Shown: positions 1-64,000 of the stretch, piece by piece
How the letters are laid out: each line of letters begins with the position of its first letter
Position numbering within the stretch: position 1 is the stretch's first letter
Assembly: GCF_947568905.1 (NCBI RefSeq)
Contig: NC_079172.1
Coordinates: forward strand, 69,874,001 to 69,938,000
Direction of reading: 5' to 3'
Length of the DNA stretch: 64,000 nt
Origin: Ostrea edulis
Lineage: Eukaryota
Program-made: the position numbers and the translations under genes
Notes under the pieces: generated by a model
Seen by the model: the letters and a program-made list of their open reading frames with translations, nothing else
Told to the model about the DNA's origin: nothing
Database searches by the model: none

Positions 1-209
1 AGTTGGGCAAACACGGACCCCTGGACACACCAGAGGTGGGATCAAGTGCCCAGTGGGAAGAAGCAGTCCCTGTTACAGTATTGAGATTTTTATTTTCATC
101 TACAGAAAAAAATCTGTCATTTGTTAAGATTTATATAATAAACAAAATAATAGTATGTACTATATTTCTATGCAGATGATCTCTCAACACGCCAGATGTA
201 AGTCTATTG

Positions 210-535
210 TTTGATTAATTGATTGTATCTTGGTTAATGTCTCACTCGAGAATTTTTCATTCATATGGAGACGTCACCAAGACCGATGAAGGGCTCGGTG
301 CTTACGGTAATTGAGCAGTGAAGGTTCTTTAGCGTGCCACACTTACTGTGACACGGGTCATCCGTATTTAGGGTCATCTCCGAGGACCCGTGACATTCAC
401 TCCTGATACCGAACGTTTCGCGATGCAACTGTCGCTACCTGGTTTAACGACTTAGGTGTGTCACGGTCGGGATTCGAACCCCGGGCCTTCCGCATGCGGG
501 AAGAACGCTCTAACATCTCGGCCACCGCGGCGGTA
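210..535 (-). mobile_element. tRNA-derived SINE (family A)
   Basis: The minus strand starts with a tRNA-like head (GGCCGAGATGTTAGAGCG...GGTTCGAATCCC) and ends in a simple (AATC)-like tail. Related copies lie at ~48050-48380 and ~55540-55870, with tail fragments at ~23770, ~28490 and ~38140. Confidence 0.75.
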
Positions 536-755
536 GGATGTAAGTCTAGAGAAATCAAACAGGCATCAACCGTTTCAATAGTATGTAGAGAAACATTATC
601 GATGAGAACTTTCAGTTTACTTTATCATCCACCAAATCGTTCGATCAGTCGTTGTAATTTCTAAAATCACAGGTGTAATAGTTATTGTTTTTCGTTTGCG
701 GAACATGAATATATTGATTATTAAACTTCACACAAATCTATAGAGAGAAAGCAAT

Positions 756-757
<2 letters not shown>

Positions 758-813
<56 letters not shown>
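758..813. repeat. (TC)n microsatellite
   Basis: Perfect dinucleotide run. Confidence 0.95.
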
Positions 814-816
<3 letters not shown>

Positions 817-1055
817 AACGGACACATGGACATACTAGAGGTGGGATCAGGTGCCTAGGAGAAGTAAGCATCCCCTGTTGTTTTTGTGTTATACAGTACA
901 CAACACGAGTTTTATACACCTCACCGTGGAAAGACCACAGTGGAAAATCCACGGAGATACACCGTGTCCTCCGTGTTCCACGGTGTGTGTTATTTGCGAA
1001 TAAACACAACTGCTAGGTTTGTTGTGGCCACGGGCGCCTTGCAGGAGATGTGAAA

Positions 1056-2221
1056 ATGTGCCGCAGATTAAATAACCACGATAAAGGTGGAATTTTAAGA
1101 AAATAAAAAATGTCAAGGGATATTTCAAGCTGGAATGGCACAAAGTATCGTAGCAAGACACTTTGGAGTTCATCGGAACACGATCCAGTCATTATGGAGA
1201 CATTTCCAACAATCTGGTAACACTCGGAGTCGACCACGTTCTGGGCGTCCTCGTGTGACGTGCACTTGAGAAATCGTTTCCAGACAGCAAGTCTGACTGC
1301 TTGTAGCATCCCTGGACTTCGACCAATCAGTCCAAGAACCGTGCTTAATCGTCTATGCGAGCACAACATCAGACCAAGTCGTCCAGCGGTGCTCTCAGTG
1401 TGGTATAGAACTCAGAATACAGGACTGAGCCAATATTCTGTTCACTGATGAATCCAGATTTCATTTGGATAGCAGTGACGGCCGTTGTAGAGTGTATCGT
1501 CGCGTTGGGGAGCGGTACCAGGACGCTTGTGTTGTGCAACGTCGGTAATTCGGTGGAGGTAGCACTATGGTGTGGGGTGGAATAACAGCACGTGGAAGGA
1601 TCCCTCTACCAATTGTCAATGGAAATATCACCGGTGTACGCTATCGACATGAAATTATTCAGCGCCATGTGATACCATTCATACAGAGACAGCAAAATCA
1701 CATCACTCTGTAGCAAGACAACGCAAGGCCACTTGTTGCACGTGCAGTCAGGGACATTTTTGTTCAACAGAATATCGATGTCTTGCCTTGGCCAGCTGTT
1801 TCCCCGATTTATAGCCGATTGAGCACGTCTGTGATGAAATGGAACGACGTCTACGCCGTTTAACAAATCAGCCAGTGACATTGGATGATTTTAGGCCACG
1901 CTTTAACCAACATCTGGAACAACATTCCTCAAGCATTTCTGAACACTTTAGTGGCATCAATTAGGCACCGTTGTCAAGCATGCTTGAATGCAAATGGTGG
2001 TCACACGCGTTATTAACTTTGTTAATTCAAGTTCGAATACCAGTGTCTTTCGAGTGTGCTGAAATTGACGTTATTCGATGTTAACATTAATGGATTATGA
2101 AATGTTATAACGAATACATTTGTTAACAGTATTAAAAAAATAAAATTTGTTCATTGTTATTTTTTATTATTTTTTTCATATATTAAATAATGCACAGTTT
2201 CTTTTTTCCGCTAGTTTATAT
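1056..2221 (+). mobile_element. Degenerate Tc1/mariner transposon (transposase pseudogene 1056-2016, right terminus ~2221)
   Basis: Frameshifted translation gives HTH region QAGMAQSIVARHFGVHRNTI, RSGRPRVT, catalytic motifs FTDES, QDNA, SP(D)LxPIE and the terminal GGHTRY* typical of Tc1 transposases. There are several stops and frameshifts, and no left TIR was found. Confidence 0.85.
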
Positions 2222-2694
2222 ACACATGCATTAAGAAAATAAATCTATCTTTAGTCAAAATGTAGTATACCGAGATTACGATGAAAATGTCATGGACTCT
2301 AAACATTATAAAATATATTTTTTCTACTTTCTATATATAAAGGTATTTGTACATGTAGTACTGTAAACAATGTACATCAGAAATTTTCTTTTGTGTATGA
2401 TTGCTGCGTGCATTGGTGTGAAATTTACGATCATTTCATGAGAAATATATACATCCAGTACTTGCACAAAAATGTACTATACTTTATTGAGACTGAACAT
2501 ACAGATACAGGATTATAAAATAAACACAATAAAGGGGAAATTCGAAATATTCCGTATGAATAGACCATAGACCATCGTGCGCTCACCGTTCACCAAATTA
2601 TGTTCACCGTGTGTTTACCGTTCGCTCACCGTGCGTTCACCATTCAAAAGGGAAAATAGAACTTTTCAGGGACCGTATATTGCCAAACTACATG

Positions 2695-3110
2695 TAGATC
2701 ATTATAACGACCATAGAATTTGCAAAAGCTGACTTTAAACGAGACTGTTAAAACCCCTGTAATGTTGACTTGTTTGTCAGTAGCCTGCCTTGACTTAAAA
2801 ACTTATCATACGCATAACAGGCTCTTGTGTATCGAGTCAGTTGAAATATATACACACCAAATACATTTGATAATTGAATATTGCTACATAAATACGGAAC
2901 GTTGACGATGGGGAAATTGAAATCATCCTGTTTGTCATAAACATTAGTTGTTAGTTTGATGTTTATATCCATTTTCAATGTAGAATTGAAAATAACATGA
3001 GTTGAACAACTAGAACTGTTATCCAAAATAATAATGACGAGTATATTATTCAAGCATGATATATATTTTTGATAACTCATTAATCTTTATTGACATGAAA
3101 AGGTAAAGAT
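2695..3110 (-). mobile_element. Penelope-like retroelement fragment (RT C-terminal region)
   Basis: ORF 2748-3080 reads FNFPIVNVPYLCSNIQLSNVFGVYIFQLTRYTRAC...LLTNK, the conserved post-RT region of Penelope-like elements. Confidence 0.7.
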
Positions 3111-3826
3111 CTTCATCTTTCATATACATGTAGCAGATTCTATGGCAACGAGATACTGAAGTACATATACTCATGGCTTGTTGTAGTACATCTTTATTTC
3201 ATGAATTTAAAATTCGTCATTACGTACAGCTCAGGTAGTGGAAATTAACAATAGTGTAAATGAAATATCCTGTAAACCCTTCATTCTGGTGCCATGAGCC
3301 ATGTACATGTACCTTGATCAGGTAAACGAAACACTCCGTTTGTCAAATCAGTATGCTTACCTTTCCTAAAGATAGGTGTTATGCGAGGTGTAATCGGTCA
3401 ACTGGTCGAACTTCAAGTGTTTGCAGGAGTACTTGTCTGTCCTACTCTTGATTGTTTTATTCCTTATAGAATTTGAGATTTATTTCTGTTCATTATCTTT
3501 ACTCTTTTCATCAAAAAGAGTTTATTTAGATTTCCTCAATGACAATATATATATATATAGTCAGAAAAGAATAATCAATTAAGGAATTGCATTTCAGAAT
3601 TATTAATCCATTCTTTATAGTGACTATTTTCTTTTGACATACTCTATGCAATGATTATTTGCCTACTTGCTTCAACATATCACTATTACCTAATGCATTT
3701 TCGCAGATGAATATTCATATTCTTATGTATTGCTAATGCGATTGTTTTTGCAAAATGTACAATACCTTCAATTTTAGTATCCTTTTGATTGAGTTGTAAA
3801 CATTTTTAATCATCTTACATTTTCAG

Positions 3827-6800
3827 TATTAAAACTTCCTGGAACATCTTTAGAGACAGGTATGTATAACTACAACTATTCCATAATGAAAGATACCAGA
3901 TGGTTTACCTAAAACTTGAACTTGTTTCTTCATGTGCCTAGATTTATAACCTCGTCAGTTTCGTCGTTGTATAAATAAAAAAAATAAGTGGAATGAATTG
4001 TGTTTCATACAAATTGTCTGGCATTGCTTTTGATGCAGATTTGCCTACAGGTTGGTCCATTTACCTGATCAACAGAGATGGTTCGCGGTGGGTGTAACAA
4101 TTCAACAGTAGATAATCATTCCTTGTCATCCGAGTTTCATGTTATTCCTAAATCACATGTTCATTTGTCATTTCAGAACCTGTGTTTGAAAAGGAGGAAA
4201 TATTACCTGAATTTTATACATGGCTGAACGATAAGTACAAGGACATAAAAGTCGTTCGGTTATACATTGGAAAACAAGACCTTGGGCAAAACGGATCTAC
4301 AAAAGATGTTATAGTATTAGTCCTTGACGGTTTCAGTGTTATTAAAGAGGATGCATATGAACATCGGAGAATCACATTTCCTATCATTTGTAAACTTTGG
4401 AAGTTTCTGCCAGTGGAGGAATTGATCAGTAGTCCTGATCCATTTTCGAACTCCGAATTCCCAACAAAAGTAGAATTATGCATTCAGAGTATATCAAAAA
4501 GTCTTTTTAAAGAACATTCAAACCTGGAAAGTATCAGTGCATCTTTTTATCGCTTGAAGGATATTGGAGAAGAAAAGAAACGTCTACCTGAGCTTTGCAT
4601 TGTGTTGTACTGCTCTTGTAAAGGTGTTGTACCGCTTCACGAACAAGAATTTCCAAAAATTATCAAAGGAATAAAGACTGATGTTAGAGAAGGTTTCTTT
4701 CACTTGTTTGGAATTGATGATTTTTTCAAGAGATCAACAGACGTTCTCAATCCATTAATGATGGGTGCAAGCATTAGTAAAAAGGGTAAATCATATTATT
4801 GAAACCAGGATTTTTTTTTATTATTGCTACATTGCAGATGATATCAAGTTGTGTAGAATTTAATTCATGCTGATTTTAGTATCAATTAAATACCAATAAT
4901 AATCAATTAGATTATACTTCATTTTTTTATCGAAACGTTACTCACATTAATTTTAGTCATTTCTAATTCAGATATAGAAGGACTTATGAAATCATTATTC
5001 TTAACCTTATGCAGCTGTTTCTATTGCAGATGATAATAATGGAGGTACCCTCGGAGGATTCGTCACCTTGGAAAATGGGGATATAGGATTCATAACTTGT
5101 GCACACGTGTTCTTCGATCTGTCAGGTCAATGTGATCCATCAGCTAAGTTTGATATTGTGCAACCATCTTATGGTTATTTGAATACCAATACAGTATGTG
5201 GTACCCATGCAAGATCGTGCTTCCCGACATCTCAGTCAGATATCAATGCTTGCACCATTGACGCAGCACTCGTTAAACTAACAGACCGTGTTCCCGAAAG
5301 AGGATTATTTGCCGATCTTACTGTAGATAACTTAAAGGAGAATGGTTAGAAAACTTTGTTTTTATGATTTTCTAATGCTTATTCACTTAAGTACTATTGA
5401 AACCTTAGGAAAAAATCATAGAAGCACATATTCTCAATTCAAAGTATGTAAAATGATTTTAACTGTGTGTTTTAAGATGATTCGGAATTTGTTCCATCGA
5501 TCTATAGATCTCCACAATTTTGTTATATGAAAATCAAGAAGGGTACCTCCTGTCACTATTCAAAGAATATGACCTCTTGGTTTTTCAATTTTCTTCAGTA
5601 GGATATTCTAAACATAACAATAGTTGATGCAAGTTTCATGGATTTATAAAATATTTCCATAGTTCCATTCAGCACAAACTAATGGTGTTGACGTCAAATA
5701 AACAATTGTTTTCAGTTGGCTTTAATATCAAACAATACTCATCATGCTTTCTATTTCATTTTCTCTGAAACACTTCAAAGAAGCTTACATGAATAACGTC
5801 AAAACATACAACTTTGGAACACTCTTCGAGTTCATATTAAAATGACTCTAGAGTTCCTTATTGACAATATCTACCTGGTCTTTGGTGTTTAAGTTTTCCA
5901 ACAGTCTGTTGGAATTCCCATAGGCACGAATGTCGTTCCTTTTTTTTTTAGCTGATCTGGGTTTTTTATTTTGTATTCCTTGTGGGAATTATAAGATTGA
6001 TCACTGTTCGTTATCTTCGCCTTTTTATTATTAAGGGCAGAATTTATTCAAATAGTTTCTACATGAGAAGAAAATTATCTTCCTTTGGGCTTGATAGATA
6101 TACCGGTCACCAATAATTATTTTCATTTATATGCCATATCGGTATATCCCTGTGAAGTCGAAATTTGTTGAACATTGATGTCAAAGACAAACTAACACCA
6201 TATTTCAAGACAAACGAGATGACTTCAGATTTGCATTCATTAACGCTCCATATTCATGTAGTAACATTCCATTATCACCTGTATGAAAGGCGAACATAAC
6301 GAACAGCGATCCATCTCATAACTCCCACAAAGAATACAAAATAAAGAGTTCGGCAAACACGGACCCCTGGACATACCAGAGGTGTGATCAGGTGACTAAG
6401 AGGAGTAAGCATTTTCTGTTGACCGGTCACACCCGCCGTGAGCCCTATGATTTGATTAGGTAAACGGAGTTATCCGTAGTCAACCTCAGTGTGCCGAGAA
6501 CGACCTTACAATCACTATGAAACACGTCAGACAGCATTTGACCCAATGATAGGTTATTTGGGCAAACTAGATCATGATAACGACCATAGAATTTGCAAAT
6601 TTCTCACTTTAAACGAGACTGTTGAAACCCCTATAGCATCAACTTGTTTCTCAGTAGCCTGTCTCGAATTAAAAACAGATCATATGCTAAACCAGCTCTT
6701 ACGTATCGAATCAGTTAAGAGATATACACATCATATACAGGTGGAATATTGCTACATAATTATGGATAGTTGACGGCGGAGAAGGTGAAAGCATCCCCTT

Positions 6801-9291
6801 TGTCTTAAAGTTGAGTTCTTAGAAATATCCATTTTCAACCAAATATCTAAGTACGAAGCAGAGGTGGAGGATTCCGTTGTGTCTTTTATCTCAAATTCAC
6901 AGGGTATATATATTGAATCGACATATGAATGAAAATGATTATTGTTGATAGATAGAACGTCGCCGATATATCGAAATGTCGATTTGAAGGCCAAAGTAAG
7001 AAATTTTTTCTTCTCATGAGAAAACTTTTAAATAAACTATGCTTAATAAGAGTATAAAAACATGTCAGCTAACAAAGGAGCACCTCTTGTTTAAAGGCAA
7101 GATAGTTGTGGGTTGTTTTTTTTACCAAGAATGTGACGCGTTTAGGTTATTTGTTACATATCAAGCCTTTTTTTTCAGAAACGCTTTTTATGTTGTTAGC
7201 TCATATTGCATTGTACAGAGAAAATGCTTGACATCAAGGGTCAAACAGAAAAAGAAGAGAAATGAATGCAAAGGTGAAGATCACAATCACTGAATGCAAA
7301 ATTAAGAGTAGGGAAACACTTACACTAGACCAACGGCATACTATTTCGTACGAAGCACACCAGACAGCAAAATGTTGACTTCAAAAAGACTATACTATTG
7401 AGACCTACGTAACATAAATTTATTGGTCAGTAGCTTGCCTAAGATAATTAAACGCCAATGGGAAAGAACTGAAACTGAAATTTATGAGAATTGAAGATAA
7501 CGAACAGTGATCAAACTCATATATTTCATAAAGAAGGCACAATTAAGTGTTGGGCAAACACGGACCCCTGGACACATTAAAGGTGGGATAAGGTGCCTAG
7601 AAAGAATAAGTATCCCATGTTGACCAATCACACCCGCTGTGAACCCTTGATCAGGTAAATGGAGTGATTCGGAGTCAAAAGCAGTAGGTAAAGGACGGCC
7701 TAACAATTGATATGAAACTCATCAGACAACGTTAGACCTAATAGCAAGTTGTAATTGTAAATTGTATCACTGTAACGACCATAAAATATGCAAAATGCTG
7801 ACTTTAAATGGTTCAATTGAGCTAAGTAAGTAATTTAGATTGCGCTTTTGTTATATAGTTTCTTTTTCTTCAATTTCAACATTTTAGTTGCAAGTTTTAT
7901 TTGTATACTGAATGCATTTCATAATTCTATTGATAAATGTTATTAAGAAAGAAATGCTTTTTCAGCTATTTTCTCGTTTTCAGGGAACAATTTAAAAACA
8001 GCAAATTGATGTGTTGGTGTATTCCATGATGTGCATTTGCAAACTTATAAAAAGAGAAAATTGCCCTATAGTAACTTAGATCGGATGATCTACTAAAATA
8101 AAAATAATGCTTACATATGAGTTCAACTGAGCGAAAACTACATATAAATCATGTCAACACTTTTCATATCTGATTTCATGAATCATAGAAACGAAATTTG
8201 AATTCTAATCATTTCACGTAGCAACAAAGCGTTCATGCTGACTTTTGTTGAAGTCATTAATGACGCAAGTTATCTTTTTATCCTTAATACTCTTTTTAAC
8301 ATTAAATGCACTTACTTTTTAACTGGATATATTGTGCCAGAGATGGTCTATGTTTAGGAATGTTACAAAAACATCCGTCTAGGGGGGGTGTTCCTACACT
8401 AAGTCAAATTATATAGCATAATTGAAACATATATTATAAATAACATTCAATCCTTGATTTTAAAATGAGTATTACTTGCACTATTTTCTTATTTTTATTT
8501 TTTTTTTTTAGATTTTTATTTGAATACAGACTCCTATATCCGACTTTAATTTCATGCACAAAAGATCGCTTTGAGGAAAGTTGGAAAACCGGGTGTTACT
8601 AAATTTTTGTTTACGCCACCTTAGAGATGTGTAAAATCAACGTTGTCTGACTGATCGGGGAGGTGACTTCAAGTCATCCTTCTTGAATCCCGTGTATAGA
8701 GAGATCTTCTAGATCTGGATGTGTGTAATTGCTTATAAAACTGGTGTATTATTGAATTACAAAACATATCCTAACCTTTTTACCAAATCATGCGCAGTGT
8801 AAATCCATGTCTTACAATGTAGACAGTTATGTTTTGCAGGATATAGCATAGATAACCTCCCCGAATATAGTACAGCGGATATTCGTGATAGTGAAGAGGC
8901 TGGACGTCTGATGTTGCCTTGTGTCAAATGGGGAGCAAAAACTGGATTTACAAGAGGCATGCTTCGTTTGGCGGGAACCGCTGTCAGGTGGACCAATGAG
9001 TCGATTAATCTTGGCAACCCGTCCTCTCAGTGCTCATTCATATTCAATAAACAACTTGAGATACAGGGAATAGGTGGTACGTCATTTGCTCTTCCGGGAG
9101 ACTCTGGGGCTCTTGTTTTTCAGCTGGATCCAGCAAAGAAAGAAAACGAAGATCATCAGTTACATTGTATTGGTATGGTTGTGGGTGGCATATCGGCTGG
9201 GAAAACAATTGTCACGCCTATCAGACCTATTCTTGAGGCTCTGAATGTAAAACTGCACAAGTTTTCTCAAGAAAAAATGGATGATTCCTAG
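3827..9291 (+). CDS. NAL1/Ssy5-like trypsin-fold serine protease (5'-incomplete, 4 exons seen)
   Basis: Phase-consistent GT-AG exons: 3827-3859, 4177-4785, 5030-5344, 8840-9291 (TAG); all introns are phase 1. Motifs: GTLGGFV, GFITCAHV (His), IDAALVKL (Asp), KWGAKTGFTRG, FALPGDSGALV (Ser), CIGMVVGG. The pro-region motif CIVLYCSCKGVVPLHEQEFP...TDVREGFF resembles the NAL1 N-domain. AATAAA at ~9423 and ~9527. No start exon was identified. Confidence 0.8.
5840..6990. mobile_element. Penelope-like fragments in both orientations, inside the protease intron
   Basis: The + strand ~5850-5950 reads LEFLIDNIY...FQQSVGIPIGTN (RT motif). The - strand 6752-6994 reads FRYI(G)DVLSINN...SASYLD. The 3' terminal repeat shared with 1-70, 815-880 and 7480-7800 is also present. 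Confidence 0.75.
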
Positions 9292-9719
9292 CTGACATAT
9301 CAGCATTCAATCCACCCAAGTCTTGAAACGCCTACCACAACACTATATCTCTCAAGAAGCTGGGCTTCGCCATTATGTTTTGAAGTTGCCCTGCTTTAAA
9401 CCGTTTTGAATGGTACTAATGCAATAAAGCATACCCGTGTATACTCCAAAAGACTTGTACAGTTATTTTCCTTTATATGTAATTCATATTTCCTTGTTAC
9501 AAATTCGTGAAATTTGAATTTTTACAATAAAAACTCTGTTATATGTATTCTTATATGATTTTTGTTTGTTCAAATAAAGAAGATATGATTGTATATATAA
9601 AAACTAGCAAGATATGAAACGTATGAATTAAGTCGAAGTTTATGCCAATCAATGGGCTAAATATTAAAAGGAAGAACTTTATACCTTATTAGAATGGATT
9701 AAAAGTATAAGAGGAATAT

Positions 9720-10965
9720 CAAAATCCCGTAATAGACACATCAAAACCAAAGTAATTACCATCTATCCTTAGTGTTCAGTAAACCGGAAGCGATCAAAGA
9801 GGTAGATAGGTTACATGAGGAATATGTTTTGTTCCAGCTGACAAAGCTTGAAACAACATTATTTTTGTTTGTAAGTTCATTATTGCAACTGTATTTCAAA
9901 CAAACTTAATTAATTTCACATTTGGTAATTGCACTTTTACTCTAACCGTCTTTTCAAATGATGAAATTCTTCAAAACCATGCTTCAATTTAAACATATTT
10001 AATATTACAGACAATGGAATGGATGAATATGAGTTACCGTTCCTATACTACATTTCTAAACTTTATGAAAACCATTACAAAAAGAGATACATTGCTGGAT
10101 CGAATAAATGTTCTCTCAATTGTAAACGCCTATCTTTGCTCCTCACGGAAATATTAACAGCTGTGATGAAGAAACTCTGCAACAATATATGCCAGAAGTG
10201 GTGTCAATCAAATGGGGATTCTAAAATGAATTCTAAAGACGTTTTAGTAAATTTGAAATACAAAACTTCTCAAATTAACAACATCAAAACATACGACTTT
10301 TAACACTTTACATGACCATTCCTCAAGATCAATTAAAGACATTTTGATATCATAGATAGTTGCTTCTTGAACAAAAATGGAAAAAGGAATTATTCGTATC
10401 TAGTGATCAGTCATTAAAAAATTACTTTAAACACCACTCTGAATCCACGCACAAGTAATCTGAATTTCAAATAAACATTTACTGGAATTCGTCATTGACA
10501 ATATCTTCGTAGTCTTTGGTGATCAGGTTTTCCAACAGGGCCTCCGTGGTCGAGTGATTAGAGCATCGCACTCAAAATTACACGGCCTCTCACCTCTACT
10601 CGGCGCGGATTCGAATCCCACTCGCGCCGTAAGTGAGATAGTTTCCCAGTTTACTAGCGGATGGTGGGTGGTCTCTTCCCAGGTACATTGTATCTGGGTT
10701 CTCTCTTCCACTAATTAAATACTGGCGCCACCAGATAACTGAAAAATTGTTGAGTGTGGTGGAAAAACAGCAATAAATCAATCCAACAGTCTGTTGGAAT
10801 TCCCATGGGCATGAAATGTGCTGCTTTGTTAGCTGACCTGTTTTTATATTCTTATGAAAAAGAGTTTAATCAAAACATAAGAAGAAAAAATATCTTGCTG
10901 TGGTCTTCAACTCGATATATAGATATATCAACAACGTTTCATTTATGAACAATAATCAGTTTCAT
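9720..10965 (+). mobile_element. Penelope-like retroelement fragment (RT N-terminal half), interrupted by a SINE
   Basis: Degenerate frames read DRLHEEYV..PADKA, KLY...YKKRYIAGS.KCS, and QQSVGIPMGMKCAALLADLFLYSYE (10754-10948). Confidence 0.75.
10539..10782 (+). mobile_element. tRNA-derived SINE (family B) with 7-bp TSD CCAACAG
   Basis: Head GGCCTCCGTGGTCGAGTGATTAGAGC...GGATTCGAATCCC. TSD at 10532-10538 and 10783-10789. A second copy lies on - at ~62283-62520, flanked by CTTCCTTTCAG duplications (62272-62282 and 62522-62532). Confidence 0.85.
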
Positions 10966-10967
10966 TC

Positions 10968-13900
10968 ATAATAATAATAAATTCATTTTGTAAAGCGTAA
11001 AATCCATATTGCTCTAAACCCTATTTAAATAACAATAAAATAAGTATAACAGGTTGTATAAGAACAAATGAGTAGTAGGTGAAGATAAGGAGTCCGATAT
11101 GATTGCATAACATAGTAATCTTGACTTAGATTTCATCTGCACAGACTAGTTATAATAAATTGTAAACAGATGAGTCTTTAGTTTGGATTTAAAGATAGAG
11201 ACTAGCAGCAGTTCTGATATCATATGGTAGAGCATTACACAGTTTAGGGCCAGCCACACTAAAAGCTCGTTTTAATAACAGATGAGGTGGTAAATGGCAC
11301 TTGTAGTAGGCTCTGATCACTGGACCGCAGAGTTCTGGAGGGAGCATAGGGTGTTATGAGTTCCTGCAGATAGGATGGAGCCATGATGTTGACTGTTTTG
11401 TACACTAACACAAATGTCTTAAAGATGACTCTCTGCTGATGGAATAACTTTTTTAAAATTGGAAGCCGATGGAGGGAGCGTAATACTGGTGTAATGCTGT
11501 CGTATTTGCGGGTGCCTGAGATGACTCTGGCTGCAGCGATTTGGATGGATTGGAGCCGCTGGATCTGCTTTGATGGTAAGCCGTAGTAAAGAGAGTTGCA
11601 GTAGTCCAGCTTTATTGTTATGAAGGCATGGACAACACATTCCAGCGATTCCCTGTCCAGATATATCCTCCGCTGGCTCAGGTTCTTAAGGTGGATGAAG
11701 GCACCTATGCACACTGATGATATATGTGTCTCGATGGTCATGTGAGAGTCAATGGTTACACCAACGCCCTTGGCCTTAGTAACAGGAGTGATGGAGTCGT
11801 CTCCTAATTGCAGTGATGGTATGTGCAGCTTAGAGGTCATTTGTTTGGAGGATATCACTAGCACATCAGTCTTGTCTGTGTTGATCTTGAGGTGATGCTG
11901 AGCCATCCAGGTTTGAACTGACTTCAAGCAAGACTCCATCTGAATGACTACAAGAGCGGACTGTTGGACTTTAAAGCTGATATACAGTTCATTATCGTCA
12001 GCATACCTGTGGTACAAGACATTGTTCTTTCTGAGAAGGGCCCCCAGGGATGTTGTGTAGATGTTGAACAGAACAGGCCTGAGGACCGATCCCTGGGGGA
12101 CACTGCAGCCTAACTCAGTGGCACCAGACTTCGCTCCCTTCACTTTAACAATCTGGGTCCTATTGGTAAGATAGGACGCAAACCACGTGAGCACAGTGTT
12201 CTTAATTCCAAGGTCCTTGAGTATTTGCAGCAAGCGTAAATTATCTACAGTGTCAAAGGCAGTTGATACGTCCAATTGTACTAACAAGACAGCCTTCTGC
12301 TCTCCAATGACAAAAACCACATCGTTGTGAACTCGCAGAAGTGCCGTCTCAGTAATATGTCCCTGACGGTAAGCACTTTGGAATGGCTCCAGTAGATTGT
12401 TCTCACTGAGGTAGGTTTGTATATGTGCTGCTACAACCTTCTCAATCAACTTGGATAGATATGCAGGATTAGACACTGGCCGGTAGTTCTTTGGTATGTC
12501 AGGGTCCAGTGAAGCCTTTTTCAGAAGTGGTGTCACAATAGCTTCTTTGAAAGATGTTGGGAAGGAACCACTTTCAAGTGATTCATTTATGATAGAATTG
12601 ATGACGGGAGCAAGAACTGTGACTTCTTGCTTCACAAGAGATGTAGGAATAGGGTCTTGTTGACAGATGACCTAATCAACTTTGTGACTTCATCCACAGC
12701 AACATGTTGGAAATGACTAAGTTTAGTTTCATCGTTGAGTGCTGGTGGGCCAACAAGTGGATTGTGATTGTCACATGTAATGGAGCTGCGAATTCGTGTA
12801 ATTTTCTGCACAAAAAAGTCACTGAACATGTCAGCCAGATCTGATGGTAATTTGTCGGCAGGCAGTGGAGAGGTGGAGTTCCTACCAAGCAACATGTTGA
12901 CCACTCTGAAATGCTGCTTATTGTCACCTTTGTTATCAAGCACCAAAGTCCTGTAATGCTGGGGCTTAGCCGCATCAATGAGTGTATTCACCTCTTCCCT
13001 GCACTGAATGTTAATCTCTCTGTGTACCATGAGTCCCGATTTGCGCCACAGTCTCTCAGCTTGTCTGCGCCTCAGCTTCGCCTCTCTGATAGAGCTGTTG
13101 TACCACTCACATTCTGGTCTGATGGTGATCGTGCGAGTTATAAGTGGTGCGAGCGAGCCCATAATGGAAGAGAGTTCACTGCTGTAGAGTTCTGTGAAGT
13201 CAGTGAGTGACATCTCGATTGCCGCTGATGAACACAGAGTGGAGCTGGTGAAAACTTGACTGAGAGCACGGGGGCCAATGGCCTTGACCTTTCGATAAGT
13301 CACTGGCTATTTAGGAAGCTGGGATTTGGAAATCGAGAGATTCACAAAAACAGGAAATGATCCGGGAAGCCATGGTCCTCAACAAGGGTGGTAAGCACAA
13401 GAGAGTCCACTGACCTGGATAGAACAAGGTCCTGTGTGTGACTGCCACGATGGGTGTTGCTGGAAGCCACAGGATGTCACCAGAGAGAGAAATGCAGCAG
13501 CATCAGCATCACTGGAATTATCAATGTGGAAGTTGAAATCACCCACGATAAGTAGAGGTAGTGCATGAAACCAATTGTTCAAGGTAAGCAGAGAACTTGC
13601 TGAAAAACTGCTTCACTGTGTAGTTGTTGCCTCTAGAAGGGGGTGGACGATATACAACACATAAACGTAGTATCTGAGTAGCATTCACACTACAGTCCAA
13701 TACCTCAAATGACTCCATAGAATAAGTGTCTGATGTAGGTTTAACATTGAGGTTAGACCTATGAATGCGCCTGTTCCTCCACCACGGGATATGCGAGGAT
13801 TGTGTTTGATGCTGTAACCAGGGGGTAGAAGTGCACTGATGATAGGATTGTCTGTCTGAACCTGTGAGCCAAGTCTCTGTGAGACACATAATGTCTGAGT

Positions 13901-14340
13901 CCTGCTCATTGATGAAGTCATCTAGGCTAGTGGTCTTGTTACACACTGACCAGGGATTTAGTAAGCAGATGTTAAAATGTCTCGCTTTGGCTTTGGAGGT
14001 GTGCCATGAGGAATCCCTAGATGGTTTGTGTTGGTCACCGTGATTGCAGACCTGAGAGGAACCCCCCTGTGATGTAATGTTTATGTCAGCCAGCAGAACC
14101 AGGTTGTTATAGTCTGCCTTACGTGCCCGATCTGGCTTACCCTCTCGTTCACATCTCAACCGCCCAACACAAACTGTGTTGATGTGTCTAACAAACTTTC
14201 GTCCTGCCTTTGTGCTTCTTTCACGAGAATGTTTAGTACGACCTGCCAAAGGCAGATCTATTGGTTTTGCAAGACACATCATACAGCTATTGAATATCTT
14301 GACATGCATGAAATTTGATAGAGTGACCTACAAATACAAT
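10968..14340 (-). mobile_element. L2/CR1-type LINE, ORF2 (APE + RT) broken by frameshifts
   Basis: APE motifs LLNPWSV, CLTETWL, VVYRPP, VGDFNFH. RT motifs NYRPVS, LDVSTAFDTVD, PQGSVL, YADD. The 3' end has the AGCGCT-like stem region and a (TTA)n tail at 10968-10980. Confidence 0.9.
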
Positions 14341-15049
14341 TAGAGACGAAGGAAAGTCAAATCAGACGGCAACTAAATATAGTTCTATATCTTTTGTACG
14401 AAAATTAACAGGTCGAATTATCAATACAATCAGAGAGAAGGAAATCAAGTCGTATCTACCAGAGCACGAAAATTCATAGAAAGACTTGATAATACAATTG
14501 GGAACAGAAGAAAGTTCATTTGAACCAGAAAAGGTCGCGTTACGGTCACGCATTGTGGAACACAATGCATAAAACTATTGTCTAAAAATATGTTTAAAAT
14601 GCAAGTTTTTATGGGAAATATCTCCGTCTCTCTATCAACCAAGTTTGTCTGCAGGAGCTCAGCAAATCTTAAAACAGATACTTTTGTAATTAAAAAGAAA
14701 TCGGGTTAAACAATCAGAGGTGAAGCCGCCATGAAACAGCGCTAACAGGGTCCGTGGAATTACCGGAAACACCGTAAACACCAGGTAATTCCCGAAAACA
14801 CCAAAAAAGTACCGAAAACACCAATGTATTATCAAAAAACACCTCTAGGATGATAATTCATGCCTGTAAATACATATATCCGAAGTGACATTCATATTGA
14901 AGGAGAATTGAATGAGCTATGGCTAATTTTATATCTTGTATTTAGGACTGCATTTATCGGCGCCATTGACGTCTATGAAGCTTCAGTCCCAGACTGGTGT
15001 ACTGCAGGGTGGGAAGATAACCTCGAAGCCAAGTAGTAATTAAATACTT

Positions 15050-15873
15050 TATTATGGTTATGTCTTCACAAGAGGTAAAAGACTGAAATTGAATATAAAT
15101 CACAAATAAATTCCTACACAGAAAATTCCTGATTTAGAAAAATCACTTATTACTCATAAATTTAAAACGTGGAAAATGGTCAAGTTTGGACTTAAGCGCT
15201 GATTCTACAAGCTCTGGTGACCCATAGCGTTCATCTAGTTGCTCCCAGATCCGCTTGAAGCCTTTCTGTTGGTATGCAGCATTTGCAGAACGAATGATTG
15301 ACGCAAACTGCTAGACTCCGGTCCCAGGTACTTTAACAATAGGTCGATTTCCTCAAAGGGCGTAACTCCTAATTCTCGAGTAACACTTAGAAAACTTGTT
15401 TTCCAAGTTGCAAAGACTTCAGGTCGATCTGCGAATTTGTAAAATCTGATCAACAAAAGGTCTTTCTTCATCAAGAACTTGGTAAGATCTCCAACAACAC
15501 TGTCATTACGAGTATGGGCTGTTTTAAAGGGAGCAGCATTAGGATTCAGGGAACTATTTTGTATATTTAGATCAAAATGTCTTGTAGGGTATTCAGTCTC
15601 TGAATTTTCACGCACTTCAGCATTCATCACACTATTCTCAGGACAGCTTTCGTAAACATACTTTGTTGTAAGTTGTCTTCTATCAACAGGTGCTCCCAGC
15701 AGTGACGGTTCCGGGGAAACATGTCTGCAATACATTCCAGTATTTTCAAGCGCTTTGACTCCAGCCTCGGCAACTGCGAACTTACGTTCCTGTTCCAGTA
15801 ATAGAAATTCAGCATCCAACTCCTCATTTTGTCGAGCCTGTTCTGCTTCATGTTTGGCCTCTCTTTCTTCCAA
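15050..15873 (-). mobile_element. BEL/Pao LTR retrotransposon gag fragment
   Basis: ORF 15235-15873 has a coiled-coil stretch followed by KFADRPEVFATWKTSFLSVTRELGVTPFEEIDLLLKYLG, matching the DUF1759 (BEL/Pao gag) pattern. No LTR pair or pol was seen. Confidence 0.75.
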
Positions 15874-16865
15874 TGACGCCTTATAATTTATGGATAATTT
15901 TCATCAGATCATTAATTTATAGCAACTTCTTTGTACACATCAATTCTGTATTTTTGTGTCTTGTAATAAAAGTCAGTTTAACGATTCCAATATTCAATTC
16001 CTCACTTTATTATTTAGCGACCTACCCACTGCACGATTTAAGAAATGGGGAACTGAGACAGTTTGAGCGGATGAAAACTACACACATACACCCATCCTCA
16101 CATGTACACAATTTAAGGTTTTCATAATTGAACAATTCAAGCACCATTTTTTGTTGTTATCTTATTGCTTGTCAAGAATTTTACACAAATTAACCGACAA
16201 CATACCCTTTCTGATACATTTTTAAAAAAAAATGTAACGTTACCACGTGGCTTTATAAACTTCACTCTGCAGTTTGGTCATACTTTGCCATTCAATAACT
16301 TTTTTTAAAATAAAAAAATATTTGTTGGGTTAGCGGGACCATCCACAGCAGGGTGCTATAACAATGACCTGTGTATAAATCTAGGTTTTCTTATCAGTTG
16401 TAACGGACATCGTTTTTTGCACCTTAGGCCTACTTGTACTTCCTACGACATATTATTCACGTGTATTGTTATATGTATGTTGAAATGCATTGATTTTATA
16501 TCCTCAAAATTGTATCTGTATGTCTACTCACCCTCTACTGTCTTATTTGTATATATTTGTAAATATTTTGTATTTATAACCGATGAGCGGTATAGCTTAA
16601 GGAAATCTGAATATAGGTACTTCTCTCATGACCCCGTATTTTTGTACAGTGGATTTCTTCAATTAGGGATCAATGTATAAAAAAAATGCTGTATATTATA
16701 TTTCTATATCCAATGACACATCAATGAAAACATAAAGAACGAGAGAATAATTATTAATGATCACAAAATCAACGATAATGACTTTAAGCCGAGTTAATGT
16801 CATCCGGTTTTTGTTGTTGTTTTTTTTGGACGTCCGTAACTGCTGTTACCGATATCACTTTGACC

Positions 16866-16998
16866 CAGTCTGAGTGAAAATCAGACCCCATACTCATTAT
16901 CATATCAACGATATCATAATGAGTATAGGGTCTGATTTTAATCAGACTGCACTTTGATAATGAGTATAGGGTCTGATTTTAATCGGACTGCACTTTGA
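16866..16998. repeat. ~34-bp-arm hairpin plus a tandem copy of the right arm
   Basis: CAGTCTGAGTGAAAATCAGACCCCATACTCATTAT (16866-16900) pairs with ATAATGAGTATAGGGTCTGATTTTAATCAGACTG (16916-16949). The right arm is repeated at 16957-16990. Confidence 0.85.
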
Positions 16999-19900
16999 CC
17001 TCCAGTGATCACGTCGAATATCACTTTTTGAAATGTAAATCGTAGTAACAGTAGTAGATTCTTTGTTATCAAACACTTTAGAAAACAATTTATTTGGAAG
17101 AGTCACTTCTAAGTCATCAATTTTTGATTGGTTTGTTAAAAAAAAGTTCTTAAACGTCGTTGCTTTGTCAAAATTGTTTTCGTAAACATTACCATTAACT
17201 TCTAAGGGAGGTAAGTCATGACTGGTTTGAGTGTTTGATATCTTATTCACCATATTCCACCACTTTTTTAAAATCATTACACTCAGATATATTGTTTGAA
17301 ACCTTTTTGTAATAGTCGTCGCGAGCTTTACGCACGTTGCAAATACAATGATTTCTAATTTTCTTAAATTCTGACCATTTACTACGAATGAGTGTTCTAA
17401 TTGTGTTATTTAACCAGGGGGGATCTGATTTTTTTATTGTCACCATTTTATTACGAATATTGATTTTTGCATGTTTGATAATGGTTTCGTTAAATCTTTT
17501 TACATTAGTGTCGATATTAGTATCGGCTAATAATTCTTCCCAATCAACTAAATTTAGGCTTTCTCTATATACATCGTAATTTCCTTGGCTGATTAACCAT
17601 ATTTCACGTTTAAAAGATGACAGACTTGATTATACTGGCTGATCAGGGCATAAACAGGACAATGATAACGAATATTCTGATCAAGAAAACAACCACCAAG
17701 ATAAACTTTTCTAGAATACTATCATCACTAACTATAATGACATCTAGAAGGGTAGAAGAGTCTTCCGTGAAATGTGTTGGTTCGTCGATTAATTGGGTCA
17801 TATTGTACATGTTTATCATACTGGTAAGTTGATCGGATTGATTATTATTGGTCAGTAAATTTGCGTTAAAATCGCCCATGATTATGATTTTGCTAATTTT
17901 GGTGTTAAAAGCCAAATCTATAGAGTATTCAATGTCATTCCATAAAGATACGGGCGAGTTAGGCGGTCGATAAAAGGTTCCATACAAATAAGTTTGACCA
18001 AACACACTTGACCGTGGTCAATTCAAGATCAGTTCGGTGTTTTGCGAAAGTGAATCTATTCGGGTCAAATGATTGTTTGGTGTGTCTGTTGATGTATTAG
18101 ATAATGAACATGTGACAGATTGCAGGGAGGTAGGTGCTGGATTAGTTTCGATGTCACCTGATCGGAGAAGTAAAAAATACCAGAAATTTGGAAGTCTTGC
18201 AGAAATACGAAAACATGCATTATCTGATGTAATTGTTTTGTTAAAAAGGAAACAGTTAAGTGAATTTTCATCGTAATGGACGTTAGATGTGCCAAGTTCA
18301 CTGTTTATAAGAATGAATATGACAACTGTTAGACAGTTTATTCCGTATTGTAAGACTAAATTGATACTAACAAAATCAAACAAGTTTAATAAAGATTTTG
18401 GAAGTATAGCAATACGATAAAATACACCCACGCTGGCCCGAAACGTAGAGGTGTCTACACCCATTGATCAGGTTATACCTGGATTATGATAGATTTCAGA
18501 TGTATACCTTGGGGTCAGGTGGGGTATGTACGTCTACACCCATTGATCAGGTTATACCTGGATTATGATAGATTTCAGATGTATACCGTGGGGTCAGGTG
18601 GGGTATGTACGTCTACACCCATTGATCAGGTTATACCTGGATTATGATAGATTTCAGATGTATACCGTGGGGTCAGGTGGGGTATGTACGTCTACACCCA
18701 TTGATCAGGTTATACCTGGATTATGATAGATTTCAGATGTATACCTTGGGGTCAGGTGGGGTATGTACGTCTACACCCATTGATCAGGTTAGACCTGGAT
18801 TATGATAGATTTCAGATGTCAGGTGGGGTCAGGTGGGGTATGTACGTCTACACCCATTGATCAGGTTATACCTGGATTATGATAGATTTCAGGTGTATAC
18901 CTTGGGGTCAGGTGGGGTATGTACGTCTACACCCATTGATCAGGTTAGACCTGGATTATGATAGATTTCAGATGTCAGGTGGGGTCAGGTGGGGTATGTA
19001 CGTCTACACCCATTGATCAGGTTATACCTGGATTATGATAGATTTCAGATGTCAGGTGGGGTCAGGTGGGGTATGTACGTCTACACCCATTGATCAGGTT
19101 AGACCTGGATTATGATAGATTTCAGATGTCAGGTGGGGTATGGGAATGAAGGAAATGGTGGTAACCGTTAATAGGGACATTTGATCTGCGTGTGGTAAAA
19201 ACATGCTATGAACATCTCTGTCAAAAAAATAAGAGAAAATGCAAATAAACAACAAATATGTACATAGGAAAACGGAAATTGGGATCATTCCTAATGATAT
19301 GGGTGCAAAATATTGTGGAAAGGGTGAAAGATACTGGTAAGGTGTTTACGCTAATTAACACTAACCAATGGGATATAGGTATTTATCGCTAGATGCAATG
19401 ACAATATAATATAGTTATTATAAATGTTTGTATAGATGAATTAACAAAGAACATGAGTTGTCAGACATTATCAGCTGGTATGAATAGAGCATTATGCATA
19501 CTAGGCAGTGCACGATGTATGAATAACAACAGTAGTCTATGTAGAGCCACTCTAGCTCTTTCATCACGTGACCAAAGGGGATCAGGTCCGACTCCTTCCG
19601 GACCGCGTAAGTCCTATCCCCATTGTCACGGACGTTGATCTTTCCATTTGATGACCATGCCTGCTTTAACTTGTGTTCTCGACAGACCTGCCTACACAGG
19701 TAGAGAAGACGATCACGATATTTGGTCAGATCTTCATTAATTGCGATGTGCCTAGTTTCAGTTTGCTTACGCAGCTTCTTTGCGTCCTTCATCAATGAAA
19801 ACTTCACATCAGTAGTGCGAAGTCTGACAATAATTTGTCTCGGTGAATTCCTTTGTTTCCGAGGATCGCCAACGCGGTGGGACGTAACAATATCGGTGGG

Positions 19901-20020
19901 TGCAAGTGGAACTCCCGCGGATGATGTAACTTTAAGAAGTTTTTCAGTATAGTTGATTCATCGGATGATTCAGATATTCCGGAAACCCGGATGGTGAGCG
20001 TTTGACGCCTTTTATAGTCA
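16990..20020 (-). mobile_element. CR1/Crack-type LINE: ORF1 + inter-ORF array + APE part of ORF2; RT missing
   Basis: ORF1 (~19550-20010) reads IRVSGISES, SHRVG..PRQIIVRL, INEDLT, WSSNGKINV (L1-like RRM/CTD). ORF2 (~17000-18330) reads LLLRSGDIETNPAP, GTFYRPPNS, IMGDFNA, PTHFTEDSSTLLDVI, DPPWLN. It is frameshifted and 3'-truncated. Confidence 0.8.
18453..19141. repeat. 79-bp minisatellite, ~8.7 copies, between LINE ORF1 and ORF2
   Basis: Unit GTCTACACCCATTGATCAGGTTATACCTGGATTATGATAGATTTCAGATGTATACCTTGGGGTCAGGTGGGGTATGTAC; period 18453->18532. Confidence 0.95.
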
Positions 20021-22183
20021 TGTGACTTTAGACCAGGGTTGGATTTTTCATATTGTCCAGTGGGTTTGATGTGTTCAGACGTTTGAGTTTTAGTTATAGT
20101 TGAAGCTATTTCGCCATCAGGGTATGTTGGGTTTTTCTTTGTTGTTATGGAAGCAATAGCATCGCAATTGGTGCTCTTTAAAATTATATTGCTAATTTCT
20201 AACAAAGTGCATGTTTAACTTTTATTGCAGTTGCACCAAAGAAGCTTTGATTTATAGTACACTTTGCATTTGATAAATATCAAGCCTAAAGTCCATAACT
20301 TTGGTAAGTTATACTACAATGTATTTAGACTCTTTAAGCAATATAAAAGTCAACTAAAACTTTTGACTTTACACTTTACACTGGGTGTAATAATAATAAC
20401 TCCGGTTTCGTGGGTTTTATCTTTATTGTGGTGATGATTGTTGCATGACCCTGAAAATGAATACAATAACAATAACTCTGCATAAGAAGTTTTACAATCA
20501 AGGTCCTTATCAAAATATTAAAAGAGAGGTTAAAATACATAGAAATTATGAATTACAATAATTTCTTGAATCAATAATCTTTCCCTAAGCTTAGCATGAA
20601 TAAGCTTATCATAGTAAAGAGTTTATGATATACACAAACTGAATAAATTCTAAACAATAGATAATTCATGCTAAACTGCTAAAGTACATGAATTGAACAA
20701 AACGAAAACTGACTATAAATGCTTTAACAATTTGCTTGTGAAATACTGAATTTATAGTAAAACATCTCTACAATTAACCTTACCTCCCATGAGGTGCAAA
20801 GGTCAGTGCAAACATTAAGAAATCCTCCTACTTTATAGAATGTGTTGATGTTCTAACTATAATAAAATAGGTATTTACTGTAGAGTTATAATTTATTGCA
20901 TGAATGAATATTTACTCTTACGTATTTATAAAGTGTAATACATTCATTCTCTCCTTTAAAAGTTAAACACATTAATTTGAATCTTATTTAATTATATATC
21001 AATTATTTACAGCATTCGTGCAAACTTGCAAAGATCATTCACTCCTCATATTGTCTATCATTCAAACATTCACTCAGACAAGATAAAGTAGTGAAAATAA
21101 AGAAATAGTGCATCCTAACTTTAATACTAACCTGCTCAAATACAATAAATCTGCATCCAATAAATCAATCCACTAGTAAAGAACAAACTACTATATGAAA
21201 CTTTTATCGAACAACCCTTCTGTGCCACTTAAGCATGAAAACAAGAATACCTGTCCTCAAAAGAAATTTCCCTCCTAAAAACCATGTGACCAAGCTAGAG
21301 TGATCTATAAATAGTAACAATTATCCTAAAGAAAAACCTGTTCTGCATAGTAAGCAGTAAAATTTAATAAGTAATGAAATAACAAGACAAACACAAGTCA
21401 TAGTTATAATAATGATTTCAATTAGATAAAACTTTATTCTCATATCAAATTTCAAAACTCTGTAAAGAAATTGAATTAAAGCAATTTATTTTCAAAAAAT
21501 AAAATCCCTGAAATAAAGTATTAAAAACATGTAAAATTCACTCTATTACAATAATATAAATAATTTGTTTTTAAACTTAATATTTTTCTCATTTATTAAA
21601 TATGAATAATTAGGTTCGGGGAATCACTTTTTATAAAATTGTGATTAAAGTGCTTGAATATCATTCATTGATATAGCTTTGTGCTAAGTTTCAAATGATT
21701 CAACATATGTATATATAACATGTACAAAATGTATATAATTATGCATTTGACGTGATGTACATTTTCATGTCATTTTGATATGCAACTGACTAGCTGTTTG
21801 TTACAGGGGATTTCAATGTATACTATTTATTGTGCAATTAACTTAAGATCGGTCTTGCCTTTTACAGACAGCATCCATCGACGGAGACTGTAGGTCTTCT
21901 AGATCTTAATCTATAAATAAGGTATCAAACATTTCACTTGCTATCAACCTCCAACTAGACCTAATATCGTCCAAAAAGTAAATATCTCTCTAACAAATGT
22001 TTGCTTTGATACAGAGTACAAACAAAGTCTTGTGTTGGCCTGTTATCAACTCTGAGTTTATCAGTTTTCCGTTTAAATGACAAAAGTCATTTTATTCTTT
22101 CCGGCAACGCTTTTAAGTTGTGAATTATCCTTGGGCATTTATAATGTGGCCTATTTCATTTCATGCCGGTATATAACAGACCA

Positions 22184-22406
22184 TTTCGCGCTTTATATAT
22201 AGAATAGAATAGATTTATTGAAACCAATTTATGTATATATGTAAGGAGGAGAGAGGGTGTGGTTTGTAATTCATTTTATTTATGAGTACATGTATTAATC
22301 AACCGCCTTTGAGAATTAAATACATTGTGGGAAATCTCATTCATGAATCTATACGAATATTAATGGAACGACATGTCCAGATTCCACGTGATCAATTATT
22401 CCCGCC
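22184..22406 (+). promoter_or_regulatory. Candidate E2F sites and E-box upstream of MCMBP
   Basis: TTTCGCGC at 22184-22191, CACGTG at 22385-22390, and TTCCCGCC at 22399-22406 (40 nt before the ATG). MCMBP/ETG1 is a known E2F target. Confidence 0.5.
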
Positions 22407-22445
22407 ATAATTCACCATTGTAAACAAAGAACGTGAAAGAAAACC

Positions 22446-25400
22446 ATGCCTGGTGTCGAGGATTGGACCACAAACCCATTAGGGATCGTACAGAGTATTT
22501 ATGGTAGACCCACTATGTTGTAAAATGCCGTTGTTTATGAATGTTATGTAAAATACCAATGTCTGACCACTGGCACAGATTGACAGAAGTTAGAAATGAT
22601 TTATTAGTGACATATCTTATACAAGTTATAGTGAATTTTTTTAGGATTATGACTTGATGAGAATAAGTTTTTCCACAGGGGCTAAGCCCGTTTGGGCTCG
22701 AACTCTGTGATACCATAAAATGGCATAAATATATGAATTTAAATAGAGTGAATTATGATCGAAGTTCATTTTCATGCATTACACATGTACTTCTGACTCT
22801 CAACTACTGATAAACTTTTCACAAAATTGTTTGGAGACTTCTTTACATAAAAAAGCATTTGTCCAATCGGACAAGTGCCCATCAATATTCACTTGTCCGA
22901 AATGTTTTTCCACTGGTAGCGGACAAGTGTAAATGTTGACCCCTGGATTCGCTGTCTAGGACTCGGGGAAAGCCTCGTCCTAGACTTCGAATCTTGCCCC
23001 CTCGGTGGAATTTTCCTATCCCACACTCGTACTAATGAAGGATTCTATTAGTCTTGCATTAAAACTATTTTTTGCATGCATAGAATAAACAACACGACAA
23101 ACTCCGGATACATTCGCATATTCTCAGTTTCTTCCATAAAAAAGACCGGATGTAAACAAAGTAAGAATATTTGCTCATGGAAACAACAATCGTTTCTGTT
23201 TGAAAGATAATTCAAATTCATCAATGAAAAATAAAGTTGTTTTTTTTCAAAATATTGATCTTATATTTTTCAAATCTGTGTACAAAATGATCAGCGCAAT
23301 TTATGCACTCTTTTCTTCCACGTAGATTCAATTCATGTGTTCTCGGCATGGCTTCGTTTTGAGGCCTCGACTGACAGTAAACTAATAGATGGGGTCAGAT
23401 GACCCTGTCTAAAAATGGAACCGAATTTGACTCGAACAACACGACCCGCAGTTGCAGCCCCTATACAGCGTATTTACTAATTATGCATTTCTGTTACAGA
23501 TAAACATGGACCAGCTAGTTCAGAGAAGGTTAGGGAATATTTCCTCAGCAAGACGGAATCAGAGACAGCGCGACTTTGGGTAAGATCACATGATTTGAAA
23601 GTTTGAAGACTATCTGCTGTGGTGTAAGGTATTTTAGAGATGGAGGAGGAGGGGGGTCATAAAAATAAATGAAAATAATCTGTTTTGGTCCCCTCACCAG
23701 AATACAACCTCTATAGACATATTTTAGGAAAGCAAAGTAGATCTTCTCCACATTGATATATATTTGAATTGAATTGAAATATGATTGATTATAGAATATT
23801 GTTTAATGTCCCTCTAGAGAATCTTTCACTGATATGGAGACATCACCATTGCCGGTGTAGGACTGGATCAATATATCGATTATCAACATACCTCGGTATT
23901 TTTGAGCTATACGATAACCGATACAGCGAGTCGCATATCGTTTAATATATTAAAAGTGGTTATTAACATATCTTGCAGCGAGATTTCATGAACGAGTTAA
24001 CAAATAAATTGAAAATATACGAACAAACTATCTAAATGTCATTTGCTCCATGACTGCATACAACACAAACATGTGTCAAAAGTGTGCGCGTGGTGACAAT
24101 ACAGTGGTCTCAGTTTTCAAATATTACATATCTGTAGCTTAAAAAACCCAAAGTGTAACGTTTGTGGAACAGAGGTCGTAAGCTCTGGTGGTACAAGTAA
24201 TTTAACAACACATTTGCAATGACATCATGAAGCTAACTGTCAGAGAGAAATCTATCGATGAATGATGTATGTAATGATCAGAGTTGAACGTGATCTGCAG
24301 TCGCATTTGTATGAAGAAATATATGAACAAATAAATGAAGTTATAATTCATTTGTGAATATTCATCCTGAAAATAATTTCCTCTGCTGCCTTAAGACTTA
24401 GAGCGAGAGATATTGTATCAGCAACTAGGGTTTGTTTAAAGCCAGAGAATGTGGATGCCCTTGATTTCATGAAGAGAAAAATATGTTAACAATATTGATA
24501 AAAGCAAATAGATAATAATTTCATGCACAATTGTCTTTTATGATAGATTAATTCAAGCTAACACTATATATGCAAATGAAACAAAAAGAATAAGTGAAGC
24601 TATATTTTTGTTATTTTTTAATTCTCAAAATTAAGTGTAAATGTACTTATATTATATCGTCAATGCGTATTGCATATTGTCACTCTGTATTGCAACACGT
24701 ATCATATCGAAATTTTCCAAACGATACCCAGGCCTGTGTTTTTGCAGTTTCATCATCGCCTCTTATCACAAGCTATAGAGCTATGAGAGTCACAGGCCAT
24801 TTAGAAGGTTGTTAATGTAAAATAGAATATTTCTTTGGTATACAGTAAAACTCGAATATAGCGAACACGGATATAGCGAAATTACAGCTATAGTGAAGTG
24901 AAAACAATTTCCCTGGCAAATTCTTTATATATTCTGTATAAAAATCTGCGTTTATAACGAACACGGATATAACGAATTTACGGATATAACGAAGTAAATT
25001 CCTATTCCCTTTGAATTAAAAATGAACGTAAAAATCACCTTTTATAACGAATATCTTTTTTTCATTTTAAACATGCGATTTTTAAAAATGGTTTTCCATT
25101 GCCATAAAGGATCCACACTTATTACGAAATTTCTGTTTGTATTTTTTCAAAAAAGGTTGTTAACGCAAAACAATACTTACACATATGTTTAGCAAATATA
25201 TTGTCGGTATTGTTTACTATTCTTGTTAATCAAATTTGAAATTTGATTGCATTTATTTTATCGTACACTCCTTTATTTGTGTAAAAGAACAAGTAAATGA
25301 CAACTGCAATAGACTGTTTGTACATGTATGTATTGCGCATACTTTTGTTAACATTTTTCTCTCGACATGTTCTTTAGTGACTTAATAATCAATCAAGATA

Positions 25401-28400
25401 AATTATTATATATAAATAATGTGTATATTTTTGGTGTAAAAATATTTCTTCTTGAAAATATATAGGCTTAAGTTCTCTTAGAGACAATACAAACGCAAGA
25501 ATATCGATTGCCGCTTTTTTGTACAACTGATATACATGTAGAACAAATCAGTTTTATAATGAATTCGTTATATTTGAATTATGAATTCGCTATAAACGTA
25601 CAGCGAATTACGCTTATAACGAATTTTTATAGAATGTCCGCAGAAATTCGCTATATCAGAGTTTTACTGTATTGAGTTTGGAGTTGAGTTAGATGTTTGT
25701 TCTGATTATTTTTGTTCATTATTATGCTGTGACCTTTACTAGGATGTTGACATGATTTTCAGGTTCCCAGTCTCAATGATACCCCTCTCCACTGCCTGGT
25801 CCCGAATTCTCTGGTGCGATACAGGTGTATGATTCAGGACATGTACGACCCCGAGTTCTACATGGGCGAGTACGAAGTGTCTGATGTCGCCACAAAGACA
25901 ACCTCGATGAAGTCGGGACTGTACAAGGACATAGCGGAATGCTCTGTTTGTACCCTGTCTTGTTATTCATTCTGATAATTAATACTCAAAGATAATTAGT
26001 CTGATTCAATATAAAATCTGCTAATTATATCTAGATGACTCAAATTAATTCAAAGGTGTGATTTTACTGCAGATTATTTTTTTTTTTCTGAATATATTTA
26101 TATTAATGTAACATTTGCATTGGGATTAGATGATTGAAAGGTCAATAAAACTTTGAATATCCTCTTCCAATATCTGTTTGCTACAAAAAGAAGTCTTGTT
26201 TACTTCAAGCAGGCTTTGTGTTTATCACACTTGTGTGATGTAGCTGTTGTGTCTTTTTCATATATTTTTTTTTCCCCAGAGAGGTTAGGCAAAATCGGGA
26301 TGCAGATTTTACATTTAGAAATTATGTAGAGAAAAATATGAAGATAAAAGCAAATGCAACAGACTCGTTGTATGAGATGAGATGTTTAGCACTTCTACAA
26401 AGATTCGTCATGGGCATGAAAAACAATGGACATTTATGGTTTTAAACATCCTTTCCCTAATTTCTGTAAATGAGGTATACATGTAGACTTACCATCATAC
26501 CATGCATTTCTGTGGACTGCTTATATTATACAGATATTTTGTTATTGTAGAAAAATCAAGAAATCAACACAGAATCTGAAAGAAATGTGACAATGGAGAG
26601 ACAGACACTGTACTGTGTGCCCATTCCGGGAGAGACGGACTGGGTCAAGTCAATATCCTTATAATGTCAAATCAGTATAGTTATAATGTCAAGTCAATAT
26701 CCTTATAATGTCAAATCAATATCCTTATAATGTCAAGTCAATATCCTTATAATGTCAAGTTAATATCCTTATAAAGTCAAATCAGTATAGTTATAATGTC
26801 AAGTCAATCGTTATAATGTCAAGTCAATATCCTTATAATGTCAAATCAGTATAGTTATAATGTCAAGTCAATATCCTTATAATGTCAAGTCAATATCCTT
26901 ATAATGTCAAATCAGTATAGTTATAATGTCAAGTCAATATCCTTATAATGTCAAGTCAATATCCTTATAATGTCAAGTCAATAGTTATAATGTCAAGTCA
27001 GTATAGTTATAATGTCAAGTCAATATCCTTGTAATGTCAAGTCAATATCCTTATAATGTTAAGTCAATATCCTTTTAAATATAATAGCAAGTCAATATCC
27101 TTATAATGTCAAGTAATGTCCTTATAATTTCAAGTCAATAGTTATAATGTCAAGTCACTATCCTTATAATGTCAAGTCAATATTCTTATAATTTCTAATG
27201 AGTATAGTTATAATGTCAAGTCAATATCCTTATAATTTCAAGTCAATATCCTTATAAAGTCAAATCACACTATAGTTACAATGTCAAGTCAATAGTTACA
27301 ATGTCAAGTCAATAGTTATAATTTCAAATGAATATCCTTATAATGTCAAGTAATATCCCTATAATGTCAAAGTAATATCCTTAAGTTATAATGTTAACAC
27401 CAACGAAGTAATCTAATTGTCAGTATATATTTTTGAGAGACGAGTAGAAGATTGAGTTTTTGAAGTGCAGGGAATGCAGGTATCACATCAGTGTGTTTTA
27501 TTCCTTAACTCTGTAATGGTTATTCAGACAAGACTGGTAAGAAAGGTTTTCCATCCTCCTCAGTGACCCCTAGCAGGTCAAAACGAGGATTGGAGGAGGA
27601 TAATGAAGCTCCGCTGGACACTCGCATGGAGGAAGAGATGGACAGCAAGATAGAGGACAACAAACGACCTCGAAGAGATGTGCTGGAAGGTAAAATTGAT
27701 TGTGTTTGGTGAAAATAATTTCTTACATTGGTAGGCAGTTTTTGACATGAGCATGTGGTATTGCAGTGCCAAACTCACTGCAAGCGAAAATACTCTATTT
27801 AAATCATAAACTGTTGTGTTTGTTGATGTATTTATAAACGTGTGTCTCCTATTGATCGAGAATATTATATCATGTACTTCACATTTGTAAAGTAAAATGT
27901 GTCTTTTTAGGATCAATACCTTGCAATAACCCTGATCTAAACTTTCCCTTGCCTGGAGAGAAAGGACTGCCATGTTTAGTAAAGGTAACCTTTCTTTATT
28001 TTGAGGAGCTTCTAAATTGCTAAAGTTTGTAAAGTATGTGCATTAGAGTTGTTCCAGAATTAAGGAGGTAAGCTACACCAGAGGAATTTGATATGGATGA
28101 AAAGTGGGGGATATGTACAACAATATTTTGAAACTGAAAACTTTCAAATTTACTTTATTTAGTCAAAAAATAGTTTTAGTTGAAAGCAATCTGAGAAAAA
28201 TTTAAAACCCCTGCTGGACTCGAACACGCGATCTACAGTTCAGCAGTCAACGTGCTAACCAACTCAGCTAGGCGAGAATTTTTTAAATGAATAGACAAAT
28301 ATTGCTGATATTTATATTTTCCACCATGTTTTAAAAAAAAGTCAGCCATTATCACGATGTAGAGTACCTCCTTAAATGGGGAGGAAAGAGGGGGCAGATG

Positions 28401-31267
28401 TTTTCTATACTCACCAATCATGATTTTATTTTCTTTCCAACCACCACCACCTACATATTTCATTTTCTGACCATATCAAACCACCTATTGATTGGTTGTG
28501 TATTGTTTAATGTCCCACTCGAGAATCTTTCACTCATACGGAAATGCCACCATTGCTCTCTATTGGTACAGAGTCTGGCTTCCTATAGATTAGGTCAATT
28601 GTTAATGTTTTCTGTCAGATGGAAGAAATTATAGCCGTAAAATTCCTTGCTAAAGACTTTGCATTCTTTTGGATGGAGGGTGTTTTGAGTTGTAAGAATG
28701 AATTGATAAATAAATCAACTTTGAGTGTTGTTTCATAATTTTAACTTAAAAACTGTTAGAAAGTTAGAATCGTGCAAATATGTGTCCTTATTGTGGAGAA
28801 TCAGAAAAGTGTTTAACTTTGGGTCTGCATCTTCCCAGCATATTCACAAAAATCACACAAAGACGGTGACTACATTCAGAACTGGTGACCTCTGGGGTCC
28901 CACCTTTGGGGTCAATGCATATTATAACTACAAATGGCAAATAAAGTCAGAAAGAAAATAATTCAGAAATCAGCATTTTAATGATATAACAGGTTAATTG
29001 TTCCAGATTCATCCAGAAAAGATGTAATATATAGTCACAAACATGCTATTTTTTACTGGCAGTTACAGCTTAGTTTGCCTTTCAGTGACATGAGAAGAGT
29101 GATAGTAAATGCCTACATTAAGTTTTCAGTCTTCACGAAAACATTTAAAATTTGCTGGCCAGTCGGACCAGTGAACTGTCTGAATTTACTGGCCCACAGT
29201 GAAATTTACTGGCCCCCCAAATTTTTATAGTACATGTTTATCACATACATTATGGAATGCATTGTAAAACTGTACAATTAATTTACTGAAACTATGGTTG
29301 TTACTCATATTCATATCCACCCTAAGACATCCTTTTTATCGATACCAGAAAAACACTGTTGTTTTCTCTCTTTCTCTTCGCCCGCAAACAACAAGACTAC
29401 AAATTCATGTATTTTTCACAAACATGATAACAGCCAAGTGCACCTTAAGAAGCAGCCTTCTCTACCAACATCAAAAGTAAACGGTTAATTCTATAAGCTA
29501 TAGAAATTGCATAAAATCAGAGATAACTGCAATTGACGAAGTTCATCTAATTGGACATTGTAATAAAGCAGCAATTACCGGTGTGCAGTGTGATACAGAA
29601 CGCGGCCATTTTTGTTGTTTCAACAAGTTGTTCGTTGAATATTCACATGATCAACGTACAAGTTATCTTGACAATTACAAGTACAGTTACCATAAGAAAT
29701 AAACAAACCACGATGTTCAAACACTTACTTTATGAGCTATTTATTGATTTATTTTTATTTTGACAGTAAATTTAAGCAAATAAGACGTTTAGAATATCTA
29801 AATCCAACACATATTTAATGTGACTTACAAAAAGTCTACAAGCCTATAGGACTTCCTGATTTTTTATTTTCACTGACCCAATCGTAAAATTCACTGGCCT
29901 CGGTCTTTGGACCACTGAATTTTCGTGAAGATTGAGTTTTAAGCATTTTTAATACCAACCATGCACAATTTTACTTTGGAACACTACAGCGATGGCAATC
30001 ATCTATATAAAATTTGAATTACCCCCAGGTATGCATAAAAAAGAAATGGTACTTGACCCCCACACAGTTAATTCTGTAACTCTGATAACAGCTCTTAGTA
30101 GAATTGATTGAAAACATACTAGTATATTGGTGATACTTTACAGGTTTACGAGGATATGGATGGTTTTGCGGTCACTGATATGATCGAATTTATTGGAGTT
30201 CTGTCTGTTGATCCTTCATTGGCTCATGTCTACGACGAAAACAGGTACAGGATATTCTGGATTTTGAAGAATTGGTGCATGTCTACTATCATAATGAGTG
30301 TAGAGGTGTACAGGTATTGGTTGTTAACGGGAATCACTTGGTTTAACAGGTTGGATGGCTTACAGAACAGTATAGAAGGTTATGAAGAACCGATGGAGGA
30401 GAGAAGTGCTCACGCTCCACCTCCTTCCCTGGTGCCGAGGCTTCACGCTATTATTCATCACAAACTGAAACACAATAATCCGCATGTACCCGCAGAAAAA
30501 GAAAAAATAGATACAGGTAGAAGATGATGAATTTATGTCTTAAAAATATAATGGGGAGGATAATATGCAAATGTTGGTTTTCAAATTTAATTTGTTTATT
30601 AGCTGTGTTTACATCTGTTGTAGATGTGAAATCTCTGAGGGCGGAAATCTCCTCATTACGACGTCAGATCCTGTCAGCTCTGGAACAGGTGATGCTGGGA
30701 GATTCTCTGGCAGCTGAATACTTCCTGTGTCACTTGATTTCTTCCGTGTAAGACTGTGATAATTTTATTTCTTCTGTACATCACCATATTCTAGACATGT
30801 TTGTGGAGACACACTCAGAAATTAACTTTACCTGATTTTGTGATACAGTAAAACATGTTGATGATGAACACACTTAAAACAAATTCATACTTATTGCAAA
30901 GTGATATATATTCCCCAATGAAAAAAAAATAGCGAAAATTTTATTGGATATAATGAAGTTTCGTTATGACGGAAGTGTTTTTCGCTGGCCCCGGAGGTTC
31001 CCTATAACCATGTTTTACTGTATAACAAAGTTTGGTTTTAAGGAATTGTTTTTTCGCTGGTCCTGGAGGTTCGCTATAATCATGGTTTACTGTATAATGA
31101 AGTTTGGTTATGGGGAACTGTTTATCGCTGGCCCAGTAGGTTCCCTATCGGTGTTTTACTGTATACTGGTAAATGCTTTCTTTGTTATGATGAACTGTTT
31201 TTAGCTCACCTGAGCTAAGTAAGCTTTTCTGATCACTCGTCCATCTGTAAGCTTTTTGCGTATTCAA

Positions 31268-31300
<33 letters not shown>

Positions 31301-32578
31301 TTGGCAAAAAGCATCTTTGGGTGAAAGGCTTTCAAGTTTGTTCAAATGAAAGGCCATGCTCCCTTCAAAGGAGAGATCATCACAAAAATGCAAAAATAGA
31401 GTGGGGTCATTTAAAAATCTTCTCAAGAACCAGTGGGCCAGAAGAGCAGAAATTTACAAGAAAGATTCCTGACAGTGCAAATTCAAGTTTGTTAAAGCCA
31501 TGACCCCTGGGGGGTAGGTTGGGGCTACAATAGGGGATCAAGTTTTACATGCGAATATATAGGGAAAATCTTCTGAAGAACCACTGGGCCAGGAAAGTAC
31601 AAATTTACATAAAAGTTTCTTGACATAGTGCAGATTCAAGGCCAAAATCATGGCCCCTGTGGGTAGGATGGGGCTACAATAGGGGATCAAAGTTTTGCTT
31701 ACAAATATATAGGGAAAATCTTCTTTTCAAGAACCATTGGGTCAGAGATATTTACATTTTCATGAAAGCTTCCTGACATAGGCCGCTTGTTTGGTGGCCC
31801 TGAAGGTTTTCTATCACCATGTTTTACTGTATACCGGTATTTGCTGTCTTTGTTCAGGTATGGAAGAGCTGATGTAATGCCGTTGGGCAAGTTCAGTTTG
31901 AATCTCACTCACTGCCCCCCAACAAATGAGTATGGACAACTAATTCACACTTTTATGGAGGCACTAACAACCAAGGTATCTATTGATTTGACAAGTAGAA
32001 ATTGATGATGTCATCATTAACTCTCTCTCCTTTTTATTTTGAGAGCAATGTCACTAAGACTAACCTTTTTAGCATTAGCATGGTAGTCCAAAGGACTAAT
32101 GACTATAGTGACCGGAACATTTTCCCAGTCCTGTATAGTTCTCACTAGTCCAGCTGCCAAAGACAGTCTGCTGAGGGGGAGGAGGGGGGTGTCCATTTTG
32201 AAAATGAAGCAAAATCCTGTGATTCTGATGAAATTTAGGATATTAAATGGAAATTCAATTACTCTAGTTTTAAGCATTTAATTTTCATGAAAACTACAAG
32301 TTGATGAAAAAGAATTCAAAACTTGATTGCATAGTTATTGTGTCTCTATAGAACAAGTCATTTGAATGCAGGCCACTGAACATTTTAAATTTACAGGCCT
32401 ACCTTGTGATCCATTGGGGAAAAATGTCCTCACATTTTATTAATCTTTCACATTTAAGCAGCTGTCTACTAACATGTGAAGAGATATTTTAAATCGGTTT
32501 TAATTAGCTCACCTGAACCGAAGGTTCAAGTGAGCTTTTCTGATCACATTTTGTCCGGCGTCCATCTGTCTGTCTGTC

Positions 32579-32617
<39 letters not shown>

Positions 32618-33423
32618 ATGAACCACTGGGCCAATTTCAACCAAACATGGCTAAAAGCATGAAGGTGAAGGGCTTTCAAGTTTGTTCAAATGAAGGGCCA
32701 TGTCCCTTTCAAAGGGGAGATAATCACAAAAATGCAAAAATAGGGTGGGGTCATTTAAAAATCTTCTCAAGAACCAGTGGGCCAGAAGAGCTGAAATTTA
32801 CATGAAAGCTTCCTGACATATTGCAGATATAAGTTTGTTCAAATCATGGCCCCCGGTGGTAGGATGGGGCCACAAGGGGGGATCAAAGTTTTACATACAA
32901 ATATATAGGGAAAAACTTTAAAAATCTTCTTCTCAAGAACCACTAAGCCAGAAAAGCTGATTTTTACATGAAAACTTTCTGACATAATGCAGATTCAAGT
33001 TTGTTCAAATCATGGGCCCCGAGGGTTGGATGGGGCCACAAGGGGGGATCAAAGTTTTACATACAAATATATAGTTAAAATCTTTTTCTCAATAACCACT
33101 GAGTCAGAAAAGCTGATATTTACAAGAAAACTTTCTGACATAGTGCAGATTCAAGTTTGTTCAAATCATGGCCCCCGGGGGGTTAGGATGGGGCCACAAG
33201 TGGGGGGGGGGGGGGGGGGGGGGGTCAAAGTTATACATTCAAATATAGGAAAATGCTTTAAAAATCTTCTCAAGAACCATTGGGCCAAAGAAGTTGACAT
33301 TTACATGAAAGCTTTCTGACATAGTGTAGATTCAAGTTTGCAAAGGGTAGTTTGGGCCATACTAGGGACTAAGGTTTTACATGCAAATATATATGGAAAA
33401 TCTTCAGATATGGGCCAAGGTGA

Positions 33424-33457
<34 letters not shown>

Positions 33458-35499
33458 ATTAATTAGATTGAACTTTACAAAGTTTTTGCTTAGTGGGCTT
33501 TTATTATACAGTGTCATTTTTTCCCGCTGTCCATTGAGAACATGAATAACCTAAGGCTGAGTCCAGAAAAAGATTACACTGCTAACCGACTGCGGAGTGG
33601 TCTGCTACAACTGTCAGCTGACACGTCACTGGTCATTGATGAAACGCAGCTTCAGCCGGGGCAGCTGGAAGCCACAGGTCAGTTAGCTGTTTATAGGTAT
33701 TTCTATAATACATGTGTTTTATGCATCAGTTTAGAGTGTATTTAGAACTCGGACGAAATATCGTAGGAAATGAAAATCCATTTTAGAATTATGTCAGTGT
33801 TTCCAATTATGGATCGAAATAATAAGAGTTCTGCTTTAAAAGAGAGGTTATAGGCTTGGCAGGAAATGATAATGTTAAACATTTTACAAGCAAGAAGGGG
33901 AGGGGGTACAATATAGACAGTAAGTAAAGACAAAGTTGTACAATTGAAGGTTGCTGAAAATGTTTATGATTTCAGGTGTGAAGAATATGACGGCTCTAGG
34001 AAACCTGATTAGTTGGCAGAAGGTGGAATATGATTTTCGCTTTCATAAACAAGATTTCCTGTCCAATGTATGTGTGTTCATCTTATCGGAAGCGAAGTCC
34101 ATCCTGCCTGTAAGTATGTTCTGTGAATTGGATAGTTCTGGGAGCTAAATTTCTTCTCATTCTAGGCCATTTTTTCAAAATTTGCTTGTTTCCCCTTTCC
34201 CGACCCTAAAATTCAGAAGGTCAGTAGACAGGTAAAAAGATTTTTTAGCCTTCAAAATGTTATTTGGTATGAAATGCCCATGACCATTAACAAAGCTTGA
34301 TACCAAAACGTCATGAAGCACATCATTCGGAAATTCAAAAAAAAAAAATCGCTAGAATGACAAAATAAACCCTTTTGGATCGGTGTGACTTTCTCGGACT
34401 TGGACGGGTGAGGGGAAACAAACAATATTTTTATTTGGGCCCTAAATGATATAAGGTTATGAATTCAGTGGAAGACCAGCAAAAGCCTGCTATGAATAAG
34501 TGAAAATGAAGTGGAACTATGGCGAGAGACAATGGTCAATATTTCATTATAATGAAACCTTGCCATTTTTATGCTGTCACCTGCTGGACATATAATGTTA
34601 CCCTTTTCCATCATTCCATCATACTATTATTTCTTGCATGTTAACGTTAATCAACAAAGCACTTTTGATAGTCCAAGTATAAGGAATAAAATAATACTAC
34701 GATTAAGCTTTCTTCAAAATGGTTGTTTGAAACCTATCGTAAATTTTTGGATTATTGCAGAGTGATTGCTTGGTGCCCTTGAACCCAGCCTGTGTAGTGG
34801 AAAATCTTCAGAGACACTTCTCACAGCTTGATGTGGTTCTGACCCCAGAATTTCTGGGTCACGTGAGAAGTTTCCTGACCATTTGCAAACTTCAGGAATA
34901 CACAATTAGTGATGATATGCAAAAGGTAAGTAAGATGTGTAGGTCCTATCTGGAAGGTAACATTGAGCTCTGTAAGCATTGTGGTGCAGTAATTTTCTGT
35001 TTAAAAAACTCTTGTACAAAAGAGATTAAGATTAGGAGTATGCTATTAGGAAATATAACGGGTACCGTTACAATGTTGACAATTACGAGGTAAAAACGGA
35101 CATTTAATGTTCACGCTGTGACTACGTTTCAGGCAATCCAGGATGATTTTGTGGAGATGAGGAAAGAGGACCACAAGTCTATGACAGTGGACGATTTCCA
35201 TACCTTGCTGAATTTAGTCAGGTTTGTAATCAAGTTTATAAATTAGTTGCAGTTTACCTTGTATTTTCATTTTGTACTGACGTTTCTGAAACGTACAATT
35301 TTTGTTTGCCAAGTTACTAAGTATCAAGAATAGTCGCTGTAGGTGAGAGGGTTGTATGTAGACATCTTTGCTTTTCAATGACAGGTTGTTATCGCTGAGT
35401 GCCCTAGAAACCTCTCCAACACAGAGTATGTGGGAAAAAGCAAAAACAATGGAAGCTGAAAGGAAAAGGAGGATTCTAATGTCAAACAACACGCCATGA
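22446..35499 (+). CDS. MCMBP: Mini-chromosome maintenance complex-binding protein, 15 coding exons
   Basis: Exons: 22446-22503, 23500-23579, 25763-25945, 26551-26652, 27518(or 27530)-27689, 27911-27984, 30144-30244, 30350-30516, 30603(or 30624)-30747, 31858-31975, 33512-33677, 33976-34109, 34761-34925, 35133-35221, 35385-35499 (TGA). All phases join. Hallmarks: [117 protein letters not shown]. Confidence 0.95.
23866..24735 (+). mobile_element. Internally deleted hAT transposon inserted into a SINE (MCMBP intron 2)
   Basis: BED-finger remnant [22 protein letters not shown] (~24150-24220) and C-terminal dimerisation-like remnant [12 protein letters not shown] (~24430-24470). SINE halves lie on either side. 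Confidence 0.6.
24843..25669. mobile_element. pogo/Tigger-type MITE with TA TSD
   Basis: TIRs CAGTAAAACTCGAATATAGCGAA and TTCGCTATATCAGAGTTTTACTG (21/23 match), flanked by TA on both sides. Confidence 0.85.
26644..27400 (+). repeat. 22-bp minisatellite built from the U12 5' splice junction
   Basis: The unit GTCAAGTCA|ATATCCTTATAAT alternates with the variant GTCAAATCAGTATAGTTATAAT. There are 18 exact ATATCCTT including the real site. Confidence 0.95.
26653..27517 (+). other. U12-type (minor spliceosome) intron 4 of MCMBP
   Basis: The 5' end is |ATATCCTT directly after ...WVKS. The branch point TTCCTTAAC is at 27501-27509. The 3' end is either TGTAAT| (27517) or CAGAC| (27529); both are phase 0. 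Confidence 0.85.
30843..31172. repeat. pogo-like MITE remnant with tandemly repeated right ends
   Basis: TACAGTAAAAC start followed by three ~70-bp units each ending (G/T)TTTACTGTATA. A fourth lies at ~31790-31832, beyond the Helentron-like insertion. Confidence 0.6.
31198..31782 (+). mobile_element. Non-autonomous Helentron-type element (HINE) with internal satellite-like repeats, 3'-truncated
   Basis: Starts TTAGCTCACCTGAG and has repeated CTCAAGAACCACTGGGCC cores; same family as 32504-33457. Confidence 0.7.
32504..33457 (+). mobile_element. Non-autonomous Helentron-type element (HINE), complete
   Basis: 5' TTAGCTCACCTGAA, (GTCT/GTCC)n microsatellite, tandem ~160-bp cores, 3' GGTGAGCGATGT and palindrome GGCCCATGGGCC-TCTTGT. 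Confidence 0.8.
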
Positions 35500-37260
35500 T
35501 GCTTGGCTATTTTAGATATCCACATTTCATTTGATAAACTTTTTAGGTCACTTGAGATGACCTATTGCGATTAGTAGTTGTCCATGATCTGTTAAAATTG
35601 TGAACATATTCAACTTCTCTGAAAACGCATGGTCATTTTTTATTTTGATTTTGACATGGAACAATTTTGGGGTTAAGGGTGCCCTGGAGCTCAAGAGATT
35701 GGGATCAAAGCAACAGGGATTGAGACTCTAGGGCAAATCTAAAGAGTGATAATATTCGTGTTTTGAAAGTCATCTTTATCTTTTACTTAAACTTCTATGT
35801 CTATGGTTATGAAGAGCATGAAAAATACTACCACAATTGTGGAATTCACGCCGTTCTATGACGTGTAGTTACTGAGGATTCAGGTAGCAGTAATGGTATA
35901 GTAGTAGTAGTAGTTTTATTCAGGCAGAACAATCATTTTGTATAAAACATCATCAAAATATAGATAAATAAATACACATGTTAATTGTATAAAACTTAGC
36001 ATACCCGATGTTATCACAGTCATTTTATCACAGTATTGTCATCACACACAAGATATTATCACTGCTGCATTATGTACTTATATCACAGTCTACCTAGGAT
36101 AACCCATTAAAGCAAAAATATTATTGCTTATTTCCAATGGGGTCCTTGAGAATTTAAAATTATATCTTTGTCAGTAAATAAATTACAATTGGATGGCATG
36201 GACAGCAATGTTTAAAATATGTTGGTAAATGAATGATATAGTGTAGCCTGAATAGAGTAAGATCAATGTACAATTAAAAACTTACAATGAATAATTAAAA
36301 GTGAATGAGGTTCAATTTACAGTGAAAATATATACAGTGCATGAAGTTTTTAGAATGCTTCTTTACGCATGGAATTTTGTGTATAAAATGTGGAAACCAA
36401 GGACAATTTATTTGCATTTTTAGAAAAATATAAAACGCCTTGTTTTATTGAGTTGTCTATTTAAAGAGATATTACTCGGATGACTGTTAAGGCCTTCAGG
36501 CCTATTGTTACATTTGTTAGTGTGATGATAAATGATATTTAAAGTGGAATAAAATTGTTTTGAAAACAAAGTTGCCAATGTTTGTCAGCAGATCTCCGTT
36601 CAGTGACTTTGACATATTGCTGTATTATATCGATTTTTCAAATGAGATGTAAAATTTTGTCCCGTGTCCGAGAGATCATAACCCTTATGACACAAAAAGA
36701 CTGTCATCATGGAATAGTTATGATAGAAGAAAAAAAAGCAGGCTATTAACCAGCCACCACAAACCGGATTCTAAAAGATACTTGATACAAACAAAATATA
36801 TTTGGTTTAGTTTGGTTATAGTATTAAAGTACAAATATAAAATTCCTGAAATAAAGGTAGATTTTCTATGCTTTTAAAAGGGTTGAAATGTATAACTATA
36901 TACAAATCCCCCATTGTTTTGGACTTCGTTGAGGAATATTAGAATTAAATTACATTCCAAATGGTATATTGTATTCAAATTTGGTTTCATTTTATGGTTT
37001 GGAAAGAGTTTGTTTATAGCAAGTGTCGGGAAAGAGAACACTCAACTTCCAAAGCCAGCATGGCTGAAGTATCGCGAACTTGGCTTAAAATATAAAATAA
37101 TTGCTATATAAACCTAATAAACTTACAATCAATAAATACAAAGTATGTAAAAACAAAGTGGCAACATCTGGATTAAGATATTGTAGTTTCATTTGCCCAA
37201 GACATTGTATGTAACCCATGGGTACCTCCATTCTCGTGGTTTTTGATGATGTGTATTTTG

Positions 37261-40200
37261 TTATTTTTTCACAATTGCAGTCCTTTTCGGAACCACTTTT
37301 TTGCCTGTCTTCTTTACTTTCTTTGTCTTGGTATTGAGGAATCTTCTGTTTTCTGGCGTATAAGAGTTGACGGGTACTTTTTCAATATTGAATGTGACAT
37401 TCTTTCCTTGCACAGACCTAAAGGAAGGTTTTGCTTTAACGGTCTCTGAAAGACAAAGAAAAAATCAATAAGAGTGAACAGCGTGATATGATTTACTACT
37501 TCGGTTAGTTACTTGTAAATATTAAGATGGGTAATATCAGGAATATCTTGTCTGTAAGAAAAAAAAAGTACGTCCCATATGTATTGCGTGATGAAATTGA
37601 AAGTCTTGTTTTCTCTGTGAACTTTGCAGCAATTCATTTTCTCTTTTCTCTTAGATGATTTAACCACTTTGCATAATTATATTTATGTACATCCTTAGTG
37701 ATAAACAAACATTTATTTAAATTTTACAACGGTACATAGATCGAACTGATGATTCATGTCAAATATGCTTAGTACATGCATGAAAGATAAAAACTGGAAT
37801 AAAATTGTTCTTATATAAAAGATTTAAAATGTTACAACAGGGTTCGATTGCTGGTGGCATATAGCTCAGTTGGTAGAGCACCTGACTAGAAATTCATGGG
37901 GCCCGGGTTCGAATCCCGGCCTTGTTCATTGCATTTTCTCCTTGTTGCAGTGGTGCCGTGACCAGAATTCGAACCTGTGTTGTCGCGGCCACATACATGG
38001 CGCTATACATAGGTCTAAATTTGTGTACTTCATCTACAGCTGTTGACGTCTCATGGGTGAAAAATTCTCGACGGAACATAAAACTAGCAACCAAAAAAAG
38101 CACCACACACAATTTACCTGAATTTTGCAGGGTAAGGATTGATTGTATCTTGCTTAACGTCTCTTTCGAGAATTTTTCACTAATATGGATACTTGCAGAG
38201 TAAGGATATGTGAGCAAGAGGTCCCGACAATGAACGGGGGGGGGGGGGGGGGGGGGTATAAACATGATATGGACTTTTTACATACCGTGGCGGAATTCAT
38301 ATCGCTGGTGTGATGATCGAACTTAAAATACCACAACAAGGGGATGGGTTTTGGTTTAAAGTTAAAAGATTTTATGTTTTGTCAACACGGGAGTGTATGT
38401 TGGAGTCATTTGACCAATTGCACCCAAACTTGGCACAAGGTTTCCATTTGTTTATATCATGATCCATGTGGCCACAATGTTACATAGAAATAAAGTGTTT
38501 TAAATAGGGAACATTGCACTACATGTACTTTGGTGAGCGTTCCTCTGGTTTGTAACCCCCACTTTCACCAATACACGTTCAGGAATAAGATGAAAACACC
38601 AGCATTGCCATTCTAACACCGTTTAACATAAAATTCTGGAGGGAGAGGTTATACCTACTGTTAGTTAGGGAGGACTTTTCTCTATTCTTCAATACTGGAG
38701 CTGGTACCAGGTCCGTGAATGGAATCTTGCCTTCAGTCTTTGTACTCACTGGGTTCTCTGATACAGATCAGGAAAAGGAAACAAAGTTTGTAAAACTTAT
38801 TTATTTCAACGCATATTTTTATTTTACAGTGAAAACAAGAGGCCCATGGGCCTTGTTGGTCACCTGAGTACTAGTGAAAAAGTATCGCTACTCCCAAGGG
38901 CTATGGAATCTAGACAAAAATTTCCTGTTCTGAATATCTAAGCTAAATTCTAATGTTCAACACATAATTTCATTTTACAGTGAAAAAAGAGGTATTTGGT
39001 AGGGAATGAGCTTACACTTTTTCAGACTTAGAATGCCATGTTCCTACAAGAGTTCCGCGAAGCGTGACATTTGATCAGCTGTCGGTAGCACAGGGGCTAA
39101 GCCCGTTTTGGGCCCGAACCTTGTGATACCATAGATATAGAAAGGGGTCTAACTCTGACCCAGATAAAAAAAACTAACCACTCGCTTCAAATGCCTAAAA
39201 AATCTTAAATTAGGTATGTTATGCGTAATTTGCCGGTCTCATTGCATAGATTAATGTTTCAAATACTTGCATGCCAAATTTCAAGTCACAGGTTTTTAAA
39301 ATAACAAAGATATACGTCATCGTTCTCTCGATTTCACTTGTTTTTATTTACTAGGACATTTACCGGTCCAGGTCACGGAGTCGTTTCTCGCCTATGACAG
39401 CAGTGAAATTCAGACTAGTGTGGAAGATTTCGGATCTGTCAATTAAAATTTCACATTAATTATAAGCTACTTACTTCCTCATACCTTAATAAAGTTCTCT
39501 ATGTTCGCTGTATCTGGGTCGCTTATTTTACAAGACTCTAACTGCCATTTTGAGAAACGTACTGTAGTATCTGGGGAGTCTTCCCCAGTACGACATGTTT
39601 ATCCCCGGATTGCAGAGGATCAACATCCGGCAGCACGAGGTGATTTCCCGCGGTTATGGTACATGCCAGACGTACAACAAGACCTACCCGAAGTTAGAGA
39701 TCAGCAGCAAGCAGAGCAGTTAAGTCCGCGGGACCCATGTTTTATGTACATACACTGTAATAAATACTATAGATACTTTATTGGCACCCAGCTCGAGGCC
39801 GCGGACTTACCTGGGTGGGTTATTGCATTTTTTTTTTTTTGCTTTCCCCAAGTACGTTGTTAGGTCGTCATATTGGCGGGTAGTGTCAGATTGGGAATTT
39901 TCTTTTTTCTCCTTGGGAATAGATTTCGATTTTAGTGATTAACAGGGATTTTTATTAATTACTGAATCAATTTAGACATTCCTTGATTGCATTTTTTGTG
40001 GATTATTTACTTGTGAGATGGATATGTCTACGTGGGTTGGGCTTGCGCCTTCACCCGGAAACACTTGTGGTCACGCGGAATGTACCCGCGTACTCCCAGG
40101 TATCCCCAGGCGGTGACGAACGTTATTTCACGCCGTCCTTGGCTTCCTGTTTAAGGGAGGGGGAGGTAGGTTAAGGGATGCCACAGGTGGGGAAGTGAGG

Positions 40201-43200
40201 CTTAGTGGCACGCAGATTGGCTCTAGAGAGGGCGACAGGTTTAGTGGCACGCAGTTTGGTTCTAGAGAGGGTGACAGGCTTAGTGGCACGCAGTTTGGCT
40301 CTAGAGAGGGTGACAGGTTTAGTGGCACGCAGTTTGGCTCTAGAGAGGGCGACAGGTTTAGTGGCACGCAGTTTGGCTCTAGAGAGGGTGACAGGCTTAG
40401 TGGCACGCAGTTTGGCTCTAGAGAGGGTGACGGGCTTAGTGGCACGCAGTTTGGCTGTAGAGAGGGTGACAGGTTTAGTGGCATGTAGTTTGGTTCTAGA
40501 GAGGGTGACAGACTTAGTGGCATGCAGTTTGGCTCTAGAGAGGGCGACAGGTTTAGTGGCACGCAGTTTGGCTCTAGGGTGACAGGCTTAGTGGCACGCA
40601 GTTTGACTCTAGAGAGGGTGACAGGCTTAGTGGCACGCAGTTTGGCTCTAGAAAGGGTGACAGGCTTAGTGGCACGCAGTTTGGTTCTAGAGAGGGTGAC
40701 AGGCTTAGTAGGCACGCAGTTTGGCTCTAGAGAGGGCGACAGGTTTAGTGGCACGCAGTTTGGCTCTAGAGAGGGTGACGGGCTTCGTGGCACGCAGTTT
40801 GGCTCTAGAGAGGGTGACAGGTTTAGTGGCATGTAGTTTGGTTCTAGAGAGGATGACGGGCTTAGTGACACGCAGTTTGGCTCTAGAGAGGATGACAGGT
40901 TTAGTGGCATGCAGTTTGGCTCCAGGGAAGGTGACCGATTTCCTGGCACGCAGTTTGGCCCTGATGAAGGATATATCTTAGATTGGGATATGCAACGTAG
41001 GTGTGACTTCCCAGGGAATTTAATGGGATTAGATCCGCCCAAGAAAGGGTCTGGACATGACACCCCAGGGTTTAATGATTGGGATAGGTGGGAGGAGGAT
41101 TTTTGTCTCCTGGTGGGGGTTCAGTTATTCCTAAGGTCCCAGTGAGGCCTACTTCAGTGAAGGGGGGTGGTCATGTACCCAGCTCTGGGAGCCTCCCGGA
41201 ATATCATACCCCTTCTCTGCATTCCTACACTCCAGTGTCAAGGAGCTCAGCCCCACACCCTCATTCATGGGTTGATGATCAGGCCCTAGGCCAGCTTAGT
41301 CAGGGTTTGCCCCAGATGGGCTTGGGTTCACGCTTGCAGCACCCCACTCCTGGACCGTATTCCCCAGTTGCCCCATTTTCGGAGCCAGGGATTACCTACG
41401 GGAATTACCAGTCCCCACAGCCCAGCCAGGGCTATGATCTGCTTACAGGGTCCCCAGTCTCTCATGCCTACCCATCCTATGTGCAAGACCCTTGGGTTGG
41501 GGGGAATGCCCCCCCCCCCCCCACCCACACCCAGCCTTTGATACCTCCCATGCCTGGCGGTTACGCTAGCACACATATGCCCTACCCTACCATGATGACT
41601 CCTCCCTATCAACAGCAGGGGCCCTTCACCTACCCTGGCATCACGGCTTGTGGGTTGGGGGATGAGGGGGGTAGCGTAGCGCACATTCAACCCCAGTTAG
41701 GTGAACCAGAACGACACACCATTCTCTGGGCATTATGCCCAGGGACTAGCTCCAGCATCTCGCACCATGTACCAGGTCCCCCAGTACTCTTGTGTGGGGG
41801 AGCAGTCGGTGGGCTTCAGTAGAAACGTACCCCAGTACAAGGATTTGCGGTACAATGGAAATTCTAGCTGGAAGTCCTTCCTTCACAAGTTTATTCGCCT
41901 GACCCACAGGCAACAGTGGACTGAGATGGAACAACACGATCAGTTTTGCTTTTCATTGGAGGGGACAGCAAGCGACTACTACACCCTGTTGATGGAAACA
42001 GACCACAGTCTCTCTTTGGCCGACATCATTGGGCGGTTTGAGAAACGTTTTGGGTCATCTGCACCAGGTTTCACGCATCATTTGAACTTTCAGTCAGCAT
42101 CACAGGATGTGGGCGAGTCATTGCGACATTGGGCTGACAGGGTGCTTACCCTGGCTACCCAGGCTTTCCCGTCTGTGCCGGATTTTCATGTGTATGCCAT
42201 CCCCCGGCTGTGCTTCGGTGCTGAGGACAGAGACGCAGGACTATATGCCATGGACAGCCAGCCCAAGTCAGCTGAGGAAGCAGTCGACCGAATGCAGTAC
42301 TATCAACATTCACGGCAGATGAAGTCATCCAAGCCCATGAGGGATGTGAGGCAGGTAGTTCAGGTTGAAGCTCCTAATCCTGACAAGGAGATGCGTCAGC
42401 GCCTTGAGGAGTTGGAGAAGGAAATCCGAGGGCGGACCCTCTCTCGGAGACCTTCATCGCCATCATCAAACGGCAACCGAAAGCCAGCAGGCTGCTTCAA
42501 ATGTGGAGCCATGGGACATTTTAAGCGGGAATGCCCGGAATGGCGGGGGAAAACTGAGTCGAACCAGGGCCAGGGGACCAAGGTCAAGCCTAGGGACGGT
42601 CAAGACGCACAACCGTGTTCATCAGAACCAAGGGGGCGGGGAGCCAAGACCCGCCAGCCACAGTTTAGTGTAGGGCTTATACAGGGGGAGGTCAGGAAGT
42701 TGACACCGGAGTGCTCCCCAGTTAGGCCAGGGCCGTGTGATGCTCGCACGGGGACAATTCGGTTTGCAGGACACAGGCATGCGCCGCTCCAGGAAGGGCA
42801 CACTCCAAGTGCGGTTCAGGGAGATACCCGAGGAGGAGGAATCCGAGGACTGGGTCATAGGGTGGGAGGAGGACAAATACGAGCCCTCTCCCAGGGATAT
42901 ATTGTCGGGATTCAGGCTCCCTGAGGATATCGTGGTGCTGGAACTGCCCGGGTTTGGGGCAGAGAACCAGGGGGATGGGGAGGATTTTTCGGAGGACTTG
43001 CCGGATCTGGAGCCCTCGCCCATTCAGGAGGAGCAGGTAGGCGCGGACCCTGCGTCAGAGCCTAGCGAGTGCCCGGAGCCAGTTAAGGCGAAGGCTCAAC
43101 CCAAGGAGGAATGTGGGCTGGGGGTGGTCAGTGGCCAAGCGGAGAACGGGACTGCGGATATGCCACTCCGGCATGCGGGAGAATCTCACGAAGACTCGCC

Positions 43201-46200
43201 TTTGCCAATAGGGCAGATACACCTAACCACCGGATTCATGGTCCAAATGGTAGTCCAGGGAGTAAGACTACAGGCAGTGGTAGACACTGGGGCGGAGGTG
43301 AGTGTGTTGTCCACCCGGGTCTACGAGGAGCTCGACCCCAAGCCTCCCATCAAGCAGCATGTGACCTTGGTCCAGGCAGGGGAAAATGCCAGGTTGAGGG
43401 GCTTCATCATTGGCCCTGTGGCAGTTCGCCTTGGAGACACGGAACATAATGTCGACCTGTATGTTACCCCCCTGCAGGACCAAATGCTGCTAGGTATGGA
43501 GTTTCTCCATCAGCAGAAGGCTCACATGGAGCATGGCACGATGACCTTGGGAGAGGAGAAGGTCCCTATGACGTTCAGACGCCCAGTAGGGGGACAGGAG
43601 GCCCAGGTTTCAGTAACGAAGTCTATCCGGGTCCCAGCTGCTTCAGTCGTCCTATGTCCTTGTCGTTTTCATAAGGAGTTGGAAGACTTTAGTTAGCCCT
43701 TAGATCAAGCAGACCTCGGACGTCTTATTGGTGCCGCACACTTATGCTAGGGAGAGCACGTCGGTGACCAGCATTGTCAAAATCTCAGATGAGGGAGTGT
43801 CTATCTCCGATGGCAGTGCGATAGGATCAGCCTTGGAGGCCGAACCATGGGTGCTGGCACCTAGCTTAGTCGTTGAGAATGTGTACAGTGTGGACCCCCA
43901 CACTGAGGCAGGGACTAAGCTCAGCACATTTACAGCAAGAGTTGATGTTGCTCCCGTAGCTTGCCCTGGAACTTGGTCGAATTCCAAGAAGGCCATATTG
44001 GATGGTGGGGGAGATTTCCCCCTCGAGCTGACTAACATTGCTGAGGAAATTAGTGTGGTAGAAGCCCCAGATGTTGGCCTTGCTCATTGTGCGCCAGGTG
44101 AAGGTGTTCTGGATGGTTACAGTGGTTTAGTTAGCGAGGCGTCTTGGAACTATGTCTCCCGAGAACTCCTCGGGTTCCCAGGTTGGACTCGAGGGGCAGA
44201 GTTTGACCTCAAGACGGATCTTGTGGGACATGACTCATTCAGGACCCAAGTCCGACAGTTCAGGGGCACCAGGTTGCCTTGGCCGCCACCTGGATTTAGA
44301 GCTGGTAGAAGGATCTATTGATCCTTTTCAGCTAGGGATGTGTAACCCAGGGCTCGCCCTGGTCCACACCGGTTGGGAGTAGATTAGTCCCCGTCAGTTT
44401 TCTCCGGAGCATTTACCCGGACCTTTCCTGCCGGAACCTTTTCCGGCGTCCTCGGATAGTTCATCCGAGGGGGCGTGTCGTGCCCACCTTGACCATTGGT
44501 TGGACCCGTTTCTCCGTCCTTCAGAGAAAACGGGGGGAGTGCAGTATCTGGGGAGTCTTCCCCAGTACGACTTGTTTATCCCCGGATTGCAGAGGATCAA
44601 CATCCGGCAGCACGAGGTGATTTCCCGCGGTTATGGTACATGCCAGACGTACAACAAGACCTACCCGAAGTTAAGAGATCAGCAACAAGCAGAGCAGTGA
44701 AGTCCGCGGGACCCATGTTTTATGTACATACACTGTAATAAATACTATAGATACTTTAGTACTAAAGACCCGAAATATCTAAAACTTGAAAGAAGGGGAG
44801 AATGGGTAAAAATAATCTAAATGAAATGAACAAAAACAAAAAATTAAGGAAGCCAAAAAATAATGTTCATTTTCCTTGTCTAGGTGCAATATCACAAGAA
44901 TAATGTTTTGATCAACTTTAAGGTATTTGAGATTTTAAGTCTATCGGGTATTTAGTGCTTTCATTAAAATAGCAGATCTTGTCAACAGTTGATGCTGCTG
45001 AGGAAAAATAAGTCGTGTAACGCCTACACGAAGAACATTATTAAAATATGAGAAAGTAAGTAGCGTATAATTAATGTGAAATTTTAATTGACAGGTTCGA
45101 AATTTTCCATATTAGTCTGAATTTCGCTGCTGTCATAGGCGAGAAACGACTCCATGACCTGGACCGGTAAATGTCCTAGTAAAAATAAATAAGTGAAATC
45201 GAGAGAACGATGACGTATATCTTTGTTATTTTAAGAACCTGCGACTTGAAATGTGGCATGCAATTAGTTAAAACATTAATCTATGCAAGAAGACCGGCAA
45301 ATTACACATAGCTTACCTAATTTAAGATTTTTTAGGCATTTGAAGCGAGTGGTTAGTTGTTTTTATCTGGGTCAAAGTTAGACCCCTTTCTATATTTATG
45401 GTATCGCAGGGTACGGGCTTAGTCCCTTTGGTCGGTAGCGTTACACAGTTGCGTTACTATATCCCCACCAATTCTGTTATAAGGGAATAATGACCGTGTA
45501 AGCAGAGGACTAGCATTGACTATACCTTTCTTTAGTAAGACAAGAGGACTAGCATTGACTATACCTTTCTTTAGTAAGACTGGGGACTAGCATTGACTAT
45601 ACTTCTCTTTAGTAAGACTGGGGACTAGCATTGACTATACCTTTCTTTAGTAAGACAGAGGAAATTCGATAGTTGTACACACGTTGCTTTCTCTGGGTAG
45701 AAGATGTGAAATCTCTGTAACCTATAACAACGAAACAACACGTCATTAACTTCTTATGCAAGAAGACAGTAAATTATAATGATCAGGCTAATGGCTCGGC
45801 GTGTACCTGTGCAATTACAGTCAAATTCTGTAAGTCCGGCTATTGGTGTAGATCGCGTGACCTTGTGAAATCTGACCAGCGCAGTGTCGCACTCTAGCAC
45901 GTGTTTGATGAGAGCCTGGGGAGACCTGTATCGCTCGCTGCTGTCCTTGAAGAGGGCGTAGGCCGCGTGGCAGGGAGGGTCACTATAATCTGATATCTTA
46001 ACGTCTATCTCATCCCGAATGTCCTCGTAATTATCCAGAATTGCATTCCGTAAGCAATCTGTAATGAATAAAACCATATTACTAAATAGCTGTTTATCCA
46101 AATATGGATACTTACCAATTACTTTGTCCGTCGGTCGTTCTAGTTACTATATAACACAGCATAACAGTATTAAGCCAGTGGATACCTCTGCATTGAGTAG

Positions 46201-48934
46201 ACGTGCTTGTCGATGGGAAGAGTTGTTGCAAAATATAACTTTCGTTTAATTTTTTCAACTCGTCCACAAACACTTCCAAAGCAGGCTTTCCCTTCCCTTG
46301 CAGAAGTCGGAGGAATTCGTTTGCCCTGTTTCGTCGGATATTTTGTCCTTTAATCAAATCAACCTCCTCCTGAGAAAATAGGCCCTCTTTTCGGAACCGT
46401 GGTAGAAATCGGTACGGTTCTAACTCATCTTCCAGCATAGCCCTGTTGTCTGCCAGAACCTCCATCAGGCAACTTCTGTCGATTTCCCAGAGTTCCCCTG
46501 TAGTAAAAAGAGAATTTCTTTTTTCAGGATTGAAATATGAAAATAAATATATGTATACATGTATAGCAATTTTCAGTCAGTGTTGCTGCAACATTTACAC
46601 AATGTACAGCTGTAACAAAATATGTATTATAGAGTCACAGAAACTATCGACAAATCCACTGGTTATCTTTGTATTATAGAATATCAGAAACCCTCGACAA
46701 ATACACTGGTGATTTGTGTATTATAGAATGTCAGAGACCCTCGACAAATCCACTGCTTATGTGTGTATTATAGAATGTCAGAGACCCTCGACAAATCCAC
46801 TGGTTATCTTTGTATTATAGAATATCAGAAACCCTCGACAAATCCACTGCTTATGTATGTATTATAGAATATCAGAAACCCTTAACAAATCCACTGCTTA
46901 TGTGTGTATTATAGAATGTCAGAAACCCTCGACAAATCCACTGCTTATGTATGTATTATAGAATATCAGAAACCCTTAACAAATCCACTGCTTATGTGTG
47001 TATTATAGAATGTCAGAGACCCTCGACAAATCCACTGGTTATGGTCTCTACTTGAAGTTGTAGCGTCCCGGCAGGCAGCAGTCTGTTCATCTCTGGATCT
47101 TGAAGAACCTTCTGGATGAACATTTTCAACTGGTTTTTGTCCAGAATTTCTGCTGCATTGTCTGTTAAAGCCTTTACATACAGTACTATCGATCCTGCTT
47201 GACAATCCTGTATGCTCATGCGCATGAATCTTGTTGCCAATTCGTCTATTTCGGAATCCATGTTGTGGATTCTGCGCACTAGTACGTTCTCTAGTTCCTG
47301 TATCTTCCGTCTCTGTTGATTTCTGAATCTGAAAATGATCACGTGATCGCCACTGTCATCATCGTATCTCACTGCAAGGCAAAATGAAATTGTTTTAGGA
47401 ATTTTTCGACGATTCAAGTTTATTACGAATTAATTATGAAAGAAAATGTGTGCCTTACTGTCAGCGTCAACGACCTTCACCAGATGTTCGTCTTGAAAAA
47501 AGACCCCAACCCGTTTCTGACCACTGTCTACAAAGACGTAAAATTGACTAAAGCATACAGTCTGTGTAAAAATTTGAAGGATGTTGACTGATTCTACATT
47601 GTACTTCCTATTAACTCTCCGTGGACTTACGATTGGATGTGACTTACCTTTTGTTTTGGTTCGGGGTTTGTTCTTCAGACGCTCAATGATGGAAACTCCG
47701 GGTAATACATTGCGAACGATCTCGACAGCACAGAGAAAGCAATTCAAAATGACGTCATCCTTCTTCGTAATTTTGTTAAGCAGAACTCTGGCTTGCCTCA
47801 ATTTTGAAACCTCATTTTGGACTTCATCATGATCATAAATGGAGAACACGTCCTCTCGTAGTTCTTGTAGTATAAAGTCGGCTGTGGGGACGGGCTCCAT
47901 GCTTCTAGACAGGAAGGCGTGCTCCGCTCTGATATGGTCCACCGTTATTTCTCTCTGATAAGCCGACCAATCTGTTAAACGCAATGTACAATTTGATTTC
48001 AAGATCCGAAAGTTTATGACACAATTTTAAAAGATTGATGCTTGTTGTTTTACGTCCTGTCGAGAATTTTCAAACATATTGAGACATCACCAGTTGTACA
48101 GATGAAGTACCACAAATTTAGACCTATGCTTAGCGCGTAGCTGAACGTGCCGACGCCTGTGGCGACATGGGACCTCTGTTCTCAAGGTCATACCAGAAAG
48201 ACTCGTTATTCTCACGTCTACGGTAAATCCCGAGCGGTTGGCCAAGGAGCAATTAACTACCTACGTTTACGCCTTAGGTTTTACGTGACCATGGCACGAG
48301 AGGGGATCAAAACTGACGACCCCCCCCCCCCCCCCCCCCGACACGAAGCGAACGCTTTGCCATTGAGCTACCGCGACCGGTTTGAAAGATTGACAAATTA
48401 TCAAGTGAAAGAATACCTTCCTTTGTCCTGCAGTCTCTCGTCTGTTGGAATGTATCCACGATGTAAGCGTATCCGCATTCTGGTGCTTGTAAAATATTGA
48501 CAAACTTGTTACAGGCTGTCCTTCCGTACCGAAGTAGAAGTTTCAGCAGTGCGTCTATCTGAACATGTCTTGGTTTAGGACTTCCGCAGATATCCTCTAG
48601 ATCACGAATAGAAAGGACATCTTCTTGGTGCAGAAAATGGTAAATCCAACGGACTGAAAGTTCGTCTTTTAGGAAAATATAATTTCGTCGCACAATGACT
48701 TCCTCTAAGGAAAAAAAAGATGATTTATGAAGGTAAATTAACACAGTCAAGCATAAATTCTGTCTAAAGTTGGTTAGGTGCAAGTGTTCACGTCAATTTT
48801 TATTTTTACAGTATATCTAGTTAAACTCACCGGGTAGAGGTAATGGTTTTCCTCCTTCATTTTGAAATGAAACTTGTTCTTCTTCGTCGTAAGAATCATC
48901 TGATAAAGATTCAATTTTCACACATCGACAATGT
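37261..48934 (-). CDS. Multi-CARD death-fold protein with a TRADD-N-like module (5' end unresolved)
   Basis: Minus-strand exons: 48934-48831 (acidic), 48704-48417 (CARD), 47971-47648 (CARD), 47371-47021 (GSIVLYV, TRADD-N-like), 46497-46186 (CARD), 46139-46116, 46058-45807 (CARD-like), 45721-45641, 38757-38659, possibly 37551-37513, and 37445-37261 (Lys-rich, TAA). All internal exons after the first are stop-free, phase 1-1 and multiples of 3. A candidate start exon is 50859-50757 (MEDLSDEDIL...), but it is not linked. Confidence 0.7.
37830..37993 (+). mobile_element. tRNA-containing LTR-like unit followed by an antisense tRNA-His 3' half (Helenus-like TRIM remnant)
   Basis: TG...TTGCA unit 37830-37949 with A box TAGCTCAGTTGG and B box GGTTCGAATCC, then TGGTGCCGTGACCAGAATTCGAACC... 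at 37951. A second partial copy lies on - at ~53965-54065. Confidence 0.55.
39563..44758 (+). mobile_element. Ty3/Gypsy-like LTR retroelement, gag + protease only (no RT/RH/IN)
   Basis: LTRs 39563-39780 and 44540-44758 differ at 5 positions. TSD GTAC. PBS-like TGGCACCCAGC at 39782. PPT AGAGAAAACGGGGGGAG at 44523-44539. Gag capsid region and CCHC knuckle CFKCGAMGHFKREC; protease VDTGAEVS. Confidence 0.9.
40200..40945 (+). repeat. 39-bp tandem repeat (~19 copies) in the Gypsy 5' gag region
   Basis: Unit GACAGGTTTAGTGGCACGCAGTTTGGCTCTAGAGAGGGT encodes the 13-aa unit (L/F)SGTQFGSREGDR. Confidence 0.95.
45507..45660 (-). repeat. 38-39-bp tandem repeat x4 spanning a predicted donor site
   Basis: Minus-strand unit GTCTTACTAAAGAAAG|GTATAGTCAATGCTAGTCC. 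Confidence 0.9.
46624..47043 (-). repeat. 47-bp tandem repeat x~9 spanning a predicted donor site
   Basis: Minus-strand unit ATAACCAGTGGATTTGTCGAGG|GT(C/T)TCTGACATTCTATAATACACAC. Confidence 0.9.
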
Positions 48935-48975
48935 CTAATTTATTTCCAAAGCGCAAAAGTAGCTTTCACAAGTCA

Positions 48976-49960
48976 TTAAAGGGAAAGACAACCCAAAACA
49001 TTTTTACATGATAAATGATAGGATTAATCATATGATATATAAATATTTACCATACAATTTTGTTGATATATGGCCAAAATAAGCTTCAGTACTAATTTTA
49101 AAACGTCAAAAATTGAAATTCCCGCGATCTATAGAGACTGCCATGATGTGTAACTCTTTTGTATTCAATACCACAAAAATCAATATTTTGACGTCACACC
49201 GTTTGTTCCGGTTTTGATGAGATTCTAAGATCTTTGCTTGGGTTCAGGACCCCCCCCCCCCCCTCCTCCGAATAAGCTACATGAGTTGATTTATTTATTT
49301 TTTTCTTGAGCATATTTCTAATGCATGTCAACGTCTTGCATACCCATAAAGTCTAACATAATTCAAAATAAGCCCCATTTTTAAAAAAAAAAATACCCTC
49401 ACTGGTTACTATAACAAAACTTATATTAACCAGTGAGGGTATTTTTTTTTAAAGGGCTTATTTTGAATTACATGTATTTTGGACTTTATGGGTATGCAAG
49501 ACGTTGTTGACATGCATTAGAAATATTTTCAACAAAAAAATAATTAAATCAACTCATGTAGCTTATTCGGAGGGGAGGGGAGCCTGAACCCAAGCACCTG
49601 TGAGATCATCAAAGATGTGCATGTGGTAGATCTTACGAATAAATAGGTTTTCTCGAAATTCCCAACCCAGTCATTTGAAAAAGAAAAGACTACGTAAACT
49701 GTGGATCCATCATTTGCATAATGACAAGTTGAGGTTCAAGACATTTGTATGAAGAAATGTTTACCGTCTGCCTTGTTTGCGACTCGACTGTACGTCTTCT
49801 TTTCTCAATTTCTTCTTGCGAAAGAACGGGCTCAAATCTATACGGCTCCAAACTTAACTGTTCGTGACTTGTTACATTTACATTGCTGCTGATGGGATAA
49901 ACCGGAATAGACGGTGTGACGTCATAAATTAAATTTCAATGGACACTCTCTTAGCGGTGA
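48976..49960. mobile_element. Kolobok-like transposon remnant containing a foldback insertion
   Basis: TTAA|AGGG start, subterminal inverted TGACGTCACACCGT motifs (~49190 and ~49915), and a minus-strand EPYRFEP remnant reminiscent of Kolobok accessory proteins. The right end was not found. Confidence 0.4.
49235..49596. repeat. Foldback palindrome, ~170-bp arms
   Basis: CTTGGGTTCAGG...ATACCCTCACTGGTTA, then a loop of ~20 nt, then TAACCAGTGAGGGTAT...CCTGAACCCAAG. Confidence 0.9.
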
Positions 49961-51251
49961 GTAATTTAAAATACATGATAGATTAATATTGATTTAATTG
50001 TTAAGCAAAGGATTTTTGTTGTTAAAGACTGTCAATTACGATATCAGTAAGTGATACTTTATTCATAAAAGCAACTATGTGTTGACAGGATTCCGATTCT
50101 GTCATCGTCGTATTTTCTTCAGTAACTGAACGCAGGACCAGATGATGACATAAAGGATCTCCAGACACTGTCACAATAACTCTGATTTGAATACACATTT
50201 GTTGGCATTACGACACGAGTCATAAGTGTTAATGTTTTGTTACGTTTTCGTTTAGATTAAGTATCATTCATGCTTTTCAACATCAAGTATGCGAATCAAG
50301 TGGAAAGAAATGACTGCAAGATTTCTCGATCAGGATTCTGCCGAAAAATCGAACGGGAAACTTAAAAGTATGCGTTAAGGCGCAACGTTCATTTTTGCAT
50401 TTCTACGTCAAATTTTCCGGTTATTGTTTTGATCAACCGATAAAATTTTAGTTATTTTTAAAGTCATCTGTAGCTTTGACATGGTATGAGTATAGTGTAA
50501 TTCGGTGTTTATTTGTACTGCTATTACCTGAGTCGGTGTCGATATCAGGGACTCCAATTACTAATACTTCCTGTAGACTTTGATTCTCACCACGTTCCTC
50601 CTCTAAATACAACATTTACCTTACTAGAGTGTTAAAATCAGATTCAAATCCACGGTATATTATTGTAGGCATATACTAATTTATTTGTAAATTATGGTCA
50701 CATATTCAATTTTGTGATAAGGGTATAGGGTTTCTTCCACCTTTTCTTAGCCTTACCGTAAAATCCGCTGGAATGGGTAAATCCCCGCCTAGACCCAATG
50801 AAGGAGGGTACTTTCTCGTTATCCAAATGTAAAATATCTTCATCGGATAAATCTTCCATGATATTATATCATGGTTATAATTTCTTCCAGTGCAGGTACA
50901 TGTAATATTTGTGGAGTTTTAATTTACAGTGCGTCATTTGATTCCCGAGAACACGCACTTTTACAATCATTTAAAAATCATTGATTTAGTATATTGTTTA
51001 GAACAATAGCACGTTGTCAGTAGATCTGCTTACTTTCAGTAGATATGTTCACGCGAGGATAGTTTCATGTAAAAGGTTTAAAGCGATAGATTGTCTATGT
51101 ACATAGGTCCGCAATATCTTTATATAAAAAGGACTCAAAAATTCAAAGACCTTTCATTTTGTATTTTTATTCTGCACGTTGTTAACAATTTGTTGAACGG
51201 ACAACATTTATTGTATTTTGGTTCGTCCTTTACTCTCTAAAGTGTTTTTCA

Positions 51252-52222
51252 TCAACAAGCATATTTTGTCTCCACCCGGAAGTGACCCTGATTGGTTCCA
51301 GCTTTTACATGCTCCATCACAGGTTTTGGAACGTCGATTTTGGGGTTGCAAACAAAATAAATATTGGAAGAGTATTTCGTTGGATGGTCGATCACACTTC
51401 CGTGGAACATTTGTAGAAATACCCCTGAAAAACGAATAATTCATTCCTAATTTTTTTGAATATGAATGATAAAATTATTGAATATGAATAACAACTTTTC
51501 AAATATGAATGATATGTTTTAGAGTATAAATTACAAGTTTTCGAATATGAATAACAAGATTAGTATAATAGTGCAACGGTTTACACGCCATAGTTGCTCA
51601 CGTAACTTAAAGTGTGGGTTGTAGTAAGGATTGTGCATATGAAGATAACTTTTCTACAAACTTTTATTGTTTTATTTCTTATAATGGGCAGATAATTATG
51701 TATTTTACTATTAAATGCATGATAAAAAGCGGAAGGAAACCTATAGTCTCTGTTTGACTGGTGGGACTAAACATTCTATACTAGTACGTGTTTCCACTGT
51801 GGAGTATTTAGTGAGTTAGATTGAGGACATGTCTCTTGAGAAATTTTATACACCATAACAATAAGATGAACTTGGAAAGCTACTAACCATCTTTGTACGG
51901 ATTTTGATCGAAGGCCGCCACTTCAGCATCACCCCATGTAATACAGCCATTTGTGTCATCCACCTTGTGGGGGGAAAAGACATTTGGAGTAATATTTGGT
52001 ATGTACCTTTTCTGATCTTTTGTATCAATAAGAAGTTGGGTAGTTTATGTGTACAATGTAATAATTCCAATATTATTTAATTGGGCAAATATAAATCTGA
52101 ACGAGAATTTACTTATCAATAAATCCGAAAACACATATACGCGCCTGAAAACAAATAACGTAATCCATGGAGACTCAATGGGAAAACTATTCAAATTTAA
52201 ATTGCTGATAGTGAACGAATTG

Positions 52223-52254
<32 letters not shown>

Positions 52255-55200
52255 CGAAACAAAAACAACAACAAACATTCTTTCTGAAGAATTTATCCAT
52301 GTGTAAACTCTGCACATTTTACTCGCAAGCTCAACATAAAAGTGCTTCGCACTTTTATTCGATTTATGAGTAAAATGTCCAGAGTTTAATCCTATAATTA
52401 CCGTCTTCCTTGGAAGACGGTATACAGAGTTGAAGTGTTTTGCACTTCCTCTCTTTTTTCATTGGTAGAAAGTGCATGAAGTGAAAATTTTCAATTATTT
52501 CATTGGTTGAAATGCTCTTCAAGGCAAGGGAGATAGTTTTCTGGTGTTCTAATTTTCGTACGACTTAACAATTTTTCAAGATTTTCAATCTTTAAAAAAT
52601 CGACAAAACGAACAAAAGAAAAATGCAATTCATGAAATTGACACATTACTTTTTTAAAAGCAACTAATACAAAACATTTCTATGGTTACTTCATTTACAG
52701 CAATGTTTTCATTTTTGCATACAAACAGAAAAACTCGCCGTTTTTTGTTTTGATTGCTTGTGTTTTGGGAATTGTCTATTCGGTAGGGCTAATCCCTACA
52801 AAACAGTTTTAATGATACCTTAAGCTAAGAATTACATAAATAAGGCTTGACTTCAAAATGAGGATCACTGTTTTTTTTAAAGCATGCAAAAGAATAATCC
52901 ATCCACCTGTTATTACAATTTAGGTAAACGAGTCTAATTTATGCATTTTCAGGGACTTCCAGAAGTATAGTTAATTATGTGTGGTTGTTTCATATTTTTT
53001 CTTACATATCATAGAGTGACGTTTTTTCATAATTTAAATCAGAGACACAATGGTATTTATGTCTGTGAAGTAACGTTGAATCACAAGAATTTTTATTCAA
53101 TTTAACTTAGAATTTTGATGAATTCACTCTTGATTGCTGATATGTATTTTATGATATAATTTTTGGCAAAACTATTACAATATTCTCAGGTCTTTATCCT
53201 GGTTAATTTCTAAAGCAGTTGTACTGTACAATATGCAAGAATAGTTTTTATGCAAATTTGAGCAATTTAAATCTTTTTAGTTTGTTTTGTTTCATAACTT
53301 TGTTAAAAAATAAATATTTTGATATACACATTGAAAATCTCAGTTTCATTTGATATAGGCTTTAATCAGTGCTAATACAGGGAACAGTGATTTTGATTTC
53401 CAGTACATATACCCTTCATAATTACAAACTTTTACAATGGGAGTCAGGACACAGCTTTGTAGGCATGATGTCCGTGAGATTATTTATTTTAGCTCAATTC
53501 AATAATGAAGACAAGGGACATAATTTAACTTCGCTCTATAGAGTTGCTGCTAAAGACGGCAAGCTTTTTTAAAAACCTTTACTTGTAATGATAACAAGTA
53601 ATCTATATAAGGTTTGCTCTACAATATCAAATTGCCAATTCAACAAATCCAGTACGCGATGTGACATTTATCTGTAGACATTACCGTGTAGATCGAGCCG
53701 TTTGTGCTGCAGTTGTGGCTGATCAGAGCTCGCTCGTTACGACATACTGACATTTGAACTGTGACGTTCATGACGTCATCGGCTGCAAGGTTGTCCCATT
53801 TGTTGTCGTTGATTACGTATAATGGCTGCATCCATATGAATGGCTTTCTAGGAAAATAACCAAATGAAACGAATAAATTTCAGTTTGCATATTTTGAGGT
53901 GGAAATTCTCGATAGAGAAGCATTGCTTGTGTACATATATAGTATTCTATTAATTAAGAAATTGCAACGGACCAGATTGGGATTCGAACCCGGGCCCCTG
54001 AATCTCTAGTCAGGTGCTCTATCAACTACCTGGTCATCGGCGATCGAGCCCGTCTGACCTCTATAAAACAAAGATCGCGTTTTCCTATACATATATACTA
54101 CAGGACAACCTCCTCGACATTTATATTTCAAACAACATTTCGAGACCGAGGGCGTTATCCTGCAATATCCATGAACATTTTTTTTTTATCTAATCAGCTA
54201 CGAATTAGGTCACCATGGCAGTTTCCGAAACGGACTAGGCTTACATGTTTTTGCTGACGAAATAGGTGAGATAGTAGTTAAGGAATGAATTTATTATTTT
54301 TTCGTTGGATGGAGGTATACCACGAAAAAAAAAAGACGGAAAACTTTTGCATCATGCGCTACGCGCAATGATGCAGTTTTCCGTCTTTTTTCGTGGTATA
54401 CCTCCATCCAACGAAAAAATAATAAATTCATTCCTTATCATTTAATATTTTAAAACATTGAGTTTATATGATAAAACATTATTTGAGTTGAGTTGAATTA
54501 ACGAGTTATTCTTGGACTACATTCTATGTCATTTCGAGATGGGCGTAGTAATTTGTGAATGCACAACTTAAAAAAAAACAACTAAATCCGTTAGGCCTAA
54601 TGGCGACTTCCACGAACTGTTGTTTACTGTTGAGCAAGCGGGTTTCTTGTGGACTTAAGAATGCAGTTTTAAAAGGATGAGTTAGAGATAAGTCATATTG
54701 AGAGAAAATAGCAGGAATGTTGTTGAGTGGAACTGGAATTAAGTGCAAAGTTTGATGTCGGTACTAACGGAAAGCGTGAGACACGTCCATAATCAAGATG
54801 CGGTATGGCAGGTAGGGTTCTCTTGAGGGTTGTCACGGCTTCCAGGTGGACAAGTGAGTGTTACAGAGGGATTTTCGAGTTTTATCAGTAAATTCCTAAG
54901 GTGTCACAGCTATTGTAACGTCGTATGGAAGCCTCGTTTCGGTGTCCATTCATAAACATATTATGCCGGAGTTCGAACCCATAGTCGTTAAGGTTTAAGG
55001 GCTACGATATTGCAGTATCTCTGAGGCAGTGTGCGGTGTATCTGGTACATGTATTTGGATTTGTGATGTGAAGGAAGTTTTCGCAAGGTGCAAACTGGAC
55101 TATTGTCATCCCCGATTGAATACATTTAACTTTCAGCCTGGAATTGCAGGAGCAGACGTGTGTTGTTGGGGGGGGGGGGGGGGGTGTCCTCAAATAGCGA

Positions 55201-55537
55201 TGTTTATTTCATTTTGCATAAGTAATTATTATTTATATTTGATATTTATTTGTTTTTGTTTAATAAATTCATGTAGATCGATAGAGCTGTTAAGTTTTTC
55301 TTTTCAGGATTCCATAATCTATATATAAATACGAAGCATCCAGAGGAATCCCCAACATTCCAATAGAAAGTAGTTCCGGCCGCTTATTTTTTATTTTTTT
55401 TTTCGTTGGATACAATATTCCAATAATTTTTCAACCAATCAAAAAGCATGTAACATGTAAAATTAAATGATTTAACAAATCTATTCTGAAAAATATATCC
55501 AGTATTTAGTTTGATGTTGATGGATTATACCAGCTGC

Positions 55538-55574
<37 letters not shown>

Positions 55575-55972
55575 GTGTTTTTTTACGTCCCGCCGAGTTT
55601 TCACTCGTATTGAGACGCCACCAGCTGTAGGTGAAGTACCACATTTAGACCCATGCTTAACGCTCAGAGCCATATAGCAGCGAGGGTTCTTCATCGTGCC
55701 AACGCCTGCCGAGACACCGGGGGTCATATCCGAAATACGCGCGATTCTCACTTCTAAATGCAGAGTGTTAGACGAAGAAGCAATCACTACCTAGTTTATA
55801 AAATGTCTTAGGTTTGACGCGGCCACGACCTCCCGGTTACGAAGCGAACGCTCTACCACTGAGCTACCGCTTTGAATGCACAATCCAAGAAAACTACACA
55901 TAATGTGCATTGCCATGTTTGCATGTGTATCAATCTCGGAATGCAGACGATTGATTTATATTGACGATGTAC

Positions 55973-56016
<44 letters not shown>

Positions 56017-56819
56017 CAACTTATATTGATCTTTTTTTGACTATAAGATTGAATTATCACTTATGACTTTATTGGTAACTATGTATTGGACTGTTAGTCC
56101 CCGAGGGTCTCTACAGCCCAGTAGCTAAGTACTTCGTTACTAGCTTGAAAATACGGATGTATATTTAATTGCTGTGATAAAATTTAGAAATTCATTTCAA
56201 AATTAAGGATTATCTCCCTCATCCATAGCTCTTATCGTTAGACGAATTTGACTCCACTTTTGGCACTCTGTTTTTCCCTAAAATAGCTCTTACAAGTTTA
56301 TTGTTATTTCGGATTTCAAAAATTAATTTCGGTTGAGCATCACTGACGAGATATTATTTATCGAAATGCGCATCTGGTGCATCAAAATTGGTACCGTATA
56401 AGTTTTACATTAGCAAAACACGAAGTGCAAGCGAGATTGTATCAATTTTCTCATGATCAGTTATTACGTATGGGGGTATATCGCAGAATAATGTCCGCTG
56501 AATTTCTTTGATCTTTGCAATAACCGTAGTAGAATTAGAATATTTGCTTTTTTTTTCAAACAAAATGTCTTGTAAAACAAATCTATATAGTAATGGCTTG
56601 TTTTGTCACAATATGCTCAAGTCTTAATATTTTGTAACCGCACAGAAAAGTTTACATTGTACATCAAGCACGGGAAAGGAAAACTTACGTGCTGATCAAA
56701 GGACTTAAATTATAAGTCTTCCCAGAAGAGTCGGTATATCTGCATTGCTTGACATCTTTTCTGTACCCCAAAACTGCCACAAAACAGAATATAAAAACTA
56801 ACACTGACGTTCCCCGCAT
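51252..56819 (-). CDS. Secreted mannose-6-phosphate-receptor-homology (MRH/ATG27-like) domain protein, 224 aa
   Basis: Exons 56819-56689, 55137-55006, 53847-53685, 51963-51888, 51424-51252 (TGA); phases 2,2,0,1 join. Signal peptide MRGTSVLVFIFCFVAVLG. MRH-like motifs CRYTDSSGKTYNLSPL, FAPC, CITWG, SNIYFVC, FRVETKYAC*. AATAAA ~40 nt after the stop. Confidence 0.7.
54279..54437. repeat. Hairpin MITE-like element, ~70-bp arms
   Basis: TAAGGAATGAATTTATTATTTTTTCGTTGGATGGAGGTATACCACG... mirrored by ...CGTGGTATACCTCCATCCAACGAAAAAATAATAAATTCATTCCTTA. Confidence 0.85.
55977..56012. repeat. (TA)n microsatellite
   Basis: Perfect dinucleotide run. Confidence 0.9.
56337..56380 (+). ncRNA. Minimal type I hammerhead ribozyme (Penelope-associated type)
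   Basis: Stem I GCATCA/TGGTGC, core CTGACGA, stem II GATA-ttatt-TATC, GAAA, palindromic stem III ATGCGCAT, predicted cleavage AUC| after 56374. Confidence 0.75.
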
Positions 56820-57705
56820 GATGTTGGACGTGTAAACACAGCAACGTATCTCCGTGTAAGCCTCACCATGTGACATCATATGATTCCGATGTTGTGGGTG
56901 CAGGTAGGTTAAGATTCCCGGATATAAATAACCTATTGTGTGTTGGTTAATCTGTCATCAAGATATCGTGTTTTGTTTGAAGACTGATTACAGTGTTGTG
57001 CATGTGTTCATATCATTTGATCGCCATTTAAATGGAGGTGGGAAAAACAACACTAACTAATTGGTGTTGCTTTTTATGTTTTTATTTTAGGAGCTCAGAT
57101 TATAGTAACAATAACAGATATGATGTGTAATAAACTCTGTATGAAATTGACATTATTGTAAATACACAAAATCAGACGATAATGCCTTTTATTGGTTGGT
57201 AACTCGGTCGAGGTGGCCCCACTTCCGGTATAGAATATTATACTGATACATTTTGTAGATTTAAGCTGCGAAATATTTGCTTAGAAAAGGAAATGGATTT
57301 GTCAGAATAGTGGGGACACAAACGAACTTACTGTAAATGCGACAAACCTCGGAAATTCGCAGGTGCTCTTTATAAGCTGACGATGCTTTTTATAAACACA
57401 TTGCTGTTCATAAATCTACCGATCTTCGTTATTAATTATCTCGGCGAGTGGTCCGTTAGTTACAAAATTTCGCAACTGAGTCAACAGCTGCATCGTATGC
57501 GTAAAACAAAATTGCCTCACGAAAACAAATATTAGCAAGATACGTGGAATTCGCGAGACAAGCGAATATTTCTCTCACTCGAATAAAAATTTGCATAGAC
57601 TGCGTTAGGGCGGGTTAGGAAATAGAATTTGTCAAGTTCTATCAAGTCATGTTCATTATTCATTGATTATGAAATCCCAACAAACAACACAGGTACACAG
57701 AATGG

Positions 57706-60700
57706 TCAGCTGTCTGCCATTGTTCCCGGAATATTGTGATACTCTGATCCTGGTATAGGCGTCAGATAACGCGGGGGTGGATCTTCGTGGTATTCCGGGG
57801 GGTGAAGGTGGTGGATGGAGTAGGGTGGAGGCTTGGGAGAGTCATGGCGGTAAATCCTAGAACACTGAAACTGGTCGTTGGATGTACCTAAAATTAGAAC
57901 ACTACCCCATCAGACGATATTCCATAGCGAAATATTTCTTCAAATTATGATGCATATATAATTGATCATCCCAAATTTTGAATATAATTATATTGTCTAT
58001 TACAAGAATTTAAGAAATGGTAAATATTATAAGAAGTTAAGAGATAATGAATATTATAAGAAGTTAAGAAATATGGTATGTTATTATTTTTTTTCGAACT
58101 AACTCGACTGATATATTGAAAGTTTGTATGTTTCATTAAACAGCTGTATTAATTGTATCAGTTTCAATGAATAGTCTTTAGAATGTCTCTTACTGTTGTT
58201 GATGTTGCGATGTCGCCGGACTGGCGTTTTCCCTTTGTAGATACAACACACCAGGATTCCTATGACGAGAGCGATGCATATAACAGCTCCCGATATCGCG
58301 CCTACATACAGAGCCGTCCTGTAAACAAATATAATAATGTGATAATTACATATAACAGCCCCCTCTATCACACCTACATACAGAGCCGTCCTGTAAACAA
58401 ATATGATAATGTAAGAATTACACATAACAGCCCCCGCTATCACACCTACATACAGAGCCGTCCTGTAAACAAATATAATAATGTAAGAATTACATATAAC
58501 AGCTCCCGATATCACTCCTACATACAGAGCCGTCCTGTAAACATATAAAATAATGTGATAATTACATATAACAGCTCCCGCTATCTCTCCTACATACAGA
58601 GCCGTCCTGTAAACAAATATAATAATGTAAGAATTACACATAACAGCCCCCGCTATCACACCTACATACAGAGCCGTCCTGTAAACAAATATAATAATGT
58701 GAGAATTACATATAACAGCTCCCGATATCACTCCTACATACAGAGCCGTCCTGTAAACATATAAAATAATGTGATAATTACATATAACAGCTCCCGCTAT
58801 CACTCCTACATACAGAGCCGTCCTGTAAACAAAGAATTACATATAACAGCCCCCGCTATCACACCTACATACAGAGCCGTCCTGTAAACAAAGAATTAAT
58901 TATAACAGCTCCCGATATCACTCCTACATACAGAGCCGTCCTGTAAACAAATAAAATAATGTGATAATTACATATAACAGCTCCCAATATCACTCCTACA
59001 TACAGAGCCGTCCTGTAAACATATATAATAATGTGATAATTACACATAACAGCTCCCGATATCACTCCTACATACAGAGCCGTCCTGTAAACAAAGAATT
59101 AATTATAACAGCTCCCGCTATCTCTCCTACATACAGAGCCGTCCTGTAAACAAAGAATTATAACAGCTCCCGCTATCACACCTACATACAGAGCCGTCCT
59201 GTAAACAAAGAATTAATTATAACAGCTCCCGATATCACTCCTACATACAGAGCCGTCCTGTAAACAAATAAAATAATGTGATAATTACATATAACAGCTC
59301 CCAATATCGCGCATACATACAGAGCCGTCCTGTAAACAAAGAATTAATTATAACAGCTCCCGCTATCTCTCCTACATACAGAGCCGTCCTGTAAACATAT
59401 ATTATAATGTGATAATTACATATAACAGCTCCCAATATCACACCTACAAACAGAGCCGTCCTATAATCAAAGAATTACATATAACAGCCCCCGCTATCAC
59501 ACCTACATACAGAGCCGTCCTGTAAACAAAGAATTATAACAGCTCCCGCTATCACACCTACATACAGAGCCGTCCTGTAAACAAATGAAATAATGTAAGA
59601 ATTACACATAACAGCCCCCGCTATCACACCTACATACAGAGCCGTCCTGTAAACAAAGAATTAATTATAACAGCTCCCGATATCACTCCTACATACAGAG
59701 CCGTCCTGTAAACAAATAAAATAATGTGATAATTACATATAACAGCTCCCAATATCGCGCATACATACAGAGCCGTCCTGTAAACAAAGAATTAATTATA
59801 ACAGCTCCCGCTATCTCTCCTACATACAGAGCCGTCCTGTAAACAAATATTATAATGTGATAATTACATATAACAGCTCCCAATATCACACCTACAAACA
59901 GAGCCGTCCTGTAAACAAATATAATAATGTGAGAATTACACATAACAGCTCCCGCTATCACACCTACATACAGAGCCGTCCTGTAAACAAAGAATTACAT
60001 ATAACAGCTCCCGATATCACTCCTACAAACAGAGCCGTTCTGTAAACAAAGAATTACATATAACAGCTCCCAATATCACACCTACAAACAGAGCCGTCCT
60101 GTAAACATATATAATAATGTGATAATTACATATAACAGCTCCCAATATCACACCTACAAACAGAGCCGTCCTGTAAACAAAGAATTACATATAACAGCTC
60201 CCGATATCACTCCTACACACAGAGCCGTCCTGTAAACAAATAAAATAATGTGAGAATTACATATAACAGCTCCCGATATCACTCCTACACACAGAGCCGT
60301 CCTGTAAACATATATTATAATGTGATAATTACATATAACAGCTCCCAATATCACACCTACAAACAGAGCCGTCCTGTAAACAAAGAATTACATATAACAG
60401 CTCCCGATATCACTCCTATATACAGAGCCGTCCTGTAAACAAATAAAATAATGTGAGAATTACATATAACAGCTCCCGCTATCCAATGCAATACTTATAC
60501 ATACCACGTATTGTAGTAGTAATACTTACTACCACACTTAATTTAATACTATAAATAAACTTGCGAGTACGTTATTGTACTACATGTACTAATACTTATA
60601 ATGACATTGACTGTACATAATACTAATACTTACGATGACATTGACTGTAATACTAATACTTACTGACATTTATTGTAATACTAATACTTACGATTATATT

Positions 60701-61288
60701 AATTGTATTACTAATACTTATGATTATATAAATTGTATTACTAATACTTACGATGATATTAATTGTATTACTAATACTTACGATGTGAAAGTACAACAGT
60801 ACCGGCTGTAGTAGTAACCACAACACGTGACATCACAGTATAGATATTGAACTCCGCCCCCGCCAACATTGGAGTAGGAACAATACTCTCCCGCCAGGCA
60901 TCCTAAAATACGTAAATTAACATTGGAGTAGGAACAATACTCTCCCAACAGGCATCCTAAAAGTAGGAATCGGCTTACGTAAATTAATATTTAATATTTT
61001 TTTTCAATGCAAAACGTTTTGATTTCGGTAATTGTTAATTGTCGGGTATGAACAGTAAGCCTCTGTCCACAGACATATATATGTCTCCGCGCTGTCTGAT
61101 TAGTGTCTACACGTACTATTAAGTGTGAGAGTATAGTAATCGCTAGGACTGTTGTGTAAGTTACCTGTAATTATTTCTTAAATCAAAGTCAAACATTAAA
61201 ATTGCAGAATTATATTAGTTTGTTATTACTTACCAGCGAAGATGGTAAAAAATATTGCTAATGATGCATTATGTCTTGTCATTCCCAT
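57706..61288 (-). CDS. CYYR1/Shisa-like single-pass membrane protein with PPxY motifs, 160 aa
   Basis: Exons 61288-61234, 60902-60782, 58318-58194, 57887-57706 (TGA); phases 1,2,1 join. Signal MGMTRHNASLAIFFTIFAGCLA, six-Cys domain GEYC...YCDVTCCGYYYSRYCC, TM ALYVGAISGAVICIALVIGILVCCI, tail with PPPY, PPEY and PPRY. Confidence 0.85.
58270..60480 (-). repeat. Minisatellite of 72/59/55-bp units (33 copies) built from the acceptor of the TM exon
   Basis: Each unit carries GTTTACAG|GACGGCTCTGT... (one copy diverged). Counted via GAGCCGT on + from 58311 to 60425. Confidence 0.95.
60589..60785 (-). repeat. ~30-bp tandem repeat x7 built from the exon-2 donor
   Basis: Minus-strand unit ATC|GTAAGTATTAGTAATACAATTAAT. 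Confidence 0.9.
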
Positions 61289-61974
61289 AGTCCTCGTCTC
61301 GCCATTATATGTTTAAATAGTCACAGCGAATACATTCAATAAACTAATTCAGGTTTACAAGTATAGATACTTATTATAAAGTTGTCTTCAAAAAGTTGGG
61401 TTCATGCTCTGACGAGGAATTATCAAGATGAATGATGTCTTTTAGATTTAAATACCCGTGTATTATGTAGAAATCAGATAAGGTTTTGTGGAGCACTTGG
61501 CGGTCACGATGTAACAGTGTCGTGTGAATATTTACGTATAGCAGTTAGGAAGTTGATCCTTTTCCAATTGCTTCTGTATAGAAATTGACGCACATGTCGA
61601 TCTAATGATTGCAATTAATTTTTAGAAGTGTTAATTGACATAAGCTGTAGTCATTATCCATTCCATTAAGCGAAAGACGGGGTTTATATGAAAGTCACCA
61701 CAACGCAAAAGAAACTTGATTTTATTATTCAAAATGAAGACTATTTCTCTTTTTTGTTGATAAGTCTCTTAATTATATCGTAAGTTACTATAGACGAGTG
61801 AGATTACTCTGGTCATCCAGACTAAAAATAGATTTTAGAATAGTGGCATATCATTCTTTCTTGATTTTAACTTGGTAATTCTGTACCGTGTATACCTGTA
61901 CAAGTTCTTGTAACTCTATCAAATATATCGTCTAAAATGTCATATCTAAAATACAATATCTTACATAATTATAC

Positions 61975-62800
61975 TTTTTTATACTTCCGTCATCAGACGA
62001 GACGTATTGTGTTATGGCGCTGTCCTTGTGTCTGTCCGGCTGGCTGGCTGTCCGTCCGGGGTCATGTTTTCCGGACTTTTTTTTGTAACGGATGCATGTA
62101 CAACTTTGAAATTTGGTCACAATATCTCCCTCAAAAATTGTAAGAGTGAGTTTGCATTTCAGCTGGATTGGTCTATCCTTGACCTACTTTAAGGCTATAA
62201 GGAGGTCAAACAGTTTTCCGGACTTTTTTTTCGTTACAGATACAAATATTGCCCTGAAATTTACATATAAGCTTCCTTTCAGATTGATTGTTTTGCTGTT
62301 TTCCGCCACACTCAGCAATTTTTCAGTTATCTGGTGGCGCCCAGTTTTTTATTGGTGGAAGAGAGAACCCAGATACAATGTACCTGGGAAGAGACCACCG
62401 ACCTTCCGAAAGTAAACTGGGAAACTTTCTCACTTACCGACGCGAGCGGGATTCGAACCCGCGCCGACAGAGGTGAGAGGCCGAGTGATTTTGCTCTAAC
62501 CACTCGGCCACGGAGGCCTCTCTTCCTTTCAGAGGAATACAAGTTCAGTTTGCATTTTAGCTGGGATGGTCTGTTCTACTAAAAGTAGGTCAAACAGTTT
62601 TCCGGGCTTTTTTTCATTATGGATACAGATTTAGCCCTGATATTTAGTCATAGGTTTCCTCTTTTAGGAATACAAGATCAATTTGCATTTCAGCTAGATT
62701 GGTTCATCCTTGACCTACTTTTTGGAAAAAAAAATAGGTCAAACAGTTTTCCGGGCTTCTTTTTCATTACGGATACAGATATTGCCCTGATATTTCACAC
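61975..62800 (+). mobile_element. Helentron-type non-autonomous element with internal repeats, interrupted by a family-B SINE
   Basis: TTTTTATAC start, (GGCT/GTCC)n microsatellite, repeated TTTGCATTTCAGCTGGATTGG...GACCTACTT cores. Confidence 0.55.
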
Positions 62801-64000
62801 GGGTAAACGCGTTATCGGCTATTCGGTTATTATCGGACATTCGGTTGAAAGTGGTTTCTGACTGGTAAGTTTATTTGCTCAAAATTATTGTGATTCATAT
62901 TCTGTTAGAGCATAACGACCGGTTTGCGTTGAACCGTAAATATTAAAAGAAAAATGCGCTGATGTATTCTATAGTGTTGATGTAGAAGAATAGGAATATT
63001 ACAAGGGTAGAATTTACCAATTTTGTTAGGCATTTTGGTCACAATTTTTATTGTATTTAAATGCAACCCGCATTTTCTGCAATTTATCAACCAATACTTA
63101 CTGTCAACAATATAACATATGGTCAGTGTCCATTGAAACAAGTTTTGTCAATTTACAAGCAATAACTTTGATTTTAATTCGTTATCGGAAATCCGGTTGA
63201 TTGTTTTGAATGTTATCGGAAACTCCGGTTTTGGTTATCGGTTAATGTAGAGGATAGTATAAGAATCACAAGAATTATTCAGAATTGACCATTCGTTGAA
63301 TTGTATATGAAATAAACAAAGGTGTAGAATACTTCTCTTCTTATAAAAAGTGCAATTTATTTGCCCTTTTTTGCTTATGAGATTGATCACTGTACTTTAT
63401 CTTCACCTTTCATAAACAACTTGTATGATCTCTTCATCGGGCTTTGCTTCTTTTCTATGTATATTACATCGAAGTTAGATTAAAAATGACCATCAGATAC
63501 AAAACTACTTGGAGTTCTGCATCTTTTTATCTTAAAACAAGGCATATAATTCTCTGCTTATGGTAACAAACATACAGTGTAATCAAGCTTAAATTGCAAT
63601 GTTATTCAAATACGTGTGAATATTTTAATTCATGTACGTACAAGTAAACATGTATGTGGTGTGAAATTCAAAGAATGCAATGAAAATGAGAAATGTGTCA
63701 AAAGGGAAAAAATCAAACAATCGTACAAGAACCAGCCCTATAGCATAATAACAAATGGTCAGTAAATAAATGTGTCAAGTGCATGACAAACAGTCTTTTT
63801 TGCGTAATTATCGTACTAAATTGCATTGACACCAAATTGCATGTTACGCATGGTCGGAAAACATGTCCTCATCCGATAGAAAATGATTGTACCACCAAGT
63901 TAGGGTTTGATCACGGTGGAGAAAGGGGCGTATATTTATCCCTGTTCATCCATCTCGATTGAGTTTTATGTTAGTGTGTTTTTGGTGTATGTGTCAGCCA

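What the first reader, a model, noticed from the sequence alone, without database searches (positions are those of the whole stretch)
26644..27400. Minor-spliceosome 5' splice site amplified 17-fold inside the MCMBP U12 intron
Seen: the 22-bp unit is 9 nt of exon 4 plus ATATCCTTATAAT. There are 17 extra exact ATATCCTT, interleaved with a mutated variant (GTATAGTT) that destroys the motif. Reading past the true site gives ATA TCC TTA TAA, so use of any decoy would create a premature stop. Established: U11 snRNP recognises this highly constrained motif and is of low abundance, and tandem U12 5' sites (the USSE in SNRNP48 and RNPC3) regulate splicing. Inference: the array may act as a U11 sponge or USSE-like element, or as an NMD-coupled rheostat on a replication factor.
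Basis: partly seen in the sequence, partly recalled or inferred. Interest (0 to 1): 0.82.

Follow-up and report, generated by a model that had tools for sequence, protein, structure and literature searches.

The report
Repeated minor-intron start in oyster MCMBP
In the flat oyster's MCMBP gene the start of a rare minor-spliceosome intron has been copied head-to-tail 34 times, leaving 17 perfect spare splice signals, but the mRNA contigs seen use only the first, and other molluscs lack the array, so it looks like a young repeat and not a control device.

Summary
Window 26644-27392 is a 22-bp minisatellite of 34 units. The unit is the last 9 nt of MCMBP exon 4 plus the first 13 nt of the intron. 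It carries 18 exact ATATCCTT: the real site and 17 extras.

RNA contigs from three runs join 26652 to 27518. The donor is therefore the first ATATCCTT. The intron is a true U12-type intron with branch site TTCCTTAAC 9 nt before the 3' end, and its termini are the unusual AT-AT. No RNA contig enters the array.

The same U12 intron, at the same codon, is present in Crassostrea, Magallana, Saccostrea, Pinctada and Haliotis. Each has a single 5' site and no such array, so the amplification arose within the lineage leading to Ostrea edulis.

This is the U12 counterpart of junction-spanning minisatellites already known from human F7 IVS7 and the amphioxus "mirages". Earlier notes of this scan report many of them elsewhere in this genome.

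The sponge, USSE-like and NMD-rheostat readings have no support. The array is not conserved, it is not in a minor-spliceosome gene, and I saw no alternative isoform. Rare decoy use hidden by NMD cannot be excluded with contigs alone.

The array is a good natural test of U12 5' site choice, but probably has no function.

The parts
25762..25945 (+). MCMBP coding exon 3
   Evidence: RNA contigs X7, X1, X2. Matches Pfam MCM_bind positions 31-74. The joined frame is open.
26551..26652 (+). MCMBP coding exon 4 (34 codons, KNQEIN...GETDWVKS). Its last 9 nt, GTCAAGTCA, are the exon part of the repeat unit.
   Evidence: RNA contigs cover exactly 26551-26652. Matches Pfam MCM_bind positions 76-107, E 1.5e-10. 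100% match to the O. edulis protein model.
26653..27517 (+). U12-type intron 4, 865 nt, with termini AT-AT
   Evidence: Joint 26652->27518, 'skips 865, ends AT..AT, both 0', in X7 (depth 63), X1 (19) and X2 (23). All other introns seen are GT-AG.
26653..26661 (+). Authentic U12 5' splice site, ATATCCTTA, the only one seen in use
26644..27392 (+). 22-bp junction-spanning minisatellite of 34 units, with 17 decoy ATATCCTT at 26697...27375
   Evidence: Zero RNA contig depth inside it beyond the 9 exon bases.
27501..27509 (+). U12 branch-point sequence TTCCTTAAC. The distal A at 27508 lies 9 nt before the last intron base.
   Evidence: Sequence. The same element is at the same place in S. cucullata, C. 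virginica, M. gigas, Pinctada and Haliotis.
27516..27517 (+). 3' terminal dinucleotide AT. The AG at 27526-27527 and the AC at 27528-27529 further on are not used.
   Evidence: Joint. The frame check shows the exon begins GGT TAT TCA GAC = GYSD.
27518..27689 (+). MCMBP coding exon 5
   Evidence: RNA contigs. Open frame. Protein model.

Best explanation
This is a young minisatellite of the 'mirage' / F7-IVS7 kind that arose within the lineage leading to Ostrea edulis. A 22-bp duplication spanning the boundary between exon 4 and the U12 intron of MCMBP was expanded to 34 units, by replication slippage or unequal exchange. That lengthened an ancestrally short intron (about 170-230 nt in Saccostrea and Magallana) to 865 nt.

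Splicing goes on as before. The minor spliceosome pairs the first, exon-adjacent ATATCCTT with the single branch site TTCCTTAAC and cuts 9 nt behind it, at an AT. The 17 identical downstream copies stay silent, or are used so rarely that their stop-containing products do not show.

The first site probably wins because only it sits next to the real exon. Exon definition would act across the 102-nt exon 4 and its purine-rich stretch GGGAGAGACGGA just upstream, with 5'-to-3' order of appearance favouring it too, as shown for identical U2-type donors in F7 IVS7.

Shown here: the structure of the array, the joint that is used, the U12 signals, and the absence of the array in other molluscs. Inferred: how the array arose, why the first site wins, and that the array is neutral.
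For: - Structure of the array, with its first unit spanning the boundary.
- Spliced contigs in three runs (O. edulis X7 with 0 mismatches; a relative about 3% diverged, X1 and X2) all join 26652->27518. Depth in the bin 26644-26817 equals the 9 exon bases alone (63.1 x 9/174 = 3.26), and depth is 0 over the rest of the array.
- The NCBI protein model has the same joint, WVKS|GYSD.
- The orthologous U12 intron has a single 5' site and no junction array in C. virginica, S. cucullata, M. gigas, Pinctada imbricata and Haliotis rufescens.
- The exon part of the unit, GTCAAGTCA, is orthologous coding sequence (GTCAAG[G/T/A]CA in the other oysters). The unit is therefore local, not from a transposon, and occurs nowhere else in the window.
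- Precedents: the first of several identical donors is chosen in the human F7 IVS7 37-bp VNTR (PMC1557585), and amphioxus mirages do not disturb splicing (PMC3087553).
- The neighbouring gene in this window carries a U2-type donor array of the same build at 45498-45662.
- Earlier scan notes report many such arrays in this genome.
Against: - Only assembled contigs were available, not raw reads. Contigs drop rare variants, and NMD would remove decoy-spliced mRNA, so low or moderate decoy use is not excluded.
- Eighteen intact sites, 11 of them in units identical over all 22 nt, could also reflect selection to keep U11 binding rather than recent expansion. The data cannot tell these apart.
- The array RNA is predicted to be unusually unstructured (z +3.78). 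The decoys are therefore accessible, and their silence needs an active explanation.
- For strong, occupied U2-type donors the site nearest the 3' splice site is often preferred. This is my recollection of the literature and was not checked here. The rule for U12 introns is not known.
- Array length in other O. edulis individuals and in other Ostrea species was not seen.
Confidence: 0.72

Rival explanations
1. NMD-coupled rheostat. A fraction of transcripts is spliced from one of the 17 decoys. Each adds ATATCCTTATAA..., so a stop codon at the fourth codon, and the mRNA is destroyed. Array length or minor-spliceosome activity would then tune MCMBP output.
For: All 17 decoys carry the full 8-nt motif, and 10 of them sit in units identical to the real junction over all 22 nt. 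The stop is real. The sites are not masked by structure. NMD would hide the products from steady-state contigs.
Against: No decoy joint appears in any of three runs, at mRNA contig depths of 19-63. The array is absent in five other molluscs, so it is not an old regulatory design. The analogous U2-type arrays are silent (PMC1557585, PMC3087553).
Confidence: 0.12
2. Cis-acting U11/U12 landing pad, working like a USSE. U11 bound to the decoys raises the local concentration of the scarce di-snRNP, or strengthens definition of exon 4. This would help removal of the slow U12 intron or of the upstream U2-type intron 3.
For: U11 bound to tandem U12 5' sites activates an upstream U2-type 3' site through exon definition (PMC5473595, PMC3584512). 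The unique 3' part of intron 4 has no contig depth in X7, while part of intron 3 is seen at depth 8. This is weak evidence, since a hole in contigs proves nothing.
Against: The array is not conserved, and the single-site orthologues manage without it. It lies in a gene with no role in the minor spliceosome. No alternative 3' site is seen in use. The motif positions +1, +5 and +6 are the least conserved columns of the unit at 56-59%, which does not suggest selection to keep U11 binding.
Confidence: 0.08
3. Trans-acting U11 sponge. The array soaks up U11 snRNP and lowers minor splicing across the cell.
For: Only the number of sites per transcript.
Against: A handful of nascent MCMBP transcripts carrying 17 sites each is small against the roughly ten thousand U11 particles per cell reported for mammals (my own knowledge, not tested here). 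The array also leaves with the intron lariat.
Confidence: 0.01
4. Assembly artefact. The array length or sequence is a mis-assembly.
For: No read spanning the array was examined here. Short-read contigs stop at the array.
Against: The window is identical to the public chromosome-level assembly GCA_947568905.1. Both flanks are confirmed by contigs of several runs from three or more studies. The higher-order pattern with many private variants is typical of a real minisatellite. A 740-bp array is well within the length of long reads (inference).
Confidence: 0.03

Closest known systems
Human F7 intron 7 (IVS7) 37-bp VNTR minisatellite (Borensztajn et al. 2006, PMC1557585)
   Same: The first repeat unit spans the exon-intron boundary. 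The authentic donor is followed by identical pseudo-sites. Only the most upstream site is used, and the pseudo-sites normally stay silent.
   Different: F7 has a U2-type GT donor recognised by U1, and several copies. Here the donor is a U12-type ATATCCTT recognised by U11/U11-48K, with 17 intact decoys and one shared U12 branch site. There is no experimental dissection here.
'Mirage' minisatellites of amphioxus (Adh3 and globin genes; PMC3087553)
   Same: Tandem duplications of exon-intron boundaries with units of 10-160 bp. They are unstable in length, they do not interfere with normal splicing, and they look like a genome-wide habit of the species.
   Different: All described cases are U2-type boundaries. 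The amphioxus MCMBP gene lacks this intron altogether.
[quoted passage not shown]
   Same: Tandem U12-type 5' splice-site motifs, most of which are not used for splicing.
   Different: The USSE has two copies, is ultraconserved from plants to animals, sits in genes of the minor spliceosome, and activates an upstream U2-type 3' site to make unproductive isoforms. This array has 18 copies, is restricted to the O. edulis lineage, sits in MCMBP, includes the working 5' site as its first copy, and shows no alternative isoform.
Rous sarcoma virus negative regulator of splicing (NRS), a U11-binding pseudo-5' splice site (cited as ref. 79 in PMC3584512; the rest is my own knowledge)
   Same: A U12-type 5' site motif that binds U11 but is not spliced.
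   Different: The NRS is a single viral element that holds back splicing to a downstream 3' site. Nothing here shows such an effect.

Membership tests
U12-type (minor spliceosome) intron | Extended, highly conserved 5' splice site /[AG]TATCCTT | tested here: met
   /ATATCCTTA lies at 26653, exactly at the joint seen in RNA.
U12-type (minor spliceosome) intron | Branch-point sequence TCCTTAAC close to the 3' splice site, with no need for a polypyrimidine tract | tested here: met
   TTCCTTAAC at 27501-27509, 9 nt before the last intron base.
U12-type (minor spliceosome) intron | AT-AC or GT-AG termini (other 3' ends are rare but documented) | tested here: inconclusive
   The termini are AT-AT. 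The orthologues have AT-AC (C. virginica, S. cucullata, Pinctada), AT-AT (M. gigas) and AT-AA (Haliotis). PMC3584512 states that non-canonical termini occur naturally and support U12 splicing.
U12-type (minor spliceosome) intron | Orthologous intron of the same type in other species | tested here: met
   Same position (after WVK-S/A/T/Q, phase 0) and the same signals in five molluscs. Human MCMBP is reported to contain U12-type introns (PMC7612377), but I did not check their position. Amphioxus has lost the intron.
U12-type (minor spliceosome) intron | Removal depends on U11/U12/U4atac/U6atac | not testable with these tools
   Needs knock-down or in vitro splicing.
Junction-spanning ('mirage' / F7 IVS7-type) minisatellite | Tandem repeat whose first unit spans the exon-intron boundary | tested here: met
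   The unit is 9 nt of exon plus 13 nt of intron, and the array starts at 26644.
Junction-spanning ('mirage' / F7 IVS7-type) minisatellite | Authentic site followed by identical pseudo-sites | tested here: met
   17 exact ATATCCTT decoys, and 10 further units identical over all 22 nt.
Junction-spanning ('mirage' / F7 IVS7-type) minisatellite | Only the most upstream site is used, and normal splicing is kept | tested here: met
   There is a single joint, 26652->27518, in three runs, and no contig in the array. This holds at contig level only; rare use is not excluded.
Junction-spanning ('mirage' / F7 IVS7-type) minisatellite | Length instability or polymorphism; young and lineage-specific | tested here: inconclusive
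   Lineage-specific: absent in five other molluscs. Polymorphism within O. edulis was not seen, because the only reads call went to the RNA runs and short-read contigs cannot span the array.
USSE (U11 snRNP-binding splicing enhancer) | Tandem U12-type 5' splice-site motifs | tested here: met
   18 copies, mostly 22 or 44 nt apart. The USSE has two.
USSE (U11 snRNP-binding splicing enhancer) | Deep evolutionary conservation (plants to animals; ultraconserved in vertebrates) | tested here: not met
   Absent in Crassostrea, Magallana, Saccostrea, Pinctada and Haliotis.
USSE (U11 snRNP-binding splicing enhancer) | Activates an upstream alternative U2-type 3' splice site, giving an unproductive isoform | tested here: inconclusive
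   No alternative joint around exon 4 appears in the contigs of three runs. Contigs cannot show absence.
USSE (U11 snRNP-binding splicing enhancer) | Sits in genes of U11/U12 di-snRNP proteins as a feedback loop | tested here: not met
   The host gene is MCMBP.

The most novel reading that the evidence does not exclude
The array makes MCMBP, a factor needed to build the replicative MCM helicase, unusually sensitive to minor-spliceosome activity in Ostrea edulis. U11/U12 particles loaded on up to 17 accessible decoys would either divert a tunable share of transcripts into stop-containing, NMD-degraded forms, or act as a local loading platform. Array length would then be a heritable, fast-mutating dial on a replication factor.
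Probability: 0.1. Interest if true: 0.75.

Novelty: new variant of a known kind. Interest (0 to 1): 0.4.

Why it matters
Tandem repeats that copy an exon-intron boundary are known for ordinary (U2-type) introns. They have been used to show that the most upstream of several identical donors is chosen. I found no description of such an array on a minor-spliceosome intron in the searchable literature.

Here nature supplies 18 identical U12 5' sites competing for one branch site, and only the first is seen in mRNA contigs. The U12 5' site is recognised by a scarce, preformed U11/U12 particle that bridges the 5' site and the branch site. The locus is therefore a ready-made substrate for asking whether U12 site choice follows exon definition and 5'-to-3' order, or proximity to the branch site.

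The locus also shows drift of the 3' terminal nucleotide of one orthologous U12 intron among molluscs (AC, AT, AA). That fits 3' site choice by distance from the branch point.

For oyster biology it is most likely neutral. It adds one more case to a genome-wide tendency of this species to amplify splice junctions.

Tried and rejected
- Raw RNA reads to count decoy against true joints were not available. Usage could not be quantified, and array-length polymorphism could not be examined.
- I first predicted an AT-AC intron ending at 27529, because that keeps the frame. The RNA contigs put the 3' site at 27517, making it AT-AT, 12 nt upstream.
- Transposon or dispersed-satellite origin is rejected. 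The unit occurs nowhere else in the window, and its exon part is orthologous coding sequence.
- Structural masking of the decoys, or a loop bringing the first site to the branch site, is rejected. The intron folds worse than all 20 shuffles (z +3.78).
- No known RNA family lies in or near the array: Rfam at gathering scores over 20000-40000 found only a tRNA-like hit at 37862.
- I looked for selection on the motif inside the array. The motif columns +1, +5 and +6 are the least conserved. This comes mainly from one variant family (xTATAGTT and its deletion form, 12 units) that was itself amplified. The units are not independent, so no test is valid.
- Look-ups of two protein models found no locus (P0175; P0170).
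- Amphioxus was fetched to test for deep conservation, but it has no intron at this position.
- No other Ostrea genome could be reached with the tools. The array can only be dated as younger than the split between the O. edulis line and the Crassostrea, Magallana and Saccostrea lines.

Full report
**What is there.** The window is part of chromosome OX387712.1 of the Ostrea edulis assembly GCA_947568905.1. The locus fetched for NCBI's MCMBP protein model is identical to window 21946-35999. The gene on the + strand is MCMBP. Nine exon-bearing stretches were scanned and eight match Pfam MCM_bind in order along the profile (exon 5 alone gave no match). The O. edulis protein models map at 100% identity onto exons 1-5, at about 22446, about 23500, 25762-25945, 26551-26652 and 27518-27689.

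**The array.** Tandem Repeats Finder reports one array at 26644-27383 with period 22, 33.8 copies and 82% matches, plus a 174-bp higher-order period. The unit GTCAAGTCAATATCCTTATAAT is the last 9 nt of exon 4 followed by the first 13 nt of the intron.
- ATATCCTT occurs 18 times on the + strand inside the array, and 3 times elsewhere in 64 kb, all on the other strand. The total of 21 compares with 3.7 expected, and no shuffle reached it.
- The 22-mer with up to 3 mismatches is confined to the array.
- Split unit by unit, there are 34 units: 11 equal to the consensus, 18 with an intact motif, 7 of a variant family xTATAGTT, 5 deletion derivatives (AATAGTT or AATCGTT), and 4 with single hits in the motif.
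- Reading on from exon 4 gives I-S-L-stop.

**Which splice site is used.** No raw-read RNA run was offered, but three runs kept as contigs contain the spliced mRNA. X7 matches O. edulis without mismatches at depth 63. X1 and X2 come from a relative about 3% diverged, at depths 19 and 23. In all three a single long contig joins 25945|26551, 26652|27518, 27689|27911, 27984|30144, 30244|30350 and 30516|30624.
- The joint 26652->27518 has no ambiguity ('both 0') and skips 865 nt with ends AT..AT.
- Joining these exons gives one open frame...GETDWVKS|[10 protein letters not shown].... NCBI's model has the same sequence.
- The five other introns joined in these contigs are GT-AG.
- The depth in the bin 26644-26817 is exactly what the 9 exon bases contribute (63.1 x 9/174 = 3.26). 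The rest of the array has depth 0 in these runs.

So the first ATATCCTT is the donor, and no decoy joint or retained array is seen. Contigs cannot show absence, and NMD would remove decoy products. This is evidence about the dominant form only.

**The intron is truly U12-type.** It starts /ATATCCTTA. It has TTCCTTAAC at 27501-27509, and it ends 9 nt behind the distal branch-site A (27508), at ...CTGTAAT|GG. It is therefore an AT-AT intron. My own prediction from sequence, AT-AC at 27529, was wrong by 12 nt. PMC3584512 states that the 5' site and branch sequence define the class, and that non-canonical termini occur naturally.

**Comparison with other species.** I reached orthologues through one profile-free search with a conserved exon, two word searches and locus look-ups.

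| Species (calls) | Exon end and 5' site | Branch site and 3' end | Termini | Intron length |
|---|---|---|---|---|
| Crassostrea virginica (35, 37) | GTCAAGGCA/ATATCCTTTT | CTCCTTAAC...GAAC/ | AT-AC | 743 nt |
| Saccostrea cucullata (35, 38) | GTCAAGTCA/ATATCCTTTT | TTCCTTAAC...GTAAC/ | AT-AC | 168 nt |
| Magallana gigas (43, 44, 50) | GTCAAGACA/ATATCCTTTT | TTCTTAAC...GAAT/ | AT-AT | about 229 nt |
| Pinctada imbricata (50) | .../ATATCCTTTT | ...TTAAC/ | AT-AC (inferred) | not measured |
| Haliotis rufescens (50) | .../ATATCCTTTG | AACCTTAAC...ACAA/ | AT-AA (by its protein model) | not measured |

- Each of these species has exactly one 5' site and no junction array.
- Haliotis has an unrelated (TGTATGTA)n array further inside the same intron.
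- Amphioxus has no intron at this position.
- Human MCMBP is reported to contain U12-type introns (PMC7612377). I did not compare positions.

The U12 intron is therefore old, at least as old as the split between bivalves and gastropods. The array arose in the lineage leading to O. edulis. Without the array the O. edulis intron would be about 135 nt.

**What it most likely is.** A tandem repeat whose first unit spans an exon-intron boundary, followed by identical silent pseudo-sites, is a described class. In the 37-bp VNTR of human F7 intron 7, 50 constructs showed that the pseudo-sites are competent but the most upstream site is always chosen (PMC1557585). In the amphioxus 'mirage' minisatellites, splicing is undisturbed and the length is unstable (PMC3087553).

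The neighbouring gene on the - strand of this window has an array of the same build on an ordinary donor. Its 38-bp unit is 15 nt of apparent exon end plus GTATAG..., in 4.3 copies at 45498-45662. Another likely case lies at 46623-47043. Earlier notes of this scan report many such arrays elsewhere in this genome, and two small U12-related duplications. I did not test those notes, and I count them as leads only.

The MCMBP array is best read as one more product of this genome's tendency to amplify splice junctions, one that happened to hit a U12 junction. The U12 5' signal is long and exact, so every fresh copy is a full-strength site. That is why the array looks so striking.

**Why the first site wins (inference).** All 18 sites share at least the 8-nt motif, and 10 decoys share all 22 nt with the real junction. 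The array RNA is predicted to be less structured than any of 20 shuffles (z +3.78). Neither sequence strength nor masking explains the choice. What differs is the context more than 9 nt upstream. The true site follows the exon, including a purine-rich stretch GGGAGAGACGGA, and lies 102 nt from the U2-type 3' site of intron 3. Each decoy follows TATAAT. Exon-definition contacts between the two spliceosomes, and stimulation of AT-AC splicing by purine-rich enhancers, are established (PMC3584512 and references 77, 78 and 80 therein). The 5'-to-3' order of appearance favours the first site as well. This matches the F7 result, but it has not been shown for a U12 intron.

**The functional readings.**
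- USSE membership fails on two tested features. The array is not conserved, and it is not in a gene of the minor spliceosome. No alternative upstream 3' site is seen.
- A trans sponge is implausible on numbers (my own knowledge of snRNP abundance).
- An NMD rheostat or a cis landing pad is not excluded. The decoys are intact and accessible, and their products would be unstable. But nothing observed calls for either.
- The motif positions +1, +5 and +6 are the least conserved columns of the unit (56-59%). This does not speak for selection to keep U11 binding. The variant units were themselves amplified, so no valid test can be made.

**Verdict.** The structural reading is confirmed and sharpened: a U12 intron with AT-AT termini, with the first site used. 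The regulatory reading is unsupported. This is a new variant (U12-type) of a known kind of repeat. It is probably neutral, and its value is as a natural substrate for studying U12 5' site choice.

Noticed in passing
window 27501-27529; L001 2640-2660; L002 3158-3180; L004 2238-2262; L006 about 7120-7150: The 3' terminal dinucleotide of this one orthologous U12 intron drifts among molluscs. It is AT in O. edulis (shown by RNA) and M. gigas, AC in C. virginica, S. cucullata and Pinctada, and AA in Haliotis. It always lies 8-9 nt behind the CCTTAAC box. In O. edulis an AG and an AC 10-12 nt further on are not used. This fits 3' site choice by distance from the branch point.
   Followed up: partly
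window 45498-45662, - strand: A 38-bp unit in 4.3 copies in the neighbouring (CARD-domain) gene. It consists of 15 nt of an apparent exon end (TCTTACTAAAGAAAG) plus GTATAGTCAATGC..., which makes it a U2-type donor array of the same build. The exon has not been checked against RNA.
   Followed up: partly
window 46623-47043, - strand: A 47-bp unit in 9 copies that begins inside an open reading stretch (...ETITSGFVEG) and repeats its end. It is probably another exon-end array in the same gene. The donor position is unclear.
   Followed up: partly
window 26078-26580: Run X7 has a contig at depth 8 that covers the 3' part of intron 3 and runs into exon 4, against depth 63 for the mRNA. The unique 3' part of the U12 intron (27393-27517) has no contig. 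If this is real, the ordinary intron 3 is retained more than the U12 intron. Contigs are too weak to decide.
   Followed up: no
window 28036-28557: Very high contig depth, in the thousands to about 21,000, in all four runs, with many internal joints and loose ends. This is an abundant dispersed repeat, probably a transposon-derived or SINE-like element, inside MCMBP intron 6.
   Followed up: no
L006 5307-5912 (Haliotis rufescens MCMBP): The orthologous U12 intron of the abalone holds an unrelated (TGTATGTA)n / 20-bp array of about 600 nt. It starts about 50 nt behind the 5' site and does not include the site.
   Followed up: no
L007 5612-5794 (Branchiostoma floridae MCMBP): Amphioxus has exons 4 and 5 fused, so the U12 intron is absent there.
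   Followed up: yes
window 18453-19139 and 40198-40959: Two further long minisatellites: 79/156-bp units in about 8.6 copies, and a 39-bp unit in 19.6 copies in a GC-rich stretch. Their relation to exons was not examined.
   Followed up: no
window 37862-37919, + strand: A partial tRNA match in Rfam (35.9 bits, model positions 8-63) between MCMBP and the CARD gene. It may be a tRNA-derived repeat.
   Followed up: no

What the first reader, a model, noticed from the sequence alone, without database searches (positions are those of the whole stretch)
37261..48934. Exon-shuffled multi-CARD + TRADD-N-like adaptor with no enzymatic or sensor domain
Seen: three clear CARD-pattern exons (e.g. LADNRAMLEDELEPYRFLPRFRKEGLFSQEEVDLIKGQNIRRNRANEFLRLLQGKGKPALEVFVDEL), a fourth degenerate one, and a central exon with CQAGSIVLYVKAL..AAEIL. 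Each sits on its own phase 1-1 exon, followed by a Lys-rich tail. Established: death-fold and TRADD-N domains assemble immune and apoptotic signalling filaments, and bivalves have expanded such repertoires. Inference: this is a lineage-specific scaffold of an architecture I do not recognise from named genes.
Basis: partly seen in the sequence, partly recalled or inferred. Interest (0 to 1): 0.7.

Follow-up and report, generated by a model that had tools for sequence, protein, structure and literature searches.

The report
Oyster triple-CARD adaptor, probable TRADD-N core
This is a real flat-oyster gene, already annotated but never studied, that encodes a non-enzymatic cell-death/immune adaptor with three CARD domains around a small, probably TRADD-N-like domain; a 2021 survey already lists this domain layout in oysters, so it is a new member of a known kind.

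Summary
The observation largely holds. On the minus strand lies RefSeq gene LOC125658542 of Ostrea edulis. Its exons match the annotated proteins at 100%: X1 is 735 aa, X2 is 678 aa.

Three exons pass Pfam's CARD threshold. Every internal coding exon is a phase 1-1 module. The Lys-rich tail is the real C-terminus of isoform X1.

- The ATG is at 50859, not near 48934.
A 69-nt mini-exon is not among the exons it lists.

The central exon folds, at low confidence, as beta-alpha-beta-beta-alpha-beta. It carries an invariant Gly-Ser at the beta2-beta3 turn, which is the published TRADD-N hallmark. Neither Pfam nor fold searches link it specifically to TRADD, so I call it a probable, unproven, diverged TRADD-N domain.

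The "fourth degenerate CARD" is not supported. That region has no detectable CARD similarity and is among the best-conserved parts of the protein.

One ortholog exists per oyster species, dN/dS is about 0.09, and Crassostrea has intronless transcript contigs. So the gene is functional.

Kaur et al. [quoted passage not shown] This particular ortholog group is not in their tables. The scan has noted other oyster CARD adaptors before, but not this gene.

The parts
50757..50859 (-). Coding exon 1; ATG at 50859-50857; start of the acidic N-terminal region
   Evidence: 100% match to residues 1-34 of XP_056006441.1 (P0017); donor gtaagg
50528..50602 (-). Coding exon 2 (75 nt, phase 1-1), acidic linker
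   Evidence: Exact match to P0017 residues 35-59; AG/GT sites
48831..48899 (-).
   Evidence: Exact match to P0017 residues 60-82; acceptor ttatcag, donor gtgagt
48417..48704 (-). CARD1 exon (288 nt, phase 1-1)
   Evidence: Pfam PF00619, 25.3-26.8 bits against a cut-off of 23.9; hhalign 96.5% against CARD3
47648..47971 (-). CARD2 exon (324 nt, phase 1-1)
   Evidence: Pfam PF00619, 29.8-31.3 bits; conserved in Crassostrea genomic contig L001
47459..47527 (-).
   Evidence: Exact match to P0017 residues 287-309; conserved in all orthologs
47021..47371 (-). Central exon (351 nt, phase 1-1): RRM-like / probable diverged TRADD-N domain with an invariant Gly-Ser at the beta2-beta3 turn
   Evidence: Alignments A1 and A2; AlphaFold topology b-a-b-b-a-b; generic ferredoxin-like fold matches; no Pfam family reaches its threshold
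46186..46497 (-). CARD3 exon (312 nt, phase 1-1), the most canonical CARD
   Evidence: Pfam PF00619, 44.3-44.8 bits; profile hits to solved BCL10, CARD8, NOD1, cIAP1 and Apaf-1 CARDs, E 5e-6 to 2e-4
45807..46058 (-).
   Evidence: Mean pairwise identity 0.75, the highest of any region; no Pfam or PDB hit; hhalign <1% against CARD3 and CARD2
45641..45721 (-). Exon G (81 nt, phase 1-1): conserved basic segment with an invariant ...QRK...YN.RIS.VL.K... pattern
   Evidence: Exact match to P0017 residues 616-641; conserved in L001 and all orthologs
38655..38757 (-). Exon H with two donors 4 nt apart. It ends at 38659 (GTAGGT donor, in frame, isoform X1) or at 38655 (GTATAA donor, frameshift, isoform X2)
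   Evidence: Mapping of P0017 and P0023; sequence read; splice sites; X1 and X2 tails compared
37261..37445 (-). Last coding exon: Lys-rich tail of isoform X1 (stop at 37263-37261); in X2 the shifted frame stops at 37438-37436
   Evidence: Exact match to P0023 residues 676-735; acceptor tttcag
39563..44758 (+). Antisense LTR retroelement in the 6.9-kb intron between exons G and H; not part of the protein
   Evidence: LTR pair 39563-39780 and 44540-44758, 98-99% identical; gag zinc knuckle / PNMA-like and aspartyl protease ORFs; 39-bp satellite at 40198-40959

Best explanation
The locus is the flat-oyster gene LOC125658542. It has 12 coding exons on the minus strand, from 50859 to 37261, and all 11 introns are phase 1. 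It encodes a 735-aa protein with no enzymatic domain. In order, the protein has an acidic, poorly conserved N-terminus; CARD1; CARD2; a short conserved beta segment; a central RRM-like domain; CARD3; a highly conserved 84-aa module of unknown fold; a conserved basic segment; and a Lys-rich tail. A 4-nt alternative donor in exon H gives isoform X2, which lacks the tail. Shown: the gene model, three CARDs, one domain per symmetric exon, strong purifying selection, one ortholog per oyster species, and spliced transcripts in Crassostrea. Inferred: the central domain is a diverged member of the TRADD-N superfamily, closest in pattern to the DEDD2 clade. The protein would then act as a scaffold. Its CARDs would join or nucleate homotypic CARD-CARD assemblies with CARD-bearing caspases, sensors or other adaptors. 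The exposed sheet of the TRADD-N-like domain, around the Gly-Ser turn, would recruit a second partner, as TRADD-N recruits the TRAF2 MATH domain. This would couple a death-fold platform to downstream ubiquitin, NF-kB-type or apoptotic signalling.
For: Gene and exons. RefSeq proteins XP_056006441.1 and XP_048745778.2 map exon by exon at 100% identity with canonical AG/GT sites, and the summed exon lengths give the 735 codons of X1 plus the stop. CARDs. Pfam is above threshold for each of the three; CARD3 hits solved BCL10, CARD8, NOD1 and Apaf-1 CARDs. Function retained. dN/dS is about 0.09 over 325 codons against Crassostrea genomic contig L001, whose introns do not align. There is one ortholog each in Saccostrea echinata, S. 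cucullata, Crassostrea gigas/angulata and C. virginica. Intronless 2.2-kb contigs carry the full ORF, for example L008. Central domain. Both AlphaFold models give b-a-b-b-a-b with broken helices. All fold matches are ferredoxin/RRM/ACT-like. G81-S82 of alignment A2 is invariant even in homologs at 21-31% identity, and it sits at the beta2-beta3 turn. Kaur et al. 2021 give exactly this motif as the TRADD-N hallmark and the TRAF2 contact. By eye, the ...GS + hydrophobic strand + ...NG.L..h... pattern resembles their DEDD2-clade rows. The domain is always next to CARDs, also in the O. edulis paralog L004 and in L007. [quoted passage not shown]
Against: No TRADD-N-specific statistical link was obtained. 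Pfam TRADD_N and the NCOA6-type model do not appear even at E<=10. The profile search of PDB sequences finds no TRADD. TRADD-N structures are not among the top 50 Foldseek or VIA matches. The models are of low confidence (mean pLDDT 54-57), so the fold itself is only moderately supported. The best sub-threshold Pfam similarity is to another alpha-beta plait, the TMEM16 N-terminal domain, at 13-20 bits against a cut-off of 27. The accessions of this ortholog group are absent from Kaur et al.'s tables. No O. edulis RNA data could be laid: the four runs found behave as DNA contigs, covering the introns with no joint at an exon boundary. No binding partner or filament behaviour has been tested.
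Confidence: 0.6

Rival explanations
1. The gene is the same real CARD adaptor, but the central domain is not homologous to TRADD-N. It would be an independent ferredoxin-like / alpha-beta plait module, for example a dimerisation or small-ligand (ACT-like) module, restricted to oysters.
Against: The invariant Gly-Ser lies exactly at the beta2-beta3 turn, which is the superfamily's defining motif. The domain sits obligately beside death-fold domains, as in TRADD, DEDD2 and the invertebrate expansions. Kaur et al. themselves needed iterative and profile-profile searches to unify TRADD-N clades, and they report ACT-like hits as the typical background.
Confidence: 0.3
2. Exon F encodes a fourth, diverged CARD, which would make the protein CARD-CARD-TRADDN-CARD-CARD.
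For: [quoted passage not shown] In L007 a second CARD-like ORF follows the first one downstream of the central domain. The best (non-significant) hhalign alignment pairs F with the helix 4-5 part of CARD3.
Against: hhalign probability is 0.1-0.6% against the gene's own CARD3 and CARD2 profiles, while the CARD1-CARD3 control gives 96.5%. There is no Pfam hit at E<=10 in six members, no PDB hit, and no similarity to the L007 ORF. F is the most conserved region (0.75 pairwise identity), so it is not a decaying copy.
Confidence: 0.3
3. The exons belong to a pseudogene, or to separate or untranscribed loci, and the retroelement in the interval has disrupted the gene.
For: A 5.2-kb LTR element and a satellite lie between exons G and H. 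Tandem arrays duplicate two splice donors. No O. edulis RNA run was available.
Against: All frames are open with canonical splice sites. dN/dS is about 0.09. The same exon order is found in Crassostrea genomic DNA, and full-length intronless transcripts exist in Crassostrea. RefSeq models two isoforms across the intron. The element is antisense and wholly intronic.
Confidence: 0.03

Closest known systems
[quoted passage not shown]
   Same: Same phylum and family of animals. Same order of modules: two CARDs, a small central alpha+beta domain with a Gly-Ser turn, then CARD and a further module. Similar length (765-766 aa against 735 aa). No enzymatic domain.
   Different: It is a different gene. 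The C. virginica ortholog of this locus is LOC111100879, and none of this group's accessions is in the published tables. An HMM of this central domain did not retrieve the catalogued proteins, so the relationship is at best distant. The module after CARD3 is not detectably a CARD here.
Vertebrate TRADD (TRADD-N + Death domain) and DEDD2/FLAME-3 (DED + TRADD-N)
   Same: A death-fold domain is joined to a small RRM-like domain carrying a tiny-residue-Ser motif at the beta2-beta3 turn. The role is purely that of an adaptor. DEDD2 is nucleolar, and the basic Lys-rich tail here could likewise target the nucleus (that last point is inference only).
   Different: CARDs replace the DD or DED, and there are three of them. 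No sequence or structure search links the central domain to TRADD. Extra conserved modules (mini-exon, F, G) have no counterpart in TRADD or DEDD2.
CARD-only or CARD-led adaptors (BCL10, CARD8, NOD1, Apaf-1, caspase-9 CARDs)
   Same: The CARD3 profile matches these solved CARDs at E 5e-6 to 1e-2. Homotypic CARD assembly is the expected mode of action.
   Different: Those proteins carry one CARD together with effector, NTPase or Ser/Thr-rich regions. This protein has three CARDs split by a non-death-fold domain. CARD1 and CARD2 are only marginally similar to any solved CARD.

Membership tests
CARD (Pfam PF00619, death-fold superfamily) | Sequence profile score above the curated gathering threshold, for each claimed copy | tested here: met
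   Exon translations score 25.3, 29.8 and 44.3 bits against a cut-off of 23.9. The same holds on the RefSeq protein segments, and the full protein shows 3 stretches, E 1.3e-24.
CARD (Pfam PF00619, death-fold superfamily) | Six-helix death fold | not tested
Indirect support only: the CARD3 profile aligns over about 80 residues with solved CARDs.
CARD, applied to exon F (the 'fourth degenerate CARD') | Detectable profile similarity to CARD or to the gene's own CARDs | tested here: not met
   No Pfam hit at E<=10. hhalign gives 0.13% against CARD3 and 0.61% against CARD2, against a control of 96.5%. No PDB hit.
TRADD-N superfamily (as defined by Kaur et al. 2021) | RRM-like two-layer alpha+beta sandwich, b-a-b-b-a-b, four-stranded sheet, two kinked helices | tested here: inconclusive
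TRADD-N superfamily (as defined by Kaur et al. 2021) | Strongly conserved tiny-residue + Ser ('uS', usually GS) motif in the beta2-beta3 turn | tested here: met
   G81 and S82 of alignment A2 are invariant in all 11 sequences, including homologs at 21-31% identity. They lie between the two central strands of the model. The motif definition is read.
TRADD-N superfamily (as defined by Kaur et al. 2021) | Statistically supported sequence link to TRADD_N (PF09034), the NCOA6-type model (PF13820) or the published alignment | tested here: not met
   hmmscan of 11 members at E<=10 lists neither model. The profile search against PDB sequences finds no TRADD.
TRADD-N superfamily (as defined by Kaur et al. 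2021) | Structural superposition on solved TRADD-N (1F2H / 1F3V) better than on other RRM-like folds | tested here: inconclusive
   TRADD is not among the top 50 rows of two Foldseek searches and two VIA searches. The model confidence is too low for its absence to count.
TRADD-N superfamily (as defined by Kaur et al. 2021) | Adjacency to a Death-like superfamily domain in the same polypeptide | tested here: met
   The domain is flanked by CARD2 and CARD3 here. It is followed by a CARD in the O. edulis paralog L004 and in L007.
RefSeq gene LOC125658542 (Ostrea edulis) | Identity of every exon translation to the annotated protein | tested here: met
   Every coding exon maps at 100% identity to P0017 (X2), and the tail exon to P0023 (X1), with canonical splice sites. 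The summed exon lengths come to 2208 nt, which is 735 codons plus the stop.

The most novel reading that the evidence does not exclude
The two best-conserved parts of this protein are not its CARDs. They are the central RRM-like domain and the 84-aa F module, neither of which has a profile match. The evidence does not exclude that one or both are adaptor or sensor folds restricted to oysters and unrelated to TRADD-N or CARD. It also does not exclude that the invariant N-[FY]-R-I-S-S segment of exon G is a phospho-docking motif of the pLxIS kind. In that case the protein would be a MAVS-like hub that joins CARD filaments to IRF or TRAF signalling in molluscs.
Probability: 0.12. Interest if true: 0.6.

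Novelty: new member of a known kind. Interest (0 to 1): 0.3.

Why it matters
Oysters lack adaptive immunity and suffer mass mortalities from OsHV-1, Vibrio and Bonamia. Their expanded death-fold and TRADD-N repertoires are thought to wire cell-death and antiviral decisions, but almost none of these proteins has been studied.

This gene differs from most of that repertoire. It is single-copy and conserved across Ostrea, Saccostrea and Crassostrea under strong purifying selection. That points to a fixed core adaptor, not a fast-evolving expansion member, and makes it a tractable entry point.

The work here corrects the gene limits and isoforms. It also marks two conserved modules that current domain libraries do not recognise.

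The gain is incremental: the class and the layout are already published.

Tried and rejected
(1) RNA evidence in O. edulis. The look-up of sequencing runs returned only four runs of unrecorded type. When laid on 45500-51000 they behave as genomic DNA contigs, covering the introns with no joints at exon boundaries. They add nothing on expression.

(2) The 3406-aa hit P0009 from the large HMM search is a bacterial repeat protein. Each repeat scores only about 7 bits, so I rejected it as spurious.

(3) I first took P0010/P0012 for a homolog from another species. Its contig comes from the same WGS study as contigs that are 99.6-99.9% identical to the window. It is therefore most likely an O. edulis paralog.

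(4) V-ATPase subunit F next to the gene. This would have tied the locus to C. virginica LOC111100011 isoform X3. No such motif is present in the window.

(5) Gene identifiers of all orthologs were searched in the paper library. No paper mentions them.

(6) hhalign of alignment A2 against the published TRADD-N alignment was left out. That alignment exists only as supplement text with no reference, and long sequences may not be typed.

Exons were searched one by one by reference, and the RefSeq proteins returned by the tools were used for full-length work.

(8) The intronic retroelement was only described.
Full report
WHAT IS THERE

The interval lies inside one minus-strand gene. Pfam scored three of them as CARD above the curated cut-off: 25.3, 29.8 and 44.3 bits against 23.9.

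Reading the sequence showed an AG acceptor and a GT donor around every piece, all in phase 1. A word search with the central exon found 72-82% identical ORFs in other oysters.

One Crassostrea genomic contig, L001, carries CARD2, the central exon, CARD3, exon F and exon G in the same order with open frames. Its introns do not align with the window. Over 325 aligned codons, pN is 0.18 and pS is 0.71. That gives dN/dS of about 0.09, with dS saturated. The exons are therefore under purifying selection.

IDENTITY OF THE GENE

An HMM of the central exon was run against 1.84 billion representative proteins. It returned six hits. One of them, a 3406-aa bacterial repeat protein, is spurious.

One genuine hit was XP_061194349.1 of Saccostrea echinata, 633 aa. 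Using it as a query recovered one ortholog per oyster species. Among them is "uncharacterized protein LOC125658542" of Ostrea edulis.

Isoform X2 (XP_056006441.1, 678 aa) and isoform X1 (XP_048745778.2, 735 aa) map to the window exon by exon at 100% identity.

The coding exons on the minus strand are:
- 50859-50757, carrying the ATG
- 50602-50528
- 48899-48831
- 48704-48417, CARD1
- 47971-47648, CARD2
- 47527-47459, a mini-exon
- 47371-47021, the central domain
- 46497-46186, CARD3
- 46058-45807, exon F
- 45721-45641, exon G
- 38757-38659, exon H
- 37445-37261, the tail plus stop codon

All splice sites are canonical. All ten internal exons are multiples of three in phase 1-1. The listed exon lengths sum to 2208 nt, which is 735 codons plus the stop.

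Exon H has a second donor 4 nt downstream. Using it shifts the frame and ends isoform X2 after six bases of the last exon.

Its 5' limit is about 1.9 kb short of the ATG. Exons 1, 2 and H are missing from its account, and the mini-exon is not among the exons it lists.

EXPRESSION

No RNA run holding this DNA was found. The four runs that hold it behave as genomic DNA contigs, covering the introns with no joints at exon boundaries.

In Crassostrea, many intronless contigs of about 2.2 kb carry the complete 685-689-aa ORF, for example L008. Genomic contigs from the same genus carry the introns. So the gene is transcribed and spliced there.

For O. edulis I rely on the two RefSeq isoform models. 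That these rest on transcript data is my inference.

THE CENTRAL DOMAIN

No Pfam family reaches its threshold, and no solved structure is similar in sequence.

Two AlphaFold models were built, from alignments of 7 and 11 sequences. Both give strand, long broken helix, two-strand hairpin, broken helix, strand. Mean pLDDT is only 54-57.

Six of eleven members give sub-threshold hits to another alpha-beta plait, the TMEM16 N-terminal domain, at 13-20 bits against a cut-off of 27.

On the other side stands the definition by Kaur et al. 2021 (PMC8195603). They define TRADD-N as an RRM-like sandwich with two kinked helices. Its hallmark is a strongly conserved tiny-residue-Ser motif, usually Gly-Ser, in the beta2-beta3 turn. 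That serine contacts TRAF2 in 1F3V.

In alignment A2, Gly81-Ser82 is invariant in all sequences, including two homologs at 21-31% identity. It sits exactly at that turn. By eye, the pattern around it resembles the DEDD2-clade rows of their alignment. I could not test that resemblance statistically.

The domain is always next to CARDs. This also holds in a second O. edulis locus (L004) and in a contig of unknown origin (L007).

My reading is a probable diverged TRADD-N domain, at about 0.6. The rival is an unrelated ferredoxin-like module, at about 0.3.

EXON F

Its hhalign probability against the gene's own CARD3 and CARD2 profiles is below 1%. The CARD1-versus-CARD3 control gives 96.5%.

It is also not degenerate. 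With 0.75 mean pairwise identity among seven orthologs, it is the best-conserved region. The central domain follows at 0.73. The CARDs score 0.62-0.67, and the two termini 0.25 and 0.35.

A death fold is not excluded, because the published C. virginica layout has a CARD in that position. I put that reading at about 0.3.

HOW IT MOST LIKELY WORKS

The only recognised domains are CARDs. The largest unassigned globular stretch is 84 residues, so an enzyme or a classical sensor domain is very unlikely. This follows.

From established knowledge of death-fold signalling, CARDs act through homotypic assembly. The CARD3 profile is closest to filament-forming or platform CARDs: BCL10, CARD8, NOD1 and Apaf-1.

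If the central domain is TRADD-N-like, its sheet around the Gly-Ser turn would bind a second partner, as TRADD-N binds the TRAF2 MATH domain. The protein would then couple a CARD platform to TRAF-type or other effectors.

The tail segment (residues 616-735) has 31 Lys+Arg in 120 residues, and the N-terminus has 22 Asp+Glu in 82. These look like regulatory or localisation regions. Isoform X2 loses the tail. All of this paragraph is inference; nothing has been assayed.

COMPARISON WITH WHAT IS KNOWN

Kaur et al. describe lineage-specific expansions of TRADD-N proteins in bivalves. Their Figure 4-source data 1 lists these oyster architectures:
- CARD x3 + TRADDN + CARD x3 + SAM + AIG GTPase
- CARD+CARD+TRADDN+LRRs
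- several CARD+TRADDN proteins in other molluscs

The layout is therefore catalogued. The accessions of this ortholog group are not in their files as held here; one file was cut when stored, though the mollusc section was readable. The C. virginica ortholog of this locus is LOC111100879, not LOC111100011.

No paper in the library names any of these genes.

I file the locus as a new member of a known kind. It is a conserved, single-copy, Ostreidae-wide CARD/TRADD-N-type adaptor that the published survey and Pfam did not capture.

SURROUNDINGS

The 6.9-kb intron between exons G and H holds an antisense LTR element.
- Its LTRs are 98-99% identical.
- It carries gag-like and protease ORFs and an internal 39-bp satellite.
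- It is intronic and does not touch the reading frame.
- I only described it.

Two tandem arrays start inside exon ends and copy their splice donors. No paralog lies in the window.

VERDICT

The TRADD-N reading is plausible but unproven, and the fourth CARD is unsupported. The gene is real and functional. The class is known. Interest is modest.

Noticed in passing
window 46623-47043 and 45498-45662 (minus-strand gene): Two tandem arrays begin inside exon ends and copy the 5' splice site. A 47-bp unit repeats the last ~23 nt of the central exon plus its donor 9 times; 8 copies keep GG|GT. A 38-bp unit repeats the end of exon G plus its donor 4 times; 3 copies are intact. Neither unit length is a multiple of 3. 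The Crassostrea contig L001 has a short intron without the 47-bp array after the central exon. This echoes the scan's earlier notes on amplified splice signals in this genome.
   Followed up: partly
window 39563-44758 (+ strand): An LTR retroelement of about 5.2 kb lies antisense in the intron between exons G and H. Its LTRs are 98-99% identical, so the insertion is young. It has gag-like (zinc knuckle, PNMA-like) and aspartyl-protease ORFs and an internal 39-bp satellite at 40198-40959 (19.6 copies). I did not look for reverse transcriptase or integrase.
   Followed up: partly
window 38653-38659: Two alternative donors 4 nt apart at the end of exon H: GTAGGT at 38658 and GTATAA at 38654. They give RefSeq isoform X1 (735 aa, Lys-rich tail) or X2 (678 aa, frameshift and early stop). 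This could act as a switch that removes the tail.
   Followed up: partly
L004 (Logan contig from SRR25445067), 81-1584: A second locus, probably in O. edulis because it comes from the same WGS study as contigs identical to the window. It keeps the order central domain (31% identical), CARD (Pfam 31 bits), F-like segment. It looks like a distant paralog, possibly the counterpart of C. virginica LOC111100011.
   Followed up: partly
window 45641-45721 (exon G): An invariant ...QRK...Y-N-[FY]-R-I-S-S-V-L.K segment is present in all oyster orthologs. The N-[FY]-R-I-S part loosely recalls the pLxIS phospho-docking motif of MAVS, STING and TRIF. This resemblance is from memory only and was not tested.
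   Followed up: no
window 48076-48330 and 48996-50100: Intronic stretches with contig depths hundreds to thousands of times those of the flanking exons in all four DNA runs, so they are high-copy interspersed repeats. One includes a poly-G run. The ORF with ...LEPYRFEP... at 49935-49693 lies inside the second stretch and is probably transposon-derived.
   Followed up: no
window 47432, 47957, 47142, 50300-50750: Polymorphisms seen in the DNA runs. 47432 A>C occurs in all four runs and removes an intronic in-frame stop, which explains read-through ORF P0007. 47957 G>C in one run changes Gln184 to Glu in CARD2. 47142 C>T is synonymous. Two runs share a diverged haplotype over exons 1-2 with an 8-bp deletion in intron 1.
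   Followed up: partly
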